The notes below the pieces were generated by a model that was not told the origin of the DNA, made no database searches, and saw nothing but the letters and a program-made list of their open reading frames with translations. Both the position numbers and the translations under genes were made by a program. 64,000 nt of DNA from a virus. Taxonomy: Duplodnaviria > Heunggongvirae > Uroviricota > Caudoviricetes. The first letter of the stretch is position 1, and each line of letters opens with the position of its first letter. The DNA is taken from the IMG/VR virus record IMGVR_UViG_3300027608_000017. The stretch is one strand, 5' to 3'. This document shows positions 1-64,000 of the stretch, one piece after another.

Positions 1-161
1 GCGCCCCTACCACAGGACTTTCGCGACGCCACCAAGCCCCCAAAGGGGAACCTGAATTGAATTTGCTCGCCGCTCGCCGTGGTAGGGCTACGCGACATTT
101 GTTTTTGCCATCCTATCAACCGACTCGGAAGAATCAAGAACTTCCTTGAATCTTCTGAAAG

Positions 162-437
162 CTAAGGGGCAGCGACCGGTTCCTTGGCGACACTCAACCG
201 CGCCGCCTGCTGCTCGGCCTCATCCGCCCAATCCATCAAGTGCCCGGCGAGCTTCCGCGCCACCTTCGGGCCAAGCGAGAACCTCAAGGTCTCACACCGC
301 TCGATCTGCGCGGTCCCGGCCCCCACAAACTCGACTTGCCGCTCGTAGACCGACAGCACCGCCTCGATCTCGGGGACGATCTCGCCCTCGACCAAGTTGT
401 GCCGGATGTTTCTTGCCGTCGAAAATAGCTCTTTCAT
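162..437 (-). CDS. hypothetical protein
   Basis: 91-aa ORF at window edge; no recognisable motif. Confidence 0.3.
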   Translation of the reverse strand: MKELFSTARNIRHNLVEGEIVPEIEAVLSVYERQVEFVGAGTAQIERCETLRFSLGPKVARKLAGHLMDWADEAEQQAARLSVAKEPVAAP

Positions 438-470
438 CGGAAGTTTTGCTCCGGACCTCTTGCGAGGCGT

Positions 471-725
471 TCAGGGATTGCAACACACGTCGTGGAAGGC
501 ATCTGCCGTTTCGGCCAAGCTGCTTTGACTAATAAGGTTCCCCGACTCCATCAGCATCTTAGACAGATAAGCCATGTCTATTGCTATACACTCATTAACA
601 TCACGAGACCCCTGGCCCGACTCCCAGTGCGAGCGTTTCTCTATCGAGACCTCTTCTCGATCACCAATGGTTCCGTCGGCGTCTGATTCGATCGTCACAC
701 TGATCTTCCATCGCTGCTTTGCCAT
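471..725 (-). CDS. hypothetical protein (84 aa from internal ATG MAKQRWK)
   Basis: ATG at 725 overlaps the stop of the upstream gene (ATGA coupling); longer ORF 471..908 is in a different frame from 725..1186 upstream. Confidence 0.35.
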   Translation of the reverse strand: MAKQRWKISVTIESDADGTIGDREEVSIEKRSHWESGQGSRDVNECIAIDMAYLSKMLMESGNLISQSSLAETADAFHDVCCNP

Positions 726-1153
726 CAACCTTGCCCCCCTGTCTCTTTCTTTGTTTCGAGGACGTAAGCCTTGCTCTCCTCGTCCCACACAATCCCCGGA
801 TACTGGAGTTCCTCCTGCAACGCCCGCCACAGCACCTTGGCGTGGTTCGAGCCTTTCGCGTTGAGCCTCTTCAGCAACTCCGTGATGTCGCTGACTCCGT
901 AATCCCACAACCTCGGCACGGTGACGACTCTCAGATGTCCGCTCCCGGCTTTTTTCAACGCAATGTTTAACATTTCAGAGAACTCATACTCCCCAGCCTT
1001 GCCGACGACGCACATATCGCGGCCGCTGTCCACGATGCCCGCTGCCTGCGGATTCAGATACTCAATTACGACTTCCCCGAACTCGTTGATCTTCCAAAGG
1101 AAGCATGTCACACCCGTCTTAGGGGCTTCAAAGATCGAGTCATAAAACGACAT
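725..1153 (-). CDS. hypothetical protein
   Basis: ATG at 1153 preceded by AAAAAGGTG RBS; the ORF-track start at 1186 is a TTG. Confidence 0.45.
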   Translation of the reverse strand: MSFYDSIFEAPKTGVTCFLWKINEFGEVVIEYLNPQAAGIVDSGRDMCVVGKAGEYEFSEMLNIALKKAGSGHLRVVTVPRLWDYGVSDITELLKRLNAKGSNHAKVLWRALQEELQYPGIVWDEESKAYVLETKKETGGQG

Positions 1154-1216
1154 CTGTATACACCTTTTTATAACGTGTGCCCGCAATTACTTTTATGCAC
1201 CGACAAACCTCACGCC

Positions 1217-1273
1217 CACTACTACGCCAATCCCCATTTCAGGTTCAAGCGAAATCGTCATCGCCGAAGAGAT
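1217..1273. repeat. about 55-bp repeated element, copy 1 of 2 (degenerate gene 3' end plus 3' UTR)
   Basis: TACTACGCCAATCCCCATT...GAAATCGTC.TCGCC.AA.AGATT recurs at 1647-1703; the minus strand would encode ...NLFGDDDF-stop but with no upstream start codon here. Confidence 0.8.
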
Positions 1274-1281
1274 TGCAACAA

Positions 1282-1620
1282 CTAGCGGGACCAGTCGTAC
1301 TCGCCACTATTTACCCAGCCCAGCTTTTCCATCGCCGCCGTGAACGACTCCAGACCCTCATCGACCCAGTCCATCGCACTCAGCTTGCAGACCACGGCCG
1401 ACATATGCTCGTGCCAAGAATACTCCATGATTGTGAAGTCCAGAAAATTGAAGTCTGCGACTCCTTCAACCGTGTCAATCGGGAACACGCTCGAACCAAC
1501 CGGCAACAGCACCGGCATCGCCACGAGTTTCACGAAGTCTTCGCACCATTGATGATCTGCGTTGTCTGAGCAGCGCATCATCAGCAGTACCGGTGCCGCG
1601 ATAACTGTTGGAAATCCCAT
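1282..1620 (-). CDS. hypothetical protein
   Basis: ATG at 1620 with AGGAG 9 nt upstream; the ORF-track upstream extension lacks an RBS. Confidence 0.45.
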   Translation of the reverse strand: MGFPTVIAAPVLLMMRCSDNADHQWCEDFVKLVAMPVLLPVGSSVFPIDTVEGVADFNFLDFTIMEYSWHEHMSAVVCKLSAMDWVDEGLESFTAAMEKLGWVNSGEYDWSR

Positions 1621-1646
1621 TGTCGTCTCCTTTAGTGTGCGAAAGG

Positions 1647-1703
1647 TTACTACGCCAATCCCCATTCAATGTTAATCAGAAATCGTCGTCGCCAAAAAGA
1701 TTC
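1647..1703. repeat. about 55-bp repeated element, copy 2 (3' end of gene 1676..2089 plus downstream UTR)
   Basis: about 80% identical to 1217-1273. Confidence 0.8.
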
Positions 1704-2089
1704 CCCGACATCGCCAGCCGCTTGGCCTTCAGGGTGATTTTCTTCTGCGGAGGAGTCGCGATCACCACTGGGGTTAGCGGCGGCAGGCCGACGGCGGCTC
1801 GCCCGGCGTCAGTCAGCGTGAAGGACAAGGTGCCGGATTTCGTGGTTGCCACGAAATCGCCCCGTTCGGCATCCGTTGGTTCCGGCATATCCGGCACCCA
1901 CACGAAGCCCATCCGATAGGCGTCATTCACCAGCGGGAGGATGCGCGCGTCGTGGTACGAGCCATAGAGATCATGGCAAATCGTGGCCACCGAGTTGCAG
2001 TCCTCGAAGCTGACAAGGAAGCGTCGCAAGGTTTCGTTTATTGAGTAGCCAGCCATGCCATCCTCGCTTTCGTAAGTTCGACCTGGCAC
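1676..2089 (-). CDS. hypothetical protein with SSB-like acidic C-terminal tail (...GNLFGDDDF)
   Basis: 137-aa ORF; C-terminus resembles the SSB DDDIPF tip; 5' end overlaps the methylase ORF, so the true start may be the internal Met. Confidence 0.45.
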   Translation of the reverse strand: MPGRTYESEDGMAGYSINETLRRFLVSFEDCNSVATICHDLYGSYHDARILPLVNDAYRMGFVWVPDMPEPTDAERGDFVATTKSGTLSFTLTDAGRAAVGLPPLTPVVIATPPQKKITLKAKRLAMSGNLFGDDDF

Positions 2090-2853
2090 TCGCGGTTGTC
2101 GATCCCGTGACCGACGCGCCCGAGAGACACCGCCGCGTCGATAGTTGTGCCAGATCCACTGAAGGGGTCTAGTACGATCCCGCCGGGGTTCGTGAGTGCC
2201 TCAATGAACGGCGAGATCAGCTTTTTCGGGTAAGGAGCCTCGTTGGAAGACGCGCCCGACCAGCCGAGATGCCCGCCGCCAACAGTGACTCGATGCACAT
2301 CGCGGGGTCGAGCCAGCTTGCCCGTCGGGTACTCGTTGCCAAGCCGTCGCTCCCCGGTCTCGGTGCGTTGCCGGAATCGCCCGCCGTTGGTGAACTTCGG
2401 CGGTGTCGCGATCGCTTCCCAGTTCCAGACGTGCGGCTTCTTCCTGTCCTTGAACGCGAGGACGTATTCCCAGTCGTTGCCGAACCAGTCCTTCCGATTC
2501 GGCGGCGCGTTCTTATGCCACACGACCGGGCGTTCCACCAGCAGGCCGCGATCGTCGCATTCGATCATCAGCCGCTCGCAGGCCGCGTTATACTGCCCGG
2601 CCTTGACGGAGCCGTTCACCACGAAGATCGCGTAGCCCCGGCTGAGGCGCGTCGAGGCCACGACGACATCGGCCATCCACGAGGCCCACTCCTTCGGAGA
2701 GAGGGGCTTGTTCTTCCCGCCGATATAGCGCCGCATCTTTCCGCAGTACGGGGGCGAGCCAATGACGAGATCGACACTCTCGGGCGACATCGCGCGCATC
2801 ACCTCAAGGCAATCACCGACTTGGACCGACCAGGCTGCTTGTTCGTCACTCAA
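2038..2853 (-). CDS. DNA methyltransferase, beta-class N6-adenine/N4-cytosine
   Basis: Motif IV VIGSPPY near the N-terminus and motif I DPFSGSGTT near the C-terminus. Confidence 0.8.
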   Translation of the reverse strand: MSDEQAAWSVQVGDCLEVMRAMSPESVDLVIGSPPYCGKMRRYIGGKNKPLSPKEWASWMADVVVASTRLSRGYAIFVVNGSVKAGQYNAACERLMIECDDRGLLVERPVVWHKNAPPNRKDWFGNDWEYVLAFKDRKKPHVWNWEAIATPPKFTNGGRFRQRTETGERRLGNEYPTGKLARPRDVHRVTVGGGHLGWSGASSNEAPYPKKLISPFIEALTNPGGIVLDPFSGSGTTIDAAVSLGRVGHGIDNRECQVELTKARMAWLATQ

Positions 2854-2877
2854 TTGGAAATCCTTTTCATCGCTGTT

Positions 2878-3660
2878 TTAGAGCAGCATCGTGGCCGCTG
2901 TGATGATCTCACCCATCAGGGTGTAGCACTTCCGGCCGTTCCCGCTCGGCCACTCTTCCCGATAGAGCCGTTCTATCGCGTCCCAGTTCTCGTAAATTGC
3001 GTTCCAGACGCGACCATGTTTGACATCAGACAGACGCGGCAGCTTGACCCGCAGCTCCGGCACGGCATCGAGTAGCCTCGCGCACCGCCCGAAATCGGCG
3101 GGATCGTGCGGATGATTGTTTTCTATGAAGAGGCCGCGATCCGACAACACAGACGCGAGATACTTACTACTCAGTCCGGTGTCATCTGAGATGAACCATG
3201 CGTCCAGTCCCATGTCCGCGCGAGCCAGCCGCTCCGGCGTTCGCAGCACGCGGACAATCTCATCCGCAGCCGCGATGGTGGCGTTCAGGTGACGTGGGCA
3301 GAGCGAGAGCGTCTTCCCGTGCTTGGCGGCGAGGTGATTCCAGATCGCTGCCAGCAGGCCAATCTGGCCGACGAAGATCGAACCGTCAGCGTTGGGCGGG
3401 TCGATCTCCGGATCCGCATCATCGTCGAGGTCGCTCGCTTCCTCAGAGTCGTCGCGGTTCCGCAGCGCATCGGCCCTCAATTTGCCGATCTCGTCCAGCA
3501 GCTCGCCGTTTTGCTTGGACAGTTCGTCGCGATCCGCCGTCACGGATTCCAGCCAGTCCAAGACTTGGGTGATCTCTCCCATCCTCACAGCAGGCCAGCC
3601 ATCCGGCTCGTGATCGTCTTCGAGCAGCCGCAGTTTCGCGATTGTGTCATCAATCAGCAT
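2878..3660 (-). CDS. hypothetical protein with acidic coiled-coil
   Basis: 260-aa ORF, tightly packed between the methylase and exonuclease. Confidence 0.5.
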   Translation of the reverse strand: MLIDDTIAKLRLLEDDHEPDGWPAVRMGEITQVLDWLESVTADRDELSKQNGELLDEIGKLRADALRNRDDSEEASDLDDDADPEIDPPNADGSIFVGQIGLLAAIWNHLAAKHGKTLSLCPRHLNATIAAADEIVRVLRTPERLARADMGLDAWFISDDTGLSSKYLASVLSDRGLFIENNHPHDPADFGRCARLLDAVPELRVKLPRLSDVKHGRVWNAIYENWDAIERLYREEWPSGNGRKCYTLMGEIITAATMLL

Positions 3661-3661
3661 T

Positions 3662-4393
3662 TCAGTTCCCCGAGTAGTGTTCGACCGTAAACCGCAAGTC
3701 GTCGTCCATGTCCGTCATGCCACCCGGTGAGAGCATCCACGCCAGATAGGAGCGTGGGACATCCTGCCAGAGCATCCCTTTGTGCTTGCCGAACTTGCAT
3801 CGCGACAGCAGGATCGGTTCGGCGACCCACTGCATCAGATACTCGACCGTGCGTTGCTCGTCGGTCGTCGCACGGGCCAGCACTTCCGTCAGTTCACGCA
3901 GCAGCAGGCACGCCGTCACGACCGCATCGGGGAAGGCCCGGTGCATCGGTAACAGCTTGATCTCGGCGGGGATATCGAGCTTCAGGTGATACCGCAGGAA
4001 CTGGTTTCCATACGATTCCAAGTCCGGCCACAGCTTCTGAGCCAGCCGCATCGTGCAGAGAAACGGCCGCTTGATTTCGGGCAGGAACGCCGAGTCGAAC
4101 CGTGCGTTGTGGGCCACAGGGAGCAACGACGAACGAAGCAGGTCGAGTTGAAACACGGCGAGTTCCAGTGTCGGCTCGCCAATCACGTCATGATCCACCA
4201 GATGGTGGATGGCCGACGCCGCAGCCGGAATCGGAACCAGAGGGTCAACAAGACTCCCTCTAGTCCCCAAGACGAGTACACCCTCCGTGAGCGAGCAAGG
4301 GACGGCGGCGATCTCAACCACCCGGTGGATTGCCGGGTCCAGACCTGTCGTCTCGATGTCAATCACATCGAACTCTGTATCTATAATGTTCAC
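3662..4393 (-). CDS. DnaQ-like 3'-5' exonuclease (DEDDh; DNA Pol III epsilon-like)
   Basis: Exo I DIETTGLDP, Exo II HNARFDSAFL, Exo III YH motif. Confidence 0.8.
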   Translation of the reverse strand: MNIIDTEFDVIDIETTGLDPAIHRVVEIAAVPCSLTEGVLVLGTRGSLVDPLVPIPAAASAIHHLVDHDVIGEPTLELAVFQLDLLRSSLLPVAHNARFDSAFLPEIKRPFLCTMRLAQKLWPDLESYGNQFLRYHLKLDIPAEIKLLPMHRAFPDAVVTACLLLRELTEVLARATTDEQRTVEYLMQWVAEPILLSRCKFGKHKGMLWQDVPRSYLAWMLSPGGMTDMDDDLRFTVEHYSGN

Positions 4394-4710
4394 TTGTTTT
4401 TCCTCGCTTGGAGCATCGCATCCGCGTAAATGTAACGAGCCTTCGCTTCCGCCATTTTATAATGCACGGCAGGGAGATAGTCGTCTTCCTTGATCCCAAG
4501 GAACCGGGCAACATCACCAATGGACGTTCCCGAGATGGAATCCACCACCCCAATCCGCGCGTTCACCGCAAAGTGATCCCGCAGCGTGAGGCCCGTCGAG
4601 TTCGTGTGGAAGACTTCATCCGTAACAGTCATTGAATACTCAAGCATCGGATAAACCGGCCCCCCGTCGTCGATATAGTCGGCGTCAATCGGATGTTCGC
4701 TGTCGGACAT
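4390..4710 (-). CDS. hypothetical protein
   Basis: 106-aa ORF, ATGA-coupled to the exonuclease. Confidence 0.45.
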   Translation of the reverse strand: MSDSEHPIDADYIDDGGPVYPMLEYSMTVTDEVFHTNSTGLTLRDHFAVNARIGVVDSISGTSIGDVARFLGIKEDDYLPAVHYKMAEAKARYIYADAMLQARKNK

Positions 4711-4807
4711 ATATCCCTGCTTTCTAAAGAAAAAACCGTCGCCGCCTGCCCCGCAGAGTGCTGCGCCACGGGGCTGGATGCGCTCCAGCGACGACGGCCT
4801 TGGAGAT

Positions 4808-5110
4808 TCACTTCACGAACTGTTTGACCGCGTTGTGCTGATTGAGCAGGTCCATTGCGACCCGCGCTTCGACGGAACCCGCCTTCGTGGCCAAGTACCG
4901 GTCAAGCAGCCGCAAGGAGAACTCGCACAGGTGGTGCGACTGCCCGCTCTCGGGGGAATCCGCCTTGGGGCGGCGATCCACCTTCGTGCGTTGCCGCGTG
5001 GTGCCGATAATGTTGTTGCGTCCAACATGAGCGGACTTCTTGCTGCCTAAGTTTGGTATCACGATCGTCACTTCGCGGACTCCTTCGGGTAATGGTAAGC
5101 CGCTGGCCAA
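4808..5110 (-). CDS. hypothetical protein
   Basis: 100-aa ORF; start uncertain. Confidence 0.3.
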   Translation of the reverse strand: MASGLPLPEGVREVTIVIPNLGSKKSAHVGRNNIIGTTRQRTKVDRRPKADSPESGQSHHLCEFSLRLLDRYLATKAGSVEARVAMDLLNQHNAVKQFVK

Positions 5111-5322
5111 GGTCCGCCTCGACCGCGCGTATGACTCTTGATGATCGCCACGGGAGCGAGTAGCCCCACTCCCGACGCGGTGGTAAACAGCACTGTGCTA
5201 GGGTCCGCCTGCGAGACCCCGTAGAACTCGATCACGTCGTCCACGGCGAACGCGAATCGCCCGATGGAGAACTCGGCGGTGACGACGCGCTCATACTCAC
5301 GCATCGCTGGACTCGACTTCAC
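5068..5322 (-). CDS. hypothetical protein
   Basis: 84-aa ORF; start uncertain. Confidence 0.3.
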   Translation of the reverse strand: MKSSPAMREYERVVTAEFSIGRFAFAVDDVIEFYGVSQADPSTVLFTTASGVGLLAPVAIIKSHTRGRGGPWPAAYHYPKESAK

Positions 5323-5568
5323 TGGTCGGGTTCGGTTGATACGCCCACTGGCGGTTCAACTGACCAAACAGGGCGCCTCGGTCCTTCTCGGCGGCGTCCA
5401 ATTTCTCGCCAAGCCGCAGCAACGTGGCCTCGAAAGTAACGCGATCGGCTGTGTAAACCCGAGTTGAGTTTTGAAAACTGCGATCTCTCGACGCGAGTGC
5501 CCATCGGCACCACACCGCATCCATGCAGGACACGAGACCCACCAGTAATAGGACCACTCCGGTATCCG

Positions 5569-5790
5569 TCATTTCGCACCCACTTCCGTGGTTTGAGTTT
5601 CCAGTGGCCGCGCGCGCGGAACGAACGTAAGTTCACCGCGATAGATCGCGACTTCCGGGCCGAAGTCGAAGCCGAGCCGCACGCGGTTGCCTCGGATCTC
5701 TTGGAATGAGACCGTGCCGATGTATTCCCCGGTGACGACGTTTGTCAGCCGGACTTCATTGTTTTTGAGATCGCGAGTTAGCACCAACAT
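5569..5790 (-). CDS. csrA: carbon storage regulator CsrA/RsmA homolog
   Basis: MLVLTR...GNRVRLGFDFGPEVAIYRGEL matches the CsrA signature and length; internal ATG of ORF 5569..5904. Confidence 0.7.
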   Translation of the reverse strand: MLVLTRDLKNNEVRLTNVVTGEYIGTVSFQEIRGNRVRLGFDFGPEVAIYRGELTFVPRARPLETQTTEVGAK

Positions 5791-5830
5791 GGTTTTCGAT
5801 TCCGTTCGTTTGTGAGTGAGTGAGTGAGTT

Positions 5831-6937
5831 TCAAATCGACGATTCGTCTTCGGTGTCACCCAGTGGCTGGCCGCTGTGGCGACAGCACGGGCGAAAATCC
5901 TCATTGAGCGCCACGTCGCCGATCTCGATCAGCCGTCGAATCGCATCGACGGCGGCACTGCGGCTGATGACCCAGTGATTCGGCAGGTCGAGCAATGACA
6001 GCTCGAGTGCCAGCGGCGATTGCGATTCGGTTTCCGGCTCGGATTGTGCCACTGAGCCAGCAATGTCATCGGGCAGACTGAACGCGGCGTAGACCGTATC
6101 GACGCAGGCCGCGATGTCCTGTCGAGCCAGCTTGTCAGCACCGATCGCCCCGAGTCTCGCCACCTCAGATGCCGCTTCGCGACTCAGGCGATCCTGTTCC
6201 GCGCGCTGTGCGGCAGCGGCAGCTTCCAGCCGGGCGCGTTCGGCGTCGTTCGCTTCTCGCTCGCGGTCGATTCGGCGTTGTTCCGCCCGCTGAGCCGCCG
6301 CCGCGTCGTCCTGCTTCTTGCGTTCAGCGGCGAGTAACTCTTCCTGTTCGCGTCGGAGGCGGGCCAGTTCTGCGCGTTCGAGCCGCAGGGCTTCCGCCTC
6401 GTCGGCCAGCCGCTTCTTCTCGATGGCTTCGGCGGCTTCGCGTTCAATCCGGTTCAGCGTCTCGATCTTGACGCGGGCCAGTTCAGCGAGGAACTCGTCC
6501 TCCTTCATCAGCCGCAAGAACTTCTCGGACACCGCACCGCCCGCCTCCACGATCATGGCGTGACGGGCCGCAAACACCGCGTCCTCTTTTTCCTTGGCGA
6601 GCCGCGCGATCTCGCGCTCGACAAGCTCCTCCTGATTCGTCAGGTGCAGCTCGATCGGCTCGATCAGCGACGTGAGCCGCTTGGCTTCCGCGTCCACCTT
6701 CTGGCCGTAGCGGAGCGACTCCTCCTTCGCTTCCTTGCGCGTTTTTTCGATGGCAACGCGAGCGCCACGACAGAGCAGCCGCGCCGCCTTGACAACCTTC
6801 AGGCCTTCCTTGTCTTCGATCCCCGCCACCGTGAGCGGCAGGTATTTCGCCGACATCTCCGAGATCGTCTCCTTCGTCACCGAATAGAGAATCATGGACT
6901 GCGTGGCGGGTTCCTTGGCAATGGTCTTCGTGGTCAC
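5831..6937 (-). CDS. coiled-coil protein (Ala/Glu/Arg-rich), unknown function
   Basis: 368-aa ORF with a long AERAELARLRREQEEL-type heptad region between csrA and recT. Confidence 0.55.
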   Translation of the reverse strand: MTTKTIAKEPATQSMILYSVTKETISEMSAKYLPLTVAGIEDKEGLKVVKAARLLCRGARVAIEKTRKEAKEESLRYGQKVDAEAKRLTSLIEPIELHLTNQEELVEREIARLAKEKEDAVFAARHAMIVEAGGAVSEKFLRLMKEDEFLAELARVKIETLNRIEREAAEAIEKKRLADEAEALRLERAELARLRREQEELLAAERKKQDDAAAAQRAEQRRIDREREANDAERARLEAAAAAQRAEQDRLSREAASEVARLGAIGADKLARQDIAACVDTVYAAFSLPDDIAGSVAQSEPETESQSPLALELSLLDLPNHWVISRSAAVDAIRRLIEIGDVALNEDFRPCCRHSGQPLGDTEDESSI

Positions 6938-6976
6938 GTTGCGTCCTTACAGTTGGTGAAAAAAACAGTTTAGAAC

Positions 6977-8029
6977 TTACTTCTGGGCTGAATTGCCGAG
7001 ATCGCCGATCCGGGCGTCGAACGCGGCCATCGCCACCGACAGCTCGTTCTTCGTCGTGCCTTTGGATCCCCGCAGCTTGGCGAGCATCACGTCGGCTTCC
7101 TGTACTGACCGAGCGTCTTGGAGGTCGTACAGAAACTCGGAAAACGCGCCGGATTTCTCGGATTTATTGAGGGGCTGGTCGCCGTCGGATTCGCTCTCGC
7201 CGCGCTCGTCACTTTGGGGTTCGAGGTCCGCCACGGCTGAGGTCGTCTGGTGCGAGGCGCCTTCCGTGGCCACCGTAAAAGACGGCGATGGCTGCGATTC
7301 CTGTGTGATGCGGGCCGTCTTCTGTGCCGCCAGTCGCTCGGCGAGTGCGTCCTGCTTGGGCTTGGCCTCGGCGGCTTGGCTCGACTCGTGCTGATCGCGC
7401 AGGCGGTCCATCTCCTCCTTGCAGTACATCGCGGCCAGCGTGCTAGGGAACGCCTTGCGGAGTGCCGACGATTCCGCACATTTCACGATCATTCCCGCTG
7501 GGTCCGTCGCCCATCGGCTGCGGCCCGTGTTGAACGTGGATAGATTCAGTGAATCGTAGGACGCAATATTCCGGTCTCGGCGGTGAACTCGCGCCCACGC
7601 TCCAACCAGAACCTCGCCATTCAAAAGCAGATCACCCTGCCGCTCCGTGATGGCGTCTCCGCGAGCGACGACGACACCGGATTCCATGCCGTCAAATTCC
7701 GGGCTGGCCTCTGCTCGTTTGAGCATGGCCGAGTGAGCGGTGATGAGACTGAACTGTGGCCCATCCTTCCCGTCGTACCCGCATAAAAAACAGTCATTTG
7801 TCCACGGATTCAGGCTCTGCGCCTTCGAGAGCATAATGAACTTCATGACCTGCTCATCGGTCGGCAACTTCCCCGACTTCGTGGGGATGCACAAAAACTG
7901 CTTCACTCGCGAGAGCGTCAGGTGAATCTCCTCCTGCTCGCCAAGGGGGATGAAGCTGATGGTCTGCTCTTTCGGCCTGCTTGCGACAACAGACGTGTGC
8001 TGTGATGCGGTGGTAGTAGTCGTCGTCAT
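6977..8029 (-). CDS. recT: RecT-family single-strand annealing protein
   Basis: Resembles RecT/Bet; overlaps the downstream YqaJ gene by 4 nt, the classic RecT-exonuclease pair. Confidence 0.65.
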   Translation of the reverse strand: MTTTTTTASQHTSVVASRPKEQTISFIPLGEQEEIHLTLSRVKQFLCIPTKSGKLPTDEQVMKFIMLSKAQSLNPWTNDCFLCGYDGKDGPQFSLITAHSAMLKRAEASPEFDGMESGVVVARGDAITERQGDLLLNGEVLVGAWARVHRRDRNIASYDSLNLSTFNTGRSRWATDPAGMIVKCAESSALRKAFPSTLAAMYCKEEMDRLRDQHESSQAAEAKPKQDALAERLAAQKTARITQESQPSPSFTVATEGASHQTTSAVADLEPQSDERGESESDGDQPLNKSEKSGAFSEFLYDLQDARSVQEADVMLAKLRGSKGTTKNELSVAMAAFDARIGDLGNSAQK

Positions 8030-8943
8030 AGTGCGGCCCCTGTCAGAAGTTTGTTGCCCGACTCAATCGCGGGCGTACTCGTCCCGCTCAGTTTTTGTTC
8101 TTTCAGCTTCGAGTGCCGCAGCACGCGGAACGTCGATTCCTCGACCGTGTAAGACTTCCGCGTCTGCTGCCGGTATGAAAAAGTTCCGCCCGGCCATGAC
8201 GCGCCATCCGCATCCCCGAGAGACGCGAGCAACGCGGCCTGTGCCGTCTCCTTCAACTTGCTGGCCTTGGACGCCATGTCCGCAGCGGCGAGGTATTCCA
8301 TCGCCAATTCTTCAGGGACCGGGACGATCTTCCCCTCGGTGCGACACATCCGCTTCACGGTGTCGAGATGCGGGATCTCGCTCGGCGGACAGCGTGTCAG
8401 GACGTGATCTCGCCAGAACCGTTCAGACTCTTCTAAAATCATGTTCTGCAAGGAATCGTGTCGCTCGACCACATACATCAGGAATCCGCGACCGCCGATC
8501 AGCGCGGGCACCCAGGTCTTGGACTCGCCCGTGACGAGCATCTGGGAGTTGACCTGAAGAATGATCGCATCAGGCAGCGCGTCGCCGCCATCTCCCCATG
8601 CGTCGAAGTCAGCAGGCCCGACGATCCCGTGGGACTTGGCTTCCACTGGCTCGCCCGTTGGCAGCCGCCCGTCCAGAGTGCAGGCGTTGATCCCGTTTGA
8701 GTGAATCAGGAACTGAGCCGGAAGGATTTCCCCGAGTTGCTGCGATGCCCACTGGAGGATCACCGGCTCCAGCAGGTTCCCCGCTTCGGTCGCATCGTTG
8801 CCATCCCAGCGAGTGAGCGGCTCCGTCTTGTCGAGGTACACGTCCCGCGCGTTGCGGTACGGGCTGGCACCCAGAATGGCCGCCACATCCGTCGCCGTCA
8901 CGTACCCCTTGCGGCGTTCGAGTTCCATCGGAGAGAGAGACAT
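8026..8943 (-). CDS. YqaJ-like viral recombinase exonuclease (PD-(D/E)XK)
   Basis: N-terminal YVTATDVAAILGASPYRNARDVYLDK is the YqaJ domain signature. Confidence 0.7.
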   Translation of the reverse strand: MSLSPMELERRKGYVTATDVAAILGASPYRNARDVYLDKTEPLTRWDGNDATEAGNLLEPVILQWASQQLGEILPAQFLIHSNGINACTLDGRLPTGEPVEAKSHGIVGPADFDAWGDGGDALPDAIILQVNSQMLVTGESKTWVPALIGGRGFLMYVVERHDSLQNMILEESERFWRDHVLTRCPPSEIPHLDTVKRMCRTEGKIVPVPEELAMEYLAAADMASKASKLKETAQAALLASLGDADGASWPGGTFSYRQQTRKSYTVEESTFRVLRHSKLKEQKLSGTSTPAIESGNKLLTGAAL

Positions 8944-9033
8944 GATTCACCTCACAGCTTGATGTCAAAAAACCAGCACACCACGCCCGCCACCACCGCG
9001 ATGGACGGGCCGATCAGTTGCTCGCAGCCGAAC

Positions 9034-9222
9034 TCAAGGCACATCGCAATCCGCCTTCCTGAAGAACTCGCGCACCAGCCCGGCAAACGCCAGTGAGTAC
9101 GCGATCACCACACACGCCACCACGAACATCTCATCCATTGAGAACGGCATCAGTCGGATCCTTCCCCGTTGCGAGATGTGAAGGGCCGAGCCGGTTTCGG
9201 CTTCCCGTCGCAGTCGCAGCAT
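9034..9222 (-). CDS. small putative membrane protein
   Basis: Hydrophobic helix VVACVVIAYSLAFAGLV; weak. Confidence 0.25.
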   Translation of the reverse strand: MLRLRREAETGSALHISQRGRIRLMPFSMDEMFVVACVVIAYSLAFAGLVREFFRKADCDVP

Positions 9223-9239
9223 TGTTTTGAAAGTTCTGT

Positions 9240-9412
9240 ATTCCTCATGTGTGCTACTACGTGGAAATCGCTTGTCAGGCTCCTTTTATTTTGCCGAAAT
9301 CCAGATTTCTTCGCGCAGTTGACTTGTCGTGTGATGATGCAACAATTACGCAACGCTTCTGGAACACCGGAGGCGATTCCTAGAAAAACCGCAACAGAAG
9401 AAGGGGCGGAAC
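9240..9412. promoter_or_regulatory. divergent intergenic control region
   Basis: AT-richer 170-bp gap between minus- and plus-strand units; contains TTGACT...N17...ACAATT. Confidence 0.3.
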
Positions 9413-9772
9413 ATGGCTGTCGAGATGTGGACTGTGCAAGAGTTGGAGTTACTCGTCGAGGATGGAATCTCGGCCTTCAAACGCATCGGGGATGTGTGCA
9501 ACAAGATGCGACGAGCAGAGGTGAACGAGATCGCGCTCCAGGCCCGAACGGCCATGACGATCTACCGGCAGACACTGGTCAGACTCTCAGGGACCATCGA
9601 GTCCGAGTTCCAAGACCAGTTGAACTGCAAGCGCACCGGCATGACTCCGGCTTGGCAGATGAACCAGCGCAAGGTCGAGGCGGCCCGCAATCGCAAGGCC
9701 GCCGCCGCCAAAGACAAAGAGGAGCGGCGGAAGGACATCAAGCCACGCGAAGAAGAAGACGAGCGCAAGTGA
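9413..9772 (+). CDS. hypothetical protein, Lys/Glu-rich C-terminus
   Basis: 119-aa ORF after the divergent region. Confidence 0.45.
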   Translation: MAVEMWTVQELELLVEDGISAFKRIGDVCNKMRRAEVNEIALQARTAMTIYRQTLVRLSGTIESEFQDQLNCKRTGMTPAWQMNQRKVEAARNRKAAAAKDKEERRKDIKPREEEDERK

Positions 9773-9775
9773 GCC

Positions 9776-10216
9776 TCACGGCTGACTCGCGACGAGCTTC
9801 TTTTTGCGTCGCGAGTCCGAAGGGAACACCACGTCCACGATCACTGTGCCGGGGTTCGCCGCCTGCTGGGCCTTGGCGTGTTCGATGTCGTTGGTCTTGG
9901 CTATGGCGCAGTTGTGGGGAATGACGAGATACAAAGTGTCAGAGTCCGTTCTTTGAGAGTGGTAGTGGCAGAAATCTTGATCGCAAACATCGCGGGCCTG
10001 CTCACGGAGCGACTCCGCACGCCGTCCCATTTCGTCTTGAAATCGCCGCGAGAGTTCCAGCACCGGTGGGCCGGTGATGACGCCGCCGTAGAGGGTCTTT
10101 GATTCCAGTCTGGTGACGCAGATCGGGCAGATCGACCCGAGAATCAGATCGTGAACCCAGCCCGCCGTGGCGTCCGCAAACGGGCTGCTGATGTTGCAGT
10201 AGGAGCAATCGCTCAT
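9776..10216 (-). CDS. zinc-finger protein (CSYC...CPIC)
   Basis: ATG at 10216; upstream gene stop overlaps (ATGA). Confidence 0.45.
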   Translation of the reverse strand: MSDCSYCNISSPFADATAGWVHDLILGSICPICVTRLESKTLYGGVITGPPVLELSRRFQDEMGRRAESLREQARDVCDQDFCHYHSQRTDSDTLYLVIPHNCAIAKTNDIEHAKAQQAANPGTVIVDVVFPSDSRRKKKLVASQP

Positions 10217-10422
10217 GGCTTGTCCTTCAAGATCACGTTGCAGATTTCGATGAGCAGAGAACCATCCAGTGGGCCTTGCTTCAACATCAACATCATCCGC
10301 AGCCGCTGGACTTGCTTCGTCATCAACACGAGCTTGGCGCAAGTCCCCGTCATGCCGAGATGCTCGACCCACGGGACTCCACAAGATCGGCACGGCGGGA
10401 GGTCGTCAGGTTCGTCTTCCAT
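10213..10422 (-). CDS. small hypothetical protein with Cys pair
   Basis: 69 aa, translationally coupled to 9776..10216. Confidence 0.4.
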   Translation of the reverse strand: MEDEPDDLPPCRSCGVPWVEHLGMTGTCAKLVLMTKQVQRLRMMLMLKQGPLDGSLLIEICNVILKDKP

Positions 10423-10430
10423 GAAGTCAC

Positions 10431-10739
10431 CTACTCAATTGGGAATCGCGGCCGAACACCTTCCGACCAAAGCCTGCGGAACGTGTCTTCTCCGTCGTCG
10501 CCGCTCACCAGCCAATCGACGCGATGCACCATGTCGCCAACGCGACGCAGTTCGTGAGCCGTCTCGCGGAATCGAGCGAGGATGTCAGGCGGGAATGAGT
10601 CGTGGTGAGTGGGCGCGTACTTGGGGTCCACGTCCTCGTCGTACTCGATCGGCAATCCGCTGCGAGCGATCAGCTTGTCGAGCTGGTCCGCCATGTCCTC
10701 GAACCGATGCTGCTGATAGTCAAAGAATCCGCCGCTCAA
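10431..10739 (-). CDS. hypothetical acidic protein
   Basis: 102-aa ORF. Confidence 0.45.
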   Translation of the reverse strand: MSGGFFDYQQHRFEDMADQLDKLIARSGLPIEYDEDVDPKYAPTHHDSFPPDILARFRETAHELRRVGDMVHRVDWLVSGDDGEDTFRRLWSEGVRPRFPIE

Positions 10740-10757
10740 TTTCGCGTCTCCCCAAAA

Positions 10758-10800
10758 AACCGGCCGTGCGGGAGTTGAACCCGCCTACTGTTCTTCAACA
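10758..10800 (-). other. tRNA-like 3' fragment (T-arm GCGGGTTCAACTCCCGC plus 7-nt acceptor strand), followed by T6
   Basis: Canonical T-arm on the minus strand; no 5' acceptor partner or anticodon arm upstream, so not a full tRNA. Confidence 0.4.
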
Positions 10801-11144
10801 GCCACAACAAGATGCCCGCGCCACTGGCTTCGTGGCAGCTAACCACTACTGACTCCAGTGCCGCTTCCGGCAGAGATTGTCGCTGCGCTTCACCGCGAGC
10901 GCCCACGGCCACCAAACATCCTGTCGCGTCGATCCTTCGACGATCCCAACAATCCTTTCGGCCTCGTGCCGCTTAGGTACATCCGTGATTCATGGCCCGC
11001 ACCGCTTCCGACGCTGGGCAGGTTGGCCCGCGACGCGACTTGAGCAACAGACCTGCGGCGATCAGGCTCTCATCAGAGGCTTGACCCGCCAGCATCTGAC
11101 GGCGGAAGCAGGCCATGCACGCCGTGCAGACGCCGCGTCGCTCG

Positions 11145-11444
11145 CTATCTCGCACGCACTTCGGGACGAGACACTTGGAGCTTGAAGCGGGCTTCGAGGT
11201 TGCGCTGGGCTTGTGCGTAATCCGTCTGGTCATCTTTTCGATCCTTCGATGGTGCCTCGGGGGGGTTCTTCGCCGCTGGACGGAACGAGGCCGCGATCCA
11301 CGCCTCGGTCGTGCGGTAGCGCCCGCCGACCATGACCGCACACAGCAGGCCGGACTTCATCCAGCGCATGACCGTCTTCTCCGTGACGCCACAGATTTCG
11401 GCCGCTTGGCGAACTGTCGTTTGAGGCGTCATCGCTGCGTTCAT
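11145..11444 (-). CDS. xis: excisionase/AlpA-like HTH DNA-binding protein
   Basis: VRQAAEICGVTEKTVMRWMKSGLL...GGRYR matches excisionase-family HTH; next to the integrase. Confidence 0.55.
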   Translation of the reverse strand: MNAAMTPQTTVRQAAEICGVTEKTVMRWMKSGLLCAVMVGGRYRTTEAWIAASFRPAAKNPPEAPSKDRKDDQTDYAQAQRNLEARFKLQVSRPEVRAR

Positions 11445-11670
11445 GTCACGTTATCCTGTCGTTACCGTCGCGTTATCGTGATGATGTTTTTACAGAATGT
11501 TCTTAGATAAGTCAAACCATATTCTTTCCTCGCTCTCGCAGTGCCATTTGCTCTCTTGTTTTCGGGAAATCTCCGTAATGAGGCAAAATTCAATGGATAT
11601 TGCGGTAGCCGCCGCAATAATGTGACGAATCCGTTGCGTTTCCGTTATTTACTGATCACAGCGGAACTCA

Positions 11671-11731
11671 TGCGATTATGCGATTATGCGTGGGTATGTG
11701 GGTATGTGGGTATGTGGGTATGTGGGTATGG
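11671..11731. repeat. tandem repeats (GCGATTAT)x2.5 then (GGGTATGT)x5
   Basis: Perfect tandem octamers overlapping the start codon of the gene at 11728. Confidence 0.9.
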
Positions 11732-12072
11732 CTAAGAAAACGAAATCAGCAGAAACTCTCGTTGGAGCGGTTGCTCGCGCGATGCCGGATGGTCGCGTCA
11801 ATCCAGCCGACACCCGCAGGGGAATTGTCTCGATGCACGCTGTTTTGACAGACGTGCAGACGTGCCGAGATATCCTGGCGTACATCGAGGCCACGGCTAA
11901 GCTGGCGATCGACCGTGGTGCCGTCAGCTTGGAAACCGACGGCGTGACGCAGCTCGATGCGGCGAGGAAGCTCCTCGGCACGGCATCGGGGCATCTCGCC
12001 AAAGCCTACCTCAGCGACGTGGCATCACGGCGACCCCACAGCGAGACACACACAGTCACCGACACAGAATAG
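11728..12072 (+). CDS. hypothetical protein
   Basis: ATG at 11728; the ORF-track N-terminal extension is just a translation of the octamer repeats. Confidence 0.45.
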   Translation: MAKKTKSAETLVGAVARAMPDGRVNPADTRRGIVSMHAVLTDVQTCRDILAYIEATAKLAIDRGAVSLETDGVTQLDAARKLLGTASGHLAKAYLSDVASRRPHSETHTVTDTE

Positions 12073-12239
12073 CCACCCGGAATCTGAGACGCTTCTGAGA
12101 CGCTTTGCGAAGCACGAGAGACATGTCTAGCGGTTTTTTCATCATGTTCCCAACCAGACTGTCCGACACGCAAATGACGCAAATCACTCAAAAACAACAA
12201 CATACGTCAATTTTCGCCACAGAAACGGGTTGCTTCCCA

Positions 12240-12274
12240 AGCTTTAGACGGGGGTTCGATTCCCCTCACCCGCT
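12240..12274 (+). other. tRNA-like 3' fragment (GGGGGTTCGATTCCCCT T-arm plus CACCCGC acceptor); putative att core
   Basis: Perfect T-loop TTCGATT; no matching 5' half within 100 nt; 180 bp upstream of int. Confidence 0.45.
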
Positions 12275-12456
12275 TCGGTTTGCAATGTGTTGTGAGTGTT
12301 GATGTTGCGGCGAATCTTGGTAGTGAAATCTGACGGCGGGCTGAGACGGTTTTTTGGAGTGGTGAGACGCTTTCGGATGCAGCGGAAATTTGCCCGCAAC
12401 ATCCCGCAGCATCCCGCAATTTGTCCGCACAACATCCCGCAGCCAGTTGACTCGCC

Positions 12457-13668
12457 ATGAGGACGCCACCGACACAACTGAAGCAGGACAAGACCACTGG
12501 CCGCGCGTTTGCACGCTGGCAGGGCAAGAAAGTCTACTTCGGTAAGTGGGACACCGCCGAGGCTTCCAAGGCGTTCGGGGCTTGGCTGGCAGGGTTGCAC
12601 GCCACGCCGACGGCACCGGACCTGTCACAGAACCTGACCGTCTTGCAGTGCGTCGAGCAGTACCTCTACCACGCCGAGTCCTACTACTCGAAGGACGGGC
12701 AGACGACGCAGGAGTACCGGAACGTCTGCGCGGCGATGCAGACGCTGATCTGGCACGCGGGGGGGCCAAAGGATTTGGCGCGGGACTTCGGGCCACGGAA
12801 GCTGATCGCGCTCCAGAAGGCGATGGCGACTGAGACGGTTTCTGAGACGGTTTCGACGCTGCGATATGCGCGGAACACGATCAACTCGCGGATCGGCAAA
12901 ATCCGACGCTGCTTCCGCTGGTGCGCGGCACAGGAGCTGATCCCGGCCGAGATCGTGACAGCCTTGGAGATGGTGGACGGCGTGCCCGAAGGGCGTGGGA
13001 TGGCGCGGGAGTCGCCGGAGGTCGGGTCGGTCACGATCGCGACCGTGATCGCGACGTTGCCGCATCTCTCCCCCACTGTCGCGGCAATGGTGCAGGTCCA
13101 GCTCCTCTGTGGGATGCGCCCGCAGGACGTGTGTGGCATGACCTGGGGGCAGATCGATCGCACGGGCGATGTCTGGCTGTACCGCCCGCTGCGGCACAAG
13201 ATGCAGCACAAGCGGCAGTCGCTCGTGAAGGCGATCCCCGTCGCCGCGCAGCAACTGCTGACACCACTACTGCGGGAGGGACGCGACGAGCTGATCTTCT
13301 CGCCGGTCGATGCCAGCGAGTTCTGGCGGTCACAGGAGCGGAAGCCGCGCACAGTGCCGAAGGTGCGGGAGTGCGCGCGGGGGCCGTATGCGACCAGCGC
13401 CTACGGGCGAGCCGTGGTCTACGCCATCGCTCGGGCGAACAAGTCGGGCGCGACGGTGCCGCACTGGACGCCCAACCAGCTACGACACGCCATCGCCTCG
13501 CAGTTGCGGGGAACGAGCGGGATCGAGGCGGCGCAGGTGTTTCTCGGCCATGCCAAGCCCGACGCGACGCTCATTTATGCGGAGCAGTCGGAGGCGCGAT
13601 TGATTGAGATCGCGCGGGCGCTGGTTTCACCGCTTCCCAGTCCGTCTCCTGCGGCGAAAACTGACTGA
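12457..13668 (+). CDS. int: tyrosine-type site-specific integrase
   Basis: C-terminal box II LRHAIASQL...GIEAAQVFLGHAKPDATLIYAE with catalytic Tyr. Confidence 0.9.
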   Translation: MRTPPTQLKQDKTTGRAFARWQGKKVYFGKWDTAEASKAFGAWLAGLHATPTAPDLSQNLTVLQCVEQYLYHAESYYSKDGQTTQEYRNVCAAMQTLIWHAGGPKDLARDFGPRKLIALQKAMATETVSETVSTLRYARNTINSRIGKIRRCFRWCAAQELIPAEIVTALEMVDGVPEGRGMARESPEVGSVTIATVIATLPHLSPTVAAMVQVQLLCGMRPQDVCGMTWGQIDRTGDVWLYRPLRHKMQHKRQSLVKAIPVAAQQLLTPLLREGRDELIFSPVDASEFWRSQERKPRTVPKVRECARGPYATSAYGRAVVYAIARANKSGATVPHWTPNQLRHAIASQLRGTSGIEAAQVFLGHAKPDATLIYAEQSEARLIEIARALVSPLPSPSPAAKTD

Positions 13669-13834
13669 CCACGGCGATGTGCCCGGTCAGATCCTTGATC
13701 GCTCGCGCCGCAGACAGCGCCTCACTGGCCGAGGCGTAGACCGCCAACCCTACGCGCCAAAACGATGAGATACACATTGTGGCCCCTTTTGTATTCACAG
13801 CAATCCAGCACACCAGACAGGCGAGAGTCGAGCT

Positions 13835-13876
13835 GGCTTGAATTGGCTTGAATTGGCTTGAATTGGCTTGAATTGA
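13835..13876. repeat. tandem repeat (GGCTTGAATT)x4
   Basis: Four perfect decamers 165 bp downstream of the int stop; candidate arm-type binding sites. Confidence 0.9.
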
Positions 13877-14130
13877 TGATCAAAGAGTACGCAGCAGGAA
13901 ATCCGATTACCACAGTGGCTGGCTGGAATTAATGCGCCGCAGATTCGATGCAGCCGCTCAGGCCTCGCCGCCTACCATTGGGATCGCCTTGACGATTCCG
14001 TAAAGTCCTGGATACTGATGACGCCAGCCACACGAGCCGCCGTCGAAAATTCCTCTTGGAGCCAATGAAGGAGGTGATCTCACGATCAGCAATTCCGTGT
14101 GGCTGGCGCTTCTCTTTCTAAGGCAATCCC

Positions 14131-14625
14131 TTGCAAGTCAACTTCCAGAATCTCGGGCGTCACATCACTTGGCGCAACGGCTTGTTTGCCGCCGCCGCCC
14201 TCTTGGCTGTGGTCTGCGTGGCCAACGTCTCCGGCGCACGAGCCTACTCGGCCAGCGCGGAGGCCGACCCTGCGATTGCCCTACAGGGCTGGCTCTTGTC
14301 GGTCGCTCCCGGTGCCTTGGCGGCGCTGGCGGGCCTCGTGGCGAGCTTCCTCGGCGTGCCGCCCGAGTACGTCGCGGCGATGAAAGCCTTCGCGAAGAAT
14401 CCGGACCTCGAAGCGATCGAGAAGCGGGCCGTCAACGCCGCGTTCGAGTTCATTCTCCCTCGGTTCGGTAAGTACCCGGAGCTACTGATGTCGCTGCTCC
14501 GCACCATAGCCCCACAGTTCGTCAGCGATCCCGAAGTCGCGAAAGCCATCTCGGCCCTCGGGCAAGCATTGGCTAAGAACTTCCTGTCTATTCCGGCTCC
14601 AGAGTCTGAGGTGCGCAAGACGTGA
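14131..14625 (+). CDS. hypothetical membrane protein
   Basis: N-terminal helix LFAAAALLAVVCVANV, helical C-terminus. Confidence 0.5.
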   Translation: MQVNFQNLGRHITWRNGLFAAAALLAVVCVANVSGARAYSASAEADPAIALQGWLLSVAPGALAALAGLVASFLGVPPEYVAAMKAFAKNPDLEAIEKRAVNAAFEFILPRFGKYPELLMSLLRTIAPQFVSDPEVAKAISALGQALAKNFLSIPAPESEVRKT

Positions 14626-14694
14626 TCGAGGCGACGCGCGAAGCGGAAGACGGGTTGTACCGGTTGTGTTACAGGCTCCAGTGGAAATCGGATC

Positions 14695-15096
14695 ATGCGG
14701 CGAATTGTTCCGTGCCTAATTTTTGTGCTGGTGGGCTGCTTTCAGCCAGCACTGCCAGTGCGCCAGTTCGATCCCACGCGGCCCGCGACGCCGACGCCGA
14801 TCGTTGTGACGCCACAACTGCGCGACGACGTGTTCCATCCCGCCAGTCAGTCCCAGTCACTGGCTCGGCTCGCCCAGAGGCAGTCTGAATCCGCTTCGGT
14901 CACGGATGGATCACGCCGACTCGATGCCGTGCTGAACGAGTTGGTGCGCGATGGCGTCCCCGCCGACTACTGCGCCCGCGTGCGGCTGGCGGTCACGGAT
15001 GACACCGGCAAGCCGGTAATCCGCGTCGCGACGAAGCTGGCCCCCGCCCGCAATCTCACCGAGGCGGAAATCAAGAAACTTGAGGCCGCGCGATGA
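14695..15096 (+). CDS. putative lipoprotein
   Basis: Signal peptide with lipobox-like LVGC. Confidence 0.5.
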   Translation: MRRIVPCLIFVLVGCFQPALPVRQFDPTRPATPTPIVVTPQLRDDVFHPASQSQSLARLAQRQSESASVTDGSRRLDAVLNELVRDGVPADYCARVRLAVTDDTGKPVIRVATKLAPARNLTEAEIKKLEAAR

Positions 15097-15554
15097 TCGA
15101 CGCCGGAACCAGTGTCGCGATTCGCTGGCTCGTGCAACGCGACCTGAAGGCCGTGGTGACGATCGAAGACAAGTGCTTTGCGTTCACTTGGTCCGCTGCG
15201 GACTTTCTGGAATGCCTGCGACAGCGCAACGCCATCGGGATGGTGGCGACGCGGGATGAGCGTGTGGTGGGGTTCATGGTCTACGAACTGCGCAAATCAG
15301 AACTACACATCCTGAACTTTGCGGTGGACCCCGAGTTGATGCGCACCGGCGTCGGCACGGCGATGCTCGACAAGCTGAAAGAGAAGATTCGGCAGCAGCG
15401 GCGGACGGTGATTACGGTCGGAGTGCGCGAGTCGAATCTCGCCGCCCAACTGTTCTTTCGCAACGCCGACTTCCTTTGCATCGGCACGGTGCGCGGATTC
15501 TACCAGCAGACCGACGAAGACGCCTACATTTTTCGTTGGGCGTTGCCCGTGTAA
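15093..15554 (+). CDS. GNAT family N-acetyltransferase (RimI-like)
   Basis: Acetyl-CoA motif RTGVGTAMLDKL; ATGA overlap with the upstream gene. Confidence 0.75.
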   Translation: MIDAGTSVAIRWLVQRDLKAVVTIEDKCFAFTWSAADFLECLRQRNAIGMVATRDERVVGFMVYELRKSELHILNFAVDPELMRTGVGTAMLDKLKEKIRQQRRTVITVGVRESNLAAQLFFRNADFLCIGTVRGFYQQTDEDAYIFRWALPV

Positions 15555-15557
15555 GGA

Positions 15558-16577
15558 GTGGCGATGGCCGACTTTTCAGATTTCCCAACCGGCTACGTGG
15601 ACTCCCCCAAGGCGCGCGAGGTCCAGCTCGATGCGTTCGCAGCGGCGGGCGTAGACCTGACGACGCGCACCGTGGCGGGCGAGTTCCAGCGGCTCGTCTC
15701 ACAGGGTGTCTCCTACGTCAATCTCCATGACGCCGAGGCGGACTTCATCCGTGGCGCGGGAGCGGGGCTAGTCCGTTCTCTGCGCAACATCACCCCCTGC
15801 GGGATTCTGGAGCCGTTCGGCCAGCAGACCGGCATCTGCAACGGGTGCAGTCACTCGACGGGTGCCTGGCTGTCGTGGTGCAACCGGTTCGTGGCGTCGG
15901 GGGACTGTCCGACGCCGCGTGAAGTGACGTTTCTGGGCGGATACTTGCTCGGCCGCGAGCTGACGATGCTGTCACGAGGCGACTCCGGGGCGTTCCCGTC
16001 GTACACCATCGCCGGGTTTCACGACTTCGGCGTGTTGCCCGTGGACTGTGGCGGCAAGTTCAACTTCCGCGCACTGCCGCCCCACGGACCCACCAGCCAA
16101 GAGTCGCTCTGCGTGCAAATGCGCGACCGACCGGCCCTCTATCCCGAGTGGCTCGAAGCGATGCACCCGCTCAAGACCCGCGTCTTCCAGCCGACGAACG
16201 AAGCGGCCGTGCTGGACTGTCTCGCCAGCCGGTATGCCGTCACGTTTGGCTCGTCGTATCAGGCGCGGGACTCGTCGCGTGCCAATCCCGTGTCGGCGCT
16301 CTACATGCTCACCGATGGCTGGGGGCGACCGGCCGGACACGAGACGTGCGGGAGCGGTTTCTTCGTCTATCGCGGCCGCGCGGGCCTGCTCAAGACCGAG
16401 TCATGGTGGAACGCCAATCAGTACCCCGGCGGCGACCATCACGAGAAGCGGGTCGTGATCCAGACCGACAGCGGACCCCGCCAGTTGTATCGCGGCCAGT
16501 GCGCCATCTGGGCGGACGAGTGGCTGCGATCGAAACCAGAATCATGGGCCGTCGGCTGGCCGGGATCGGCGGCATGA
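15558..16577 (+). CDS. hypothetical protein, Cys-rich, with GDSGAF motif
   Basis: 339-aa ORF. Confidence 0.5.
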   Translation: MAMADFSDFPTGYVDSPKAREVQLDAFAAAGVDLTTRTVAGEFQRLVSQGVSYVNLHDAEADFIRGAGAGLVRSLRNITPCGILEPFGQQTGICNGCSHSTGAWLSWCNRFVASGDCPTPREVTFLGGYLLGRELTMLSRGDSGAFPSYTIAGFHDFGVLPVDCGGKFNFRALPPHGPTSQESLCVQMRDRPALYPEWLEAMHPLKTRVFQPTNEAAVLDCLASRYAVTFGSSYQARDSSRANPVSALYMLTDGWGRPAGHETCGSGFFVYRGRAGLLKTESWWNANQYPGGDHHEKRVVIQTDSGPRQLYRGQCAIWADEWLRSKPESWAVGWPGSAA

Positions 16578-16972
16578 GCAAGCCGACACCCGCCCCCGGT
16601 GCGAGACGACTGGCCCGCTTCGGCGATCGGTCGAAGTACGGCAAGCGACACGTTCCCGGCGTGATGAACGCCACGGAGTCGCGGTACGCCGAAGTGCTGC
16701 AACTCAAGAAGCTAAGCGGTGAAGTCCTTGAATGGCTGTTCGAGGCCCAGACCTTCAAGTTGGCCGACGACTGCCGCTTCACGCCCGATTTCATGGTGTT
16801 GTACGCCGACGGCACGATTCAGTTCGTGGATGTCAAAGGGGGCGGGCCGATCGACCCCAAGAGCGTCGTCAAGGTGAAGTGCGCCGCCGAGAAGTTCTGG
16901 TGCTACCGGTGGTCGGTGGCCAAGGCCCGCACCAAGAAGGACGGCGGCGGTTTCGAGATCACGGATTACTAA
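16574..16972 (+). CDS. DUF1064-like PD-(D/E)XK nuclease (putative resolvase)
   Basis: ATG overlaps the upstream stop (ATGA); YAEVLQLKK..EVL.W.FEAQTFKLADDCRFTPDFMVLYADGTIQFVDVKGG matches DUF1064. Confidence 0.55.
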   Translation: MSKPTPAPGARRLARFGDRSKYGKRHVPGVMNATESRYAEVLQLKKLSGEVLEWLFEAQTFKLADDCRFTPDFMVLYADGTIQFVDVKGGGPIDPKSVVKVKCAAEKFWCYRWSVAKARTKKDGGGFEITDY

Positions 16973-16987
16973 CAGAAGGGCTTTGAA

Positions 16988-18790
16988 GTGACCGAGCAAC
17001 CTCAACGACAGATCGCTTCCCCGTGGATGTGGTGGTTCGTCACCTTCGCCATCCTGTTCTACGCCACCTCCTGCTACGGCGATCCCTACGACGCGCGGAC
17101 CCGCACCGCCGCCGCCAAGGTGGCCTCCGAGGCTGCCGATCAACCGATTCTGCCCGATGCCCCGCCCAACGTGCGGTTGAGCATCAAGCGGATGGCCGTC
17201 GCGGCTGTCGGCCCCGAGGCAGAGGAGCAAGGCGTCTGCCCGGAAGAAGCGTCGGTGCTGATCTCGATCAACGGCCGACTGCATGGCAGCGGGGTCTACG
17301 TGATGCACAATGGCGTGCCGCTGTTACTGACGGCGGCGCACGTCGTCGAGGAGCATCGCGAGCCGTTCGTCATCAAGGCGGGGGACGCGGTAGCGCAGCG
17401 CGTGCTGGTCGATCACAAGACGGACATCGCCGTGCTGTACGCTGGCCCTCATGCGGCCATTGAACTGGCTCCCGCCGATCCGGCGCGCGGCGACGCCGTG
17501 ACGACATGGGGCATGGACAAACACAGCACGCTGTCCGAGGTCGCAGATGTGGTGGCGGACGTGCTGGAAAACAGCGGCTGGCGTGACCTGCCGGGAATCT
17601 CCTGCCAGACCTTTCCGCCACTCGGGCGCTCGGGCGGCGGGCTGTTCCGCAATGGGGCGCTCGTGGGCGTGTTGCACTTCCGCGATCCCGCGCCACGCTC
17701 CGGGGTCTACTCGCGTCTCGCCACGCTCCGCAGCGTGTTGGAGCGCGTGAATCTCTCGGGCCGTCGGCGAGCCGTGGTCTATACCGGCGAGGACGTGCAT
17801 GGGAGCAACTGGTGCGTGAACTGCCCGGCCCTCAAGGCCAAGCTGCGCGAGGGCAACGAATCACTCGACATCACCTACAGCCGGGCCGTTGCTCCCGGTG
17901 ACGTGCAACTGTACCCCGCCGTCCGGTTCGTGGACCTCACGGGGACCGAGTGCTATCCCGCACGTCCCGTCGGCGGCAAACTGGAGTACCACACCGTCGC
18001 CAGTTGCGGGGAACTGCTGGAGTTCATCGAACGGAGCAACCCGCCGTGCCGGATCCCGGCCCCCGTGGCAGGCATGGGTGGACGCCGACGGGAGCAACGT
18101 GAGCAGCAGGGCCGGGCCGCGTTGTCGATGCAGGGCCGCGACCGTGTGATTGCCGCCATCGCCTACGCCCAACAGTGGGTGCCCGATTCGGAAGGCGTCA
18201 CTGATCTCCAGCAACTGGCCGACGCAACCGTCTCCCTGACGTGGCAACGCAACGGGGCGAGCAAGCTCCCGCTCTTGGCCGCCGAGCAGTGGACATCTGT
18301 ACAGTTGTTCGGGACGCACGGTCACTTCCGGTTCATCACCCCCAAGGGGTCAACGCCGGTGCGCGAGTTCGGGACCGGCTACCAATTGCGAACGCGGCCT
18401 GACGGGGGCGAGACGGTGCATCTGACGCCCGACCCGGTGGACATCGACCTGCGGGCACCAGGCGAAGCCCCGTCGTCGTCATCCGAGGCGTGTGGCTTCG
18501 ATCCGATCACGCTCGGGCTGACGGTCATCAACGTGATCTCGGGTCTGTGGCAACTGGCTCATCCTGAGTTTTCGCTCACGTTGGGACCGGATATCGAGGT
18601 GACGGGCCGCATCAGCGGTGAGTCGCTACTCGTCGGCTTCAATTCTGATTGCCCGTCGATCGAGGCCAAGGCATGGTTCCTCCGCGCCACGTTGCGCGTC
18701 ACGTCGGTCGAGGTCTCGCCGGAGCGAGTCCGGTTCCGGTTCGAGAAGAACTGGACGGGGATTACTCAGCGCGATTTGATCGTCGAGTAA
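16988..18790 (+). CDS. membrane-anchored trypsin-like serine protease with about 300-aa C-terminal domain
   Basis: N-terminal TM helix; LLTAAHVV (His), DIAVL (Asp), GRSGGGLF (Ser). Confidence 0.7.
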   Translation: MTEQPQRQIASPWMWWFVTFAILFYATSCYGDPYDARTRTAAAKVASEAADQPILPDAPPNVRLSIKRMAVAAVGPEAEEQGVCPEEASVLISINGRLHGSGVYVMHNGVPLLLTAAHVVEEHREPFVIKAGDAVAQRVLVDHKTDIAVLYAGPHAAIELAPADPARGDAVTTWGMDKHSTLSEVADVVADVLENSGWRDLPGISCQTFPPLGRSGGGLFRNGALVGVLHFRDPAPRSGVYSRLATLRSVLERVNLSGRRRAVVYTGEDVHGSNWCVNCPALKAKLREGNESLDITYSRAVAPGDVQLYPAVRFVDLTGTECYPARPVGGKLEYHTVASCGELLEFIERSNPPCRIPAPVAGMGGRRREQREQQGRAALSMQGRDRVIAAIAYAQQWVPDSEGVTDLQQLADATVSLTWQRNGASKLPLLAAEQWTSVQLFGTHGHFRFITPKGSTPVREFGTGYQLRTRPDGGETVHLTPDPVDIDLRAPGEAPSSSSEACGFDPITLGLTVINVISGLWQLAHPEFSLTLGPDIEVTGRISGESLLVGFNSDCPSIEAKAWFLRATLRVTSVEVSPERVRFRFEKNWTGITQRDLIVE

Positions 18791-18995
18791 GTCGCGCAGC
18801 TTGTCGTTCGCGGCGTCGAGTGCTGTGAGAAGTGCGTGTCGGTCGCGGATGCCATCCGTGGCAAGATCAAGGTAGTCACCGAAGACGTGAATTTTCCCGC
18901 TATCGGCAACGCGGTCGGGGTGATGTGCAATGGCATCTCTCGCGCGAATCGCCTCAATCTCTGCCGCTGTTGGGGTAGTCATTTTCGTCGTCCTT

Positions 18996-19250
18996 CTATG
19001 GTTGGTCGTAGGAAGGGTCATCCATCACGCGGTAACAGTGGTTCGGCGTCTCCGGTGTCGAGCGGTCCACGCCGATCACATTGACCCAGTGATTCCATGC
19101 TTCATCGGAGAGTAGATTGGCTGTCTCGACTGCAATACATAGCGATCGGACGCTACGGCTGTGCTGATCGCATCTCTCTCGCACCGCCCATGCCGCTAGG
19201 AAGCTGGCCGCGAACTGTCGCTTGAATTCAGCTTCATCTCGTTCGTGCAT
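18996..19250 (-). CDS. hypothetical protein (84 aa)
   Basis: ATG at 19250 with GGAGAC 8 nt upstream; the rest of ORF 18996..19697 has non-protein-like composition. Confidence 0.4.
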   Translation of the reverse strand: MHERDEAEFKRQFAASFLAAWAVRERCDQHSRSVRSLCIAVETANLLSDEAWNHWVNVIGVDRSTPETPNHCYRVMDDPSYDQP

Positions 19251-19689
19251 CGTGGTCTCCGGAAGAGTCGTTTTAAAACAAAAACCTAAATTTTTTCTAC
19301 AAGGCGCGCTGATCAAATCAGACAGGGGATTGATGCAACACCAACGGCGCATGGTGCGGTTCCGGCGACGGGAGCATCTTGAGCGCTTCGCTTGAGGAGT
19401 AGGATTCCGACTGCGTCGGCAGAGTGACTCCAGCCTTGCGGCTGTCGTAGGACTTGAACTTGCTTGGTGGGGAGAGAGTGAGCAACCGACAGATTCCCCT
19501 ACTATCCCCAGCTTTGCAGCAGTGAGGACAGGAGGCTGTCGGCTACGAAAACCTGCCCGGCGGCTTCGGTCGTTCGCAGACTCTTTCAACGGCATAGTCT
19601 CGCGTTGCCGTCGGGCCGGGGAGTTGCACCCCGTTGTCGAGCAGACCCAGATTCCACGCGGACGGCTTGCGGCAGTCACTCGCGCGGGG

Positions 19690-19810
19690 TCGATCAAAAA
19701 GAAAAACCCCGCGACAGTCCGTTGCAGGGAGAGTTGTCGCGGGGCATCGGTTTACGCCCGAGGGCGATAGTCGAGAGCTTAGACAGTCCTGCAACGGACT
19801 GCAAACATCA
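19690..19810. other. structured noncoding element
   Basis: 10-bp perfect stem CCCCGCGACA/TGTCGCGGGG with 17-nt loop, plus CAGTCCGTTGCAGG...CCTGCAACGGACTG 70 nt apart. Confidence 0.3.
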
Positions 19811-19924
19811 TCGAGATGTTTCTTGGAATTGTCAAGGATGTTCTTTTACTAGCCTCGACCTGCTGATAGCAGCCCGATGGGTCAGCCATGCGTTTGCCAT
19901 CGTTTTCGGGTGAGTCTGTCAGCT

Positions 19925-20110
19925 CTGCGTCAGAGGATGTCAGGTGGTGTCATCGCTGTCAGGTCATGTCAGGTGTAACGGGTGACGTAACGTAACGCGC
20001 GTTACGGGCGCGTAACGGGTGTGAACCAAACGTGAACCCACCTTCAACGAAACCGCAACGCTCGTTGAACCAAACACGAACCACCGTTGAACCCACCTTC
20101 ACCCCACCTC
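19925..20110. repeat. iteron-like direct repeats plus 14-bp palindrome GTAACGCGCGTTAC
   Basis: GTCAGGT x3, CGTAACGGGTG x2, GTTGAACC/GTGAACC x5, CCACCTTCA x2 in a 190-bp noncoding stretch. Confidence 0.6.
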
Positions 20111-20659
20111 CACGCAGAACTTTCCAGAACATCCGCTGAAGTCGCGTTGGAGTTCTGGGAGACTCCGGTCAAACTGGCTGGGACGTTCGGCCCTCACCCT
20201 GCCCCGACGCCCCGCAACATGAAGTCTCCCAACATGATTTCCCACGCCACCGGGCTGATGTCCGAAGTGTCCCTGACGCTGTTGATCCTGTTCACCGCCT
20301 CGGCGGACCTCGCCGTCAAGATGGAGGTGGCCACGCCGGACCAAATCCTGATCTTGTGGTGCCTGGTCGGTGGCCTGATCGGCTCGATCGTCTCGCTGCG
20401 GATTTTCCGCGTGAAAGACATCAACGACGGGACATGGCAACTGCTGGCGAACCTCGGCATCTCGTCGATGGTCGCCCCGATCCTGACGGACCTGGTTGGA
20501 AAATACAGCGGCTACCCCGTCGGCGTGCGATTGGCGCTGCCGGTGGCCTTGGTGCTGGGCATCGTGGGCGAACAGGCCGTGGCGCTGCTGATCCCGATCG
20601 CCAAACGCTGGTTCGTGGCCAAGGCGTCTGTCGCCGCTGGCGAGCCGCAGCAGCCCTAG
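20087..20659 (+). CDS. multi-pass membrane protein (holin-like?)
   Basis: 3-4 hydrophobic helices; true start may be MKSPNM at 20219. Confidence 0.45.
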   Translation: MNPPSPHLHAELSRTSAEVALEFWETPVKLAGTFGPHPAPTPRNMKSPNMISHATGLMSEVSLTLLILFTASADLAVKMEVATPDQILILWCLVGGLIGSIVSLRIFRVKDINDGTWQLLANLGISSMVAPILTDLVGKYSGYPVGVRLALPVALVLGIVGEQAVALLIPIAKRWFVAKASVAAGEPQQP

Positions 20660-20733
20660 TGGAACGCGATCGCTGTGATACAATCAGCATCTCCGCGAAT
20701 GTTCCACCCAATTCCACTCAAGGATCCCTGTCC

Positions 20734-20931
20734 ATGACCGTCGTTGAAATGGCTCACAGCTACGTCGAAATCGTCCAGCGCGAACGCGAGCAACTGCTCA
20801 AGCAGATCACGGAAACCAACACCCGTGTCCAGCAGTACGATCAGCACCTGAACGAGTGCCGGGAGTGCCTCGCCGCACAGGTTCCAGCCCTCGCACCGGC
20901 TCCCGATGACGTGACGCTGGCAGACGAGTAA
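20734..20931 (+). CDS. small coiled-coil protein
   Basis: 65 aa from ATG 20734. Confidence 0.4.
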   Translation: MTVVEMAHSYVEIVQREREQLLKQITETNTRVQQYDQHLNECRECLAAQVPALAPAPDDVTLADE

Positions 20932-20972
20932 CAGAAGTTTCCAGACAGTTCTATCGAGTAAGGAGCGGCATT

Positions 20973-21311
20973 ATGGCTGAGCGAGTGGATAGCGTTCTCG
21001 GAACAGAAGTGGTCAGCGGACTGACCACGGTCAAGATGCTGGCCTCGATCCCCTTTGAGGCGGATGGCGTCACGCGCCGACCGTGCCGCGTCCGCATCCA
21101 GTGCGATCCCGTCGTTGGCGGCGTTGCGGGCAACGCCGTGCGATACACGTCTGACGGTTCCACGCCGACGAGCGACTACGGTTTCTATCTGGCTCCGGGC
21201 AGCACTGTCGTCACAACGACCAGTTTGCAATCGCTCAAGTTTCTTGGAGTGGCTTCCCCAGCAAGACTTCACGTCCAATACGAGATTTACCCCGGCCCCC
21301 ATCCCTCGTGA
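20973..21311 (+). CDS. hypothetical protein
   Basis: 112-aa ORF. Confidence 0.45.
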   Translation: MAERVDSVLGTEVVSGLTTVKMLASIPFEADGVTRRPCRVRIQCDPVVGGVAGNAVRYTSDGSTPTSDYGFYLAPGSTVVTTTSLQSLKFLGVASPARLHVQYEIYPGPHPS

Positions 21312-21559
21312 TCTCCACAGCACCGCAATTACGGAAGGCGGGTGATCGGATCTTCACGAAAGACGAAACCGTCCGGGTGTTGCATGGCTCATTTGCCGGG
21401 CGCTGCGGTGTCGTTCTCGCGCTGGTCGGGAACGAAGAGTCGCTCTTGCTAGAGATTCAGGTTCAAGGCGAGCCGGACACGACACTGCATCAGACCTCGG
21501 CCCTGTCGCGGGTCTATGACGACCACGCCCGTACAGGAAGCAGACCCTCATGTCGCTGA
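21308..21559 (+). CDS. hypothetical protein, possible KOW-like fold
   Basis: DRIFTKDETVRVLHGSFAGRCGVVLAL; overlaps neighbours by 4 and 10 nt. Confidence 0.4.
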   Translation: MISTAPQLRKAGDRIFTKDETVRVLHGSFAGRCGVVLALVGNEESLLLEIQVQGEPDTTLHQTSALSRVYDDHARTGSRPSCR

Positions 21560-24500
21560 TCTTCCCACTGATCCCCTCGCTGAATTTAGCAGATGTCGTC
21601 AACGCGGCGACGGCGAGGTCGAATCTCGGCCTGGCCATTGGCTCAAACGTGCAAGCCTACAACGCCAACACAACCGTACTCGGCAACACTACGACCGGCA
21701 CAGGGTCGATTGTACTAGCAACATCGCCGACGTTCGTCACGCCTGTACTCGGGGCCGCATCAGCAACGAGCCTCGCCTGCCCGACGTTCACATCTGCGGC
21801 TGCGATGGGGTTCACTCCTGCGAGCGGGAGCGGCTTCAGCGTCACGCTGGCGGGTGCTGGTGACTTCGCTGTCAACACGAATCAGTTGTGTGTTGATACC
21901 TCGCTCGGCAACGTCGGTATCGGCACGTCATCGCCCGGCTCTAAGCTAGAAGTATCCACGACAACCGGAACCAATGGTATAGCGATTACAAATTCAAGCG
22001 TTTCAAACAGAGGATTTATATTTTATCCTGTAACGAACGGCTCAAACACAGACGTGAGGTTTTATGAAAGCAGCCTAACGTCTGGTGACAGAGTGACATT
22101 TCAAGCTGGTGGCAACGTCGGCATCGGCACAACATCGCCATCAGCCAAACTCCACGCCATATCGACAACCGAGCAACTACGCTTGGGATATGATGCCTCG
22201 AACTACTACTCCACCACAGTCTCGTCGGCGGGGTCTGTAAATTTCGCTGCCACGGGGGCCAGTGCTGCGTTCGCCTTTAATGCTACCGTGACGGCATCCG
22301 GTGGGTTCATTACCGGAAATATTATACTTTACTCATCAACGGTCTCAGTACCGACAGCGACTAACGTCACAATCAATGTCAGGGCCAACACGTCAACAAT
22401 GGCGACAGGCTACTGTTATCGCGTCAGGCTGAATACGGCGGGGACAGGTACTGTAACCGGGGCTGTCTATATCATCAACCAGACATCCATCACACCGACG
22501 TGGGTTGCGACAGCGGTATCCGTCGCTGGTAGCACGACAAATCACCCATTGCTTATAGTATCTGGCTCGAACATTCAGGTTTATCACAATCACGGCTCAA
22601 CCTACTTGGTCAGCTATGTGGTTGAGACCATCGCACACAACAACGGTACTGCTAACGCAGCAACAATCTGGGGAGCAGACTCGTTATTTACCGGCACAGA
22701 CAGTACGTCAATTACGACCGCATCAGGCTACGCACTTGGTGTCGGAACATCGCCATCAGCAAAAATCCACGGCATATCAACGACCGAGCAACTGAGACTC
22801 GGATACGACGCATCAAACTATTATTCAACTACAGTTTCTTCTGCTGGAGCGGTCACGTTCGATGCTGTCGGAGCAAGCTCTGGTTTTACGTTCAGTGATG
22901 CTGTAACAGTGTCCGTTGCAACGCCTCTAGTGACATTTAAGCCAACTGCTAATAATCAGGATTGTGGACTTAAGGTACTTGATAGTGTCGGTGCGATTGC
23001 CGGATATCTGTCGATTGTCCCAAATACCATCGGGACCAACTCCAAATTCTTCATGTATCTCGGCGGTGCTGCTGCTGCTGATATTAAGATGACTGTTGAT
23101 GACGACGGTGTGACTAACATCAAGCGAGATGCCAGCAATTACTGCACTATAACCCCGTCTTCCGTTGGGCTAATAACTTTTGACGCTGTAGGTTCTGCTG
23201 CTGCGTTTACGTTTGCCGATAACGTAAGTGTGACCAATACGGCGGGCGACTGCATTGTAACCGCGACGGGCGGAACTCCATCTACTACAGCGGGCGATGG
23301 TTACTTACTTCTTACTTCATCTCGAACAGACACCGGCGTCGGCCACGTTTGCAAATTACGTTCAGTCGCACCATCAGCAGGTAAAGCTGACTTAGCGTTT
23401 CTAACGCAGCCATCAAACGGTGTTTACACCGAGCGAATGCGGATAGATAATGCGGGCAACGTCGGCATCGGTATGACCCCGACTTATCTCGTCGATATTC
23501 TCTCGCCGACGCTCACGAATTTCGGAACGCAATGGTTCATGCGGGCACGCGGGCCGAGCAGTTGCACGACCAACGGTACGAATTACATGCTCGCGTTCGA
23601 CATGGATGTGTCGAATATGTCCGTGTCGGCTGGAGTGACAGACTCAGGCTACAGAATGGGCGTGCGAGGTGACGCCTACTCCAGTGTCGCGGGATTCGCC
23701 GGGACACTCGCAACACAATATGGAGTTTACGGCAGGGCCGGAATAAACGTCGCGACAGCGGGGGCAGCGGTCACGAATGCCGAGGGGCTGCACGGCGAGG
23801 TGTTAAATTCGGTTGCTGGCACAACAATTACCAACGGTTTCGGGCTAAAGGTCGTCAACACCGGCACGACGGGTACGATGACAAATCGCTGGGGCGTTTA
23901 CGTTGATACTGCGACCGGCGGCAAGAACTATTTTTCGCACGCTGTCGGAGTTGGCTCAACGACGATATCCGCACAAATCCATGCTACATCGACGACTGAG
24001 CAACTAAGACTCGGATACGACGCCTCAAACTACTACTCGACGACAGTCTCGTCGGGTGGAGCGGTCACGTTCGATGCTGTAGGAGCCAGTGCTAGGTTTA
24101 CGTTTTCCGACCCGGTAACAGCACAGTCGTCGCTCACGCTCGGAGTAGCAAGTACTACAACAGGTTCACTGGTTCTGTGCGGTAGTGGTGGGGCCAACAC
24201 GCACACCATCAAAGCAGCAGCAATCCCTGCGGCAACGAATAGTTATGTCTGGCCGAGTGCCAGCCCGACAGCCAGTCAGGTGTTGACGGCATCGGCTCCG
24301 GCAACGGGAGTTGTGACGCTATCATGGTCCACGAGTAGTGTCGGTGATGTCGTGGGGCCAGCGAGTTCGACCGCCAATGCGGCCAGCGTGTTCAGTGGCA
24401 CGACGGGTAAGCTGCTGCGGGCCTCGCCAACCGTGACCTATTACTCTGTCGCAGCGGGGGTCGAGGACAAGATCGAGTTCGGGGCGACGTTCAAGGACTT

Positions 24501-25149
24501 TCGCACGGCGACGGATGGCGCGACGGTCACATTCGACTTAGACCTTTCGGATCAGTGGCAAGTCACTTTCGCGGGCAACCGCACGCTGGCCGTCAGCAAT
24601 GCCAGTATCGGGCAGGTGATCACGATTTTGCGGTATCAGGATGCGACGGGGAATCGGACGCCCACATGGTGGAGCAACATCACATGGAACAATGGTCTTG
24701 CCCCGGTCGATGACCCCACGGCAAGCGGCTGGAGCATGACGGTCCTCGCCTGCGAGGGACTCGACGCCTACAGCGTGCCGAAGTGGAAGGAAGTCTGCCG
24801 CTCGACGAGTGCCCCGCTTCGAGGCATTACGACGGCGACGGATGGTGCGACGGTCACGTTCGACCTGCGAGTCTGCCAGACGCAGCGCGTCACGTTGGCG
24901 GGCAACCGCACGCTGGCGCTGACGAGCGGCTCGTTCTACGTCGGACAGATGTTCGACATCAAGCTGACTCAAGATGCCACCGGATCACGCACTGTGACGT
25001 GGTTCAGCGCGGTCAAGTGGACAGGCGGCACGATACCGACACTCACGACCACGGCGGGCAGGAGCGACTGGTTTCGATTTATCTGCACCAACGCCAGTGG
25101 CTCTCCAACATTTGATTGCCTGGGCACGTCAATGAATTTGGTGGCGTGA
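21550..25149 (+). CDS. tail fiber / receptor-binding protein with triplicated module
   Basis: N-terminal ...ATARSNLGLAIGS tail-fiber motif, Gly/Ser/Thr-rich; about 55-aa module ...SAKIHGISTTEQLRLGYDASNYYSTTVSSAGAVTFDAVGAS... occurs three times. Confidence 0.7.
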   Translation: MSLIFPLIPSLNLADVVNAATARSNLGLAIGSNVQAYNANTTVLGNTTTGTGSIVLATSPTFVTPVLGAASATSLACPTFTSAAAMGFTPASGSGFSVTLAGAGDFAVNTNQLCVDTSLGNVGIGTSSPGSKLEVSTTTGTNGIAITNSSVSNRGFIFYPVTNGSNTDVRFYESSLTSGDRVTFQAGGNVGIGTTSPSAKLHAISTTEQLRLGYDASNYYSTTVSSAGSVNFAATGASAAFAFNATVTASGGFITGNIILYSSTVSVPTATNVTINVRANTSTMATGYCYRVRLNTAGTGTVTGAVYIINQTSITPTWVATAVSVAGSTTNHPLLIVSGSNIQVYHNHGSTYLVSYVVETIAHNNGTANAATIWGADSLFTGTDSTSITTASGYALGVGTSPSAKIHGISTTEQLRLGYDASNYYSTTVSSAGAVTFDAVGASSGFTFSDAVTVSVATPLVTFKPTANNQDCGLKVLDSVGAIAGYLSIVPNTIGTNSKFFMYLGGAAAADIKMTVDDDGVTNIKRDASNYCTITPSSVGLITFDAVGSAAAFTFADNVSVTNTAGDCIVTATGGTPSTTAGDGYLLLTSSRTDTGVGHVCKLRSVAPSAGKADLAFLTQPSNGVYTERMRIDNAGNVGIGMTPTYLVDILSPTLTNFGTQWFMRARGPSSCTTNGTNYMLAFDMDVSNMSVSAGVTDSGYRMGVRGDAYSSVAGFAGTLATQYGVYGRAGINVATAGAAVTNAEGLHGEVLNSVAGTTITNGFGLKVVNTGTTGTMTNRWGVYVDTATGGKNYFSHAVGVGSTTISAQIHATSTTEQLRLGYDASNYYSTTVSSGGAVTFDAVGASARFTFSDPVTAQSSLTLGVASTTTGSLVLCGSGGANTHTIKAAAIPAATNSYVWPSASPTASQVLTASAPATGVVTLSWSTSSVGDVVGPASSTANAASVFSGTTGKLLRASPTVTYYSVAAGVEDKIEFGATFKDFRTATDGATVTFDLDLSDQWQVTFAGNRTLAVSNASIGQVITILRYQDATGNRTPTWWSNITWNNGLAPVDDPTASGWSMTVLACEGLDAYSVPKWKEVCRSTSAPLRGITTATDGATVTFDLRVCQTQRVTLAGNRTLALTSGSFYVGQMFDIKLTQDATGSRTVTWFSAVKWTGGTIPTLTTTAGRSDWFRFICTNASGSPTFDCLGTSMNLVA

Positions 25150-25168
25150 CCACGCCGAGGACGATGCA

Positions 25169-25933
25169 GTGACCGCTTCAACCGCACAACCGAGACGATA
25201 CCGCGAGCAGCAGGCTGCTGAGCGTCCGTCGCTTGGCCCGTATCGACCCGTCACCGAGCCGTCGCGGATTCAGGGATCGCAGCGACTTGTCGTGACCATC
25301 GCCACGGGCGAGAAGTATCTTGCGATTTTGGGTTTGACTCGCCGACCAATGCAGGACTACTCCGAGCGCTGCGGCGCAGACTTCATCGAGATTACTGACA
25401 GCACGCAGGACTGGCCGCTCTACGAGAAGTTCCGGTTGCGAACGATTGCCGAGCGTTACGACCAGACGCTGTTTCTGGACGCGGATTGTCTCGTTCGCCG
25501 CAGGTGCCCGAACCTGTTCAGGATGTTCCCGAGCGGCGTGGCGATGCGCGATGACGCCTCGCTTTGGCCTGCCGATTGGATGCAGGCCCGTTGGACTGCG
25601 GTGATGTCGTCGCAAGGGATTGCTCGGTCGTTGCAGGAGCCGATCCGAGCGTGGAACACGGGTGTCGTGCTGTGTGACCGCGACCATGCGTTCTTGTGGG
25701 AGCCGCCAGAGCGACCGCTATCGGACGGGCACGAGTCAGAGCAAGTTTGGGTGCAGGCGACTCTGCAAGATCGGCTCGTCGAAGTGCAAGACATCGGGCC
25801 GGGATTCAATGACCAATACTACTACCCGACCTTCCGTCAAACCCTACCGCAGACGCAGATCGCTCACTTCGCACTTTGCCCTGACCGGCTGAACGAGATC
25901 GCGAAACTCAAAGCGGAATGGTGCCAGCCGTGA
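25169..25933 (+). CDS. putative GT-A fold glycosyltransferase (DXD)
   Basis: VVTIATGEKYLAI...TLFLDADCLV; family not assigned. Confidence 0.45.
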   Translation: MTASTAQPRRYREQQAAERPSLGPYRPVTEPSRIQGSQRLVVTIATGEKYLAILGLTRRPMQDYSERCGADFIEITDSTQDWPLYEKFRLRTIAERYDQTLFLDADCLVRRRCPNLFRMFPSGVAMRDDASLWPADWMQARWTAVMSSQGIARSLQEPIRAWNTGVVLCDRDHAFLWEPPERPLSDGHESEQVWVQATLQDRLVEVQDIGPGFNDQYYYPTFRQTLPQTQIAHFALCPDRLNEIAKLKAEWCQP

Positions 25934-27456
25934 ACGAATCAGAAGCTCTCTTGAAGATGGTCTCGCCGCGTGATCGGCGTCCCGGCGCTTGGCGTGGCGG
26001 TGTGATGCAGATCATGGTCACGCGCGCTTGCGACAAGGCGTGCTTCGGCTGTACCCAAGGGAGCAATCTGGGCGGCAAGCCCGTGTTCATGTCGCCGGAT
26101 CAGTTCGAGGAATCTCTGCTCTCGCTCAAAAGCTACTTCGGCGTGATCGCGCTGTTCGGCGGCAACCCGGCCATTCACCCGCAGTTCCCTGAGCTGTGCC
26201 GAATCATGCGTCAGCACGTCCCGTATGCTCAGCGCGGCTTGTGGTGCAACCATCCGCTGGGTCACGGCGCGTTGATGCGCGAGACGTTCAACCCTTCTGT
26301 CAGCAACATCAATGTGCATCTCGATCCAGAGGCTCGGGCCGAGTTCGAGCGGGACTGGCCGGAGAACACACGGCTGCTCGGGACCGACACAGACTCACGT
26401 CACAGCCCGCCGTTCGTCGCGATGCGGGACGTGATCGCCGATGAGTCCGAGCGATGGGAGTTGATCTCAAACTGTGACGTGAATCAGCGGTGGTCGGCAC
26501 TGATCGGCGTGTTCCGGGGCGAACTGCGAGGCTACTTCTGCGAGTTGGCCTACGCTCAGTCCGCACTCCATCAGCACGAGCCGGACTATCCCGACACGGG
26601 CCTGCCGATCTCTCCCGGTTGGTGGGATCAGGGGATGGACGACTTCGCTTCGCAGGCCCGCAAACACTGCCACGACTGTGGCATTCCGTTGCGTGGTCAC
26701 GGAGAATTGGCCATCGGCGGACAGACCGAGCAAGTCAGTGCGACTCACGCCGCAGCGTTCCACCCGAAGCGACGAGACCGGGCTGTCGAACTGGTTCAAC
26801 TGCGAACGCAGCTTGGCGCGACGCTGGACGTGGCGACGAACTACATCGAGAACGCGACGCGGATTGCGGAAGCCCCTGCTGCCGCACCGCCGGTCGATCT
26901 GGATTGCAACCCGCACACTGAACCCAGTGTCGCGGGTCTGATTCGCACGACACGCCGCGAGCTGGCTCGGATCATCGAACTGCTGCCGCCGAACGCGCGT
27001 CTGCTGGAGATCGGCACGGCCAGCGGAGGCACCGCCGCCCGGATCGCCGACGCCCGCCCTGACGTGCAGATCACCTGTATCGACATCTTCGCGGAATGGC
27101 CCGATCACTCTGTCATGCACCGGCCAGCCAACTGGAGGACCAACCAGCGGCCGAACATGCACCTCTGGGTGGGCGATGTCGCCAGCTACGCAGCCCAATG
27201 CGGGGTACTGTTTGACGTGGTGCTGATCGACGGCGACCACACCGAGGCGGGTGTCTCGCGTGACTTGGTGACGGCTCCCGAGTTGCTGGCTCCAACAGGT
27301 CTGCTGCTCGCGCACGACTACACCGATCCGAACTGGCCCGGTGTCCGAGCGGCGGTGGATCGGTTTTGCGATCAGGCATCGCAGAGCCACGACCACATTT
27401 TAGGTGGATGGAGAGTCGAGGAATGCTGCTGGTCCTTGGCAGTGCTTCGTCGATGA
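25918..27456 (+). CDS. fusion protein: N-terminal radical-SAM-like domain plus C-terminal class I SAM methyltransferase
   Basis: CDKACFGC (CxxxCxxC) followed by LFGGNPAIHP; C-terminus LEIGTASGGTA (motif I) and FDVVLIDGDH. Confidence 0.6.
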   Translation: MVPAVNESEALLKMVSPRDRRPGAWRGGVMQIMVTRACDKACFGCTQGSNLGGKPVFMSPDQFEESLLSLKSYFGVIALFGGNPAIHPQFPELCRIMRQHVPYAQRGLWCNHPLGHGALMRETFNPSVSNINVHLDPEARAEFERDWPENTRLLGTDTDSRHSPPFVAMRDVIADESERWELISNCDVNQRWSALIGVFRGELRGYFCELAYAQSALHQHEPDYPDTGLPISPGWWDQGMDDFASQARKHCHDCGIPLRGHGELAIGGQTEQVSATHAAAFHPKRRDRAVELVQLRTQLGATLDVATNYIENATRIAEAPAAAPPVDLDCNPHTEPSVAGLIRTTRRELARIIELLPPNARLLEIGTASGGTAARIADARPDVQITCIDIFAEWPDHSVMHRPANWRTNQRPNMHLWVGDVASYAAQCGVLFDVVLIDGDHTEAGVSRDLVTAPELLAPTGLLLAHDYTDPNWPGVRAAVDRFCDQASQSHDHILGGWRVEECCWSLAVLRR

Positions 27457-27507
27457 CCCGGACACAGTACGACTGACGTGTAACTTTGACATAAGGAAAA
27501 CCGTATC

Positions 27508-27798
27508 ATGGCATCAATTACATTCGAGGGGCCGAACCCAGCAGACCTGACCGCACGCAGCACGGTCGTGGTCACGATGGCTGACGAGGCTCTACTCTCA
27601 GTGGTGCAGGCGTTCTGCGAATTAGAGGGCTATAATCCCGAGACGCATGGCGGGCCGGGGCTGTTTACGATTCAGAAAACAGTGGATTTTTGGACACAGA
27701 AGGCAGAGTACAATATACGGTCTAAGGCCCGCACAGCCGTGGACATCTCTACCGACGAGCAGGTTGGGCCGATGAAAGAGTCGATTACCATCGTGTAG
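27508..27798 (+). CDS. hypothetical protein
   Basis: 96-aa ORF with RBS AAGGAAAACC. Confidence 0.45.
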   Translation: MASITFEGPNPADLTARSTVVVTMADEALLSVVQAFCELEGYNPETHGGPGLFTIQKTVDFWTQKAEYNIRSKARTAVDISTDEQVGPMKESITIV

Positions 27799-27834
27799 CG
27801 GGCGACAGGCGGTTTTTAGGGAGCGGTATTCGCA

Positions 27835-28410
27835 ATGGCAAAAACACTCGAAGTGAAAGCCCCCTCGGGGATGACATTGACCGCCGAAATCTTTATGCGC
27901 GGCGGCAACACGCTCATCGAGACCGTGGCGCTGACGGAGAAGACGGTTGCCAAGACGATCTACGAAGGGACGCTGGCGACCGCCTCGGGAAACAACTACG
28001 AGGTCGCGCTGAAAAGCGGCGCGAGCTACATCGGCACCGACGAGGTTTATGTGGGGACTGCGGCCACGGCGACCTATCGCGGCAGGTCGTGCGTCAACAT
28101 GGATCAAGCGGCGGGCAGCGAAACGGCCGCCACGGTCATCGCCGCGATCAATGCGGCCCTCAAAACCGGGACCGTCGATACCGGCACATTCTCGCCGACC
28201 ACGCTGGCGTTCGAGACGAGCCTGACGCAGAACTCGGACGAGTACACGAATCAGGCGATCCTGTGGACGACGGGAGCCAATGCGGGACTGACCTCGCGCA
28301 TCGTGACCTATGCCTACGCGAACGCGAAGGACAAGTTCACGGTGGGGACGGCCCTGCCGAACACGCCGACGAGCGGAGATGCGTTCGTGATCTTGGGTCG
28401 CCTCGAATAA
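27835..28410 (+). CDS. hypothetical structural-like protein (Thr/Ala/Gly-rich)
   Basis: 191-aa ORF. Confidence 0.5.
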   Translation: MAKTLEVKAPSGMTLTAEIFMRGGNTLIETVALTEKTVAKTIYEGTLATASGNNYEVALKSGASYIGTDEVYVGTAATATYRGRSCVNMDQAAGSETAATVIAAINAALKTGTVDTGTFSPTTLAFETSLTQNSDEYTNQAILWTTGANAGLTSRIVTYAYANAKDKFTVGTALPNTPTSGDAFVILGRLE

Positions 28411-28552
28411 ACACCAGTATCGTCTAAAGATTCCCCCGAAAAGCCGCGTTTGAGTGATGGGCTGGCGGGGGTAAACTGGCCAAAAACAGCCAGTTCCCGA
28501 GCATTCGCGGCTCGGAAACCGCGAGTGCCGCCACCGCACCAAGGGAATTTTC

Positions 28553-29152
28553 ATGACGATTCAACAGTCGATCACCGTCCGAAATGCGGCTCTGGATGCG
28601 TTCGAGACCACCGCCGGGGCCACCGCCGTACTCCAGATTCGTTCGGGTTCCCAGCCCGCGACGTGCGCCACGGCCTCTAGCGGCACCCTGCTCTGTTCGA
28701 TAACGCTCCCGTCAGACTGGATGTCGGCCGCTGCGTCGGGAGCCAAGGCCAAGCTCGGCACCTGGTCGGGCACGGCCGCCGCGACTGGCACCGCCGCGCA
28801 CTTCCGTATTTTTGAATCGACCGCGACCACATGCCACATACAGGGTGTGGCGGGGATTCTCGGCGGCACGACCTCGACGGGTTCACTGACGCTGAACTCG
28901 ACCGCCTCGACCCTGACCGCCTCGAACGCGAACATCGTCCCCGGCATGGCTGTCTCGGGGACCGGCGTCCAGTTCGGCACGACCGTGGCCTCGATCTCGG
29001 GCACGTCGCTGGTTCTCAGCCAGAACGCCTTGATTGCCGGTGCGTCTGTCACGTTGACGTTCACCAGTGACATGACGATCGACAACACGAGCATCGCGAC
29101 GAGCCAGACCGTCACCGTCACCACGTTCACCCTGACCGCCGGAAATGCGTGA
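28553..29152 (+). CDS. hypothetical structural-like protein (Thr/Ser/Ala-rich)
   Basis: 199-aa ORF. Confidence 0.5.
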   Translation: MTIQQSITVRNAALDAFETTAGATAVLQIRSGSQPATCATASSGTLLCSITLPSDWMSAAASGAKAKLGTWSGTAAATGTAAHFRIFESTATTCHIQGVAGILGGTTSTGSLTLNSTASTLTASNANIVPGMAVSGTGVQFGTTVASISGTSLVLSQNALIAGASVTLTFTSDMTIDNTSIATSQTVTVTTFTLTAGNA

Positions 29153-29186
29153 CGCTGGCAACTCCGATCAGCATTGGAGTTGACTC

Positions 29187-30686
29187 GTGACGCCTTTCCA
29201 ATTCTTTCTCGATGTCGGCACACCCAGACGGCTGGATGCGCCGCTCATCTTGTCTGGCGTCACGCTGGCGTCGGATGTCGCCGTCGCGCTCAATGTCGTG
29301 GCTGCGCCGACGCTCTCAGATGTCACGCTGGCGTCGGACCTCGCGCTGGGCCTGTCTCTGGTCGCGGCTCCGGCACTCGGCGATGTCAGCCTGTCCAGCG
29401 AACTGGCCGTGGGATTGGCTGTGTCCGCGAGCGCCACGCTGGGCGACGTGGTGCTATCGAGCGCTCTCGCGACGGATGTCGCGCTGGTGTCCGCAACCAC
29501 GTTGGGCGACGTGACGCTCAGCGGTAATCTCGCGGTCGGGCTGGCTCTGGTGTCCGCGTCCACACTCGGCGATGTGACACTCAGCAGCGACGTGGCATCC
29601 GCGTCCGCACTGATGGCGGCCGTGGCCCTAGATGGCGTCACGCTGACGAGTGACCTCGCCGTCGAGCTGGCATTGAGCGCGACAGCCACGCTCGATGACG
29701 TGACACTGACGAGCGGCCTGACGGCGGAAGCCGCGCTGGTCGCGGGAATCACGCTGGAGGGCGTGACACTGTCGTCCGCCGCCACTGTGGGCCTGTCGCT
29801 CACCGAGAGCGCGACGCTGGCCGATGTCGTGCTGTCCAGCGACGTGACCGCAGTCCTCGCGCTGGTGGTGAACACGACGCTGGCGGGAGTGAGTCTGTCG
29901 AGCGACGTGATCAGTGCAGCGCCGGTCGTCGTGACGCTGGATGACGTGACCTTGACGGGTGCTTTGGCCGTCGCGCTGGACCTCGTATCGGCCCCGACGC
30001 TCGACAGTGTGACGCTGGCAGCCAGTGCGATGGTCGGAGTCGAGATTACCCACACGGCCACGCTCGGCGATGTTGTTTTGGTCGGGTTGGTCTCGGTCGG
30101 GTTGGTCTCGGTCGAGTCGGCAGTGGGGCTGTCTGTCACGCTGGACGACATGACCACAAACGCCACGGCGGCGGCGGGGATCGCGATCGGCGGGGTGATC
30201 GCACTGGAGAACACGTCTCTCGGGTCAGGCACAATCCGTGGACTGGTGTCGTGCGGCCTGTCGGCTACGCTCGACAACATCGTCTGCGTCTCAGAACCGG
30301 AGGAGAATTCACTCGGCACGCTCTGCGTCGCCGCGTCGCAAGTCGTCTCTTCGGGCGCGGCGCAGGTCCGCGTGCTGTGCCCCGAGGTGAGTGCCAGTCA
30401 GATCACCCATCTGGACGCCGCGCAGGTGCGGGTACTCTGTCTGGGGCTGAGTGCCGATCAAGTCGCCTGCTTGGACGCGGTGCAGGTCCAGATCCTGTCT
30501 CCGGGGCTGAGTGCCGCTCAAGTCCTCTATTCAGACGCCGCGCAGGTCCGGATACTGCACCCCGAGTTGGTCGCGGGTCAAATCGCCTATTTGGGCGCCG
30601 CGCAGGTCCGGGTACTATGTCCGGGTCTAAGTGCTGGTCAAATCGTCTACGGTGGCTCCGTCGCCGCCGTCTCTGGCTGTCCATAG
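29187..30686 (+). CDS. tandem-repeat protein: about 15 x 20-aa repeats then 6 x 20-aa Cys-containing repeats
   Basis: Repeat A consensus TLGDVTLSSDLAVGLALVSA; repeat B AAQVRVLCPGLSAGQIAYLD; plus strand chosen from context and beta-strand-like periodicity. Confidence 0.55.
   Translation: MTPFQFFLDVGTPRRLDAPLILSGVTLASDVAVALNVVAAPTLSDVTLASDLALGLSLVAAPALGDVSLSSELAVGLAVSASATLGDVVLSSALATDVALVSATTLGDVTLSGNLAVGLALVSASTLGDVTLSSDVASASALMAAVALDGVTLTSDLAVELALSATATLDDVTLTSGLTAEAALVAGITLEGVTLSSAATVGLSLTESATLADVVLSSDVTAVLALVVNTTLAGVSLSSDVISAAPVVVTLDDVTLTGALAVALDLVSAPTLDSVTLAASAMVGVEITHTATLGDVVLVGLVSVGLVSVESAVGLSVTLDDMTTNATAAAGIAIGGVIALENTSLGSGTIRGLVSCGLSATLDNIVCVSEPEENSLGTLCVAASQVVSSGAAQVRVLCPEVSASQITHLDAAQVRVLCLGLSADQVACLDAVQVQILSPGLSAAQVLYSDAAQVRILHPELVAGQIAYLGAAQVRVLCPGLSAGQIVYGGSVAAVSGCP
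29230..30130. repeat. 60-bp tandem DNA repeats, about 15 copies, about 70% identical
   Basis: Period-60 recurrence of gacgtgacgctg...gcg. Confidence 0.8.
30330..30660. repeat. second 60-bp tandem repeat array (about 6 copies)
   Basis: gccgcgcaggtccgggtactgtg...ctgagtgcc..tcaagtc recurs six times. Confidence 0.8.
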
Positions 30687-30708
30687 TAGAATCGTCGCGA
30701 GGTTTCCC

Positions 30709-31080
30709 ATGAGTTGCTGTGCTGCCGGGGAGGGGTCGATCGCGGGCAGCTCGGCTGTCGTGCTGGCGCGGGTGCGCGCAATCAACCAGTCCTACATCAC
30801 GCGGGCCACCACGGTGTCGATCTCCCGCACGATCTATCTCGCGTCCAACAGCGCGGTTCTGAGTGGGCCGACATCGCTCGTCGTGGCGAGTACCGTATTC
30901 GACACGTTGCAGACGGACTACGGGTGGAACGCCGACGTGACCGGCTACAATTTTCGCGACGCAATCCTCGGCTCGGCGCTCACGACCGTCGGCAAGATCG
31001 TCCTCGTCTACTCCTTGGTCGATAGCGACGGCCTCACGTCGCTGTACCGGATCGAACACACCGTTAAGGCAGTCGTCTAG
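30709..31080 (+). CDS. hypothetical protein
   Basis: ATG 30709 (MSCCAAGEG...). Confidence 0.45.
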   Translation: MSCCAAGEGSIAGSSAVVLARVRAINQSYITRATTVSISRTIYLASNSAVLSGPTSLVVASTVFDTLQTDYGWNADVTGYNFRDAILGSALTTVGKIVLVYSLVDSDGLTSLYRIEHTVKAVV

Positions 31081-31122
31081 TTTCGTTTGTTTCGGATAAG
31101 TTCTCTCTGCGAGGCGCGGTGC

Positions 31123-31713
31123 ATGTCGTTGATCGTGGGTTTTTGCGGGCACTCCGGAGTCGGGAAAGACACTTGTGCCCGACTCCTTCCGGTAGTGCTG
31201 CCGGGGGTTTCCGTCGATAGTGTGGCGCTGGCGGGCCGCGTCAAGTTGGTGGCGCATTCGCTCTACGGGCATCTGGGCCTTGAGCATCCCTCCCACTACG
31301 ACGCGAACCGTCAGGCCCGCCACGTCAAGTTGCCGCTCATCGGCAAGTCAGCGCTGGAACTCTGGTGTGAGATCGGCGACGGGATGCGACGAGTCTACGG
31401 GAACACCTGGGTGGACCTCGCGCTCAATTATGCGAACTCCAGCACCAGCGACGTGGTCTGCGTCACGGATGTGCGCTACCCTAACGAGGCCGAGTCAATC
31501 CAACGGGCGGGCGGATTCGTCGTCAAGATTCACAACCCCCGCACCAAGCCGCTCGCGACGCAGGCCGATCACGCGCTCGACGGCTGGGCGGGTCACTACG
31601 ATTACGATCTGCTCAACGACGGGACCGAGACCGACCTCGAAAACCGGCTCCACAAATTCGGCAAACATCTCGCCAAACGGCTGCAACTCGACAGAAAACA
31701 GAACTGTCTGTAA
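31123..31713 (+). CDS. T4 gp1-like deoxynucleoside monophosphate kinase
   Basis: P-loop GFCGHSGVGKDT, VTDVRYPNE (compare T4 VPDTRQDHE), LLNDGTETDL (compare ITNDGSLEEL). Confidence 0.65.
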   Translation: MSLIVGFCGHSGVGKDTCARLLPVVLPGVSVDSVALAGRVKLVAHSLYGHLGLEHPSHYDANRQARHVKLPLIGKSALELWCEIGDGMRRVYGNTWVDLALNYANSSTSDVVCVTDVRYPNEAESIQRAGGFVVKIHNPRTKPLATQADHALDGWAGHYDYDLLNDGTETDLENRLHKFGKHLAKRLQLDRKQNCL

Positions 31714-31735
31714 AGTTCTGCAATGAGGCAGTTTC

Positions 31736-32278
31736 ATGCACGCCTTCGATTGGCTTTCCGACTTCACCCACCTGCTGGTCAGTCTGATCCCCAGACTGGT
31801 CGTCGTGAGGCAAACTCACGCCGGTGTGATTTTCCGGCGCGGCCTCGCCAAGAAGATCGGGCCGGGCATTCACCTCTACTGGCCGATCCTCTCCGAGTGC
31901 GTCCAAGTCTGCACGGTGAGGCAGTCGCTCAACCTCAGCTACCAGTGCCTGCTGACGGTGGACGGCCAAGCGATCGTCGTCGCGGCCATCGTGGTCTATC
32001 GGATCGAGGACGCTTTTCTCGCGCTGACCGAGACCGACAACGCCCAAGATACAATCCACGATGTCTCGATGTCGGCCATCCGCCGCGTCGTCAACGGCTG
32101 CACATTCTCCGAGGTGCAGAAAAACACGACCGCCAAGGGCAACTCACTGGACGCCATGCTGCGCAAGCGACTGCAAGCCGATCTCTCGACGTATGGCGTG
32201 GCGATCGACCGCGCGTTTCTGAGTGACCTGTCAAAGCCGATCATTCTGCGTCACCTTGGCGACCCCCTGTCAAACTGA
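31736..32278 (+). CDS. SPFH/band-7-like protein
   Basis: Weak resemblance to the SPFH N-terminal region (HAGVIFRRG...PGIHLYWPI). Confidence 0.4.
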   Translation: MHAFDWLSDFTHLLVSLIPRLVVVRQTHAGVIFRRGLAKKIGPGIHLYWPILSECVQVCTVRQSLNLSYQCLLTVDGQAIVVAAIVVYRIEDAFLALTETDNAQDTIHDVSMSAIRRVVNGCTFSEVQKNTTAKGNSLDAMLRKRLQADLSTYGVAIDRAFLSDLSKPIILRHLGDPLSN

Positions 32279-32289
32279 AGGACCAGAAC

Positions 32290-32586
32290 TTGACCAAGAA
32301 GACGACCCCGACCCCGCGCGTCCAGAAGTCTCCCGCGCCGCGACCCACGGCGGGCCAGCGATCCCTGCTAGATGCCGTGCTTGCCGTCACTCCCCGCAAC
32401 TCGCTGGACGCGCTCGACGCGCAGACGCGAGCGCAAGTCATCGAGGTCGCGAAGGCGTTCATCTCCGGAGAGCTGTCCCTCAGCAAGAAGCAGATCCTCA
32501 CCACCCTCGCGCATCAAGGCGTCCCACTCGGGCGCTACACGTTCGACAAACTGCTCGAATCCATCGTATCGGGAGCGAGAAAGTGA
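32290..32586 (+). CDS. hypothetical protein
   Basis: 98 aa; stop overlaps the GTG of the next gene (GTGA). Confidence 0.45.
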   Translation: MTKKTTPTPRVQKSPAPRPTAGQRSLLDAVLAVTPRNSLDALDAQTRAQVIEVAKAFISGELSLSKKQILTTLAHQGVPLGRYTFDKLLESIVSGARK

Positions 32587-33626
32587 AGAAAAAATCACTG
32601 TTGGACGCTGTGAATTCAGAAGAATCCCATGCCAAAGCTCGGGAGTCGGAGCGAAAGCTCGCTAGGGCCGAGAACGACGCCAGGTCTTGGAAGGCGAAGT
32701 ACGAGAGTGCCTGCGAAGAGTTGGAGATGGCCGAGTCTCGCACCGGGATCATGAAGGCGATTCGCCAGCCGATCCCAGCCGACGCCATCAAGCGGCTGAA
32801 AACCGGCGGCGATGCCGTCGCAGTGCTGGCCCTGTCGGACTGGCACGTCGAGGAGCGGGTTGATCCGGCTGTTATCAACGGCATCAACTCATACTCCCCC
32901 GAGATCGCCACCAAGAGAGTCGAGGAAGTATTTCGCCGCGCAGCCATGCTCATCGACTTTTCGCGAGGCTTCTCCAAGATCGACACCGCTGTTGTCTGGC
33001 TCGGCGGTGACATGATCACGGGATACATCCACGACGAACTCATGGAATCCAATTTCATGTCCCCTACGGAGGCGATCCTGTTCGTGCAGGAACTCATCGT
33101 GAAGGGGATTCGCTTCCTGAAGCGAGAAGCCAAGCTCAAGAAGATCATCATCCCGACCAGCTTCGGTAATCACGGTCGAACGACCGAGAAGCGGCGAGTT
33201 GCCACGAGCGCGGCCAACTCCCACGAGTGGCTGATGTACCACAACTTGGCATCGTTCGTGAAAGACGCAGGGTTCGAGTGGAAGGTGGAAAATGGCTATT
33301 TCAATTTTGTCAGGCTGTTCGATAAGTTCGATATCCGGTTCCATCACGGCGACAACATTCGCTTTGCGGGTGGCGTTGGTGGAATCACAATTCCAGTCAA
33401 CAAGGCCCTGTCCCAATGGTCGAAGATTCAGCGGGTGAATTACGACGTTTTCGGGCATTATCATCAAAGTATCGACATGACCCGATGGACATGCAACGGC
33501 AGCTTGATCGGCTTCAACGCCTTCGCCCTGTCGATTAAGGCCGAGCCTGAAGAACCGAGCCAGACGCTTTCGATCATCTCCAAAGACAGGGGCAAGGTAC
33601 TGACGATGAGAGTTTTTGCACAGTGA
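32583..33626 (+). CDS. calcineurin-like metallophosphoesterase
   Basis: DWH, GGDMITG, GNHG, GHYH motifs; GTG start behind GGAGCGAG; the ORF-track 120-aa N-terminal extension is rejected. Confidence 0.65.
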   Translation: MKKKSLLDAVNSEESHAKARESERKLARAENDARSWKAKYESACEELEMAESRTGIMKAIRQPIPADAIKRLKTGGDAVAVLALSDWHVEERVDPAVINGINSYSPEIATKRVEEVFRRAAMLIDFSRGFSKIDTAVVWLGGDMITGYIHDELMESNFMSPTEAILFVQELIVKGIRFLKREAKLKKIIIPTSFGNHGRTTEKRRVATSAANSHEWLMYHNLASFVKDAGFEWKVENGYFNFVRLFDKFDIRFHHGDNIRFAGGVGGITIPVNKALSQWSKIQRVNYDVFGHYHQSIDMTRWTCNGSLIGFNAFALSIKAEPEEPSQTLSIISKDRGKVLTMRVFAQ

Positions 33627-33987
33627 GTCCGCCCATCCAGCTAAAACGATAGGAAATAAATTGGCCTACGAGCAGCGCGATATGCAAGGAAGTTTGTTTG
33701 TCAACGATCGCAAGGAGAAGGACAGCCACCCCGACTGGAGCGGCTCGATCATGATAAACGGGAAGGAATATTGGCTCTCGGGATGGACGAAGCAGGGCAC
33801 TCGTGGCGAGTTCTATTCACTCGCCGTGAAGCCCAAGGAGGATCGGCCAGCCAGCCCTGAGCCTCGCCGCCAAGAGCCATCACGACAGGAACCAGCCCGG
33901 CGTGAGCCACCGCGCGCCGCAGCACGCCCCGGCCCGGTCGAGCCGCCATTCAGCGACGGCATTGGGGATGAATTGATCCCGTTTTGA
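33616..33987 (+). CDS. DUF736-like protein with SSB-like C-terminal tip (...DELIPF)
   Basis: MQGSLFVNDRKEKDSHPDWSGSIMINGKEYWLSGWTKQG...FYSLAVKPKE matches DUF736; Pro/Arg/Glu-rich linker then GDELIPF; start may be Met at 33682. Confidence 0.5.
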   Translation: MHSESAHPAKTIGNKLAYEQRDMQGSLFVNDRKEKDSHPDWSGSIMINGKEYWLSGWTKQGTRGEFYSLAVKPKEDRPASPEPRRQEPSRQEPARREPPRAAARPGPVEPPFSDGIGDELIPF

Positions 33988-33990
33988 AGC

Positions 33991-34557
33991 TCAGGCAACG
34001 TCCAGCATCCGGCGGATTTGGCAACGCGCGCTGAGCGACCGGCGCTTGACCTCCGAGAGATGGCACAGCACGCTCTCCGAAATCTCGCGCAACTGCTCTC
34101 CGCAACAGAATCGCCACAACGCTTCTGATTGTCTTTCAGGGAGTCGGGACAGGCACCCCTTGGCTCGACTCACGTCCTCGGCGACAATCGCGGCCTCCAG
34201 CGGATTGGCCTCGCGCGACTCGAACAGCGACACGAAATCCTCCTCATCCTCGCGGCCACCGCTCGGGCCAGAGAGAGTCTCGGGGTGTCGCTGCCGCGCA
34301 CGACACAAATCGGCAATCCGGTTTCTCGCGATCCGCCGGACCCACGGCCGAAACGCCCTGCCCGGCTCGAACGTGTGCCGTCTGGCCACGACTCGCAACA
34401 GGACTTCGGAAGTCAGATCATCCGCGTCATTGTGGTTCAGGCCGTGTCCGCGCGCCAGTGAGTGGATGATCGACGACGCGAGGGGATGCAGCGCGGTGAA
34501 CGCCGCATCATCACCATCGCGGTATCGCGACATGAGATCGTCTTCGGGGTGCGTCAT
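33991..34557 (-). CDS. ECF-type RNA polymerase sigma-70 factor
   Basis: Region 2 (DLTSEVLLRVVARRHTFEPGRAFRPWVRRIARNRIADL) and region 4 (LSRLPERQSEALWRFCCGEQLREI). Confidence 0.75.
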   Translation of the reverse strand: MTHPEDDLMSRYRDGDDAAFTALHPLASSIIHSLARGHGLNHNDADDLTSEVLLRVVARRHTFEPGRAFRPWVRRIARNRIADLCRARQRHPETLSGPSGGREDEEDFVSLFESREANPLEAAIVAEDVSRAKGCLSRLPERQSEALWRFCCGEQLREISESVLCHLSEVKRRSLSARCQIRRMLDVA

Positions 34558-35018
34558 ACCATCACCGCCTTCCGTGCCGTGGAGTTGATCAGTTTCAGGA
34601 CATCGAGCGCCTGCACTTCGCGGAATCGTCCCTCGTCGTCAGGGAGTTCGAGGCCGTAGGAGTTGCGGAACACGAGGCCGCTGTCGTGGTAGTAGTAGTC
34701 CCCCTGACTCCAGCTCCCCCCGTCGCTGTCGCAGCGCCGCCACCCGTCGGGGAGTTTTTTTCTCGCGATCACCCGATACACGGCCTCACGCGCCTCGGAA
34801 TCAATCCGTTCATGCGTCACCGCTTCGCGAAACGGAATCCCGTAACAGAGTTCGGCGATGTTGTCGCAGAAGCCCTCAACCTCCCGGTCGAGGCAGATGC
34901 CAAACATGGTGGCGACGTGACGCCGACGTGACGCATCGCCCTCCTCCAGTGCGCGAAACACCGAGAACTTGTTGACCCCGATTTGGCACATGGCCTTGAG
35001 CTTGTCGATTGCTTGCAT
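34554..35018 (-). CDS. hypothetical protein, co-transcribed upstream of the ECF sigma
   Basis: 154-aa ORF; ATGA overlap with the sigma gene start. Confidence 0.5.
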   Translation of the reverse strand: MQAIDKLKAMCQIGVNKFSVFRALEEGDASRRRHVATMFGICLDREVEGFCDNIAELCYGIPFREAVTHERIDSEAREAVYRVIARKKLPDGWRRCDSDGGSWSQGDYYYHDSGLVFRNSYGLELPDDEGRFREVQALDVLKLINSTARKAVMV

Positions 35019-35062
35019 GGTCTCCCTCTCAGTTAAAAAGAATCGTCTCGCCAGTTCTGTTT

Positions 35063-35425
35063 TTAAAACACGCCGCTGCTGAGCGCGTAACTCAGGTAGC
35101 GCGACCGCTGCTCACGGTACGCCTGTAGATCCAGAGCATCGAAATCCTCGGTCTCGACGGCGAGCAGCAGGTCGGCCGCGATCAGCACGGCGTCCTCCGA
35201 GCAGTCGATGATCCCGCCGCAATCGGCATCGACCACGAGCGCCTCAGTGACGGTGGCGATGTCTTCCCCCGACAGAACTCGCCGATACGCTTCGATGGAC
35301 CGGCTGAACAGCACTTCGGCGAACCAGTCGCCTCGCTCCCAGCGGTAGACCCGATCGGGTCCGCCGTAGATCGCGCTGACCGTCCACGTTTCATGCTCCA
35401 GCAGCAGGATGGGTTTCGTTTTCAT
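35063..35425 (-). CDS. hypothetical acidic protein
   Basis: 120-aa ORF. Confidence 0.45.
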   Translation of the reverse strand: MKTKPILLLEHETWTVSAIYGGPDRVYRWERGDWFAEVLFSRSIEAYRRVLSGEDIATVTEALVVDADCGGIIDCSEDAVLIAADLLLAVETEDFDALDLQAYREQRSRYLSYALSSGVF

Positions 35426-35624
35426 GTCGCTCCCTTTTCAATGGAATTGCCTAGAAGTTTCCACATGATATAGATTTAGTCGGTACTGTAAAGTCTCGAA
35501 ATAGCGATGTTCCCAGCGAATTGTCCAAAACGCGCCGCCACGCGCTCCGAAACATTTGTGAGAATATTTTTCGCAATTCCAAGAAATCTGTGTCCTGAGG
35601 GGCCGTTTCTCCGTACTCAGGGGC

Positions 35625-35831
35625 ATGACCACCACACCCACCATCGACAGACGCCGCAAGGCTGCTCACGAGCGACAATCCACTCAGGTCGTGTTTCTCG
35701 CGACGGAGGAATTTCGCGACCTACTCGACCGCGCGGCGTCGGCAGCGGGCTACTCCACCCGCACGGGCTGGATGACTCAGGTTCTAAACCGCGCGGCCCA
35801 TCGCGCTCTCTCACAGAAAGCGACTCCTTGA
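35625..35831 (+). CDS. small basic protein (possible ribbon-helix-helix regulator)
   Basis: 68 aa; stop overlaps the dnaN TTG start. Confidence 0.4.
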   Translation: MTTTPTIDRRRKAAHERQSTQVVFLATEEFRDLLDRAASAAGYSTRTGWMTQVLNRAAHRALSQKATP

Positions 35832-36928
35832 AAGCCACCTTCCACCGACAGTCTCTCGCGTCGGCCGTGCGCGATGCCTCCCAGATCGTGCCGACGCGCA
35901 CCACGAAGGACATCCTCAAGTGCGTCAAATTGACGATCGCCGGGGACGAGTGCCGGATCGAGGCCAATGACGGCGAGTCCCACGTTGTGCGCTATCTGCG
36001 GGGCGTCGAATGCGCACGCCCCGGCTCGGTGCTGATCCCGGCGGCCAAGCTCAACGCGATCCTGTCTGAAGTGACCGCCGAGTCGATCGCCCTCGACATG
36101 AACGGGACGGACTGCCGGATCGTGTGCGGCCGCGTCAAGCTCACACTGCCCACGCAGCCCGCCGAAGACTTCCCTTCGATCGCCGAGTGGGCGTTCGACT
36201 CGTACCATACGATCAGCGCCGGTGAACTCAGCCGCGCGCTCAGGCGGACGCTCGTGTTCTGCGATACCGTCTCGACCCGCTACGCACTCGGCGGGGTGAA
36301 TCTGGCCGTGGCGAATGGTGTCCGGGCGTCGTTCCAGTCCACGGATTCGCTGCGGGCCGCCGAGCAGATCGCGACTGTCGTGACCACGGGTGAGGACTCG
36401 CCACTGCACGGGGTGACTGTGGTCCCTCACCGGGGAGCATCGGCTCTGCTGTCGATGCTGGATGTCGATCCCGTGGACTTCGCGGCCGACGCCAATTCGC
36501 TCTACGCACGGAGCGGCGACTTCACGCTGAAACTGCAATTCGTGCAGGGCCGGTTTCCGGATTTCAACAAGATTTTCCTGCCGATCGAAAACGTGATCCC
36601 GGTGGTGGTGGGGCCGCTGCGCGATGCGTTTCGGCAGTCTCTGCTGACAACCTCGCCGGACTCCAAGGGGGTGGGGATGACGTTCGGCGGCGGCACGCTG
36701 CTGCTCTCCAGCAAAACGGCCGACGAAGGCAGTTCGGAAGTGGACATTCCTGTCGAGTTCGCGGGCGAGCTGAAGATGTGCCAGAACGCCACCCTGCTGA
36801 TGTCCGCGCTAAAGTTGTTCGACGGTGCGGATGTCCTCCGGATGTCGGTCTCAGAAAAATCGCTGACGATGACGCTGGCGACCGAAGACGGCTGGCGATT
36901 CATGCAGATGGGCTTGGCGGTCGAGTAA
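35828..36928 (+). CDS. dnaN: DNA polymerase III beta subunit (sliding clamp)
   Basis: 366 aa from TTG; three-domain length and N-terminal pattern FHRQSLASAVRDASQIVPTRTTKDILKCVKLTIAGD..., PTQPAEDFPSI match DnaN. Confidence 0.75.
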   Translation: MKATFHRQSLASAVRDASQIVPTRTTKDILKCVKLTIAGDECRIEANDGESHVVRYLRGVECARPGSVLIPAAKLNAILSEVTAESIALDMNGTDCRIVCGRVKLTLPTQPAEDFPSIAEWAFDSYHTISAGELSRALRRTLVFCDTVSTRYALGGVNLAVANGVRASFQSTDSLRAAEQIATVVTTGEDSPLHGVTVVPHRGASALLSMLDVDPVDFAADANSLYARSGDFTLKLQFVQGRFPDFNKIFLPIENVIPVVVGPLRDAFRQSLLTTSPDSKGVGMTFGGGTLLLSSKTADEGSSEVDIPVEFAGELKMCQNATLLMSALKLFDGADVLRMSVSEKSLTMTLATEDGWRFMQMGLAVE

Positions 36929-36946
36929 ACACGAAAGGCAACGAAA

Positions 36947-37159
36947 ATGGATCAGGAAATTCGGGACATTCTTCAATCGCGCGGCGAGGCCACATTCGAC
37001 GAGGTGTGCGACGCAGTCGGGTGCTACTTCGATGTGGATCGCGGTGCGGTGCGGCAATCGCTCGTCGGCATCCATGCCGCGCAGCTCGGCGAGTGCAAGA
37101 TTATCGGCTCGACGATCTTTTTTCCCCGCAACGTCGGGATGGACGGGTGGTGGGACTGA
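36947..37159 (+). CDS. hypothetical protein
   Basis: 70-aa ORF. Confidence 0.4.
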   Translation: MDQEIRDILQSRGEATFDEVCDAVGCYFDVDRGAVRQSLVGIHAAQLGECKIIGSTIFFPRNVGMDGWWD

Positions 37160-37533
37160 TGTCGAAGTCCCCATCTTTCGCCGAGATCATCGCGGACTGG
37201 AGAGTACGGCTGCTCGTGTCCGAGCGGGACGCTGTCGTCGCGCGAGAGAGCCACCAGCGGGTGGCGACATTGGCGCTGCGCAACCTGCTCAGTGGCATCG
37301 CCAAAACACATGACGCGCCGATGTCATCCGAAGCACATCTCGACACGGCTATCGCCGCACTGGCGTCCGCCACGGACTGGCGACCGCAGAACGCGGAACT
37401 CGCCGAGATACTCGCCGACGCGATTGAGTTCGTGTCGCTCACGCGAGGCAGCGGATCAGCAAAACTCGCGTCGGAGTCAGGGGAACCCACCGGTAGAATG
37501 TGGCAACCCGATTCCGAATCTTCCCCCGAATAA
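37159..37533 (+). CDS. hypothetical protein
   Basis: ATG 37159 overlaps the upstream stop. Confidence 0.45.
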   Translation: MSKSPSFAEIIADWRVRLLVSERDAVVARESHQRVATLALRNLLSGIAKTHDAPMSSEAHLDTAIAALASATDWRPQNAELAEILADAIEFVSLTRGSGSAKLASESGEPTGRMWQPDSESSPE

Positions 37534-37542
37534 GGCTGCACC

Positions 37543-40500
37543 ATGCCCGCTGATTTCCTCGAAGCCCTCGCCGTTGCCGCCGCCCATTACCTGCCCGAGC
37601 ATGAGTTTTCGGCAATGCCAGCCGATCTACCGCAGACGAAATATACAGGGAACAAGCCATACACAGGGAAGTTGCCGACCGGAACGGTAGGGCGCAAAGT
37701 CGCCTTACCTCCACCGCCACTCATCCACGGGACGGACGCCGCCGGATACCGGACTTCATTCGCGCCGACAGGCGGCGCGACCAAGGCAGCGGCCGATCCA
37801 TACACGGGCACATTCGGCCCGAAGCCACCTCCACCGCCAGAGATGGTAAGATTGAAGGAGCCGAGTCACTCGGACTTCCAAGTGCCGTTCCCCGCTGACG
37901 CACACCGCGAACACCTCAGTGGCCTGGCCAGCATAGCAAAAAGCAATCCGGCGGCACTCCACCGGGACGATCACGCGGCCCTGTTGAGGCACTTCAGCAC
38001 TCAGGCAAATCGGTTCTCCGATCGCGTCAAACGCGGCGAAAAAGTATGGCAGGGCGAGGCCGATCACTTCCAAGATGCCTCGCGAAGCCTGTCGAACCAC
38101 ATGACCAGGCAGCAGCAGTTTTCTCGGCGATCCACCCCCGAGGAGATCGCGGCGAACGAAGCCGAGCCGACGCATATCCGGCGTCTCAAGATGCCGGACC
38201 ACAAGGATTTCCATTCCGGCTATAGCTACGGCGAGACGTTTCACGGGCACGTCAACGACATGGCCGACCTGGCCGTAGCTGACCCGAGCCGCATTCACCC
38301 CGACGACCATCCGGCACTGCATCACTATTTCGGGAAAAATCTGCACATCAAGCGCATGGGGCAGGCGTCCAAAATTCTGCGGGAACATGCCGCCAAGTCA
38401 GCAGAGTCAGCCAAGAAGCCATCGCCGCAGAAGCCCAACTATCGCGTGACGTTCTCGCGCGAGGAGACGGCGACGGAGTTCGCCCGCAAGGCCAAACCCG
38501 CCGCCGGTCAGAAGTCGATGTTTGGCGATGACGACGACGAGCCGAGCGCACCCGCTCCAGCACCAGCGGCGCAGGCGATCACACCCACCAAGGCCGGTGC
38601 CGGAGACTGGGACGAAGACTTGCACCCGCGCGGCGATCACGGCAAGTGGGCGCTGGCGGAATCGCACGAGCCGCAGCCGAACCACATCCACGCTGACGTG
38701 CGCGACCACGAAGGCGAGACGATGGGCTATCTCTCGCATCCTCACGACGGGACGACGAATGGCATCCGCGCGGCCCACGCCGAGGCCAAGGAGGGGTTGA
38801 CCTCGGCCGGTCACGACTGGTCGAGTCCTCACACTCGCTGGGGCGCGACAGACCACACTGGGGAGCCACGGCATCACATCAGTCACGACGGCCAGCAATT
38901 GACGGACGTGGCCGATCCCCGCAACGCCCAGCGCGGCCCAGGTGGCTTTGAGGCACCGCCGAAGAAGGCGCGACCAGCACCATACCCGAAGGCGCCGGAA
39001 CGAGAAGACCGCAAAGCGGAAAGGGAAAGCGCATTCTATCCCAAGCAGGCAGCGGAGCCAGCCATCCCCGCCGACCTCGCCGAAAAGTACCCGTCGTTGG
39101 TGGAGCCGCACGCCGCTGCCCCCGAGCCGGAGCAGCACTGGTATGGGATGCACAACCGCCCGCCCGCGATCGGCGCGATCCCCAAGGGGAACTACGACCA
39201 CAAGCCCCACGACGAGTTCCGGCACGGGCAGATTTCGTATGGCAGGCCGCTCACTGAAAAGGAGCAGTACGACTACGAACTGACTCCGATTCGCAACGAT
39301 TCAGAAATTCCCGCGCTGGCGAGGGGCGTTGCCGAACGAATGGGACCGTACGTCGCGAAGTATTTGGCACCGGGCGCAGAGAAGCTGCTCAATGGGTTTC
39401 TCCGCCATGGACAATCCGCAAAAGATCTTGGGCACGTCGATCCCGAGAAGATTAAGGCCGAACTGCGGAAACAGCACGGATCAACCGAATCCACTCCCAG
39501 CGTCGCGGCCCAGGAGGAAGCTCCAGTCGGGAAACCGGCGAGCGACGCGCAGGAGGGGGCCAGTGACGGCCGGGAATCCGTAAGCAACGACACGCTGTTC
39601 AAGCGATCCGGCCAGCAGTTCGAGGAAATTCAAAAGTCACTCGGCATCACCAAGCCGCAGATGGGACAGCAGGGAGCCGACGCCGTGCGCAAGGCTTTGG
39701 CGTCTCGCGTCGGCGGCCCCGTGATCGCCGAGATGCTCAAGGTCCACGAGCATAGCCCGGACGCATTCGCGAGACACGGATTCGCCACCGGCACCGAGGC
39801 TTATCGCGACTCGCTGAGTGGGAAGTTCTCGAAAGAGCAGTTGCTCGACGCCTCGCGATTCGCGGCCGGACACGAAAACGGCGATATGTCGCGGTTCGTG
39901 CGCGACAGCATTCGCGGCGCGACAGCGACAGACGGTGGTGTTAGCGCCGAGGACCACGCACGCGCGCATCAGGCTGGCAGCCTAGATCGTCTCGCGAAAT
40001 CGCAAGGCGCAGATGAGGCGAAGGCGACGAAGCGGCAGGCCGATGATTTGATGGTTCCGTCACCGCCCGCGTCAGGTGACGCGAATCATGGCTCGCCAGC
40101 TTCTTCCGAGGCTGACTCAGAATGGAACCACCAGCACTCCGACCAAGAGAAGGGCTATCGAGAGCAGGAGCGGACGTTTAGCGAGGTCATGAATGATCCG
40201 AGCAAGTCGTCGCTGAGGGATTTGACGCTGGCGTATGGACAGGGCACGCACCTGATGCGGCACTGGGACCGTCGCGCCGAACGCGGAGAGATCACAGCCC
40301 AGCAGCGCGACGACCACAATGACGGGATGCGGCGTGAACTCGACCACATCAGTAGCCTCCAGAGGGACTACATCAACGGGCGGAAAGCCGCGCCCGCCGA
40401 CGACATGAGCCGCGCCGAGAAGATTGCCGAAGAGGCGTATCACTCGAAGACGCCGCTGGAGTCAGTCGCTCGCAACATGGGATTGACCAAGAGCGAATGG

Positions 40501-43500
40501 CATGACGAACGAGCCGCAGCATCGAAGCTCCACGGCGAGTTGAGTCAGTACGATGGCGAGCCTGCGCAGCCGAGCAAGGCCCGCGCGAAGGCGATGGCGA
40601 GTCAGCAGGCCAAGCAGGCAGCGGAGCCGCTCCCCGCCGACATCGCCGAGAAGTACCCGTCGTTGGTGGAGCCGAAGCCAAGCCACAAGCACATCCCTCT
40701 GTACCAGAACCCGCCAAAACGAGAGGGCGATCTCGAAGTTGACCACGACCCCGACTACCATGTGACGCGACACGCCGACAGGCTGAATGACGCAATCACA
40801 GACGCCAAGGAGAGCGGCGGGATAGACGCACCGTCGATCCAGAGCCGACACCGAATCGCCAAGGGGCTGAGTCCCGACGAGATGACGCGGCTCGGCGAGC
40901 ATCTCGGGATCGAAGACACCTCGCCCCGTGGTGTGCAGGAACACATTCAGGCTCAATTGGAAGACGCGATCAGCCAGCACGGACAGAACACCTACGCCGC
41001 CGCCGGATCGAACCCCGGCAATCGCCCAGACGACTCATCGGGAGCAGAACGCCGAGTCAAGGCCGCCGCCGCGAAGCTAGTGGAACTGGACGACAAGCCG
41101 TTCTCGCCGTACTGGCAAGACAAACGATCCGAGGCCAAGAAGGAACTCGCCGCCGCTAAGGACGAGATGAATCGGTCCACGAATGCCGCGCGAGACTCCA
41201 AGCCGGAGGCAGCGAAGCCATTCCGGCCCGAGGCGGTCCCCGGCCAACAGATGGGCATGTTCGGCGAGGAGAGATCGGGACAAAAGCAACTCTTCAACGT
41301 CGTGAAGCCGAAGCGAGGCGACAAGCCGCAAGCTGTCGCGCCGTCAGAATTGGAGAGGATCGGCGACGAGATTGACGCACGTCAGGCGGAACGTCAGCCG
41401 CTGCCGGGGCAGAAGTCGATCGCGGAACCTGAAGATCAAGAAGACGAGAAGACGTTTCCATCGCAATCTGAAGTCGATTTCGCGAAGACTCTAGCCCAAA
41501 AACATGGTTCTCCAGTCTCTCCCGTAACATCAGCAAGCGGGCGACATGAGTTGGCGTCTCGGTTCAGTAACATGCTGGAAAGGGCCGCAGGCAAGTCCAC
41601 AGACGAATTGGAGTTGGAACAAATCCTGTCAGCGGCAAAGGGGAAGACGGATGAGAGCCGCGTTGCATGGGCGATTGCAAACAATCCGCATTCAAGCGAC
41701 GCCGTGTTCGAGAAAGCAAAAGCAAACGAGGCGATGAGGGAGATGTCTCCCGATTCCGCCATCAGCCACCTTGATGCCCGCCGAGCCGAATTGAGGAAGA
41801 ATCGCGGCCTTGCGGCACCATCGCAGTCGATCGAGGAGCAGTACCCGTCGCTGAAGGAGCCACCGGCAGGCGATATCGCCAAGCGAGTCTCGAACGACGA
41901 GTTCGCCGACGGGGACTGGGATCAGGCCCACAGCGGACTCGCCAGCGAAATCGTCCAGTCGAAGATGGTTCAGGGCATGAAGGGGATCGAAGGCCGCGAG
42001 TACGGGATGCGCGAGCATTCCCCCGGCAAGTGGCAGATGGTTTCACGACCGGGCAAGACGGCGGAACAGATCAAACGAGACAAGCCATCAACCCAGCGAG
42101 AAGCAGACGAAGCAGTCGTCTCGTCGAATATGCGATCCAATCTCTTTGATGAAATGAGGGACGAAAAAACGCAGTCGGATCGCAAGGAAAAAGTATCGAA
42201 ATGGAGGGGCCAGTACGCCGATTCGCCGCGAGAGAACATCGCCTCTGGAGACATAGCAAGGCACGACTGGGAAAAGGCTATTCAAAACGGAGTTGCGCCA
42301 GCACGTCTCTCCGAGATGGTTGAAGACGCAATCAGGTCGGGCGCTTTAGACGCCGGTGTCGGGAAGCACCTGAAGGAAAAATTCTCCGTCGAGGAGCAGT
42401 ACCCGTCGCTGAAGGAGCCAGCGGCACCCGAAGGCGCGGATGAGTCGCACTACCGCGACAACCTGAAGGACATAAAGAAACACGCGGCGACTGCTAAGGC
42501 CGTCGCAAACTCAGGCGTCAACGCCGGTCACAGTGTGCAGAAAATGATGTCGGACTTCCGAGATAACGGGATGATGGAGGGGGACGCGCGCCGGACAATT
42601 CTCGACGCATTCGACCGCACGGGTGTCCCTGTCAATCACGGAGACGCGAAGACGGCGGAACCAGCGTCCGTCGATCACAAAGAGGCCGAGCTACTCCGAC
42701 AGCAGATCGCGAAACTGGAGGGACACGCTGAGAAGCTGGACAAGGGCGCGGCGTCACTCAAGGCGAAAGAATACAAGCCGAACAGCGGGCGGATCACGAA
42801 GCTCGACCAGTTCGGCGAAGAGGTGGGAACGCAATCCATCGGCGACGTGAACGAGAGGCGTCGATCAAGGTCGATTGACCTATCGAGCCACCAGTCACAG
42901 GAGAACCGCGAACTCGTCGCGAAGCTCAAGGGGAAACTCGCTGCCACCGAGAAGCGGATCGAGAGGGATGCGCCGTATCAGGACGACGGCAAAACAGAAG
43001 ACGAACTGATGGGCGAATGGCTGAAGGAGACTCACCCGGAGCTGGCAAACAAGTCTCCGAAGGCTGAACCGCCAACTTCCGGCCGAGAGAACAACGCAAA
43101 GATCATCCGCGCCGAGAAGAAAATCTCTGACCTGCGACAGGAGAAGGCGCGGCTCGCGCCGGGCCTGAAGATCCCCCACAAGGCCAGCGAGGCGGAACTC
43201 GGGATCGCGGCTCTCGATGCCAGGATCGCGAAGGCGCAAAAGTCACTGGATCAGGTGAAGGCCGAGTCCGGCTTCAAGTCCGCGCCGGACATCACCGACC
43301 AGTACCCGTCGCTGAAGGAACCGGAAGCGGTGGCGAAGCAGCCTCATGAGATGACAAAGGACGAGTACGTCCGACAGTTGCCGGAAGGTGAAGAATACCA
43401 GCGGCACGCCAAGGAGTGGGCAGCAATTTCCGGCGACAAGGAATTAAGGAGACTGTCAAGGCAGCAAGAGGAACATGGATGGGAGAAGCCTCCCACTTAC

Positions 43501-45510
43501 AGCGACAGGCGTCGCAAGTGGGATACCGACAATAGTCGAATAGAGGCCGCGATTTCATCTAGGGTTGCGTCGCTTGGCCTTCCACCAGAAGCAGAGCCTA
43601 TGGTCAGAGTCCTGACCGTCCGCGAGGCGCAGCACAACAAGGCGATGGTGCAGAACGGGAAGACCCCGGAGCAGCAGTCAATCGACGAGCCGGAAGCGGT
43701 GGCGGATAAAAACGCCAGCACTTCCGCGCAAGTGAGTGCGAAACGATCCACGGCAGAGTTCCTGAAGACGCACAAGGACCAAGTGGCGAAGCGGGCCAAG
43801 AAGAACCCCTCTCCAAAATTCTCCCACGAGGCCGAAGCGGAAGCTGTGGCTCAGAACCGGGCCGCTGCCGATGCGAGGCAAGCCGCCAAGTCCACCGCCG
43901 ACATCACCCAGCAATACCCGTCACTCGCGGAACCGAAGGCGGAAGATTCAGCCGCAACAGAACCGGCACACAAGCAGTACGACATCTACGAAACGCACGC
44001 CAGGAACCACCCCGACGGCGCGAGGACGATGCACGCCGTGGCCATGCGGGAAGACGGCAAGCGAGGATTCGGGGACACGCTCCACAACACCCACGAAGAG
44101 GCGGTCGCACACATTGAACATGCAAAGGTCGCCGCGAAGAACAAGCAGGAGTGGCAGGCCAAGGTTGCGGCCGACGAAGCAGACAAGGAGAAGGCCAAGG
44201 CCGAGAAAAACGACCTCGGCGGCTACGAAAGCACGCTATCTGCCGCCTCAAGAGGCAAGGCCGTCGAGCATCTCGACAAGCTGGCCAGGCTCGACGGGAA
44301 GGATGCCCGCCTCAAGGACCACGTCAAGCGGCTGGTGGAGGCGGGCGAGGTCACGTCCACCCGAGACGAGGACAAGGTGAAGCCGATGACGCGGACGCAG
44401 TTCAACCGCGCCGACAACGCCCAACAAGAAGCCCACGAAAAGAAGATGAAAGCGGGCGGCACGAAGACCAACTACCTGCTCGGCGGCTGGAACGTAGGCA
44501 AGCTGGCCCATGACTACGCGAACCATCTGATCGCCAAGAAGGGGGCCGCTGACATCACGAAGCAATACCCGTCACTGGCGGAACCGAAGGCCAAGGAGCC
44601 GCACGAGATGACGTGGCAGGAGATCAAAGGCGGACACGCCAGCGAACGCGCAGCGATTCCGTCTCAAGTGGCGGCGGCGGAGTCCGAGTACGCACAGGCT
44701 CGATCGGGTTTCGACGCGGAGTCGAAAAAATCAATGGACCGCGTCAGGGCGATTTCCGCCAAGGTGAGACGACTGAATCCCACTGGCGACACTGCGGACA
44801 TCGACTCAGACAGCCAGAAGGCCGTTGAAAAGCTCAAGAGCGAATGGGACACGATCTCGAACAGGCTTCGCGATCAGGAAGCACCGCACCGCAGCGATTT
44901 TGTTGCCGCGCGGATGCCGCAAAGCAAGCTCCCATCTGGACAGCACGAACACCGAACTCTTGTGGCCAAGGCCATCTCGGACGGCAAGATCGCATCGCAC
45001 CCCGATTACCCAGAACTATCCGAAAAGGACGAACAGGAACCCGAGATGAACGGCTGGTCCCCCGAGAACCACGTCAAGGTCGCCGCCGACTCGATCCAGA
45101 AGCTACGCGGCCAAGATGTTCACCGCCTGCTCGACTCAGCACCGCCCGAGGGAATGGAGAAAATGGCGAAGTACATCCTCAAGCACCGGCCAGAACTCGT
45201 GGGCGACATCCGCGACGCCAAGATCGACATTCAGGACGAGCGAGGGCAACAGTTCAGCCGAGAGGAAGAGACCTGCGAGGGCGCGACCTGCTCGCCGCGC
45301 GAAGCCCTCGTCAAATGTCTCCACGAGTGCCTGAACCACGACGGGCAGGCCGACATCGAACACGAGGACACCGACGGCTCGATTGAGTCGATGATCCCCG
45401 CAGACCCGAGCCAGCTTGACCGACACGTAGCGGAAACTATAAGAACTTTCGCGGAAGTTTCACCAAAACTGGCGAAGGCGCTGGCGGCATACCAAGGGGG
45501 ACGATCGTGA
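37543..45510 (+). CDS. giant 2655-aa Glu/Lys/Asp/Ala-rich protein with 7 periodic QYPSL[KVA]EP motifs and N-terminal tandem domains
   Basis: Uninterrupted 7968-nt ORF with protein-like composition throughout; conserved motif block DITxQYPSLxEPxAxEPHEMT recurs. Confidence 0.7.
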   Translation: MPADFLEALAVAAAHYLPEHEFSAMPADLPQTKYTGNKPYTGKLPTGTVGRKVALPPPPLIHGTDAAGYRTSFAPTGGATKAAADPYTGTFGPKPPPPPEMVRLKEPSHSDFQVPFPADAHREHLSGLASIAKSNPAALHRDDHAALLRHFSTQANRFSDRVKRGEKVWQGEADHFQDASRSLSNHMTRQQQFSRRSTPEEIAANEAEPTHIRRLKMPDHKDFHSGYSYGETFHGHVNDMADLAVADPSRIHPDDHPALHHYFGKNLHIKRMGQASKILREHAAKSAESAKKPSPQKPNYRVTFSREETATEFARKAKPAAGQKSMFGDDDDEPSAPAPAPAAQAITPTKAGAGDWDEDLHPRGDHGKWALAESHEPQPNHIHADVRDHEGETMGYLSHPHDGTTNGIRAAHAEAKEGLTSAGHDWSSPHTRWGATDHTGEPRHHISHDGQQLTDVADPRNAQRGPGGFEAPPKKARPAPYPKAPEREDRKAERESAFYPKQAAEPAIPADLAEKYPSLVEPHAAAPEPEQHWYGMHNRPPAIGAIPKGNYDHKPHDEFRHGQISYGRPLTEKEQYDYELTPIRNDSEIPALARGVAERMGPYVAKYLAPGAEKLLNGFLRHGQSAKDLGHVDPEKIKAELRKQHGSTESTPSVAAQEEAPVGKPASDAQEGASDGRESVSNDTLFKRSGQQFEEIQKSLGITKPQMGQQGADAVRKALASRVGGPVIAEMLKVHEHSPDAFARHGFATGTEAYRDSLSGKFSKEQLLDASRFAAGHENGDMSRFVRDSIRGATATDGGVSAEDHARAHQAGSLDRLAKSQGADEAKATKRQADDLMVPSPPASGDANHGSPASSEADSEWNHQHSDQEKGYREQERTFSEVMNDPSKSSLRDLTLAYGQGTHLMRHWDRRAERGEITAQQRDDHNDGMRRELDHISSLQRDYINGRKAAPADDMSRAEKIAEEAYHSKTPLESVARNMGLTKSEWHDERAAASKLHGELSQYDGEPAQPSKARAKAMASQQAKQAAEPLPADIAEKYPSLVEPKPSHKHIPLYQNPPKREGDLEVDHDPDYHVTRHADRLNDAITDAKESGGIDAPSIQSRHRIAKGLSPDEMTRLGEHLGIEDTSPRGVQEHIQAQLEDAISQHGQNTYAAAGSNPGNRPDDSSGAERRVKAAAAKLVELDDKPFSPYWQDKRSEAKKELAAAKDEMNRSTNAARDSKPEAAKPFRPEAVPGQQMGMFGEERSGQKQLFNVVKPKRGDKPQAVAPSELERIGDEIDARQAERQPLPGQKSIAEPEDQEDEKTFPSQSEVDFAKTLAQKHGSPVSPVTSASGRHELASRFSNMLERAAGKSTDELELEQILSAAKGKTDESRVAWAIANNPHSSDAVFEKAKANEAMREMSPDSAISHLDARRAELRKNRGLAAPSQSIEEQYPSLKEPPAGDIAKRVSNDEFADGDWDQAHSGLASEIVQSKMVQGMKGIEGREYGMREHSPGKWQMVSRPGKTAEQIKRDKPSTQREADEAVVSSNMRSNLFDEMRDEKTQSDRKEKVSKWRGQYADSPRENIASGDIARHDWEKAIQNGVAPARLSEMVEDAIRSGALDAGVGKHLKEKFSVEEQYPSLKEPAAPEGADESHYRDNLKDIKKHAATAKAVANSGVNAGHSVQKMMSDFRDNGMMEGDARRTILDAFDRTGVPVNHGDAKTAEPASVDHKEAELLRQQIAKLEGHAEKLDKGAASLKAKEYKPNSGRITKLDQFGEEVGTQSIGDVNERRRSRSIDLSSHQSQENRELVAKLKGKLAATEKRIERDAPYQDDGKTEDELMGEWLKETHPELANKSPKAEPPTSGRENNAKIIRAEKKISDLRQEKARLAPGLKIPHKASEAELGIAALDARIAKAQKSLDQVKAESGFKSAPDITDQYPSLKEPEAVAKQPHEMTKDEYVRQLPEGEEYQRHAKEWAAISGDKELRRLSRQQEEHGWEKPPTYSDRRRKWDTDNSRIEAAISSRVASLGLPPEAEPMVRVLTVREAQHNKAMVQNGKTPEQQSIDEPEAVADKNASTSAQVSAKRSTAEFLKTHKDQVAKRAKKNPSPKFSHEAEAEAVAQNRAAADARQAAKSTADITQQYPSLAEPKAEDSAATEPAHKQYDIYETHARNHPDGARTMHAVAMREDGKRGFGDTLHNTHEEAVAHIEHAKVAAKNKQEWQAKVAADEADKEKAKAEKNDLGGYESTLSAASRGKAVEHLDKLARLDGKDARLKDHVKRLVEAGEVTSTRDEDKVKPMTRTQFNRADNAQQEAHEKKMKAGGTKTNYLLGGWNVGKLAHDYANHLIAKKGAADITKQYPSLAEPKAKEPHEMTWQEIKGGHASERAAIPSQVAAAESEYAQARSGFDAESKKSMDRVRAISAKVRRLNPTGDTADIDSDSQKAVEKLKSEWDTISNRLRDQEAPHRSDFVAARMPQSKLPSGQHEHRTLVAKAISDGKIASHPDYPELSEKDEQEPEMNGWSPENHVKVAADSIQKLRGQDVHRLLDSAPPEGMEKMAKYILKHRPELVGDIRDAKIDIQDERGQQFSREEETCEGATCSPREALVKCLHECLNHDGQADIEHEDTDGSIESMIPADPSQLDRHVAETIRTFAEVSPKLAKALAAYQGGRS

Positions 45511-46103
45511 CTCGAAAGGAAACCGCGATCTACGTCACGGGGCTGCTGCTGGCGTGCGGGCTAATCTGGATGGGATCGTTGCCGATCGTCCCGCCAGCAC
45601 CCGAGAGTGTCGTCGCGCCGCAGTTGTCACCGGCCCCTGCCCCAGCCATCGACGAGGCTCAGGCCGAAGCCGATCGCGATCCGTGGGAGGACGAGCCGGG
45701 AGGCGACGCCCTGCCCTACGGCGCATCCGCGTCGCGGGGCAACGCTTGGGCCAAGGCTCGCGACGCCTACCGCAAAACGCACCCGACGTGCGCGGCGTGT
45801 GGTTGCTCGGGGTCGATCGCGATCCACCACGTCAGGCCCTGGCATCTGTGTGAGGCTGAAGAAGACCAGTGGATGAGGACCGATCCAGCGAATCTCGTTG
45901 CGCTCTGCACCTGCAACGGATCAGATGGCAGCGGAAAGCACAACTGCCACTGGATCCACGGCCACCTCGCTATGAACTGGAAGGCCAGCAATCCCAACGT
46001 GCGGGCCGACGCCGAACGATTCCGCCAAGCCCGCATTGCAGCCGCCCGTCAACTCGAACTCGAAAAGAATCCCGATGCCAGCGATCCCCGAAACTGCGAG
46101 TAA
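45507..46103 (+). CDS. HNH endonuclease with N-terminal membrane anchor
   Basis: CAACGC...IHHVRPW...NLVALC...CHWIHGH; GTGA overlap with the giant gene. Confidence 0.7.
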   Translation: MTRKETAIYVTGLLLACGLIWMGSLPIVPPAPESVVAPQLSPAPAPAIDEAQAEADRDPWEDEPGGDALPYGASASRGNAWAKARDAYRKTHPTCAACGCSGSIAIHHVRPWHLCEAEEDQWMRTDPANLVALCTCNGSDGSGKHNCHWIHGHLAMNWKASNPNVRADAERFRQARIAAARQLELEKNPDASDPRNCE

Positions 46104-46290
46104 GCCGATCCCCAATCCCGGCTCCAAGGAAGCCATCGAGCAAAATTGCTCGTGTGCAGTCCTCGATAACGGCCACGGGCGAGGCTGCGGGCGCTTCGAC
46201 GAACACGGGAAGCCGCTGTTCTGGATTACGTGGGAATGCCCGCTCCACTCACCGAAACCACCCGCCAAAAGCGAGGCCGCCCCTGTTTGA
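46075..46290 (+). CDS. small Cys-rich protein
   Basis: CSCAVLDNGHGRGCGRFDEHG...ECPLH; uncertain. Confidence 0.3.
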   Translation: MPAIPETASKPIPNPGSKEAIEQNCSCAVLDNGHGRGCGRFDEHGKPLFWITWECPLHSPKPPAKSEAAPV

Positions 46291-46291
46291 A

Positions 46292-46771
46292 TTGTGGTTC
46301 TACAAGGCCCAGTTCGGCACCTGGCAGGACAAGTTCATCTCGTGGTGGACGGTCGGCCCGTACTCGCATGTGGAACTCGTGTTTCCCGACGGCCGCTGCT
46401 TCTCGTCCAGCCCGCGCGATGACGGCGTCAGGGTGACGCGCATCCCGCCGTCAGATCACTGGACGGTGGTGAAGTTGCCGCAGATGCCCACCAGCCCGGC
46501 AGGCGCTCTCGCCGTGTCGCTGGAGTGCGCCCGATTCATCGGGCGGGGCTACGACTGGCTAGGCTGCTTCGGCTGCTGGACGGGCGTCTCCAGCGTCCAC
46601 GACGGCAACCGCTGGTACTGCTCCGAGATCGTGATTCACATGCTCAATCGGTTCGCCGTCGGCCCGGCGATCCCCGAGCGACTGAATCCCAACAGGCTGT
46701 TCGATCACTTGGCGACAGCAGGTCTTCGCGCCTCAAACCCGTCGGCCAGCACCTGCGCGACGCGCGACTGA
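46292..46771 (+). CDS. possible permuted NlpC/P60-like (His before Cys) hydrolase
   Basis: YSHVELVF...RGYDW...NRWYCSEIV; start codon uncertain (TTG). Confidence 0.3.
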   Translation: MWFYKAQFGTWQDKFISWWTVGPYSHVELVFPDGRCFSSSPRDDGVRVTRIPPSDHWTVVKLPQMPTSPAGALAVSLECARFIGRGYDWLGCFGCWTGVSSVHDGNRWYCSEIVIHMLNRFAVGPAIPERLNPNRLFDHLATAGLRASNPSASTCATRD

Positions 46772-47331
46772 ATCTCGCGATCCCGCAGCGCGAACTCGCC
46801 GTCGAGGATGCAGTTGTAGACGCCGCCCGAGAGATCGACTTCCTCGCCCCGTTCGGCCGAGACCGACAGGATCGCCTCGGCCCATGCCTCGGCCGGGATG
46901 TATTGGTTCGCGAACACATAGGTTGCACCGCCACGGACCAGCACGGCACCGGGTTGCGGGCAGTCTGTCGCGAACTCAGGCACGGCACCACGTTGACCGC
47001 GCGTTCCCTTGCAGGACGCCGGGGCAATCCGCCCGTCCGGCAGCAGCCAGCCCTCGGAACTGTATTCCATGTCGATCGAGCCATCGAAGCCGCCGAACTT
47101 GTAGCAGCGCGTGATCGCCTCAACGCTGTCCTGCATTGGGAAGCCGTCCCAATGGATGTTGACCGAGTTGTAGTCACTTGTGACAGAAAACTTGACGCCG
47201 GGGAATTCACTGGCGAGGCGAGCCTTGACCAACTTGCCCACGTCCTTGGCACTGATGTGAGCGCAGCCGTCGCCGTCTCGGGAATCGCGGGCGGCTTTGA
47301 TGATCTTGGTGATGGCGGGCGAGGGTTTCAT
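46705..47331 (-). CDS. hypothetical protein
   Basis: ATG 47331 (MKPSPAITKII...); first gene of the minus-strand small-gene array. Confidence 0.45.
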   Translation of the reverse strand: MKPSPAITKIIKAARDSRDGDGCAHISAKDVGKLVKARLASEFPGVKFSVTSDYNSVNIHWDGFPMQDSVEAITRCYKFGGFDGSIDMEYSSEGWLLPDGRIAPASCKGTRGQRGAVPEFATDCPQPGAVLVRGGATYVFANQYIPAEAWAEAILSVSAERGEEVDLSGGVYNCILDGEFALRDREIQSRVAQVLADGFEARRPAVAK

Positions 47332-47364
47332 GGTTCGTTTCGTTGTTGGTGGGCCGGTAATCAT

Positions 47365-47545
47365 GGCGACACGCTCAAGCGGAGAGCAGATTCTCAAGTC
47401 GTTCCGCCCAGTAGGTCGCTTCAGGGTCGGTGAACCCCCGCTTGGCAATGCGGAAGATTTCGCACAGCGTGGACGAGACTGGAATCGTTTGCGGCGTCAA
47501 CTCGGCGAGTTCAATGGCGGCTTCGAGTCGTTCGATGGGTGGCAT
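47365..47545 (-). CDS. small hypothetical protein (about 56 aa)
   Basis: MPPIERLEAAIELAELTPQTIP...; below the ORF-track cutoff, fits the strand context. Confidence 0.25.
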
Positions 47546-47592
47546 GGTTCGTTTCGTTCTTTGGGGTAGTGTTGGGATTGCACTGGCCGGGA

Positions 47593-47868
47593 TCAGGCGG
47601 ACGCTATCGCGGCCTCAGTAGCGCGGGCGTTCTCGACAGCCGACTCGAATCCCGTCCAGTCCACGTCGAGAGATTGCAGCGAGTCCCACGCTGGTTCCTG
47701 ACCTTCGGCGTGGACAAGAACTTGCGGCCATTCGCGGATGGCACCGTCAGCAGTCAGCGTCAATTCACCGAGTGTGTCGCGACCGTTCGTCGCGTCTTCG
47801 ACGAGCAGCCCGAGAGAGACGGTCGTTGAATCGACAGTCACCAGCAGCGATTTCCAATTGATCTTCAT
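47593..47868 (-). CDS. hypothetical protein
   Basis: 91 aa; preceded by conserved promoter-like element P1. Confidence 0.45.
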   Translation of the reverse strand: MKINWKSLLVTVDSTTVSLGLLVEDATNGRDTLGELTLTADGAIREWPQVLVHAEGQEPAWDSLQSLDVDWTGFESAVENARATEAAIASA

Positions 47869-47945
47869 CTTCGTTCCCCTTGTTTGAGTTTCGTTCCGTC
47901 ACCACCAAGTGATACCCAAGGCCACCGCGTTGTTAGCGCGAAATC
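47869..47945 (-). promoter_or_regulatory. conserved promoter/leader element P1
   Basis: On the minus strand: GATTTCGCGCTAACAAC-N-GGGTATCACTTGGTGG...AAACTCAAACAAGGGGAACGAAGATG. Confidence 0.5.
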
Positions 47946-48154
47946 TCTACCGGCATCACTTCCGACCAAGTGATGTCACCGCCCGAGTTTGGAGCCTCGG
48001 TTGAGGAGATGAACACAGCCTGACGGTTGCCGAAATCGTCGTACTGGAAGCCTCGATAACGATTCTTGATGCCCCGCACTGGCAGGCGAACCGCTCCGGT
48101 GATTCGCAGGACCATCTCGAAGTCTTCTCGGCTGGATGTTGTGGTCATTTTCAT
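47933..48154 (-). CDS. hypothetical protein
   Basis: 73 aa; the proximal half of the conserved leader is present upstream. Confidence 0.45.
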   Translation of the reverse strand: MKMTTTSSREDFEMVLRITGAVRLPVRGIKNRYRGFQYDDFGNRQAVFISSTEAPNSGGDITWSEVMPVEISR

Positions 48155-48186
48155 GTTCCCTTGTTTGAGTTTCGTTGCGTGCGGAG

Positions 48187-48390
48187 TTACTCGCGAATAG
48201 TCGCGCCGAGTTTTTTGGCGTTGCGGTAGTAGTCGCCATTTCCAAACACGGCATCAGTGACATCGTCGTCATCCATGTCGGGATGCAGCGCCTGCACCTG
48301 TTCGCACAGTTCCACAAATTCTGCCAAATCAGCCTCGGTTGCTTCGTTGCCGAGATGCTCTGTGTCCATGTTGCGGAAGTCAGTCGTCAT
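48187..48390 (-). CDS. small highly acidic protein (67 aa)
   Basis: ATG 48390; the GTG extension in the ORF track is a translation of the conserved leader. Confidence 0.45.
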   Translation of the reverse strand: MTTDFRNMDTEHLGNEATEADLAEFVELCEQVQALHPDMDDDDVTDAVFGNGDYYRNAKKLGATIRE

Positions 48391-48470
48391 TTTCGTTCCC
48401 CGTTTGAGTGTCGTTTCCGTTGCCACCCAGTGATACCCACGGCCACTGAGTTGTTAGCGCGAAATCTGGC
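48391..48470 (-). promoter_or_regulatory. conserved promoter/leader element P2
   Basis: CGCGCTAACAAC-N16-TATCAC ... CTCAAACGGGGAACGAAAATG. Confidence 0.5.
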
Positions 48471-48491
48471 AGAAAATCGGTTAGTCCGAAA

Positions 48492-48800
48492 TCAGACGAA
48501 CCGATCAACCTGCGCGGCATCGAACCCGGCCCGCTTGGCGACGGCCCATGCGGCATCAATGGGCAGGTCCGTTTCCGTCGGCACGTCCGCATCGGGGTCG
48601 AACTCACCGCCGAGGGCTGCGATGGCGTCGATCATGGCTTGATTCGCGTCGTAGAAGTCGTGGGAGGCGCAGCAGCCCGAATACTCGGGCGTCAGGTTGT
48701 GCCGCCGAATCTCGGCCAACTCCTCGGGCTGACACCACTCACTGAGGATGCGGCTGAACTCGCGGGCCAGATCGACCGCCTCGATTGTTGTGTCCGTCAT
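48492..48800 (-). CDS. acidic hypothetical protein
   Basis: 102-aa ORF. Confidence 0.45.
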   Translation of the reverse strand: MTDTTIEAVDLAREFSRILSEWCQPEELAEIRRHNLTPEYSGCCASHDFYDANQAMIDAIAALGGEFDPDADVPTETDLPIDAAWAVAKRAGFDAAQVDRFV

Positions 48801-48803
48801 GAC

Positions 48804-49052
48804 TTACTCCATCAGTTGTTTGATTGTCTTCAGCGGCGCGACCACGCGCCACCGCTTGAGGCCATACGGCTCGACCACGCAGCGCAGATCGAAGCCGATG
48901 GCTGTCAGCCGCTCCATGTCTCGGCGAACGGTCTTGAAATCGCAGCCGCGAGCCGTGGCCATCTGCTCGATGGACTGGCCGCGCCCCCGTAGCAGCGCGA
49001 GGATCGTGAACAGTTGCCGCCAGTGTGCGGCGATAGTCGGTGCCTTGGGCAT
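48804..49052 (-). CDS. winged-helix HTH transcriptional regulator
   Basis: LFTILALLRGRGQSIEQMATARGCDFKTVRRDMERL. Confidence 0.5.
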   Translation of the reverse strand: MPKAPTIAAHWRQLFTILALLRGRGQSIEQMATARGCDFKTVRRDMERLTAIGFDLRCVVEPYGLKRWRVVAPLKTIKQLME

Positions 49053-49091
49053 TACTTGCGACTCCCGTAGTGAAGCGAACCGTTAGTTGTG

Positions 49092-49686
49092 TTACGCAGC
49101 GTCCGTCTCAGGGGACATCAGCACGTCGATGCTCGTATCACCGTTGCAGATACTGTAGATCGGGTCGCCGTCCGTGTAGTGAGGCTCGCCCTCGACGACA
49201 GCCTCGATCAGGATCGCCGCGGCGACGACAGTCTGCTCCGCAGTCAGGCCCATGTCGCGCGCCGATCCCGCGCGGTCGCAGTCCCACCATCCGGCTGACA
49301 TCCACTCGTCGGCCGAGTCGGCGTCGAAATCGGCATCCAGCCAGCCTTGTGCGGCGTCGCGAGCCACGCCGCCCGTGAATGCGTCGCCATGTCGGCTGAC
49401 GGCCGCGATCATCTCGATCAGGGACGCGGGGAGCAGCTCCTCCTCGTCGCCCGTCGTCTCCGGCAGCAGGCCGTTCCACGACTCGAACGGAGTCGGGCCG
49501 CCCTCGTCGATCTCACAGCGGGTGATCGAGAGCGTCAGGTCGCTGCGGTCGTAGGATCGGCAGTAGAGATATCCGTCGTCTGCGTGACAGTAGCTGATCT
49601 CGACCGTTTGTTCGCCATCCTGAGGGAGCATGTGGTAGGTCAGTTTTTCGGCCTGTTCCAGCGTCTTCGTGTTGCTCGTCATCATG
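49092..49686 (-). CDS. acidic hypothetical protein
   Basis: Start at tandem ATGs at 49686; ORF-track upstream extension rejected. Confidence 0.45.
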
Positions 49687-49715
49687 TTCGTGTTCCCTCG
49701 TTCGTGTTTCACTGG

Positions 49716-49739
49716 CCCGCCGCGATGTTGCGGCGGGCT
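49716..49739. other. perfect hairpin GCCCGCCGC-GATGTT-GCGGCGGGC (copy 1)
   Basis: 9-bp GC stem, 6-nt loop; identical copy at 49965. Confidence 0.8.
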
Positions 49740-49753
49740 GCTTGGTTGGTCAC

Positions 49754-49936
49754 TCAGTACGTCACCCATCCGACGTGGGGGATCAGCACAGCGCACAGCT
49801 TGTTGCTGTATTGCACCCACCCGACGTTTCGCACGAGGAAGAACCCGTCACCGTTGTCGTTTGTGGTGTGCATCCCGTCGATGATGTACTTGCCGTTCTG
49901 AGTCGTGGTTGGCGTTTCGAGCATCGTCTTCGTCAT
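49754..49936 (-). CDS. small hypothetical protein
   Basis: 60 aa, leader ...CACGAACAAGGGGAACGAAAATG. Confidence 0.35.
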   Translation of the reverse strand: MTKTMLETPTTTQNGKYIIDGMHTTNDNGDGFFLVRNVGWVQYSNKLCAVLIPHVGWVTY

Positions 49937-49964
49937 TTTCGTTCCCCTTGTTCGTGTGTCACTG

Positions 49965-49988
49965 GCCCGCCGCGATGTTGCGGCGGGC
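49965..49988. other. perfect hairpin GCCCGCCGC-GATGTT-GCGGCGGGC (copy 2)
   Basis: Identical to the copy at 49716; followed by TTTGGTT on the plus strand. Confidence 0.8.
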
Positions 49989-49997
49989 TTTGGTTCT

Positions 49998-50255
49998 TCA
50001 CTCCGTCGTGACGTGAATCACGTCGCGGTCGTGTTCGACGCTGATGATTGTCCCGAGTACAAATTCTGAACACTCCTCAGTGATTTCATGTGAGTCAGTG
50101 CCTGATGCAATGACCGATGTTGTGTAGACGGTCCCTACGTTGTTTCCGTCTTCGTCCGTAACCACGAGTCCGGGTCGCGTTGGATGTTCCATATTTGAGA
50201 TCGTGTAGCTCATCATTTTCGTGTCCCTGTTTGTGTTTCGTTCGTCCGATGGCAC
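49998..50255 (-). CDS. hypothetical protein
   Basis: 85-aa ORF. Confidence 0.4.
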   Translation of the reverse strand: MPSDERNTNRDTKMMSYTISNMEHPTRPGLVVTDEDGNNVGTVYTTSVIASGTDSHEITEECSEFVLGTIISVEHDRDVIHVTTE

Positions 50256-50279
50256 GTGATATTCGCCAAAGTCGGCTTG

Positions 50280-50621
50280 TCAGCGCGGAATATGCACCCC
50301 GCAAGACAATTCGCAGTCGCTCATGTCGTGGTAGCCGAGCGGTCCCGACTTGCGATTCAAATGCCCGAGGCCGACGAGGTAATCAATGGCATCGGACAAC
50401 TCGCCCCGCGTTGGCTTCCATCCGAATGGAGCGAACGCCTTGACCAGATCGCCGCGCTTGATTGTCCCGCCAGCACAGCGGACACCGATCATCACAGTGC
50501 GGGCCAGCTTGCGAACGGCCAGCCGAGCGGATTCGATTTGTTCTTGAGTCATGGTCACGTTCCTTTGGGTTTTGTCGGAGATGATTCGGAATCCGTTGAG
50601 TTGTGAGTCTGTCATTTTCAT
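50280..50621 (-). CDS. hypothetical protein
   Basis: ATG-AAA-ATG start at 50621; leader identical to P1/P2. Confidence 0.45.
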   Translation of the reverse strand: MKMTDSQLNGFRIISDKTQRNVTMTQEQIESARLAVRKLARTVMIGVRCAGGTIKRGDLVKAFAPFGWKPTRGELSDAIDYLVGLGHLNRKSGPLGYHDMSDCELSCGVHIPR

Positions 50622-50695
50622 GTTCCCGCGTTTGAGTTTCGTTTCCGTTGCCACCCAGTGATACCCGCCGCCACCGCGTTGTTAGCGCGAAATCG
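50622..50695 (-). promoter_or_regulatory. conserved promoter/leader element P3
   Basis: CGCGCTAACAACGCGGTGGCGGCGGGTATCACTGGGTGGCAACGGAAACGAAACTCAAACGCGGGAACATGAAAATG. Confidence 0.5.
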
Positions 50696-51014
50696 CTTCG
50701 GTTTCTTCGAGCATCGAGAGCATCCCGCGAACATTGTCGAGTTCAGCGGAGATGGCATCACGGATCGCCACGGCTGCACCCTTGGAACCGTTGCCGTCAG
50801 ACGCTTCCGCAGCGACAGCCTCAGCACGCTCCCGTGTGTAGCTGTTGGCCATCGGCAGACCCCGCACGCTCACGCCCTCGTCCTGTGTGTAGCGAATGAA
50901 TCCGCCGGGGAGTTGCACCACGTAGTTGCAGTCCACAACCGCCGAGGCGTAGGAGTCACGCATCCGCAGGAGATCGTTCAGGGAGTTGTTCAGAGTGGAT
51001 TGGATGTTGTGCAT
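50682..51014 (-). CDS. hypothetical protein
   Basis: 110-aa ORF. Confidence 0.45.
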   Translation of the reverse strand: MHNIQSTLNNSLNDLLRMRDSYASAVVDCNYVVQLPGGFIRYTQDEGVSVRGLPMANSYTRERAEAVAAEASDGNGSKGAAVAIRDAISAELDNVRGMLSMLEETEAISR

Positions 51015-51095
51015 GATTCGTCCTATTTATTCCGCAACCGCGAAGTGCGATTGACTGCCGAACTATACATGTCCCGCCACAGTTGTTAGCGCGGT
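51015..51095 (-). promoter_or_regulatory. conserved promoter element P4 (CTAACA-N16-TATAGT)
   Basis: CGCGCTAACAACTGTGGCGGGACATGTATAGTTCGGCAGTCAATCGCACTTCGCGG; the downstream part matches P5. Confidence 0.5.
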
Positions 51096-51221
51096 TTCTG
51101 GGGGAAAACGCGGAATGCCGGATTCTCAAAAATCGTGATATTTTGCGACCTGACAGCCGCTGACTGGCGAGTAGAGTGTGACGGGACAAGACTGGATGAC
51201 ACGCTAGCACGGGGAACGCAA

Positions 51222-51458
51222 ATGACGAGTCAGAACACGGTGAGCCTGCCAACGATCCGCCGCCAAGCGGAGTCGGTCAGCCCGCACGGTTGGTACGTGA
51301 TCCTGAGTGACGATATCAATCGTTGGAGCAAGACGACTGGCGTCTACGCCACGATTGAGCAGTGCTACGTCGAGGCGAGACAGATCGTGGCGAGGCAATT
51401 CCAGATCCCAGCAGACGCGAGGATCGTCGATTTCCACGGTGAGTGGCCAGTTGCATGA
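51222..51458 (+). CDS. hypothetical protein
   Basis: Internal ATG (MTSQNTV) of ORF 51135..51458. Confidence 0.35.
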   Translation: MTSQNTVSLPTIRRQAESVSPHGWYVILSDDINRWSKTTGVYATIEQCYVEARQIVARQFQIPADARIVDFHGEWPVA

Positions 51459-51778
51459 ACCACCAGCCCCACTGCAATCTCTCAGCGGGGCGTAACAGGA
51501 GTAAGGCCGTGATAAAGCGAGTGACAGGGGCGATTTTACTGGCGGCGATGTGTGGCTGTGGAGGAACCTCCGAGGACCGCGCTGCCCTAGACATCGTTGA
51601 GCAACGCGAGAAGCAGGAACGCATCGCAGCTAAGGTGGCAGCGATTGAGGCCGACAAACGAGCGACGGAGAAGGCCAAACGAGCGGCAATGGAATCTGCC
51701 AAGACCCCGGAACAACGTGCAGCCGAGAGGGCGTTGCGTTTTCCGGAACTGCCAACGTCGGACGGACCCGGATTCTGA
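51443..51778 (+). CDS. putative lipoprotein, Ala/Lys/Glu-rich
   Basis: Signal peptide ...GAILLAAMCGCGG. Confidence 0.4.
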   Translation: MASCMNHQPHCNLSAGRNRSKAVIKRVTGAILLAAMCGCGGTSEDRAALDIVEQREKQERIAAKVAAIEADKRATEKAKRAAMESAKTPEQRAAERALRFPELPTSDGPGF

Positions 51779-51795
51779 AAGCGAGAAATACTCAG

Positions 51796-52002
51796 ATGAA
51801 GACGACCGCAACCAAATGCCGCAACGGGAACGCAGTCGAATCGTGGTACGACCGCTCCTGTCGGTCATGGGTCGTGCGTACCGTTGACGCTGACGGAAAC
51901 CAACTCGGAGACGCGGCCTATGTTGGGACGCGCGCTGGGATGGACCGCGCCAGAGAGAGCGCGATCACACAGGGCAACACATTCAAGGGGGAGTTCAAGT
52001 GA
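51796..52002 (+). CDS. hypothetical protein
   Basis: 68-aa ORF. Confidence 0.35.
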   Translation: MKTTATKCRNGNAVESWYDRSCRSWVVRTVDADGNQLGDAAYVGTRAGMDRARESAITQGNTFKGEFK

Positions 52003-52610
52003 AGAAGCAAATGATCAACGACTACGAATGCACCGTCAGCTATCTCGCCTGCGAGGACGGTAGCTATGTCTGCCAGATCACATCCGTGTCAGGCGCGTCC
52101 GGATGGGACGGCATAGGCCCTCCGCGACAAGAGTTCGCATGGGAAGCCACAGGCCCGAGCCGCAAGATCGCTCGGGCGGCTGCGGAATCGGCGATGCTGG
52201 CCAGCGGCAGGATCGAGGAGGAGCGGGAACTGATCCGATTGTTCAGTGAAGACGACTACGAAATCGCCGACGCGCTGTTCACGTTTTTCGAGAACCACGG
52301 CCCCGGTGACTGCTGGATCGGCCTCGGTGATGAGGCCGCTCGACTGCACAAACTTCTGGAGGAGAGAACAGGCGAGTCAGTGACGCTCTATGAAATCGGA
52401 GCGATTGCGGGCGCAGTAGCGGCCGAGGCGTACAATCGCGGGTTGCTCAACGCAGCGCGATACCTCGGCGTCCCCGCAGATGACTTGGTGTTCGGGGTGT
52501 CCGAACTGCTCGATGGCGACAGGGAGCCGCTCACTGGCATTACGATCCCGGTATGGACTGGCGAGGCGCTCGATTCTGAGGAACTTGCCGGAATCCCCGA
52601 AAAGAGTTGA
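51999..52610 (+). CDS. hypothetical protein
   Basis: 203 aa, ATGA-like overlap with the upstream gene. Confidence 0.45.
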   Translation: MKKQMINDYECTVSYLACEDGSYVCQITSVSGASGWDGIGPPRQEFAWEATGPSRKIARAAAESAMLASGRIEEERELIRLFSEDDYEIADALFTFFENHGPGDCWIGLGDEAARLHKLLEERTGESVTLYEIGAIAGAVAAEAYNRGLLNAARYLGVPADDLVFGVSELLDGDREPLTGITIPVWTGEALDSEELAGIPEKS

Positions 52611-52668
52611 ACTCGACTCACCGGCGACCGTAGTGGTTTCAGGCGAACGAAACGAAACCACGCGGAGC

Positions 52669-53052
52669 ATGACCTTGAACGACGAGCCATTGACGATCGA
52701 CTACTCGGACTTCGTGCGGCGACTCGCAAAACCGGGTCAGGACATCCTCGCCGGGATGACACCCGAGCAGGCCAACCTGATGCACATGGCCATCGGGATT
52801 GCCGAGGAGGCCGGGGAGCTACTCGGCGCGATCAAGAAACACGTCATCTACGGCAAGCCTCTGGATGTGGCCAACGTGATCGAGGAGCTAGGCGACCTAT
52901 TTTTCTACATTGAGGGCATGAGCCAAGCTGTTGGCGTCTCGCGCAACCACGTCCTCCAGCAGAACGTCGCTAAGCTCGCCGTGCGCTACGAATCACTCCA
53001 GTACAGCGATCAGGCAGCAGCCGCACGGGCGGACAAGGCAGGTGAATCATGA
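52669..53052 (+). CDS. MazG-like nucleotide pyrophosphohydrolase
   Basis: AIGIAEEAGELLGAIKKH...VIEELGDLFFYIEGM. Confidence 0.7.
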   Translation: MTLNDEPLTIDYSDFVRRLAKPGQDILAGMTPEQANLMHMAIGIAEEAGELLGAIKKHVIYGKPLDVANVIEELGDLFFYIEGMSQAVGVSRNHVLQQNVAKLAVRYESLQYSDQAAAARADKAGES

Positions 53053-53474
53053 CGACAATCAATCCGATGAGCCAAGGAGCTGTTCACACGCCGGGACCGT
53101 GGGAATGTGAGAAAGATCACGATGAACCGTTCACGGAAATTGGAGAACCGATTGCCATCGTTGGCGGGGAAGAAACCGGCGAAGGAGTCCGATTCGTTAT
53201 CGGCCGAACATGCGACTTCGGCCCACACGGCGACAGGCAGACAGCGGCGAACGCTCGTCTGATCGCAGCCGCTCCTGACCTGCTGGCCGCATGTGAGGCG
53301 GCGATGCGGATAGCAATCCTGTGGTGCCCGGAGTCGTGCAGCGATCCTCTCCACATGGAGGAGCTTGCCGTTCTCGGGGCGCTAAAAGAGAAGATCAAGA
53401 CTGCAATCGAGAAGGCTACGAACAGATTCTGTTTGTCCGAATTCGGACGAACAGAAAAAGTGAATACGGCCTGA
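53049..53474 (+). CDS. hypothetical protein
   Basis: 141 aa, ATGA overlap with MazG. Confidence 0.45.
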   Translation: MTTINPMSQGAVHTPGPWECEKDHDEPFTEIGEPIAIVGGEETGEGVRFVIGRTCDFGPHGDRQTAANARLIAAAPDLLAACEAAMRIAILWCPESCSDPLHMEELAVLGALKEKIKTAIEKATNRFCLSEFGRTEKVNTA

Positions 53475-53745
53475 TTGCCCAAGTCGTTGGTTTGTATGAC
53501 TTTGTGGCCAACGGCACACGAAAAGACGCAAGTCGTTGGTCTATATGGCTTCACGTCGAAAAAGCGGAGAAAATTCGTCCCGTCGGACTTTCCCTTCCCT
53601 ACAGGGAAGAGAATCGGGCAACACAACGGCAGGGAATCGGGAAGGGGATTGGAAGAGAATCAGGAAGAAGAACGGAAGAAGAACGGACTTCATTGCCAGT
53701 GTGCTGGCGTGACGCGGGGATGTTTACTCAAACGGGGAGATAGTG
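53475..53745. other. 270-bp noncoding region with 23-bp imperfect direct repeats and a 100-bp purine (GA) tract
   Basis: CAAGTCGTTGGTTTGTATGACTT / CAAGTCGTTGGTCTATATGGCTT 49 bp apart; GGGAAGAGAATCGGG...GGAAGAAGAACGGAAGAAGAACGGA. Confidence 0.5.
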
Positions 53746-54366
53746 ATGCGTGCATTGTTGCTGTCGGTTGCGTTGCTGTGCGGGACATCATTCGGCGCGG
53801 ACGAGGTGCCCGCCAACGTGGCCGCATTCAAGGAGCGGTGCGAGGCGGCGAAGGTGAAGAATGTCGCGAGAATTGAGAAAGACTACGACGACGCCAAGTC
53901 GGCGGTGAAGGCCGCGACATCCAGCACCGAGAAGGCCAAGAGGGTCAAGAACCTCAAGGCGGCTCTGGAGAAAGTGAAGGAGGCCGAGGCGGAACCGTGG
54001 CACGCACAGCGGACTCAGATCGACACCGCGACGGCGGGCAGCATCGGCGAGTTCTTCACGTCGGGCTACAACCACTCGCGGATCGGGGTCTATTTTCACG
54101 CCGACAAGGTGACGGCCGACAAAGTCACGGGCTACATCGTGCATGACGGAGCGACGCCGAAGCTGCTCGTGCGCGCTGGGGGGGCAGTCGCGAACAATGT
54201 CTACTCCGAACCGGGGAAGGGTTCAAAACAGCCCGCCACGATCCTCGGCGGAACGGGGTTCACCGAGGGGAAGCAGGTGGTGATCAAGGGTCGCTACGAA
54301 GTGGTCACGACCAAGCCGCTCACGTTGAAGCCGTTCGACGTTGAACCGTTCCAGTCGCTCAAGTGA
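53743..54366 (+). CDS. secreted protein (signal peptide)
   Basis: MMRALLLSVALLCGTSFGADE. Confidence 0.5.
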   Translation: MMRALLLSVALLCGTSFGADEVPANVAAFKERCEAAKVKNVARIEKDYDDAKSAVKAATSSTEKAKRVKNLKAALEKVKEAEAEPWHAQRTQIDTATAGSIGEFFTSGYNHSRIGVYFHADKVTADKVTGYIVHDGATPKLLVRAGGAVANNVYSEPGKGSKQPATILGGTGFTEGKQVVIKGRYEVVTTKPLTLKPFDVEPFQSLK

Positions 54367-54488
54367 TTGGGATCTCGCCGCGTTGGATGACTGGTGTTGA
54401 GTGAACTCAAGTCGGCCCCGTTGCGGAAGTAGTCCGCATGGGTGGTGGCGTTGGAAGCGGTTGTTGGCAAGTAAAGAGAAAGGCAAAG

Positions 54489-54761
54489 ATGGCTAAGCGA
54501 ACCCCGTTTGCGGTACACGATTCGACGCTATTTGTGAAAGCAAAGTATTCCGGAATTCACCACCTGGTGATCATGTGTGATGGACTCCCGGTGACGTTTT
54601 TCGGCGAGGAGAAAACAGATTACATGAAAGTCTCCGAGGTGATCGAGTGGCACGAAAAAGAGCTGGCCGAAAGTGGCGGACAGAGCGGCGACAGGGGAGT
54701 TCTGGAGGCGTTGCAGGTCGCGATGGAAAAGTTCCAAGCTGGATCGTGCGTGGAAGCCTAG
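54489..54761 (+). CDS. hypothetical protein
   Basis: ATG 54489 (MAKRTPF). Confidence 0.4.
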   Translation: MAKRTPFAVHDSTLFVKAKYSGIHHLVIMCDGLPVTFFGEEKTDYMKVSEVIEWHEKELAESGGQSGDRGVLEALQVAMEKFQAGSCVEA

Positions 54762-54862
54762 TTGCGGTCCTGTTGTTCACCGGTTGGGCATGGCAAGATG
54801 CTGCATGTGCATGTGCCAATTACCACGGCGAGTTCGGCTGCGGGTCGTGACGGAGTGAATGG

Positions 54863-55195
54863 TTGTTGTTTAAGGGGCAGGAAATGAAGCTGATTGAAAA
54901 CAGAATCGCAGACGAGGATACGCATCAGGAACTTCTGAGGGCGGAGCCGCACGGGAAACTATGCAGGGGCAAACTGTGCGGGGATTTGTTGTTGTTCTGG
55001 CCAGAGGCAGAGGATAGCGATAACGTCGCGGCCTATCGTTTCCGTGTCGCAGACATTGTTGACGACTGGATCAACAGCAATGTCGGCGGAGGGACGCGAC
55101 AGTTCCACGGGGCCGACAAAAATAAAGCCAAGATGCTGATTAAAGACTTGGAGTCGATGATTCAGCGAATCAGAGACGCCATGCCGGGTGACTGA
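54863..55195 (+). CDS. hypothetical protein
   Basis: 110-aa ORF. Confidence 0.4.
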   Translation: MLFKGQEMKLIENRIADEDTHQELLRAEPHGKLCRGKLCGDLLLFWPEAEDSDNVAAYRFRVADIVDDWINSNVGGGTRQFHGADKNKAKMLIKDLESMIQRIRDAMPGD

Positions 55196-55328
55196 GTAAA
55201 TTTTACTAGGGGGTGTTCTGTGAATCACTACGCTTGAGCCGTTCAATCACCTTGAGATCGGTTAGCCAACACAACCACCCCACCCCCCTTGACAGCCAGC
55301 ATCCGTATAGTGAACATCTGTCCAGTAC

Positions 55329-55940
55329 ATGCAGTGTTCACTCATACCGGGGTCGATCAAAGTCATGGGAAGCCACCACAACAACAAGGGTCGCAATAAG
55401 GGTCAGGAATTAGCCGCGCCCGAAGCCCCCGAAGTGTTGACGGACCCGAACAGGACCAGATCAGATTGCCGTCTTGCCGCGCGGGCCATCAAGGAGCGCT
55501 GGGCCGTCAGCCCCACGGCGAAGACCGCCATCGTTGAGCGGCTGACTGAGATCGTGGAGAAGCGCTCCGTCACGGTCACGAGCCGCGAGGGCAATGTGGA
55601 AGAGTGCGAGGACACGGCGGACATGCACGCGATTGCGGCCTCCCGCGTCTTGGTGGCGATCGTCGGCCAGAATCAGGCTGACGAACACTTGCAGCTCAAG
55701 GCCGAGATGGCGGAAGACAGTGCCAAGTCGTCGGGCGACACGTACAACATCGGCGTCGTCGGCTCGATGATGCACGGGGGCGAGCCGGTGAGCATCGACC
55801 AAGCGCGGGCGCAGGCCATTGAGGCTGTCGCCAAGCTGATGGACCGCACCACGACTCCAGATCGCGTCCCCCCCGCTCAAGCCGCATCCCCGCAGACGGA
55901 TTCGCTGGAACGGCACGGGGCTGGGCTGGAGGACATCTAG
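55329..55940 (+). CDS. possible terminase small subunit (positional call only)
   Basis: Directly upstream of the TerL gene; no recognised motif. Confidence 0.3.
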   Translation: MQCSLIPGSIKVMGSHHNNKGRNKGQELAAPEAPEVLTDPNRTRSDCRLAARAIKERWAVSPTAKTAIVERLTEIVEKRSVTVTSREGNVEECEDTADMHAIAASRVLVAIVGQNQADEHLQLKAEMAEDSAKSSGDTYNIGVVGSMMHGGEPVSIDQARAQAIEAVAKLMDRTTTPDRVPPAQAASPQTDSLERHGAGLEDI

Positions 55941-55945
55941 CCCAG

Positions 55946-57586
55946 ATGCCTGCTCCGCTCGAATCCTCGCCTGAATTGATAAACGAGCTGGATTTTCTAC
56001 TCGGCAACTGGGATCGACTCACGGACGCGGAGCGGGAGTTTTTAGTCTCCTGTTCTAGGTTCATCGACCGGGGCTACCGCGTCAATAAGTACATGATGGC
56101 AGTGCGGCCGAACCTGTATCCGAAGCAGCAGAAGTTCTTGGGTATGAACGACTTAGAGGTGTATACCGGAGGTTCCGGGGGTGGTGGAAAAAGCGATAGC
56201 CTTCTTCTGGCGGCCCTTCAGTTTGCGGATGTCCCCACGTATTCCGCTGTCGTGTTCCGCTCGACATTCAAGAACCTCAATCGCTCCGGCTCGATCATGG
56301 ACCGTTGCCGGGACTGGCTGCGAGACTCCGACGCCCACTGGGACGGCAATGACTACCGGTTCACGTTCCCCGGCGGCGCGAAGATCGGGTTCGCCTACAT
56401 GGAGTCACTCAAGCACGCGGACCAGCACCGATCGGCAGAGTACGTTTTTTGCGCCTACGACGAGGTGACGGAAATCCCCGAGGAATGCTACCGGTTCCTC
56501 TTCTCGCGTATGCGACGCAACAAGAACGGCCCCGCGATCCCGCTTCGCTGCCGCAGTGCCAGTAACCCCGGAGGGGAACACGCCGCGTGGGTCAAGTCCC
56601 GCTTCATCCCGCCCGAGTATCTGGCGTGCAAGGACAACGACTACCGGTTCAGTCGCGCGTGGGAGAAGTCCGACCCGTGCGGCGACTGTGGCGGGACCGG
56701 GAAGCTCGACGACATCGAGTGCCTGTATTGCGACGGGCTGGGGAAGCAGGTCCGGGTGTTTCTCCCGTCGCGAGTGCAGGACAACCCGGCGCTCGACGCG
56801 AACGAGTACCGCAAGTCCCTGTCACGCATGACGTGGATCGAACGGATGCAGGTCGAACATGGGGACTGGGACATCACTGCCGAGGGTGGCGTCTTCCGCA
56901 TGGCCTGGCTGCGATACTACACCGTCCAAGGGGAGTATCTGCGGCTCACTCGGTTCGATGAACACAACCGCCCGCTGCCGGACGTGATCGTCTCGCGCAG
57001 GGAGGCGATGGTGTTCGTGACGGCGGACACGGCAACCAAGGCCAAGACCAGCGCCGACTACTCGGTGATCGCAACATGGCTGTTTCATAGGGCTACTGGC
57101 TCACTGGCCCTCCTTGACGTAATCCGCAAGAAAGTGGACACTCCCGATCTGTTGCCGCTGTTGTCGGGTGCGTGCCTACAGGCCAAGGCCAAGTTTGTCT
57201 TGATTGAAGAGGCTTCGTCAGGGACGGAACTGATCCAGTTGTTGCGGAAAAACAACGCCTGTATCGGTGGCATCCCGGTCAAGTCGTATCTGACGGGATC
57301 GCTCGACAAGGTGGCACGATCGGCCCCGGCTCAGTTACGGATGGAATCGGGGATGGTCTACTTCCCTGCGTTTGAGACGGCTTGGAAAGCCGAGTGCGTG
57401 GCCGAGTTGCTCTCGTTCCCGAAGTCGGTCAACGACGACTTTGTGGACAACGTGAGCATGGCGGCATGGTACGCCGAGAACCACAACTCGATTCACGTTG
57501 GCGGAAACAACGCCAGCAACCTGCCCTCCGAAATCGGCAGCGGCCCCCTGCTTTCATTCACTCGCAGTTCACTCGATGAGTATTGA
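55946..57586 (+). CDS. terL: terminase large subunit
   Basis: Walker A GGSGGGGKS (compare GGRGSGKS), Walker B YDEV, C-terminal nuclease; inserted Cys pairs CGDCGGTGK...CLYCDGLGK. Confidence 0.85.
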   Translation: MPAPLESSPELINELDFLLGNWDRLTDAEREFLVSCSRFIDRGYRVNKYMMAVRPNLYPKQQKFLGMNDLEVYTGGSGGGGKSDSLLLAALQFADVPTYSAVVFRSTFKNLNRSGSIMDRCRDWLRDSDAHWDGNDYRFTFPGGAKIGFAYMESLKHADQHRSAEYVFCAYDEVTEIPEECYRFLFSRMRRNKNGPAIPLRCRSASNPGGEHAAWVKSRFIPPEYLACKDNDYRFSRAWEKSDPCGDCGGTGKLDDIECLYCDGLGKQVRVFLPSRVQDNPALDANEYRKSLSRMTWIERMQVEHGDWDITAEGGVFRMAWLRYYTVQGEYLRLTRFDEHNRPLPDVIVSRREAMVFVTADTATKAKTSADYSVIATWLFHRATGSLALLDVIRKKVDTPDLLPLLSGACLQAKAKFVLIEEASSGTELIQLLRKNNACIGGIPVKSYLTGSLDKVARSAPAQLRMESGMVYFPAFETAWKAECVAELLSFPKSVNDDFVDNVSMAAWYAENHNSIHVGGNNASNLPSEIGSGPLLSFTRSSLDEY

Positions 57587-57616
57587 TTTTCAGAACATTC
57601 ACAGGAGTTCTTTTCG

Positions 57617-58393
57617 ATGCCGGTTCCCGAGCGTGGTGTGGTGTATGTCGAGACCCCGAATTTCGAGCGTGTGACCACTCTCGTGGCGGTTCATTTCATG
57701 ACATCCCCCCCGAGGTTTACGGCCAGCGTGTTCGAGGAGATTCTGTCCCGTCGCTGGGTCGATAAGCTCCAGTACGGCAGTTTCACCCACGGCCAGAGAA
57801 CCCAACTCATCGCCGCCATCCAAGCGTGGAACGCCGTTCACGATCCGATCATCAAACCTGTCGCCCCAGCCCCAGCCCCAGCTCCCGCGACTGCGAGGTT
57901 CCCTGCCATTGGCTATGTGTCGCTGGAGGTCATCCGCGACGGTGAGACATGGCGACTGGCGATGGGTAGTGAGCGACCTCACGGCACGCTCAATGTGTTC
58001 TTCCTGACTTCCATCGACGGCCACAACGCGGGCGACTACATCCAGATTGCTGACGGATTATGGGTGTCGAACTCGCACCCGATCGACCCGTCGCTGCTGC
58101 CGCATGTTCTCGCCGAGATCGAGCGGTGGAAGGCCGAGCAGTCCCCCAAAATCGAGAACAAGCCCCCCGCCTACAGTGGCGAGAACAAGGGGTCGCCGGA
58201 CGCGATGATTGCCTGGCTCCGGAGGGACAAGTCAGCGTTGGCCACGGACGCGGCCGACGAGATCGAACGGCTCCGGGGCTGGCTGCTGCGGATGTACGAG
58301 CAGGCCGCCCGCAACAACTGGCACATCTACTCGTGCGTCGCCCATGACGCCCTGACGGGCAAACCGGTTCCAGAGCGAAAGGTCCAGGTATGA
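57617..58393 (+). CDS. hypothetical protein
   Basis: 258 aa; too short and dissimilar to be a portal. Confidence 0.45.
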   Translation: MPVPERGVVYVETPNFERVTTLVAVHFMTSPPRFTASVFEEILSRRWVDKLQYGSFTHGQRTQLIAAIQAWNAVHDPIIKPVAPAPAPAPATARFPAIGYVSLEVIRDGETWRLAMGSERPHGTLNVFFLTSIDGHNAGDYIQIADGLWVSNSHPIDPSLLPHVLAEIERWKAEQSPKIENKPPAYSGENKGSPDAMIAWLRRDKSALATDAADEIERLRGWLLRMYEQAARNNWHIYSCVAHDALTGKPVPERKVQV

Positions 58394-58716
58394 ACGAGCC
58401 GACGACAAGTCTCCGTGAACGATTCGAGCTGTCTTATGCCGAGTTCCTGAAAGCGCAGGAAGGCTACTCTGACTGCGAAAGCATCCTCGCGACGGTCAGG
58501 CACTTGGATGAGTTGCTAATGCGGGAAGGGGCGGGTTCCTTGGAATACCACGAGAAGGAGACGCTGCGCGGTGGCGTGTACCACTCCGGTCGCAGGAGAT
58601 CGTCATCGCGCGACGAGGCGTCGGCCTATATGGACGCCCTCATGGCGCAGTTTATCGCCACGGAGTTCGCGAAACGTGGCGGGCAGGCCGGTGAGATGAA
58701 AAAGGGAGTGACCTAA
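58390..58716 (+). CDS. hypothetical protein
   Basis: 108 aa, ATGA overlap. Confidence 0.45.
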   Translation: MNEPTTSLRERFELSYAEFLKAQEGYSDCESILATVRHLDELLMREGAGSLEYHEKETLRGGVYHSGRRRSSSRDEASAYMDALMAQFIATEFAKRGGQAGEMKKGVT

Positions 58717-59075
58717 TGGATCCACTGACATCCGCCATCGTCGGCCATCTCGTCGGCGACTACATCATCCAAACGGACTGGATGGCCCTCAACAAGAAGA
58801 AGCCGGGAATGGCCGGATTGTTTCCGTGCGTTGTGCATTGCGTGCTGTGGGCGTGCAGCGTGATGTTGTTCTCGGGCTGCTGGTCGATCCCCTTGGCGGC
58901 GCTGCTGTTCAGCACACACCTCGTCCAAGACGGCACGTCGATCGTGCGCGACTGGATGCGACTCGTCGGCCAAGAGCAGTTTGCGACCGGGGCTTGCTCG
59001 CCTTGGTCGATCATCGTCGTGGACAACGTACTCCACATCGTGACCATCTGGCTCGTGTGGAGGTTCTGGTTGTGA
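58716..59075 (+). CDS. DUF3307 family membrane protein
   Basis: HLVGDYIIQTDWMALNKKK matches the DUF3307 signature; three TM helices. Confidence 0.55.
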   Translation: MDPLTSAIVGHLVGDYIIQTDWMALNKKKPGMAGLFPCVVHCVLWACSVMLFSGCWSIPLAALLFSTHLVQDGTSIVRDWMRLVGQEQFATGACSPWSIIVVDNVLHIVTIWLVWRFWL

Positions 59076-59338
59076 CAGCCGAAGAAAGGCAATACGCCGC
59101 CGGTGCCATCGAGCGGGCGAGACAACTGATCGAGGCCATCGGCGATCTGGATGCGGCGTTCGATATTCGTTGCACCCGCTCCTGCTACGCCCAGTTCAAT
59201 GCCCGTGGCGAGGCGCAGGCCATCCCCAACAAGCTCCTGCTGGATGTCATCGCCACCGGGCTGGTGACGCTCAAGAAGCAACACGAGGCCGAGTTGGCGG
59301 TAATAACCCTCACGAAGCCTGCGGAGCCGCCACTGTGA
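59072..59338 (+). CDS. hypothetical protein
   Basis: GTG overlapping the upstream TGA. Confidence 0.35.
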   Translation: MTAEERQYAAGAIERARQLIEAIGDLDAAFDIRCTRSCYAQFNARGEAQAIPNKLLLDVIATGLVTLKKQHEAELAVITLTKPAEPPL

Positions 59339-59607
59339 ACGCGCAAGACATGTTCGAGCTATCTCTCTCGGAATTCCGCGAGACCGTCGCCCCGATATAC
59401 GCGGAATGCGAGGCCATGCTCTTGGCGATTGCCGGTCTGCGCGTCGCGCTCTCGGCTTCGTCCGACTCGGTGTCTTACAGGGACACCGGTTTTCATCTCG
59501 GAGACGGCAGTCCGCTCATCGTGGTTTCGCGCGCAGAGGCGGTTCGCGTTCTCGATAAACTCATGGCGGATTTCTGCAAAGCATCCTTCTCGAAGTGGGC
59601 CTGTTAG
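59335..59607 (+). CDS. hypothetical protein
   Basis: GTGA overlap again. Confidence 0.35.
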   Translation: MNAQDMFELSLSEFRETVAPIYAECEAMLLAIAGLRVALSASSDSVSYRDTGFHLGDGSPLIVVSRAEAVRVLDKLMADFCKASFSKWAC

Positions 59608-59936
59608 CCATGAACGACCATCGCCCCGAAAAGGTCCGGCTCCTCGCCTCCTACATCGCCAGCGGCGTCATGGGCGAGTTCACGGCCGGAGTCGAGGGAT
59701 TCCTCAAGTCGCTCGGCGCAGACGAATCCAACGCGAGCGAGTTCAACGTCCGCACGTTTCAGACGGACCCCACGACCGAACACGTCTACCGCAACGCCGA
59801 ACACCTCGGCACGATCCAAGCCTACGTTTCCGCAGACGCGCTCTCGTTGAGCGTGCGCTGCTTCAGGACGGAGCCGGACGCAACAGCGCCGATGGTTCCA
59901 CTCGCCACGTTACTCTCGACAGGACTACGACCTTGA
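59595..59936 (+). CDS. hypothetical protein
   Basis: 113-aa ORF; start may be Met at 59610. Confidence 0.35.
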   Translation: MGLLAMNDHRPEKVRLLASYIASGVMGEFTAGVEGFLKSLGADESNASEFNVRTFQTDPTTEHVYRNAEHLGTIQAYVSADALSLSVRCFRTEPDATAPMVPLATLLSTGLRP

Positions 59937-60361
59937 GCCACGACAAGAACCGAACCAGCCAGGCCGGACCACTGCAAAGCCAAGTTGCCGCGAGCAAAGT
60001 GGCCGCCGCCACCGTCGAGACCATTCGCGACGCGGGAGATGTCTTCACCGCGAAGGAGCTTCAGATCGTGATCGACGACCTGAAGAAGGGGCAAGCCACG
60101 AAAAACAAGATTCTCGATTGGCTGCTCGCGAGTATTCAGCCGCACGTCATGCAGCACATGAAGCCGCTGATGTTCCACCTGACCGACACTTGCGACGAGC
60201 GCGAGTTGGGGCAGTGCATCGACTACCTGAAACTCAAGATGCCCAACGCGGCCGACTACGTGGAGTCGTACCGCGACTGGATGACGGGCCTTGTGACGGC
60301 GCGCGTCAGGACGGCCGAGATCAAGCAGGAGTCGCTGGCGGAACTGGCATCGCAGGCGTAG
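59933..60361 (+). CDS. hypothetical protein
   Basis: TTG start overlapping the upstream TGA. Confidence 0.4.
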   Translation: MSHDKNRTSQAGPLQSQVAASKVAAATVETIRDAGDVFTAKELQIVIDDLKKGQATKNKILDWLLASIQPHVMQHMKPLMFHLTDTCDERELGQCIDYLKLKMPNAADYVESYRDWMTGLVTARVRTAEIKQESLAELASQA

Positions 60362-60366
60362 GGGCG

Positions 60367-60822
60367 TCAGAGGTATTCCCATTCGCCGTCCGTCAGTCGC
60401 TCCAATCGCGTGTGGCAACCGGGGCGGACGAGCGTCTTGGCCTGCTGCTCGCGATTCACGGCTGATTCCGGTGTCGCGTCAGCATTGATAACGCCCTCGA
60501 AATTATCGTAGATCACCCGCATCAACTCGTCCGTTTCGTCGTCTCGTTCGGTAATGCGGAATGTTGACAGCGGAAGCGTTGGCTCGACGATCGACCATGT
60601 GACATGCACCAAGTTGTCTTGATCGCTCAAGTCGGCATCAGCCCATTGGTGTCCGTGTTCAATGGCATCCTCGATCAGCTCGTACACCGACTCCGACTCG
60701 TCGTGGTCAGCCGAGAATTGCGCTCCGCAATCGACGATCTTCCCGTCGATTAGCTTGCCACTTCCGGCCCACACCCCGTCCACCGAGATGCTGATTGTCG
60801 TGTAGTTTTCGGTTGTCGTCAT
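60367..60822 (-). CDS. acidic hypothetical protein
   Basis: Start at MTTTENY, preceded by P5. Confidence 0.45.
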   Translation of the reverse strand: MTTTENYTTISISVDGVWAGSGKLIDGKIVDCGAQFSADHDESESVYELIEDAIEHGHQWADADLSDQDNLVHVTWSIVEPTLPLSTFRITERDDETDELMRVIYDNFEGVINADATPESAVNREQQAKTLVRPGCHTRLERLTDGEWEYL

Positions 60823-60912
60823 GGCCGCTTCCTCTGTTCGTGTTCCCGCCACCCGCGAAGTGCGATTGGCTGAGAAACTATACAGTTGGCTCGGCCAATG
60901 TTAGCGCGAAAT
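60823..60912 (-). promoter_or_regulatory. conserved promoter element P5 (CTAACA-N15-TATAGT)
   Basis: GATTTCGCGCTAACATTGGCCGAGCCAACTGTATAGTTTCTCAGCCAATCGCACTTCGCGGGTGGCGGGAACACGAAC. Confidence 0.5.
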
Positions 60913-60916
60913 CTCG

Positions 60917-61486
60917 TCACCGCCGCCGGAGTTTGCGTTCCGCCTCTTTGCGATCGGCTTCTCGACGCTCCCGCTGCTGGCTCTCACTGAGGGGGTAGTG
61001 GGAGTCGCAGTGGAACAAAACACGGCCGTCAACGACCGTGCCTTTCGTGACAGGTTTCGAGCGGCAGTGAAAGCACGATGCCGAAGCCCAGAACTCGCGT
61101 ATCGCCGCCTTCTGTTCCGCGACCGCCATCTTTGTGTTCGGGTCGTTTTCGATTCGCTCGCGACGCATTCTCTCGGCCTCAATCAGCGGCGCGGCCCAAC
61201 GCATCATACTGCTCGCAAACCGTGGGTATTCCCGTGGCGCAGGCGTGTCCCTGCGCCACCAGACCGGAGGGACGCCGCGACCTAATCGCACGAACTTCAG
61301 CCGCTTGATTCTCAGGCGAGTCGCGGCGGCCAAGACACCAAAGTCCGCGATCCGATCACGGACACCGAATGGCTGTTGCGTGCCATCGAACCCGGATGGG
61401 CCGTAGCTGAGCGTGCCCGGAGCGATGACATTGGCGGCGTCGCTCCATGTGGCATTGATCGCATGAAGAATCTCGTCGCGTGTCAT
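60917..61486 (-). CDS. hypothetical protein with C-terminal CxxC/HxC zinc site
   Basis: ATG 61486 (MTRDEILHAI); ATGA overlap with the upstream HTH gene. Confidence 0.45.
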   Translation of the reverse strand: MTRDEILHAINATWSDAANVIAPGTLSYGPSGFDGTQQPFGVRDRIADFGVLAAATRLRIKRLKFVRLGRGVPPVWWRRDTPAPREYPRFASSMMRWAAPLIEAERMRRERIENDPNTKMAVAEQKAAIREFWASASCFHCRSKPVTKGTVVDGRVLFHCDSHYPLSESQQRERREADRKEAERKLRRR

Positions 61487-61692
61487 TCCGTCTCCTGCGT
61501 TGGAGCGAGCCGATACCCCAGCCAGTCGCAGACGGCCAGAAAGAAATCCGCCTTGGGCTGCGAGTAGCACTGCATGAACGAGGTCAGGGCATGAGCCGAG
61601 ACGCCGATCTCGGGCGCGAGTGCCTTCGGAAAACGGATGTCGCGGTCACGCATGACGCGGTAGACCTTCGCACGGGCTTCATCGACCGTCAT
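61483..61692 (-). CDS. small HTH DNA-binding protein
   Basis: LAPEIGVSAHALTSFMQ helix-turn-helix-like. Confidence 0.45.
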   Translation of the reverse strand: MTVDEARAKVYRVMRDRDIRFPKALAPEIGVSAHALTSFMQCYSQPKADFFLAVCDWLGYRLAPTQETE

Positions 61693-62528
61693 TGCATCAC
61701 CCCCGCTTCTCGCGACAGGGCGGGATCGTTCGGGATCGCGAACAACTCGCCGTGAGCAAGTCGGATCTGGCTGATCTCGCGCCGCCGAAGGAAGGCGTCG
61801 AGCGCGTATTCCACCTTCGCGTAGGCTTCCGCACGGGCCAGGTGCCCAGCGCTGCCGGAGATGTGCCCCCGCAGAAACAGGTCACGCAACTTGATCGCCG
61901 CGATGTCTTCCCCGTTCGTGATCACGCCGCTGATGAAGCAATCGACGAACTCCTTCAGTCGCACCGGGTCTTGCGTAAACGTAGCTCGCGCCACAGGGGC
62001 CACGACCGCGACCGACGTGATCCCCTTTTTGTTGCAGTTCAAACCCAGTTTGTACGCAGTGCGAATCGCGTCCGAGTACAGTTCAAACCACTCGCGCAAC
62101 TGCTCGTTGGTCGCGAATCGCACCCAGACCGGCTCCGAGTTGCAGGACATCAGCATGCGCTTCAGTGTCGCAACTTCCGCCCGCGTCGCACGAACCCCGC
62201 TGATCGTGATCGCGTCGGACGCCGAGCGTGAGCTGCCGAGGTTGACGTTCATCGCGCTGCGCAGGCCACGATAGACCCACATCCACGCCGAGACGCCCGT
62301 GTTGACGATCGCCGTCAGTCGCGTCTGGCCGTCCACGAGTTGGCCATCGGGGTTGAACGCGATCCCCTCGTGCGTGGTCTCGAATGTCCCGGCCTCCAGC
62401 GCGCGAGTGAGAGCCTCTAGGCCCGACGCGCGGATCAGGCGGTTGGGCGCTTTATCGGCGAGCATTTTCTCGGCCCGCTGCGAGGTAATCAGCTCTAGCG
62501 ACCACGTTCCGACGTTCGGCTTAATCAT
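61689..62528 (-). CDS. ParB/Srx-like nuclease-domain protein
   Basis: LIRASGLEALTRALEAG...VDGQTRLTAI resembles the ParB N-terminal domain. Confidence 0.5.
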   Translation of the reverse strand: MIKPNVGTWSLELITSQRAEKMLADKAPNRLIRASGLEALTRALEAGTFETTHEGIAFNPDGQLVDGQTRLTAIVNTGVSAWMWVYRGLRSAMNVNLGSSRSASDAITISGVRATRAEVATLKRMLMSCNSEPVWVRFATNEQLREWFELYSDAIRTAYKLGLNCNKKGITSVAVVAPVARATFTQDPVRLKEFVDCFISGVITNGEDIAAIKLRDLFLRGHISGSAGHLARAEAYAKVEYALDAFLRRREISQIRLAHGELFAIPNDPALSREAGVMQ

Positions 62529-62603
62529 TGTTCTCGTTGTCCTGAAAGGGTTGTAAACAAAGAGGCTCCCGCTGACATCCAGCAGGCTTGGGGCCAGCAA
62601 TAA

Positions 62604-62861
62604 TCAGCCGAGTGGCTCGTCGGGAATCCGGAACTCCCACGACGTGATCTTCTTCCTCAGTTGGTCAAGTGCATTCGCGCGATCGCGCTCCGTCTCGTAC
62701 CTGGCCCACACTCGCCACCCGTTGTTCTGAAAGCCGAAGTAAACCTTCCCGGTGTAACATGCTTCAATCGCCAAGGTCTTCTTGCCGTGTTTGCGTCGAT
62801 GCCGTAGGGCGGGTTCTTCAATGGGCGGGGGTCGGTGATCTCGGTCACGCATCGTCGCCAC
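62604..62861 (-). CDS. hypothetical basic protein
   Basis: 85-aa ORF. Confidence 0.4.
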   Translation of the reverse strand: MATMRDRDHRPPPIEEPALRHRRKHGKKTLAIEACYTGKVYFGFQNNGWRVWARYETERDRANALDQLRKKITSWEFRIPDEPLG

Positions 62862-63342
62862 CTTGATCGAGCCGGTCGTAGTAGTCGCTGCGCAGGTAGC
62901 CGACGGACTCAGACATTTCGCAGCCGGGAGGCATGATCCCGGCGAAGTTTGTGGCGATGCTCACCAGCCGCACGGTCCCCGCGACAATCTCGACCGCCCC
63001 GACCGTGTGTTCGGAGTCTTGGTCGGTGAATTGGCCCTGCTGGAGGTCTCCCTTGCTTTCGTGCAGCCTGTAAATGGAGTTGACGACGGCGAGGAAGTGG
63101 ACGGGGCGCTTCGCCAGCATCAGCGGGGCTTCTTCGTCGTCATCACTGGGGGCGTGCCCGTCGTGATCGACGGCGAACACGGCGTGGTATCCCGGCGCGG
63201 CGATGAGTTGGACAATCCGGCACTCCCGAGTTGTCAGCCCCTCGCCCTCGCCTTCCGCGCCTTCCTCGCTGTCGTCGCCTCGATAGTGGCCCACGTCGTC
63301 AAAATTGTCGTCAGGATTGTCGTCGTCGTCATCAATCGCCAT
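62845..63342 (-). CDS. highly acidic hypothetical protein
   Basis: MAIDDDDDNPDDNFDD... Confidence 0.4.
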   Translation of the reverse strand: MAIDDDDDNPDDNFDDVGHYRGDDSEEGAEGEGEGLTTRECRIVQLIAAPGYHAVFAVDHDGHAPSDDDEEAPLMLAKRPVHFLAVVNSIYRLHESKGDLQQGQFTDQDSEHTVGAVEIVAGTVRLVSIATNFAGIMPPGCEMSESVGYLRSDYYDRLDQGGDDA

Positions 63343-63383
63343 ATACGTTGCCTCCTAGCGTTAAAGCCCCAGCCTGCCGGACC

Positions 63384-63626
63384 TCATTCATCTGGCCAGT
63401 CGTCTACCTTTTCTCCGTCGTGACAGAAGCAAGTGGCGACGCCCCTCCAGTCGCAGGACGGGCAGGTGTTGCGACGCGACACGGTCAGTACGTGACCGTT
63501 TCGGCACCGGTAGGTTCTGGCGCGGCAATTGTCGTCGTGGTTATGACCTACGGGTGATTCGCACCCGACCAACGTCGCCATCGTCCCGCCGTGAGACATC
63601 TGCTCTCCGCATGTCGCGCAGATCAT
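63384..63626 (-). CDS. zinc-ribbon protein (4 Cys pairs)
   Basis: CATCGEQ...CESPVGH...CRNGH...CPSCDW...CFCHDGE. Confidence 0.45.
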   Translation of the reverse strand: MICATCGEQMSHGGTMATLVGCESPVGHNHDDNCRARTYRCRNGHVLTVSRRNTCPSCDWRGVATCFCHDGEKVDDWPDE

Positions 63627-63664
63627 GATTGCCGCCTTTCTGAATCATGGTTTCGCGGCCACGA

Positions 63665-64000
63665 CTAAAGCCCCAGCCTGCCGCAAATCTCAGCCACGAT
63701 GGGCGAGCGCATGTTGTCCTCGCGCGTGAACCGCACGACGGCCATCGACGCGAGCATCTCGGGCGTCGAGAGTTGCCGCACGGTCTCGATCAGCGGACTG
63801 ATGCCGCCGATGTCCTGCTGGCGCTCGTCCCCGGTGAAGATCAGCTTGGTCCCGTGGTCGATGCGGGTCAGGATCATTTCCAGTTGGATGCGGCTGGCAT
63901 TCTGGGATTCGTCGAGGATCAGGATCGAATCCTTGTAGGACGCCCCGCGCATCAGCTCCAGCGGCGTGATGCGCAGCATGTCCCGCGCGAGCAACGCTTC
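63665..64000 (-). CDS. phoH: PhoH-like ATPase (C-terminal part; gene continues beyond the window)
   Basis: ILILDESQNAS...ILTRIDHGTKLIFTGDERQ matches the PhoH Walker B region. Confidence 0.6.
   Translation of the reverse strand, partial: EALLARDMLRITPLELMRGASYKDSILILDESQNASRIQLEMILTRIDHGTKLIFTGDERQQDIGGISPLIETVRQLSTPEMLASMAVVRFTREDNMRSPIVAEICGRLGL

Follow-up and report, generated by a model that had tools for sequence, protein, structure and literature searches.

Introduction

Integration into tRNA or tmRNA genes by elements that bring along their own copy of the tRNA 3' end is described in the Islander database paper (PMC4383910), and the integrase of phage mv4 has the 3' end of a tRNA-Ser gene as its target (bioRxiv 10.1101/2023.11.06.565760). 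A review of group I introns in the tRNA genes of bacteria and phages is also available (PMC3984707).

Here we analyzed a stretch of 64,000 nucleotides from a virus of the Caudoviricetes (IMG/VR record IMGVR_UViG_3300027608_000017), the whole of which is called the window in the following, and concentrated on the region around its integrase gene int. Taken together with the tandem arrays and the tRNA-like gene as interpreted below, this region is very probably the module by which a temperate phage of Schlesneria (Planctomycetaceae) integrates and excises, seen here as non-integrated attP. Apart from the tRNA-like gene nothing in the region is unusual, and the att module is routine. The tRNA-like domains of tmRNA and of the bacterial Y-RNA-like YrlA combine an acceptor/T-arm mimic with a long helix at the position of the anticodon arm.

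Results and Discussion

The recombination site and the integrase gene are located as follows; related loci carry L numbers.

12232..12275, + strand: attP common core, 44 bp (identity to host tRNA-Gly(CCC); the homology to L002 and L030 starts exactly at 12232)
12457..13668, + strand: tyrosine integrase, N-terminal domain predicted to bind arm sites (PF00589, phrog_1)

The core matches the last two-thirds of tRNA-Gly(CCC): it sets in at anticodon-stem positions 30-31 and reaches the discriminator U73 plus one further base. The original prediction had placed a tRNA 3' piece at 12240-12274; the piece is real but was drawn too short, as the identity begins at 12232 in the anticodon stem. Its proposal to look for bacterial tRNA genes with a matching 3' end proved fruitful: a 43-mer of the core occurs exactly in 21 genome contigs, 20 of them having it inside a complete tRNA-Gly(CCC) gene, and the 21 include six contigs from four Schlesneria MAGs as well as one Planctomycetaceae MAG. 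Partner att sites were sought in Schlesneria MAGs and metagenomes. L002 and L030 represent attL, showing planctomycete host genes, then a complete tRNA-Gly(CCC) gene and then DNA that is 95-99% identical to the window from 12232 on, with 95-96% identity for the int DNA. Empty attB sites are present in L025 and L017, an attR remnant in L027 begins with the core and runs on into the host right flank, and L006 is the attL form of a related phage; an attR joined to the phage left arm was not recovered among these Schlesneria MAG and metagenome sites. The core regenerates the tRNA 3' end on integration. The integrase would recombine it with its identical counterpart in the 3' region of the host tRNA-Gly(CCC) gene; the phage copy would then restore the tRNA, and int would lie about 180 bp downstream of the tRNA. 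Among 80 relatives obtained by a metagenome scan, most loci with enough upstream DNA have int 120-330 nt downstream of a tRNA gene or tRNA 3' fragment on the same strand.

The attP of L005 and the attL of L006 are identical across 4.64 kb except for core offset 16, and because of this single-base difference strand exchange probably takes place 3' of the variable loop in that phage. By analogy the same may apply to the phage of the window, the placement being derived from a single SNP in another member of this phage family. A crossover in the anticodon loop had been suggested by the identity starting 2 nt before this loop and was dropped on the L005/L006 comparison.

The view that attP lies here within a phage genome was borne out, with attB, attL and attR counterparts found for the tRNA-Gly(CCC) piece and phage genes on both sides. 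RecT, YqaJ and DnaB are encoded to the left of the module and a terminase-like gene to the right. The two tRNA pieces had also been described as flanking both the xis-like gene and int. T arms are indeed present at both places (12250-12266 on the plus and 10768-10784 on the minus strand) and are the only such hairpins in the window, where 1.33 are expected by chance, so that the hairpin alone is not beyond chance; the plus-strand piece, however, lies between xis and int, and thus the two pieces do not bracket both genes. IMG/VR scans with both tRNA pieces, with the frame of the tRNA-like gene and with int relatives gave nothing useful, the phage family being essentially absent from IMG/VR in these scans, and blastn in distant mode of 10400-14300 against an annotated phage collection returned the tRNA-Gly piece as its only match.

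The integrase matches the Pfam family Phage_integrase (PF00589) at 2.5e-13 as well as phrog_1, and R221, R343, H365 and Y374 are invariant in an alignment of 12 sequences. Its AlphaFold model (pLDDT ~90) begins with three strands (residues 9-11, 16-21 and 24-30) and a helix (34-47) followed by a flexible linker, and full-length lambda Int chains were the best Foldseek matches for this model; a sequence search of the PDB gave weak Xer-type catalytic matches only. From the model we predict a lambda-type tyrosine integrase of two specificities with a separate arm-binding N-terminal domain. Candidate binding sites for this domain share the motif TGAGACGSTT.

12085..12105, + strand: P-arm pair of candidate arm sites, TGAGACGCTT x2 (-147 and -136 from the core start)
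12342..12372, + strand: P'-arm pair of candidate arm sites, TGAGACGGTT and TGAGACGCTT (+110 and +131)
12831..12852, + strand: third motif pair, inside int (hypervariable linker encoding TETVSETVS)

Six exact copies of the motif are present in the 64 kb, all on the plus strand and within 12085-12852, where 0.43 are expected, and none of 100 shuffled sequences reached six. The P'-arm pair is also retained in the integrated forms L002 and L030. The offsets -147, -136, +110 and about +130 are kept in L005, L007, L009, L035, L038 and L118 while the motif changes, for example to TGAGACA in L005 and TGGATAC in L009, meaning that over seven loci the spacing is fixed and the motif covaries. Position, orientation and conservation across the family suggest that TGAGACGSTT represents the arm-type sites of Int, a function read from the comparative layout. 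The N-terminal domain would then bind four direct sites, two about 140 bp to the left and two about 70-90 bp to the right of the core, and it may in addition bind the two copies located inside int. This third pair is conserved in L002 and L118, the linker length varies across the integrase family, and the pair may be either an extra arm site or a coincidental duplication.

Three small genes are found to the left of the core.

11145..11444, - strand: xis-like HTH_17 gene, candidate excisionase or regulator (PF12728 at 1.1e-8)
10973..11233, - strand: small Cys-rich ORF downstream of xis (tblastn matches in L005, L007, L008 and L009)
11728..12072, + strand: orfX, small ORF between xis and attP (ATG start at 11728)

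The product of the xis-like gene scores 28.3 bits against TIGR01764 ('excise'), just below the cut-off of 28.8, and matches phrog_66 ('excisionase and transcriptional regulator'). The position of the gene is kept in L004, L005, L007, L009 and L118. This divergent HTH_17 gene is a likely candidate for the excisionase. The true start of orfX is ATG 11728, since the starts MAKKTK and MVKKTK of the window and L034 align; orfX also has a weak tblastn match in L004. The Cys-rich ORF was not called in the source record. No protein-family matches were obtained for orfX, the Cys-rich ORF and a gene of 164 aa after int in Pfam, NCBIfam and PHROG-type searches.

All three perfect tandem arrays of the original prediction are present.

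11670..11730, + strand: two perfect octamer arrays, ATGCGATT x2.6 (11670-11690) and GTGGGTAT x5.1 (11690-11730), in the 5' leader of orfX
13834..13875, + strand: perfect decamer array, TGGCTTGAAT x4.2, in the intergenic region downstream of int

The octamers had been seen as overlapping a gene start, which holds for the start of the longest ORF at 11686, but they lie just upstream of the real ATG. The proposal that the arrays are arm-type sites of the integrase did not survive the comparison with sibling phages: the arrays are missing there although the neighbouring DNA is 87-98% identical, and it is TGAGACGSTT instead that has the expected position, orientation and conservation. L034 has single, unrepeated versions of the octamers and L118 has none, while the independent contig L011 breaks within the octamer array. 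The decamer array has about six copies in L002, amounting to a 20-nt length difference. Neither L118 nor L030 has it, and in L118 the homology is interrupted at 13793-13978. The three units are located about 500-560 bp to the left and about 1,560 bp to the right of the core, the latter beyond int. Judged by these comparisons the arrays are strain-specific simple repeats and not arm sites; they would represent recent slipped-strand expansions in non-coding DNA that take no part in recombination.

The minus-strand tRNA piece, previously regarded as lacking a 5' half like its plus-strand counterpart, turned out to be the 3' end of a longer gene whose acceptor 5' strand and D arm are found at 10911-10885. 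The original prediction had named a complete tRNA at this place as its own refutation, and this outcome was obtained in a modified version, a complete but odd tRNA-like gene.

10760..10911, - strand: tRNA-like gene of 152 nt (ARAGORN with introns, MFE fold, descriptor, covariation)
10754..10759, - strand: T6 run directly after the tRNA-like discriminator (T5 in relatives)

The gene has an acceptor stem of 7 bp (TGGCCGT/ACGGCCG) followed by G73, a D arm GCGC-TCGCGGTGAA-GCGC with its GG, a variable-arm hairpin and a T arm GCGGG-TTCAACT-CCCGC with a TTCRANY-type loop. An irregular hairpin of 77 nt (33 nt in L118) replaces the anticodon arm. The only possible anticodon stem, GCGAC/GTTGT, has its strands 70 nt apart. 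ARAGORN finds no tRNA in the window under default settings and calls this gene at the default threshold when introns are allowed; a 'tRNA-Arg' obtained with relaxed settings and without introns was poor, stood among obvious false calls and was discarded. The unconstrained MFE fold is a cloverleaf, and a descriptor for the gene gives 0.33 hits per 1.04 Mb under the null. In an alignment of five sequences all 78 cells pair and 10 of the 16 pairs show double-sided changes; the fold is supported by four independent sequence variants. Folded alone, the 3' 119 nt reach a z-score of -1.77 only. Variants exist in several planctomycete phages, with lengths of 152 nt in the window and near-identical relatives, 133 nt in L118 and 170 nt in L007, and the best of the Rfam scores, tRNA-Sec with 22.5 bits, stays below the gathering score of 47, giving no family match. 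After the T6 run come GGGGAGA and then the next gene to the left, which starts with TTG at 10739, and a scan for intrinsic terminators found none at this 3' end. The gene would sit in a leftward early operon as a class II (Ser-like) frame with a long hairpin in place of the anticodon arm.

With these data the other possible readings of the region can be weighed. Both tRNA pieces could be att cores, of which one is in present use and the other a relic or an alternative target as originally suggested, with the arrays as arm-type sites of the integrase. Both pieces do have canonical T arms, the arrays are perfect and within 2.2 kb of int, and short-period arrays are also found downstream of int in L003 and L009. 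We nevertheless regard this as extremely improbable, as the minus-strand piece belongs to a complete gene with its own 5' half and covarying stems, has no TGAGACG sites nearby and lies on the strand opposite to int, unlike every att tRNA of the integrase family. Searches of 185,579 species genomes and of 241 million metagenome records gave no exact match to a 24-mer of it, and viral contigs gave none to a 26-mer, whereas the tRNA-Gly core has its 21 matches in the same genome collection. The array units, moreover, are unrelated to each other, and L034 and L118 lack the octamer arrays and keep all arm sites. It is also highly improbable that the window is part of a prophage or plasmid-like element integrated elsewhere, its attP being intact but not the site in use. 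Such a reading could draw on the fact that the inspected part amounts to about 70 kb of the 113-kb source contig, excluding the right-hand 6.7 kb and most of the left 42 kb, but every inspected flank carries phage genes, with DnaB and an ART-PolyVal giant protein to the left and a terminase-like gene to the right, and L002 and L030 show almost the same int and attP DNA inserted at tRNA-Gly.

For the 152-nt element, drift of a dead Ser- or Leu-like phage tRNA whose anticodon arm was wrecked by an insertion is unlikely, even though a 7-nt anticodon loop with U33 is missing, the inserted arm varies in sequence and length (61 nt in the window, 53 nt in L118, 75 nt in L007) and L005 has a normal, intact tRNA-Leu(CAG) at the same position and in the same orientation. 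A drifting pseudogene would be expected to lose its pairing, while in the small sample of four variants the acceptor, D and T stems are fully paired despite many double-sided changes between lineages, and the pair T67-A79 in the tip of the long arm becomes C-G in L115. A decoding tRNA from which the 61-nt insert is removed as an intron after transcription appears very unlikely. ARAGORN with its -i option does call a tRNA-Met (CAU) with a class II-like product of 91 nt at the default threshold, but its assignments in relatives are inconsistent (Met, Pro, Gly), no way of cutting out the insert yields a loop with both U33 and a purine at 37, and the insert matches no ribozyme family. The introns known from bacterial tRNA genes all belong to group I and measure some 200 nt or more, compared to 61 nt here. 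An archaeal-type bulge-helix-bulge intron was discarded as the internal loops do not fit the motif, and so was a small self-cleaving ribozyme in the insert, for which there was no Rfam match.

The tRNA-like gene most likely acts through a structured RNA and not as a tRNA that decodes, for example as a processing signal for RNase P and RNase Z or a chargeable tRNA mimic. SerRS and LeuRS do not read the anticodon. More tentatively, the gene and its variants might represent an undescribed class of phage-borne, non-decoding tRNA mimics with a class II frame under compensatory change and a fast-evolving long hairpin. Such an RNA might punctuate processing in the early operon, or serve as a decoy or adaptor that can be charged. 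If real, the tRNA-like gene matters more than the att module, and a tRNA frame under selection without an anticodon loop would point to a non-translational use of the tRNA shape by phages. As standard tRNA finders miss the 152-nt gene, similar genes may be widely overlooked.

The att module shows textbook biology, in a host that has been little studied. For a planctomycete phage family it provides a precise attP/attB pair, an arm-site motif and the assignment to a host (Schlesneria, tRNA-Gly CCC); the att pair could become an integration tool for a phylum poor in genetic tools and permits clean calls of prophage boundaries in planctomycete genomes. More generally, evidence for arm sites comes from a spacing that is fixed across relatives and not from perfect tandem arrays close to int.

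Comparison with known systems

Compared to phage lambda, the integrase shares the catalytic domain and the predicted N-terminus of a three-stranded sheet and a helix, full-length lambda Int being the best structural match, and the locus shares direct-repeat candidate arm sites on both sides of the core and a divergent small HTH gene as candidate Xis. In contrast, the two integrases are only about 14-16% identical in structural alignments, the phage of the window targets a tRNA gene while the attB of lambda is intergenic, and two putative arm sites are located on each side at fixed offsets with an additional pair inside int. From the elements of the Islander type there is no difference in principle: the 44-bp copy restores the tRNA, the displaced original marks the other end as seen in L027, and int lies beside the regenerated tRNA. 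For the host (Schlesneria, Planctomycetota) and this integrase clade, a literature search found no earlier description. Like mv4, this is a temperate phage with a tRNA 3' end as attB, but Int and attP of mv4 are described as atypical for heterobivalent integrases (10.1101/2023.11.06.565760) whereas the layout in the window looks conventional.

The 152-nt gene resembles phage tRNA genes in having acceptor, D, variable and T arms and a place in the early operon, and differs from them in having no anticodon stem-loop and in being missed by default ARAGORN and Rfam. With tmRNA and YrlA, to neither of which it has an Rfam match, it shares the combination of an acceptor/T-arm mimic with a long helix in place of the anticodon arm. 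It is, however, far shorter than tmRNA and lacks a tag reading frame, it forms the acceptor stem from its own 5' and 3' ends in contrast to YrlA, and it has retained a genuine D stem as well as a variable arm of class II.

Results and Discussion

As the original prediction held, the integration module is flanked by phage genes on both sides, with RecT and YqaJ exonuclease genes to the left and a clamp-like gene, a 2655-aa ORF and a terminase-like gene to the right. The window is part of a 113-kb ENA contig whose 8 kb past the window's left end encode DnaB and a giant ART-PolyVal protein, showing that phage genes carry on there.

Features of the integration module (window coordinates)
10911-10760, minus strand: putative tRNA-like gene, 152 nt
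11145-11444, minus strand: xis-like HTH_17 gene (profile match)
11670-11690: octamer array, ATGCGATT x2.6, perfect
11690-11730: octamer array, GTGGGTAT x5.1, perfect
12232-12275: common core, 44 bp
-147, -136, +110 and +131 from core start, plus strand: candidate arm-type sites, motif TGAGACGSTT, oligo form TGAGACGCTT
12457-13668, plus strand: int (Pfam Phage_integrase, 2.5e-13)
12831-12852 (+599 and +611 from core start), plus strand: third motif pair, inside int, encoding TETVSETVS
13834-13875: decamer array, TGGCTTGAAT x4.2, perfect

Two tRNA T-arm pieces, on the minus (10758-10800) and plus strand (12240-12274), had been proposed as att cores. T-arm-like hairpins, searched for as a 5-bp stem with a TTCRANN loop, number exactly two in the window, one at each of these places, but simulated sequence yields 1.33 per window and a T arm by itself is therefore not beyond chance. 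Aligned to tRNA-Gly(CCC), the plus-strand piece spans the anticodon stem to the discriminator, so that its extent had been understated. In a genome scan a 43-mer of the core had 21 exact matches, 20 of them within complete tRNA-Gly(CCC) genes, including six contigs of four Schlesneria MAGs and one of a Planctomycetaceae MAG. Comparison with four of these host contigs defined the common core and gave counterparts for the different att forms.

Forms of the att site
attP: the window, phage DNA on either side of the core
attL: L030, from a MAG labelled Schlesneria paludicola, whole tRNA followed by 1441 nt at 94.7% identity to the window from 12232 (Int 96.9% identical)
attR remnant: L027, same MAG, core at the contig start followed by host DNA
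empty attB: L017 (again from that MAG) and L025 (from a second Schlesneria MAG), tRNA between the left and right flanks of the host

The ENA contig L002, encoding an Int 96% identical to that of the window, carries a complete tRNA-Gly(CCC) (9748-9818) with planctomycete host genes (FG-GAP, SBP_bac_10, TPR) on one side and DNA continuing exactly as the window from 12232 on the other. The attP call is thus correct, with direct comparative proof: the plus-strand piece is a true attP core, lying inside a phage genome as proposed.

The crossover could be placed in a related phage present as attP form (L005) and attL form (L006). From the core start the two match throughout 4.64 kb apart from core offset 16 (L005 9846, L006 26), which is T in attP and G, the host version, in attL. 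[quoted passage not shown]

The motif TGAGACGSTT occurs in six exact copies in the window (0.43 expected; none of 100 shuffles reached six), all on the plus strand within 12085-12852. The four flanking offsets are found again at the att regions of the relatives L005, L007, L009, L035, L038 and L118, and the motif itself differs between them, being TGAGACA in L005 and L038 and TGGATAC in L009. Such constant spacing with a covarying motif is the pattern that should be expected of arm sites read by a co-evolving protein domain. In the structure model of Int, residues 9-47 form a three-stranded sheet and a helix at the N-terminus (pLDDT about 90), with a flexible linker after them; in structural comparison the model matched full-length lambda Int chains best. 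The motif pair within int, kept in L002 and L118, maps to a hypervariable linker of the protein whose length varies.

The three perfect tandem arrays exist as claimed, but their assignment as arm-type sites does not hold. L034, 98% identical to the window in the adjoining left arm, has single unrepeated versions in place of the octamer arrays, and the comparison also shows that the small ORF next to them (orfX) starts at the ATG at 11728. The sibling phage L118 is 87–91% identical over 9054-15600 and retains all six TGAGACG sites without any octamer or decamer array, the sole homology gap to the window (13793-13978) being the decamer region. About six decamer copies are found in L002, and the resulting 20-nt length difference rules out coding. 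L030 departs from the window directly past the int stop codon. The arrays are thus strain-specific simple-repeat expansions in non-coding DNA, which on these comparisons are not required for recombination. As L003 and L009 have short-period arrays of other sequences after int, this intergenic spot may be prone to repeats. A separate Logan contig from this phage (L011, 1-30) is broken within the octamer array, hinting at assembly difficulties or a heterogeneous copy number at that place. The L034 contig breaks near the orfX 3' end, shortly before reaching the arm sites and attP.

The minus-strand piece had been described as lacking a 5' half and as a possible former or alternative att site. ARAGORN at default settings found no tRNA or tmRNA in the whole 64 kb, Rfam matched only a 17-nt hairpin in the piece, its 24-mer had no exact match in genome and metagenome collections, and nothing in distant relatives could be aligned to the region. 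The idea of an isolated T arm was dropped on two findings. The corresponding gap downstream of xis in the related phage L005 holds, on the same strand, a normal 90-nt class II tRNA-Leu(CAG) (7173-7262, minus strand; 34.1 bits against Rfam tRNA, which exceeds the gathering score). Alignment of the gap in the intermediate relatives L115, L116, L118 and L119 revealed a partner for the 3' strand ACGGCCG in TGGCCGT, 150 nt upstream of it, and in L118 both acceptor strands are swapped for CAGTCGC/GCGACTG. With this 5' acceptor strand and a D arm, the 5' half is present, and without constraints 10911-10760 folds as a cloverleaf.

Parts of the tRNA-like gene (5' to 3', minus strand)
Acceptor stem: 7 bp
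D arm: GCGC-TCGCGGTGAA-GCGC
Anticodon-arm position: 77-nt irregular hairpin
3' part: variable-arm hairpin, T arm, then G73 and T6

Long tRNA-like genes of 133–170 nt are found in the window, L118 (4849-4981), L007 (3040-3209, minus strand) and L115 (1125-1276), all with conserved acceptor, D and T stems and an oversized hairpin for the anticodon arm, and missed by default tRNA finders and Rfam. When introns are allowed, ARAGORN does call the gene of the window as well as those of L115 and L007 at the default threshold, and that of L118 only at a relaxed one. A descriptor combining T arm, 7-bp acceptor and D arm with GG, searched over 1.04 Mb, returned genuine tRNAs and the long tRNA-like elements only (null rate 0.33 hits). 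In a trimmed frame of five sequences pairing is kept in all 78 cells, with both sides changed in 10 of 16 pairs, which none of 500 shuffles reached. Whichever way the insert is excised, a normal anticodon loop does not result, and the gene fits no Rfam family.

An att relic is argued against by the 5' half, the strand opposite to int, the missing arm sites nearby and the lack of a bacterial tRNA match (24-mer, exact matches in genome and metagenome collections). We therefore discarded it, and 10760-10911 is read, from sequence and predicted fold, as a putative functional, non-decoding tRNA-like RNA, the one feature of the module meriting further work.

Several further observations were made. 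Three GTTATC/GTTACC copies (11453-11480, 11–12 nt spacing) adjoin the start of xis, within the promoter region that the divergent xis and orfX share, and are possible operator sites. After the last arm site and ahead of the int ATG lies CAACATCCCGCA x3 (12397-12441), in a ~70-nt stretch that may be an int regulatory insert; it is missing in L005, L007 and L009, where int begins directly after the arm site. The early-left operon of the phage family repeatedly carries small CsrA-like genes (window ~5577-5798, minus strand; leftward operons of L004, L005, L007 and L009). One ORF (25918-27456) has a radical SAM and a class I methyltransferase domain, a 499-aa ORF (29187-30686) contains a tandem repeat with a 60-nt period (30356-30649, x4.9, 70% matches), and the 2655-aa ORF (37543-45510) lies where the AT skew is strong (up to +0.43). 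The ART-PolyVal protein near DnaB, just outside the window's left end, has 3160 aa. In L059 (Ga0208645_1000278, about 12.6–16.1 kb) four extra T-arm-like hairpins lie 2.5–6 kb downstream of a related int, one belonging to a 91-nt class II-like tRNA missed by ARAGORN.

Conclusion

From metagenomes 80 integrase relatives were recovered, and in most loci with enough upstream DNA a tRNA gene or a tRNA 3' fragment lies on the same strand as int, 120–330 nt ahead of it, the tRNAs being Gly, Pro, Val, Met, Asn, Ala, Asp, Phe, His and Lys. Integration into tRNA genes with the element restoring the split gene is a known mode (PMC4383910), and the integrase family described here follows the same mode; the att module is a routine case of this known type in an under-studied host.

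Follow-up and report, generated by a model that had tools for sequence, protein, structure and literature searches.

A glycosyltransferase and a twitch radical SAM-methyltransferase fusion beside a phage tail fibre gene: a putative virion carbohydrate-tailoring cassette

Glycosylation of phage virions is a recent discovery that is still poorly mapped; it alters antibody recognition and is relevant to phage therapy. Among the closest described systems, the protein A064R of chlorovirus PBCV-1, which combines two glycosyltransferase (GT) domains with an O-methyltransferase (MT), builds and methylates the capsid glycan (PMC9614988), and we propose capsid glycan synthesis by A064R/A061L as a parallel for virion glycosylation by a virus-encoded cassette. 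In actinobacteriophages, which offer a second parallel, according to the accessible text of the sources, the presence of GT and MT genes is taken to indicate virion glycosylation (PMC13313380), and such genes have been tied to extensive glycosylation of virion proteins (Freeman et al. 2023, cited in PMC13313380 and PMC12582341). Here, we compare these systems with a pair of phage genes, ORF1 and ORF2, that lie in a 64,000-nucleotide stretch of viral DNA (hereafter, the window). ORF1 is a GT, whereas ORF2 is a fusion of a radical SAM (rSAM) domain with an MT domain. A064R, the product of a eukaryotic giant virus, lacks any radical SAM part and shares only ~12% sequence identity with ORF1; moreover, its MT is joined to a GT, whereas in this phage the MT is joined to the rSAM domain, and the glycan of this phage is a putative one. 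The actinobacteriophages differ from this phage in host phylum and phage lineage, and no rSAM is mentioned in the accessible text on their virion glycosylation.

The features of the locus are collected in Table 1. Both ORFs are on the plus strand and overlap by 16 nt (25918..25933), and have coding-like GC3 (0.72 for ORF1 and 0.75 for ORF2); ORF1 begins 20 nt after the stop of the tail fibre gene. A sequence-only reading of the window had described this overlap, the adjoining tail fibre and the four ORF2 sequence motifs; the overlap and motifs are where it placed them, and the tail fibre assignment is borne out by PHROG matches to the C-terminus of the upstream ORF. With a virion structural protein gene following 3' on the same strand, the cassette falls within the structural module. 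Thus, the arrangement used as a sign of virion glycosylation, a virus-encoded GT, with or without an MT, among structural genes, is found at this locus. The phage is temperate, as judged from its integrase and RecT/YqaJ. Neither megablast of positions 24000..29000 nor tblastn of ORF2 returned a match among 50,697 GenBank phage records, so there is no annotation to borrow from close relatives.

Table 1. Coordinates of the cassette, its motifs and the genes around it
Feature	Position (nt)	Strand	Details
Integrase	12457..13668		
Tail fibre protein	21550..25149	+	1199 aa, Ser/Thr/Gly/Ala-rich; PHROG tail-fibre families match residues ~1095-1188
ORF1	25169..25933	+	254 aa; soluble retaining GT-A glycosyltransferase (GT8/GT34-like)
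ORF1 DxD	25475..25492	+	D104/D106
ORF1 further motif residues			NxG = N163/G165; E191-Q192; H233
ORF2 radical SAM core and twitch-type auxiliary-cluster domain	25918..26862	+	residues 1-315
ORF2 CX3CX2C	26029..26052	+	C38/C42/C45; CDKACFGC, residues 38-45
ORF2 GGNP SAM motif	26152..26181	+	LFGGNPAIHP, residues 79-88
ORF2 auxiliary Cys	26473..26475; 26539..26541; 26668..26679	+	C186; C208; C251 and C254
ORF2 disordered linker	26863..26946	+	residues ~316-343; pLDDT <50 for residues 316-343
ORF2 class I SAM-dependent MT domain	26947..27456	+	residues ~344-512; Methyltransf_24, O-methyltransferase-like
ORF2 MT motif I	27004..27036	+	LEIGTASGG(TA), residues 363-373
ORF2 IDGDH	27211..27240	+	FDVVLIDGDH, residues 432-441
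Virion structural protein	28553..29152	+	phrog_3758, E 7.4e-22; downstream of ORF2

The ORF1 protein has the GT-A Rossmann-like fold together with the DxD motif for metal and nucleotide sugar. By structure, it is matched best by a viral enzyme that glycosylates capsids, and every top PDB profile match is to GT8, with weak E-values against the PDB GT8 sequences (0.013 or worse). The DxD, the NxG, the C-terminal His and the GT-A fold are all shared with GT8 enzymes (LgtC, glycogenin and the C-terminal domain of WbbM). However, ORF1 scores below the gathering threshold of the Pfam family Glyco_transf_8 (19.5 bits versus 24.3) and is therefore described as GT8-like rather than as a certified GT8 member. 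We also considered whether ORF1 has diverged from the partner GT that occurs most often (cluster c0, see below for the neighbour clusters) and rejected this, the hhalign probability being 41% and limited to the N-terminal GT-A half. No homologues of clusters c0, c2, c3, c5 and c6 were found in the window.

On the evidence of its sequence and structural model, the N-terminal part of ORF2 belongs to the radical SAM superfamily, in the twitch subclass of SPASM/twitch proteins, with predicted binding of the clusters. The following observations bear on this assignment: (i) Pfam Radical_SAM (PF04055) matches residues 33-100 with a marginal pass (30.1 bits versus a gathering score of 29.5, E 6.6e-7), and several homologues score slightly under this threshold; (ii) C38-x3-C42-x2-C45 lies inside that match and is invariant across 98 aligned homologues; (iii) the glycine-rich SAM-binding motif is F80-G81-G82-N83-P84, of which G82 and N83 are invariant in the same alignment. 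The sequence-only reading had made its assignment depend on the Cys motif aligning to radical SAM families and on a glycine-rich SAM motif; both features are present. The twitch domain is defined by a β-hairpin with one Cys on either side and two more Cys after helix α-2', and it holds a single auxiliary cluster (PMC6231123). This order is found in the ORF2 model, namely, C186, strands 194-199 and 202-206, C208, helix 240-251 and C251-x2-C254, and all four Cys are invariant in the aligned homologues. The seven-Cys SPASM motif is incomplete, with just these four invariant Cys downstream of the core; another, nearly invariant Cys (C94) is located in the core itself.

Sequence links to characterised rSAM enzymes are nearly absent; therefore, structure was used for the assignment. 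Searches of PDB sequences with phmmer and with a 98-sequence profile gave a weak match to QueE only (E 0.31) and none for the twitch part, and the NCBIfam matches were far below threshold (ArsS, MoaA, HxsC). The structural comparison is to SpeY and BtrN, the twitch radical SAM dehydrogenases of spectinomycin and butirosin. Given that neither search linked ORF2 to these enzymes and that identity in the structural alignments is 13-17%, the ORF2 domain is said to resemble SpeY/BtrN and is not filed as a member. Two further differences should be noted. ORF2 carries GGNP, a variant of the 'GGE' motif with N replacing E, as does QueE (GGNPAL in the B. subtilis enzyme, 5tgs); and the genes to which its family is tied, by linkage or fusion, are those of GTs, MTs and sulfotransferases, not aminoglycoside clusters. 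Viperin-, QueE- and NrdG-like readings were rejected, since a SpeY-like fold and a twitch domain predominate. One JGI source labels a homologue 'organic radical activating enzyme'.

The C-terminal domain of ORF2 matches Methyltransf_24 (PF13578) well above threshold (54.8 bits versus 26.3, E 1.9e-14), with motif I found. Its model is of moderate confidence (pLDDT ~60-75), and its structural matches are class I O-methyltransferases, similar to those acting on sugars and small molecules. A search with the MT domain alone retrieved two standalone relatives, both distant, so the MT partner is divergent. In most relatives, the rSAM and the MT are separate genes, with an overlap, typically of 4 nt, between the end of the rSAM and the start of the MT; the ORF2 linker thus joins two genes that otherwise stay separate and overlapping. 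Linkage was counted over 98 rSAM loci, which dereplicate to 78 groups. The MT is fused to the rSAM in 4 of the 98 loci and is a same-strand neighbour in 48, i.e., it is fused or directly adjacent in 52; in 16 more it lies within 3 kb. The sequence-only reading had called the domain pairing unusual: this holds for the fused form, while side by side, as separate genes, the two are the norm in the family.

Within 5 kb of the rSAM, 70 of the 78 groups carry GT-like and/or MT genes: both in 45, GT-like alone in 13 and MT alone in 12, leaving 8 with neither. The commonest neighbour cluster is GT2_4-like (65 loci), followed by Methyltransf_24 (58), the glucosyltransferase-like phrog_854 (40), Glyco_trans_1_2-like (35), a Caps_synth/Gly_transf_sug/GT2 double GT (15), an RMNT_CmcI rhamnosyl-O-MT-like cluster (14) and a cytidylyltransferase (10), several of the GT assignments scoring under the Pfam thresholds. 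Single loci also carry an NDP-sugar epimerase/dehydratase, a DegT aminotransferase or Sulfotransfer_4. In other lineages, the rSAM is itself fused to GT2 (E 3e-31), to Sulfotransfer_4 (E 7e-29), to MT11 and GT2 together, and, independently, to Methyltransf_24 (~40% identity); at one locus, L030, a protein joining an ORF1-like GT to MT24 adjoins the rSAM. No partner gene is as conserved as the rSAM. The surroundings are again structural in a number of cases: tape-measure genes lie upstream of the rSAM in 9 loci, Pam3 structural families occur on locus L003, and at L103 an rSAM-MT fusion stands two genes after the major capsid gene. The ORF1-ORF2 pair is a compact form of this uncharacterised sugar-tailoring cassette, which is common in uncultivated phages.

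We propose, at a probability of about 0.5, that ORF1 and ORF2 form a late-expressed virion carbohydrate-tailoring cassette, in which a GT, a twitch rSAM and an O-methyltransferase act on a sugar. The cassette would be expressed together with the late (virion) genes. ORF1, as a metal-dependent retaining GT-A enzyme, would use a nucleotide sugar to glycosylate an acceptor, most likely a virion protein, either the tail fibre or another structural protein; structural proteins nearby are encoded at 27835..28410, 28553..29152 and 29187..30686. The CX3CX2C [4Fe-4S] cluster of the rSAM would cleave SAM to the 5'-deoxyadenosyl radical, which would take a hydrogen off the sugar substrate, with the second, fully Cys-ligated cluster as the presumed electron acceptor; the MT domain would methylate the same sugar. 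The likeliest radical chemistry, which is a guess, would be the conversion of a secondary alcohol into a ketone in the manner of SpeY/BtrN, or epimerisation; function is not predictable from similarity inside the SPASM/twitch subfamily (PMC6231123). The sugar substrate is suggested by the GT-A fold, the likeness to O-methyltransferases and the sugar-enzyme neighbours and fusions over ~100 loci, in line with the glycan modification that the sequence-only reading had offered as one of two options. Gene position points to a virion target and makes the tail fibre a candidate for glycosylation.

The same enzymes could instead remodel the host surface, with the GT adding a sugar to an envelope glycan (LPS core, O-antigen, capsule or S-layer) and the rSAM-MT tailoring it during lysogeny or late infection, thereby blocking superinfection or the re-adsorption of progeny to debris. 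Cytoplasmic GT8 enzymes have LPS cores among their targets, and ORF1 resembles the GT8 builders of LPS and O-antigen (LgtC, WbbM); the phage is, as noted, temperate, one neighbour cluster matches Caps_synth, and PHROGs places the glucosyltransferase-like family of cluster c2 under 'moron, auxiliary metabolic gene and host takeover'. We nevertheless consider host-surface remodelling unlikely: the cassette occurs in late structural operons, directly after the tail fibre gene here and near the capsid gene at L103, away from the integrase/immunity region; no flippase, GtrA/GtrB-like or membrane protein accompanies it, and neither ORF1 nor ORF2 has a TM segment. Furthermore, the rSAM family was found in only 12 MAG contigs among 185,579 species genomes and in no isolate, which is unexpected for a lysogenic-conversion module shared with hosts. 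The closest relative is on a MAG contig of Schlesneria (Planctomycetota). The radical enzyme could also act on protein directly, cross-linking, epimerising or oxidising a virion protein or small peptide that the GT and MT then decorate, as modelled on anSME, sactisynthases, the PoyD/EpeE epimerases and MftC, with a mycofactocin-like rSAM, GT and MT logic. Among the enzymes that the rSAM resembles in structure, many (PqqE, SuiB, SkfB, EpeE, anSME) have peptide or protein substrates, which counts against the sugar reading. The ORF2 core begins at about residue 30, and neither the model nor Pfam shows an additional N-terminal domain of the RRE (PqqD-like) type; likewise, none of the neighbourhoods whose Pfam lists were looked up showed a PqqD-like family. 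We regard direct protein modification as improbable.

The other option of the sequence-only reading was hypermodification of DNA or nucleotides, the GT glycosylating a modified base and the rSAM-MT making or tailoring the appended group. MazG (52669..53052) and an N6_N4_Mtase DNA MTase (2038..2853, minus strand), both cited in its favour, are indeed encoded in the window; such genes are common in phages. The third cited gene, a 'T4-like dNMP kinase' (31123..31713), did not hold up, since its DNMK match is weak and sub-threshold (19.6 bits versus 27.1). The only PHROG match of ORF2 is to a family labelled 'DNA methyltransferase', confined to the MT domain. Virus-encoded GTs are known to glycosylate phage DNA, but radical SAM enzymes go unmentioned in the DNA-glycan preprint (bioRxiv 10.1101/2023.12.21.572611). 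Among the 42 Pfam-scanned ORFs of the window (nearly all ≥150 aa, with a few of 140-220 aa outside the scan), there was no hydroxymethylase/thymidylate-synthase homologue (including dNMP hydroxymethylase/TS), TET/JBP, C5-MTase, DpdA/QueC-E, aGPT-Pplase or amino-acid:DNA transferase, i.e., none of the hallmark or base-creating enzymes looked for. DNA-modification genes do not recur beside the rSAM in ~100 loci either, and the cassette sits in structural, not replication, modules. After the Pfam scans, DNA hypermodification was dropped as the leading idea, and we now judge it highly improbable.

Returning to virion glycan tailoring, we tentatively extend it to the whole ~310-aa rSAM family, which may be the conserved core of an unrecognised phage system for radical oxidation, epimerisation or deoxygenation of the sugars of virion proteins. 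No description of this family was found in the literature on phage-encoded radical SAM/twitch enzymes and virion glycans. If virion glycans are so tailored, radical chemistry would be added to viral glycobiology, and viral glycosylation would have its first radical SAM enzyme; chemically elaborate virion glycans would be common in uncultivated phages of many phyla, and the family would give biochemists a new twitch rSAM reaction to study and would serve as a sequence marker by which glycosylated phages could be found in metagenomes. The ORF2 fusion shows which MT partners the rSAM and is a handy single polypeptide for biochemistry. The family is large, a highly conserved rSAM tied to glycosyltransferases, O-methyltransferases and sulfotransferases within structural operons: it comprises 546 clusters at 50% identity, with 171 relatives in IMG/VR, and apart from the 12 MAG contigs it was seen solely in viral and metagenome contigs. 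Some of its members host inteins.

ORF calling in the window bore out the two same-strand genes proposed by the sequence-only reading, with an overlap of 16 nt between ORF1, the predicted glycosyltransferase (GT) gene, and ORF2, in which a radical SAM (rSAM) domain is fused to a methyltransferase (MT). GC3 is of the coding type in both ORFs, and neither product contains a transmembrane segment. The ORF2 motifs were placed at residues 38-45 (CDKACFGC), 79-88 (LFGGNPAIHP), 363-373 (LEIGTASGGTA) and 432-441 (FDVVLIDGDH). Pfam assigns Radical_SAM to residues 33-100 (30.1 bits; gathering score 29.5) and Methyltransf_24 to residues 363-468 (E 1.9e-14); the Glyco_transf_8 match of ORF1 is sub-threshold only. 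The architecture recurs in four independently assembled close relatives (P0001-P0004), so the fusion is real and not an assembly artefact.

Coordinates of the cassette (ORF1 and ORF2) and of other features of the window
Feature	Coordinates	Strand	Remarks
Tail fibre	21550..25149	+	1199 aa; PHROG tail-fibre families on C-terminus; ends 20 nt upstream of ORF1
ORF1	25169..25933	+	254 aa; GTG start
ORF2	25918..27456	+	512 aa; ATG start
Virion structural protein	28553..29152	+	PHROG, E 7e-22
Long ORF, overlapping the next	29168..30319	-	
Long ORF	29187..30686	+	degenerate LGDVTLSS/ATLGDV repeats in product
Terminal tandem array of the preceding ORF	30356..30649		60-nt unit, 4.9 copies, encoding AAQVRVLCPGLSA repeats
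Putative dNMP kinase	31087..31713	+	
Giant ORF	37543..45510	+	2655 aa; DarA_C is the sole Pfam match
LPD29-domain protein	46705..47448	-	near the giant ORF

The decisive evidence for the interpretation of the cassette is the neighbourhood and linkage of the rSAM gene across its family. Searches with the ~310-aa rSAM domain gave over 1000 matches at ~60% identity in a 90%-clustered database, most of them standalone proteins of ~312 aa; 546 clusters at 50% identity have E ≤ 1e-3 (92 of them E ≤ 1e-30), and 171 relatives are present in IMG/VR. ORFs were called in 98 rSAM-bearing loci and searched with an iterated MT profile, which might recruit other class I MTs, although its matches have E values of 1e-20 to 1e-50. 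The MT is fused to the rSAM domain in 4 of the 98 loci, lies directly beside it on the same strand in 48 (on either side, usually with a 4-nt overlap), and is found within 3 kb in 16 further loci; the profile detected no MT in 28, several of which are incomplete. Neighbour clusters include GT2_4-like (65 of 98 loci), Methyltransf_24 (58), glucosyltransferase-like (phrog_854; 40), Glyco_trans_1_2-like (35), Caps_synth/Gly_transf_sug/GT2 double GT (15), RMNT_CmcI-like O-MT (14) and cytidylyltransferase (10), several of the GT assignments being under Pfam thresholds. Dereplication at 90% identity left 78 groups, with GT-like and MT genes in 45, GT-like only in 13, MT only in 12 and neither in 8. 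Single loci also carry an NDP-sugar epimerase/dehydratase, a DegT aminotransferase, Sulfotransfer_4 or thioredoxins. Fusions elsewhere comprise rSAM+GT2 (E 3e-31), Sulfotransfer_4+rSAM (E 7e-29), an independent rSAM+Methyltransf_24 (~40% identity) and rSAM+MT11+GT2; in locus L030, a protein with ORF1-like GT and MT24 regions adjoins the rSAM gene. Across the same phage pairs, median identity is 54% for rSAM, 40% for the commonest GT and 31% for the MT, which is often unalignable.

This conserved linkage to GT and MT genes favours the proposal that the pair modifies a glycan, and we hold with fair confidence (a probability of roughly 0.75) that the cassette serves carbohydrate tailoring. None of the common partner GTs of the relatives was found in the window, whose cassette is a minimal version, with one GT8/GT34-like GT and the rSAM-MT fusion. 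The module is common, its fused form rare; the fused gene is mainly useful as a Rosetta-stone link and a handle for biochemistry. The L030 protein (6699..8552, +; 617 aa), encoded directly upstream of the rSAM gene, has a weak Erv1/Alr sulfhydryl-oxidase-like N-terminus. Thioredoxin-family genes recur near the cassette and may point to a redox partner of the Fe-S enzyme.

The few homologues of ORF1 conserve D104-x-D106, N163-x-G165, E191-Q192 and H233, a set that matches the GT8 retaining-glycosyltransferase pattern. The top matches of its profile to PDB sequences are all GT8 (WbbM, glycogenin, LgtC), each weak, and its AlphaFold model has a GT-A fold (pLDDT 80.9). Residues ~344-512 of ORF2 form a Methyltransf_24-type class I SAM methyltransferase, modelled with moderate confidence only and preceded in the model by a disordered linker (316-343). 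Its sequence and structure neighbours are O-methyltransferases (YrrM/TrmR, CCoAOMT/COMT), among them the sugar O-MTs CalS11, SpnH, SpnK and MycE.

The N-terminal domain of ORF2 is classed as a twitch-type radical SAM enzyme. In an alignment of 98 homologues, C38, C42 and C45 are invariant, as is G82-N83 within the GGNP motif; four further cysteines (C186, C208, C251, C254) form another invariant set. The AlphaFold model of residues 1-310 has pLDDT >90 over most of the domain. In the model, C186 is followed by strands 194-199 and 202-206 and then C208, and helix 240-251 ends with C251/C254. The four extra cysteines are arranged as in the published twitch domain, in which a single Cys stands on each side of a beta-hairpin and a further pair comes after helix alpha-2'; their BtrN counterparts provide all the protein ligands of one auxiliary [4Fe-4S] cluster (PMC6231123). 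The domain resembles the sugar and cyclitol dehydrogenases SpeY and BtrN most closely, yet is not classed in their family. Profile and sequence searches tied the rSAM family to no characterised enzyme: QueE, which shares the GGNPAL motif, came first in the PDB profile search, at E 0.31. Pfam, NCBIfam and PHROG hold no family specific to this domain. In two family members (P0129 and P0130), the SAM-binding motif FGGNP(S/A)L is directly followed by an intein that carries a LAGLIDADG homing endonuclease; the insertion point is equivalent to nt ~26175..26181 of the window. Inteins are usually found in important proteins, at active-site motifs that are highly conserved, and this location fits the unusually strong conservation of the rSAM domain.

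Judging by structure, the rSAM domain might catalyse either an epimerisation or, in the manner of SpeY/BtrN, the two-electron oxidation of a sugar hydroxyl. This radical chemistry is the least secure part of the explanation, and function is hard to predict inside the SPASM/twitch subfamily (PMC6231123). Many twitch/SPASM enzymes act on peptides, so that the rSAM domain could modify a protein directly; however, its core begins ~30 residues from the N-terminus and therefore leaves it without an RRE, the PqqD-like peptide-recognition domain typical of RiPP maturases, and its high conservation and sugar-transferase fusion partners also argue otherwise, making such activity improbable. The sequence-only reading had alternatively suggested a route of DNA or nucleotide hypermodification, citing MazG, a DNA MTase and a T4-like dNMP kinase. 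MazG and an N6/N4 DNA MTase were both identified; the putative kinase has a P-loop-like N-terminus, but its DNMK match is sub-threshold (19.6 versus 27.1 bits, ~50 residues), leaving its identity uncertain. Hypermodification gained no positive support, and we regard it as highly implausible.

For carbohydrate tailoring, glycosylation of virion proteins is the best single target, with about even chances; remodelling of the host surface, the main rival, appears rather unlikely. The virion target is favoured by the position in structural operons, by the solubility of the enzymes, by the lack of matches in isolate genomes, and by precedents in chloroviruses and actinobacteriophages. The window cassette is flanked by the tail fibre on one side and another virion protein on the other; in L103, an independent rSAM-MT fusion lies two genes past the major capsid gene, within the portal-to-capsid module. 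Tape-measure genes lie upstream of the cassette in 9 loci, Pam3 structural families are nearby elsewhere, and recombination or exonuclease genes are the usual far flank. Among 185,579 species genomes, rSAM matches occur on only 12 contigs, all from MAGs. In chlorovirus A064R, a GT-GT-methyltransferase fusion, the third domain adds an O-methyl group to the capsid glycan's terminal rhamnose (PMC9614988). Since the tail fibre is very rich in Ser, Thr, Gly and Ala, it is a candidate glycosylation target. Each component is of a known kind (twitch rSAM, class I O-MT, GT-A glycosyltransferase, virus-encoded glycosylation); literature searches returned no account of this rSAM family, nor of any viral cassette for glycosylation that includes a radical SAM enzyme.

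The window is a temperate phage genome, in which RNase T-like exonuclease, RecT, YqaJ, integrase, trypsin-like protease, Band-7 protein, sigma factor, sliding clamp and terminase genes were also identified. No close relative was found among GenBank phages; the nearest relative, with 82% identity in ORF2, lies on a contig assigned to a MAG of Schlesneria (Planctomycetota). The rSAM gene lies at the extreme end of two long MAG contigs, L009 (CAVTOY010000016.1, 218 kb) and L007 (from Schlesneria paludicola, 83.5 kb). These may reflect integrated prophages, which could allow cassette-bearing phages to be assigned directly to hosts (Gammaproteobacteria, Planctomycetota). A ~45-aa segment (STTEQLRLGYDASNYYSTTVSS.G.V.F.A.GAS) occurs three times in the tail fibre, whose region has an atypically low GC content (0.52 at 22-24 kb versus ~0.61 elsewhere) with weak GC3 bias; this suggests that the receptor-binding region is mosaic or was acquired recently. 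Of the two long ORFs overlapping on opposite strands, the plus-strand one has no Pfam or PHROG match; its product is possibly a fibre-like or surface protein. The giant ORF looks like a polyvalent, probably virion-packaged protein; its L001 counterpart (2619 aa) has Portal_Mu, WH_1, DUF8437 and Helicase_dom matches. AT skew in this region is striking, at +0.28 to +0.39 over ~8 kb.

Follow-up and report, generated by a model that had tools for sequence, protein, structure and literature searches.

What does a phage encode in a single reading frame of 2655 codons, and what is the role of the short YPSL peptide that recurs along its product? The source is an uncultured phage of about 113 kb; a protein identical to the 2655-aa product is on record from a 112,953-bp metagenomic contig. 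We analyzed the gene within a stretch of 64,000 nucleotides (the window). As a preliminary description had stated, the frame is unbroken over all 2655 codons, YPSL occurs exactly seven times, and each copy reads YPSL[V/K/A]EP, that is, L-x-E followed by proline (Table 1). Two other parts of that description were not borne out. The sites are not regularly spaced, as the intervals measure 522, 396, 186, 301, 204 and 217 aa, and the longer recurring block (...xAKEPHEMT) comes after just two of them, at aa 1934 and 2353. A degenerate eighth site (DYPELSE) is found at aa 2489. Elsewhere in the 64-kb window, no reading frame contained the motif.

Table 1. Features of the giant gene and its surroundings, in window positions.
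Feature	Position	Strand	Basis or remark
Phage dnaN (beta clamp)	35507..36928	+	Upstream context only
Giant ORF, putative polyvalent-type cassette protein, 2655 aa	37543..45510	+	Open reading frame
N-terminal leader, aa 1-23 (MPADFLEALAVAAAHYLPEHEFS), class-B motif EFS at its end	37543..37611	+	
His-rich repeat copy 1, aa 98-184, then QQFSRR	37834..38094	+	Self-alignment
Class-B motif FSR, aa 193-195	38119..38127	+	
His-rich repeat copy 2, aa 209-293	38167..38421	+	Self-alignment
Class-B TFSRE (aa 304) and EFARK (aa 313), then KPAAGQKSMF	38452..38487	+	
Joint 1, YPSLVE, aa 516-521	39088..39105	+	
DarA_C domain (PF18789), aa 532-584	39136..39294	+	Pfam, E 2.7e-8
Joint 2, YPSLVE, aa 1038-1043	40654..40671	+	
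Joint 3, YPSLKE, aa 1434-1439	41842..41859	+	Homology breakpoint 17 nt upstream
Joint 4, YPSLKE, aa 1620-1625	42400..42417	+	L002 homology block ends within
Joint 5, YPSLKE, aa 1921-1926	43303..43320	+	Breakpoints 9-10 nt downstream, both sister phages
Joint 6, YPSLAE, aa 2125-2130	43915..43932	+	Breakpoint 17 nt downstream
Joint 7, YPSLAE, aa 2342-2347	44566..44583	+	Breakpoint 5 nt upstream
Degenerate joint YPELSE, aa 2489-2494, tail of PHEMT-type module	45007..45024	+	
Class-B FSR, aa 2571-2573, ahead of C-terminal hallmark domain	45253..45261	+	
C-terminal hallmark domain, aa 2574-2655, Cys-rich, ...LNHDG...IP.DP..LD...	45262..45507	+	
198-aa gene, hydrophobic N-terminal segment, Cys/His-rich	45507..46103	+	Start overlaps giant stop codon
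LPD29-family gene	46723..47331	-	tblastn, 61% identity to LPD29 gene of L005

We propose that the protein opens with a leader (about 23 aa) whose last residues are EFS, continues with a series of independent cassettes that varies, and closes, after QFSR, with a conserved C-terminal domain of about 80 aa. The cassettes would be the two His-rich repeats, the DarA_C module and no fewer than eight others, most of them without an assigned function. The N-terminal tandem repeat, also noted previously, was clear in self-alignment (local score 99, against 30 ± 6 for shuffled sequences). Homology mapping separated at least ten modules in the giant protein, of which Pfam recognized only DarA_C, with a match above its cut-off. 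Sequence searches of PHROGs, NCBIfam and the PDB returned no match, and together with Pfam they revealed no enzymatic domain. With respect to a peptidase, the protein contained neither an HExxH motif nor a Pfam peptidase family. Nucleotide, protein and tblastn searches of the giant gene against 50,697 phage records, among them P1, were negative as well, and so was a nucleotide search against 72,556 plasmid records. A single-sequence AlphaFold model of aa 1901-2655 was all-helical with a mean pLDDT of 53, too poor to judge the exposure of the joints.

An exhaustive search for relatives of the giant protein retrieved 132 proteins. Among the best 30 of these 132, on which Pfam was run, 17 contained DarA_C. 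The other domains in this set were Portal_Mu, Phage_Mu_F, InPase, LPD1, LPD5 and PBECR3, as well as SNF2/ResIII helicase and methyltransferase domains. Some relatives had the same cassettes fused to Mu-type portal and MuF head domains. Conservation in homologs, which the preliminary description had named as a way to probe the motif, was found in 13 mosaic relatives with 51 YPSL joints in all. In the giant protein and its relatives YPSL was observed 52 times, while 0.86 occurrences were expected from composition, which excludes chance. The core of the joint is hydrophobic-x-x-[K/Q]-Y-P-S-L, with an exact YPSL at all 47 context-matched sites in 13 proteins, and the consensus is [I/L]-x-x-[K/Q]-Y-P-S-L-x-[E/D/G]. 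The proteins sharing these invariant joints are at most about 50% identical to one another. In three sister phages the residues Y, P, S, L and E were kept at 19 of 19 sites, whereas their codons differed synonymously (TAC or TAT, CCG or CCC, TCG or TCA, four leucine codons, GAG or GAA). Considering this codon variation along with the invariance at the 19 and 47 sites, we argue for selection that keeps the peptide invariant and does not act on the DNA; a DNA-level repeat was rejected because the joint codons vary.

The position after YPSLx was less constant. Glutamate occupied it at 36 of the 51 sites overall, and at 17 of the 32 sites outside the three closest phages. All 15 replacements (seven Asp, six Gly, one Asn and one Ala) fell among those 32, and they included clearly orthologous joints, such as IEDQYPSLKEP versus IEDQYPSLKGF. 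Either Glu or Asp was present at 43 of 51 sites, and proline came next at 29 of 51. The joints are local maxima of disorder propensity. An example of a YPSL joint peptide is PADIAEKYPSLVEP.

Breakpoints of DNA homology between the giant gene and two sister phages, L001 and L002, clustered at the joints. Nine of the 20 breakpoints lay no more than 20 nt from a joint, where about 1.2 were expected, and none of 20,000 random placements reached nine. Homology with both phages began exactly at joint 1, and at the degenerate joint breakpoints were found inside and 12 nt past it. A breakpoint with L001 lay 8 nt from the class-B FSR at aa 193-195. A module map of the three sister proteins showed that cassettes were gained, lost or replaced. 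Stand-alone homologs of the DarA_C module, about 120 aa long, had alignments beginning right after joint 1. Taken together, the breakpoints, the module map and the stand-alone homologs support the motif as a likely marker of module boundaries in a modular giant protein. A point against is that not every cassette junction had a joint; between joints 1 and 2, for example, there are several modules.

A second peptide, EF[S/A]R (the class-B motif), punctuates the same proteins. It or a closely related form was present at residues 21-36 in all 16 family members examined and ended the leader in 15 of them; leaders ending in EF[S/A]R were 21-24 aa long. All 13 YPSL-bearing members had an [E/Q/T]FSR 69-84 aa (102 in one) from the C-terminus, and the hallmark domain was kept at the C-terminus in P0002, P0003, P0006-9, P0013-14 and P0017-19. 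In P0002, a deletion that removed the first His-rich repeat fused EFS to FSR, and in P0009 and P0014 the sequence EFARKxKPAAGQKSMF came straight after the leader. The motif also punctuated a second giant protein of the same genome (giant no. 2), which contained three ART-PolyVal domains, and a sigma-70-domain giant protein of the distantly related locus L005. The subfamily P0006/7 had HEAFSPK before DarA_C, where P0001, P0009 and P0014 carry YPSL. The two motif classes are thus interchangeable in position.

Class-B motifs were also found in a 436-aa protein, encoded at locus L006 directly upstream of genes for a lambda gpD-like decoration protein and a gpE-like major capsid protein (387 aa). 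This locus is 100% identical to positions 52845-64000 of the window, and the head module lies just past the window end. The protein's N-terminal domain was predicted with block-mean pLDDT values mostly between 72 and 88 and one weaker loop. Its best PDB fold matches were herpesvirus assemblins, with T4 gp21 also listed; in absolute terms the match was weak (best E 5.7e-3, TM 0.4 on target). Pfam showed no S77 (Peptidase_S77) or S78 match in this protein, which has a conserved Ser114/His54 pair. We infer from the fold comparison, which supports this assignment, that the phage encodes a predicted prohead protease of the assemblin/T4 gp21 fold. The linker and scaffold part that follow were variable and predicted to be disordered, yet in 14 homologs they kept LAFSR, EFSA, SMSRD, YEFSRQ and EFSR invariant. 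EF[S/A]R looks like a protease site, given that a scaffold which has to be removed keeps it unchanged in more than one position. The leader of the giant protein shares the 5-mer HEFSA with the protease-scaffold protein, and their common class-B motif ties the giant protein to head maturation. Neither YPSL nor a conserved L-x-E was found in the protease-scaffold, decoration and capsid proteins, whose conserved sites were F-S-R/E-F-S.

The giant gene had been described as following dnaN. The latter does lie upstream but is not directly adjacent, as two small ORFs (70 and 124 aa) come between, and in L005 dnaN is not conserved beside the giant gene. The overlap of the 198-aa gene with the giant stop codon was also present in L001 and L002; its match to HNH was weak (E 0.0046). 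The LPD29 gene was the only neighbor conserved as far as L005, and Pfam detected LPD29 in L002 and L005. The window also contained genes for TerL, RecT, a YqaJ-family exonuclease, an integrase, a tail-fiber-like protein and a virion structural protein, while a tRNA scan of it found none. Three candidates for a partner or enzyme were discarded. A beta-clamp-binding motif, suggested by the dnaN neighbor, was not supported for YPSL: half of the sites have Lys instead of Gln before Tyr, the hydrophobic spacing is unlike QL[S/D]LF, and dnaN is not adjacent in L005. A 600-aa Trypsin_2 protein (16988-18790) was set aside as a processing enzyme since its hydrophobic N-terminal segment resembles a signal or membrane anchor and it is probably exported. 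A 159-aa ORF (46292-46771) that appeared by eye to be permuted papain-like had no Pfam, NCBIfam or PDB sequence match, and L005 has no gene matching this stretch of the window.

The closest known counterparts are polyvalent proteins, a class predicted to be packaged, injected and processed into units; the authors who described it propose that zincin-like metallopeptidase domains within the chain itself do the processing (Iyer, Burroughs, Anand, de Souza, Aravind 2017, PMC5512222). The giant protein resembles them in its very large size, its many unrelated modules, its DarA_C domain and the LPD29 gene next door. Its relatives likewise contain LPD1, LPD5, InPase, PBECR3, helicase, methyltransferase, MuF and portal domains. 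It differs in having no zincin peptidase, which that paper treats as a frequent theme and not as obligatory. Moreover, this clade is punctuated by invariant YPSL and EF[S/A]R peptides, one of them common to the protease-scaffold protein, while the passages of PMC5512222 on processing, cleavage and linkers mention no junction motif. In the literature searched, no paper links YPSL with bacteriophages. In phage phi24B, a comparable 2811-aa LPD protein was seen in virions by mass spectrometry (bioRxiv 10.64898/2026.04.10.717836). DarA of phage P1, which shares the DarA_C domain, has an N-terminal piece removed by the prohead protease and exits with the DNA; its DarA_C part is unresolved in the structure (PMC12810830). 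Unlike the giant protein, P1 DarA has 639 aa and a single architecture, with a DarA_C of no known function, and Pfam detected only DarA_C in the giant protein, without DarA_N or a capsid-binding region.

The internal proteins and Alt of phage T4 and the head and ejection proteins of phiKZ and SPN3US are, as proposed for the giant protein, cargo targeted to the prohead, where a protease of the assemblin fold trims them at a short consensus site. Their N-terminal propeptides of 10-24 residues (20-24 in SPN3US, removed by the prohead protease; PMC10052503) are a precedent for a short leader, and the Alt-like ADP-ribosyltransferase domains of giant no. 2 fit this theme. In contrast, they are encoded by separate genes with one propeptide each, whereas many modules are joined here in one 2655-aa chain, and the consensus in this clade is YPSL and EF[S/A]R, with no similarity at the sequence level. 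Among eukaryotic viruses, ASFV pp220 and pp62, which are cut at G-G-X, and the adenovirus precursors are structural polyproteins cut by a virus-coded protease. By analogy, the giant protein would be a virion precursor in which a short consensus recurs; there is no homology, and the protease class is another one.

As the best explanation, with a probability of roughly 45%, we propose that the giant ORF encodes 'polyvalent' cargo that is packaged in the head and injected into the host, made up of swappable cassettes joined by YPSL peptides. Packing into the head and injection are probable considering DarA_C, the Portal_Mu and MuF fusions in relatives, the short leader and the presence of the class-B motif in the protease-scaffold protein as well. 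Exchange of cassettes between sister phages through recombination at the joints is part of this explanation and just as tentative. The precursor would enter the procapsid, where the assemblin-fold prohead protease would cut off its leader and its C-terminal domain at EF[S/A]R-class sites, which the enzyme would also use to chop up its own scaffold part. The YPSL joints would be recognized in trans. Most likely they would form another type of processing site, from which the cassettes would be freed as separate effectors inside the head or after injection. Cleavage at the joints is plausible. A point against it is that neither the protease-scaffold protein nor any other ORF covered contains YPSL; either the head protease would have to accept two dissimilar sites or a second protease would be needed. 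One may speculate that a cut after the aromatic residue (before P-S in [K/Q]-Y-P-S and before S-R in E-F-S-R) would unite both motif classes.

The preliminary description had interpreted the protein as a possible polyprotein, with docking motifs as the alternative. The modularity, the boundary motif, the likely head cargo and the fold of the prohead protease support this in part; the proposed rule of cutting by a gp21-type enzyme after L-x-E was not supported. That the sites are of the T4 gp21 type, cut between L-x-E and Pro by the prohead protease into about eight head-internal proteins, is very improbable. T4 prohead protease has the consensus L/I-x-E. In favor of this reading, S-L-x-E is present at all 19 sites of the three closest phages, an acidic residue follows at 43 of the 51 sites, and the phage has a predicted protease with the assemblin/gp21 fold. 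Glutamate at only 17 of the 32 outer sites weakens this reading, and the invariant residues would be P6-P3 with a variable P1. Proline would follow the cut at 29 of 51 sites, and proline next to the cut bond would probably fit badly for most serine proteases. The conserved sites of the protease itself are of the F-S-R/E-F-S type, and a sequence-level Peptidase_S77 match is missing. Of the possible registers, the T4-type cut after L-x-E is the least likely. Improbable, too, is a passive joint with no biochemical function of its own. It would be either a conserved site of in-frame recombination that hitch-hikes with the cassettes or a structural cap at the C-terminal end of the module before it, akin to the tail P.EVLA.YP[E/D]L found in the PHEMT-type module. 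The clustered breakpoints, the encoded RecT and YqaJ-family exonuclease, and the resemblance of P-x-E-I-A-x-K-Y-P-S-L to the PHEMT-type module end PPEVLADYPEL are in its favor. Peptide invariance despite synonymous codon differences speaks against it, and the near-identical stretch, about 8-12 nt, is short for an exchange driven by homology. Nor is the joint the end of one particular fold, given that the modules preceding the joints are mutually unrelated.

Docking is the main rival to cleavage, although as an account of the whole we consider it unlikely. Here YPSL would bind a partner and the giant protein would stay intact; candidate partners are the scaffold or the HK97-fold capsid on its inner face, either of which would anchor and condense the cargo at many points, and, after injection, a host protein. 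Four invariant residues with a hydrophobic one four positions upstream, set in disorder-prone linkers, are typical of binding motifs, and the variable acidic position suits such a motif better than a residue at a cut bond. A protease of matching specificity was not found. Short peptides are known to target proteins to capsid interiors, as in the C-terminus of the HK97 protease and encapsulin cargo-loading peptides such as ...GSLKG. The latter may resemble YPSLKG, a possible point for docking. P1 DarA, moreover, attaches to the inner capsid surface via loops and helices (PMC12810830). Conversely, docking would need no more than a single targeting signal per protein, but proteins with more cassettes have more motifs, and the motifs lie between the cassettes. 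YPSL is also positionally interchangeable with EF[S/A]R, which resembles a protease site, and no docking partner was identified.

An extension of the cargo explanation, possible but doubtful, is a true phage polyprotein system. The giant proteins with DarA_C, ADP-ribosyltransferase and sigma-factor domains would be head-packaged effector strings with two punctuation peptides. The prohead protease would act on EF[S/A]R, and either this enzyme, in a shared 'aromatic/small' register, or a second one would act on YPSL. Each chain would give about 8-12 separate injected effectors, and phages could reshuffle their effector sets in frame by recombining at the joints.

Polyvalent proteins are regarded as a widespread route by which phages and plasmids deliver many counter-defense activities together; their loading and conversion into working units are largely conjecture. 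This clade supplies two short invariant marks, one of them common to the head protease-scaffold protein. Should the joints prove to be cut, phages would have a counterpart to the structural polyproteins known from eukaryotic viruses, and giant phage ORFs that lack annotation could be parsed by rule into their effector units. If they are docking sites, they would represent a candidate multivalent capsid-loading tag. Either way, the cassette borders define about a dozen modules without an assigned function for screening against host defenses.

The giant protein, the 2655-aa product of an unbroken reading frame, carries seven YPSL sites (aa 516, 1038, 1434, 1620, 1921, 2125 and 2342), all of the form YPSL[V/K/A]EP, and an eighth, degenerate copy, DYPELSE, at aa 2489. 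No YPSL motif was found in any other reading frame of the window. The preliminary description had counted the seven sites correctly, but they are not regularly spaced as it claimed, with intervals of 186-522 aa. Nor does the long block said to recur at all seven hold, as its AKEPHEMT ending follows only two, and between dnaN and the gene, which was thought to follow it directly, lie two small ORFs. The N-terminal His-rich tandem repeat described there is real (score 99 versus 30 +/- 6 in shuffles).

Two sister proteins, P0002 (2261 aa) and P0003 (2095 aa), emerged from a word-indexed search. Their contigs (76 and 110 kb) preserve the gene order, from dnaN through a small ORF and the giant gene to the 198-aa gene overlapping it. 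Nothing similar to the giant gene was found in cultured phage and plasmid collections. An exhaustive search with aa 522-1721 yielded 132 relatives, many of them mosaics of 1000-3700 aa. The sole Pfam domain recognised in the giant protein, DarA_C (aa 532-584), is present in 17 of the best 30 of these 132 relatives, which also carry Portal_Mu, Phage_Mu_F, InPase, LPD1, LPD5, PBECR3, SNF2/ResIII helicase and methyltransferase domains. This set of domains is that of the polyvalent proteins (Iyer et al., PMC5512222), the class to which the giant protein belongs. Head packaging is supported because portal and MuF head domains carry cassettes homologous to those of the giant protein. That related proteins are packaged is also supported by two published cases: virions of phage phi24B were found to contain an LPD protein of similar size (bioRxiv 10.64898/2026.04.10.717836), and in P1 the prohead protease trims DarA, which lines the inside of the capsid (PMC12810830). 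We infer that the giant protein is head-packaged and injected.

The YPSL joints are under selection at the protein level: Y, P, S, L and E are kept at 19/19 sites of the three sister phages, while each codon varies synonymously, for which reason a DNA-level repeat was set aside. Among 136 sequences scanned (clusters at <=50% identity), 51 YPSL occur in 13 proteins, against about 0.9 expected by chance. Sites preceded by [I/L/V]-x-x-[K/Q...] read YPSL in 47/47 cases, and the only related variants, YP[E/D]L, close a recurring 'PHEMT' module. Conversely, the supposed cut-site Glu varies (E 36, D 7, G 6, N 1 and A 1 at the 51 sites), even between clear orthologues (IEDQYPSLKEP versus IEDQYPSLKGF); it is followed by P, S or G at the sister-phage joints. 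Because the Glu varies while YPSL behind this upstream context does not, the conserved recognition element is hydrophobic-x-x-[K/Q]-Y-P-S-L and not L-x-E.

The giant protein has a cassette architecture: when the three sister proteins were cut at the joints and the segments compared, cassettes were present, absent or replaced. They recombine at the joints. Of 20 distinct breakpoints in the DNA homology of the window with sister-phage loci L001 and L002, nine lie <=20 nt from a joint; the expectation is ~1.2, and 20,000 random placements never reached nine. One L002 homology block begins in the linker, 17 nt before joint 3, and ends with the last codon of joint 4. Matches of the DarA_C module to free-standing ~120-aa proteins begin directly after joint 1, and another module (aa 1312-1427) stops seven residues short of joint 3. 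Disorder propensity peaks locally at joints, which a low-confidence structure model places in coil following helices. Some module borders have no joint.

A second motif, here called the F-S-R class, also punctuates these proteins. A leader of 21-24 aa (36 aa in one) ending in EF[A/S][R/A] or a related form is present in 15/16 family members, and [E/Q/T]FSR lies 69-84 aa (102 aa in one) before the C-terminus in 13/13 YPSL-bearing members. The class also occurs between the two His-rich repeats (aa 193 and 304). Since HEAFSPK occupies the junction before DarA_C in subfamily P0006/7, where other members have YPSL, the two classes are, by sequence position, interchangeable. A second giant protein is punctuated by five copies of FSRDFGPVEF[S/G] separating its modules, and an adjoining 326-aa gene has the motif three times. 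Giant no. 2 contains three ART-PolyVal ADP-ribosyltransferase domains, and its N-terminus (…DSVEFSQGALPGQKSLFG) is similar to the giant protein's leader. A 1734-aa protein encoded next to the distant relative P0009 has sigma-70 regions 2 and 4 and a faint ART-PolyVal match, and the FSR...LL.HEF[S/G] junctions that punctuate it suggest that it may be a virion-delivered sigma factor.

The F-S-R class recurs in a 436-aa protein (the 5-mer HEFSA is identical) encoded next to capsid genes. The window, which covers 6709-70708 (reversed) of a metagenomic contig of 112,953 bp, is 100% identical over 52845-64000 to locus L006; beyond the window end this locus extends into a head module. There the 436-aa gene is followed by genes for a lambda gpD-like decoration protein and a gpE-like major capsid protein; the module also encodes a Mu gp36-like protein and one with weak tape-measure-like matches. 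The N-terminal 155 residues of the 436-aa protein are modelled with block-mean pLDDT mostly 72-88 and one weaker loop; in the PDB they match herpesvirus assemblins best (KSHV 4p2t, probability 0.99, E 5.7e-3; also HCMV and EBV), and T4 gp21 is among the listed matches. The motifs LAFSR, EFSA, SMSRD, YEFSRQ and EFSR of the 436-aa protein are invariant in 14 homologues within an otherwise variable stretch predicted to be disordered. A gene with an assemblin fold thus shares the second motif with the giant protein. The 436-aa protein is probably a prohead protease fused to a scaffold, and the F-S-R class, including EF[S/A]R, comprises its putative cleavage sites. If so, the leader and C-terminal domain of the giant protein would be propeptides, comparable to the 20-24-residue propeptides of SPN3US head proteins (PMC10052503).

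We favour YPSL as a processing site, because it shares a structural slot with the probable protease sites and because its number scales with cassette number. Speculatively, cleavage directly behind the aromatic residue (Y↓P-S, F↓S-R) would bring both classes under one rule. The shared slot and the scaling speak against YPSL instead being a docking site for the capsid interior or some other partner; we consider docking a rather unlikely but serious alternative, as YPSL was looked for in the scaffold and is absent, the searches turned up no second protease, and a variable acidic position is just as compatible with binding as with processing. The breakpoints clustered at joints would suit a passive recombination joint or domain cap, an improbable explanation given the protein-level selection. 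Strict T4 gp21-type cleavage at L-x-E, proposed in the preliminary description, is more doubtful still, with Glu at only 17/32 sites outside the closest trio. Also set aside were a clamp-binding reading of YPSL, a zincin peptidase built into the giant protein (no HExxH motif) and, as processing enzyme, a 600-aa trypsin-like protein that is probably exported.

The window also encodes RecT, a YqaJ-family exonuclease, an integrase, a sigma factor, dnaN and TerL. An exported protease is unusual in a phage; in the 600-aa protein, TAAHV, DIAVL and GRSGGG are readable as a fitting His/Asp/Ser triad. The start codon of the 198-aa gene overlaps the giant gene's stop codon in 3/3 sister phages, which suggests translational coupling. 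The PGQ peptides (GQKSMF, PGQQMGMFG, GQKQLFN, PLPGQKSI) recur in giant no. 2 and bear a loose resemblance to Qxx[L/M]F, the consensus for beta-clamp binding, and the phage dnaN is near the giant gene; their ~70-aa module is also free-standing in the 67-72-aa proteins P0082 and P0108. For the 159-aa ORF, searches of Pfam, NCBIfam and PDB sequences gave no matches; by eye, its His...Cys arrangement (YSHVELVF...WYCSEIV) is reminiscent of permuted papain-like NlpC/P60 enzymes. The tail-fibre-like gene sits in the window's lowest-GC stretch (0.52 versus 0.60), and its product contains the block STTEQLRLGYDASNYYSTTVSS three times, near-identically. The radical-SAM/methyltransferase and glycosyltransferase-8-like genes may form a DNA- or surface-modification module.

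Coordinates of the giant gene, its neighbours and genes of related loci
Feature	Location	Strand	Remarks
Trypsin-like protein, 600 aa	window 16988-18790	+	hydrophobic N-terminal segment (signal or membrane anchor, by eye); weak MarP and HtrA family matches
Tail-fibre-like protein, 1199 aa	window 21550-25149	+	Thr/Ser/Gly-rich
Glycosyltransferase-8-like gene	window 25169-25933		just upstream of next gene
Radical-SAM + class-I methyltransferase fusion, 512 aa	window 25918-27456	+	
Giant gene	window 37543-45510	+	
PGQ peptides, [L/V]PGQ(K/Q)xx[L/M]F	giant protein aa 323-329, 1233-1254, 1288-1293 (~nt 38509-38529, 41239-41304, 41404-41421)		
198-aa gene	window 45507-46103	+	Cys/His-rich; hydrophobic N-terminal segment; weak HNH match
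159-aa ORF	window 46292-46771	+	two genes downstream of giant gene; matches phrog_1128 (labelled enoyl-CoA hydratase-like)
TerL, 546 aa	window 55946-57586		Terminase_6C match only
Sister-phage large terminase	L002 24850-26288		called as 814 aa, with intein (Intein_splicing)
Giant no. 2	L004 14352-20276	opposite	just outside window start, upstream of position 1; 3160 aa by gene call (first 1975 aa read)
1734-aa sigma-70 protein	L005 553-5757		
436-aa protein	L006 5690-7000	-	~2.3-3.6 kb beyond window position 64000

The polyvalent class and the processing of such chains are already known ideas (PMC5512222), and a word search of that paper returned no junction peptides; among the papers searched, none pairs YPSL with bacteriophage. 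What appears new is a clade-wide invariant junction peptide, a second one common to the giant protein and the prohead protease-scaffold candidate, and direct evidence for cassette exchange at the joints. The junction peptides make the processing of polyvalent chains a concrete, experimentally addressable question.
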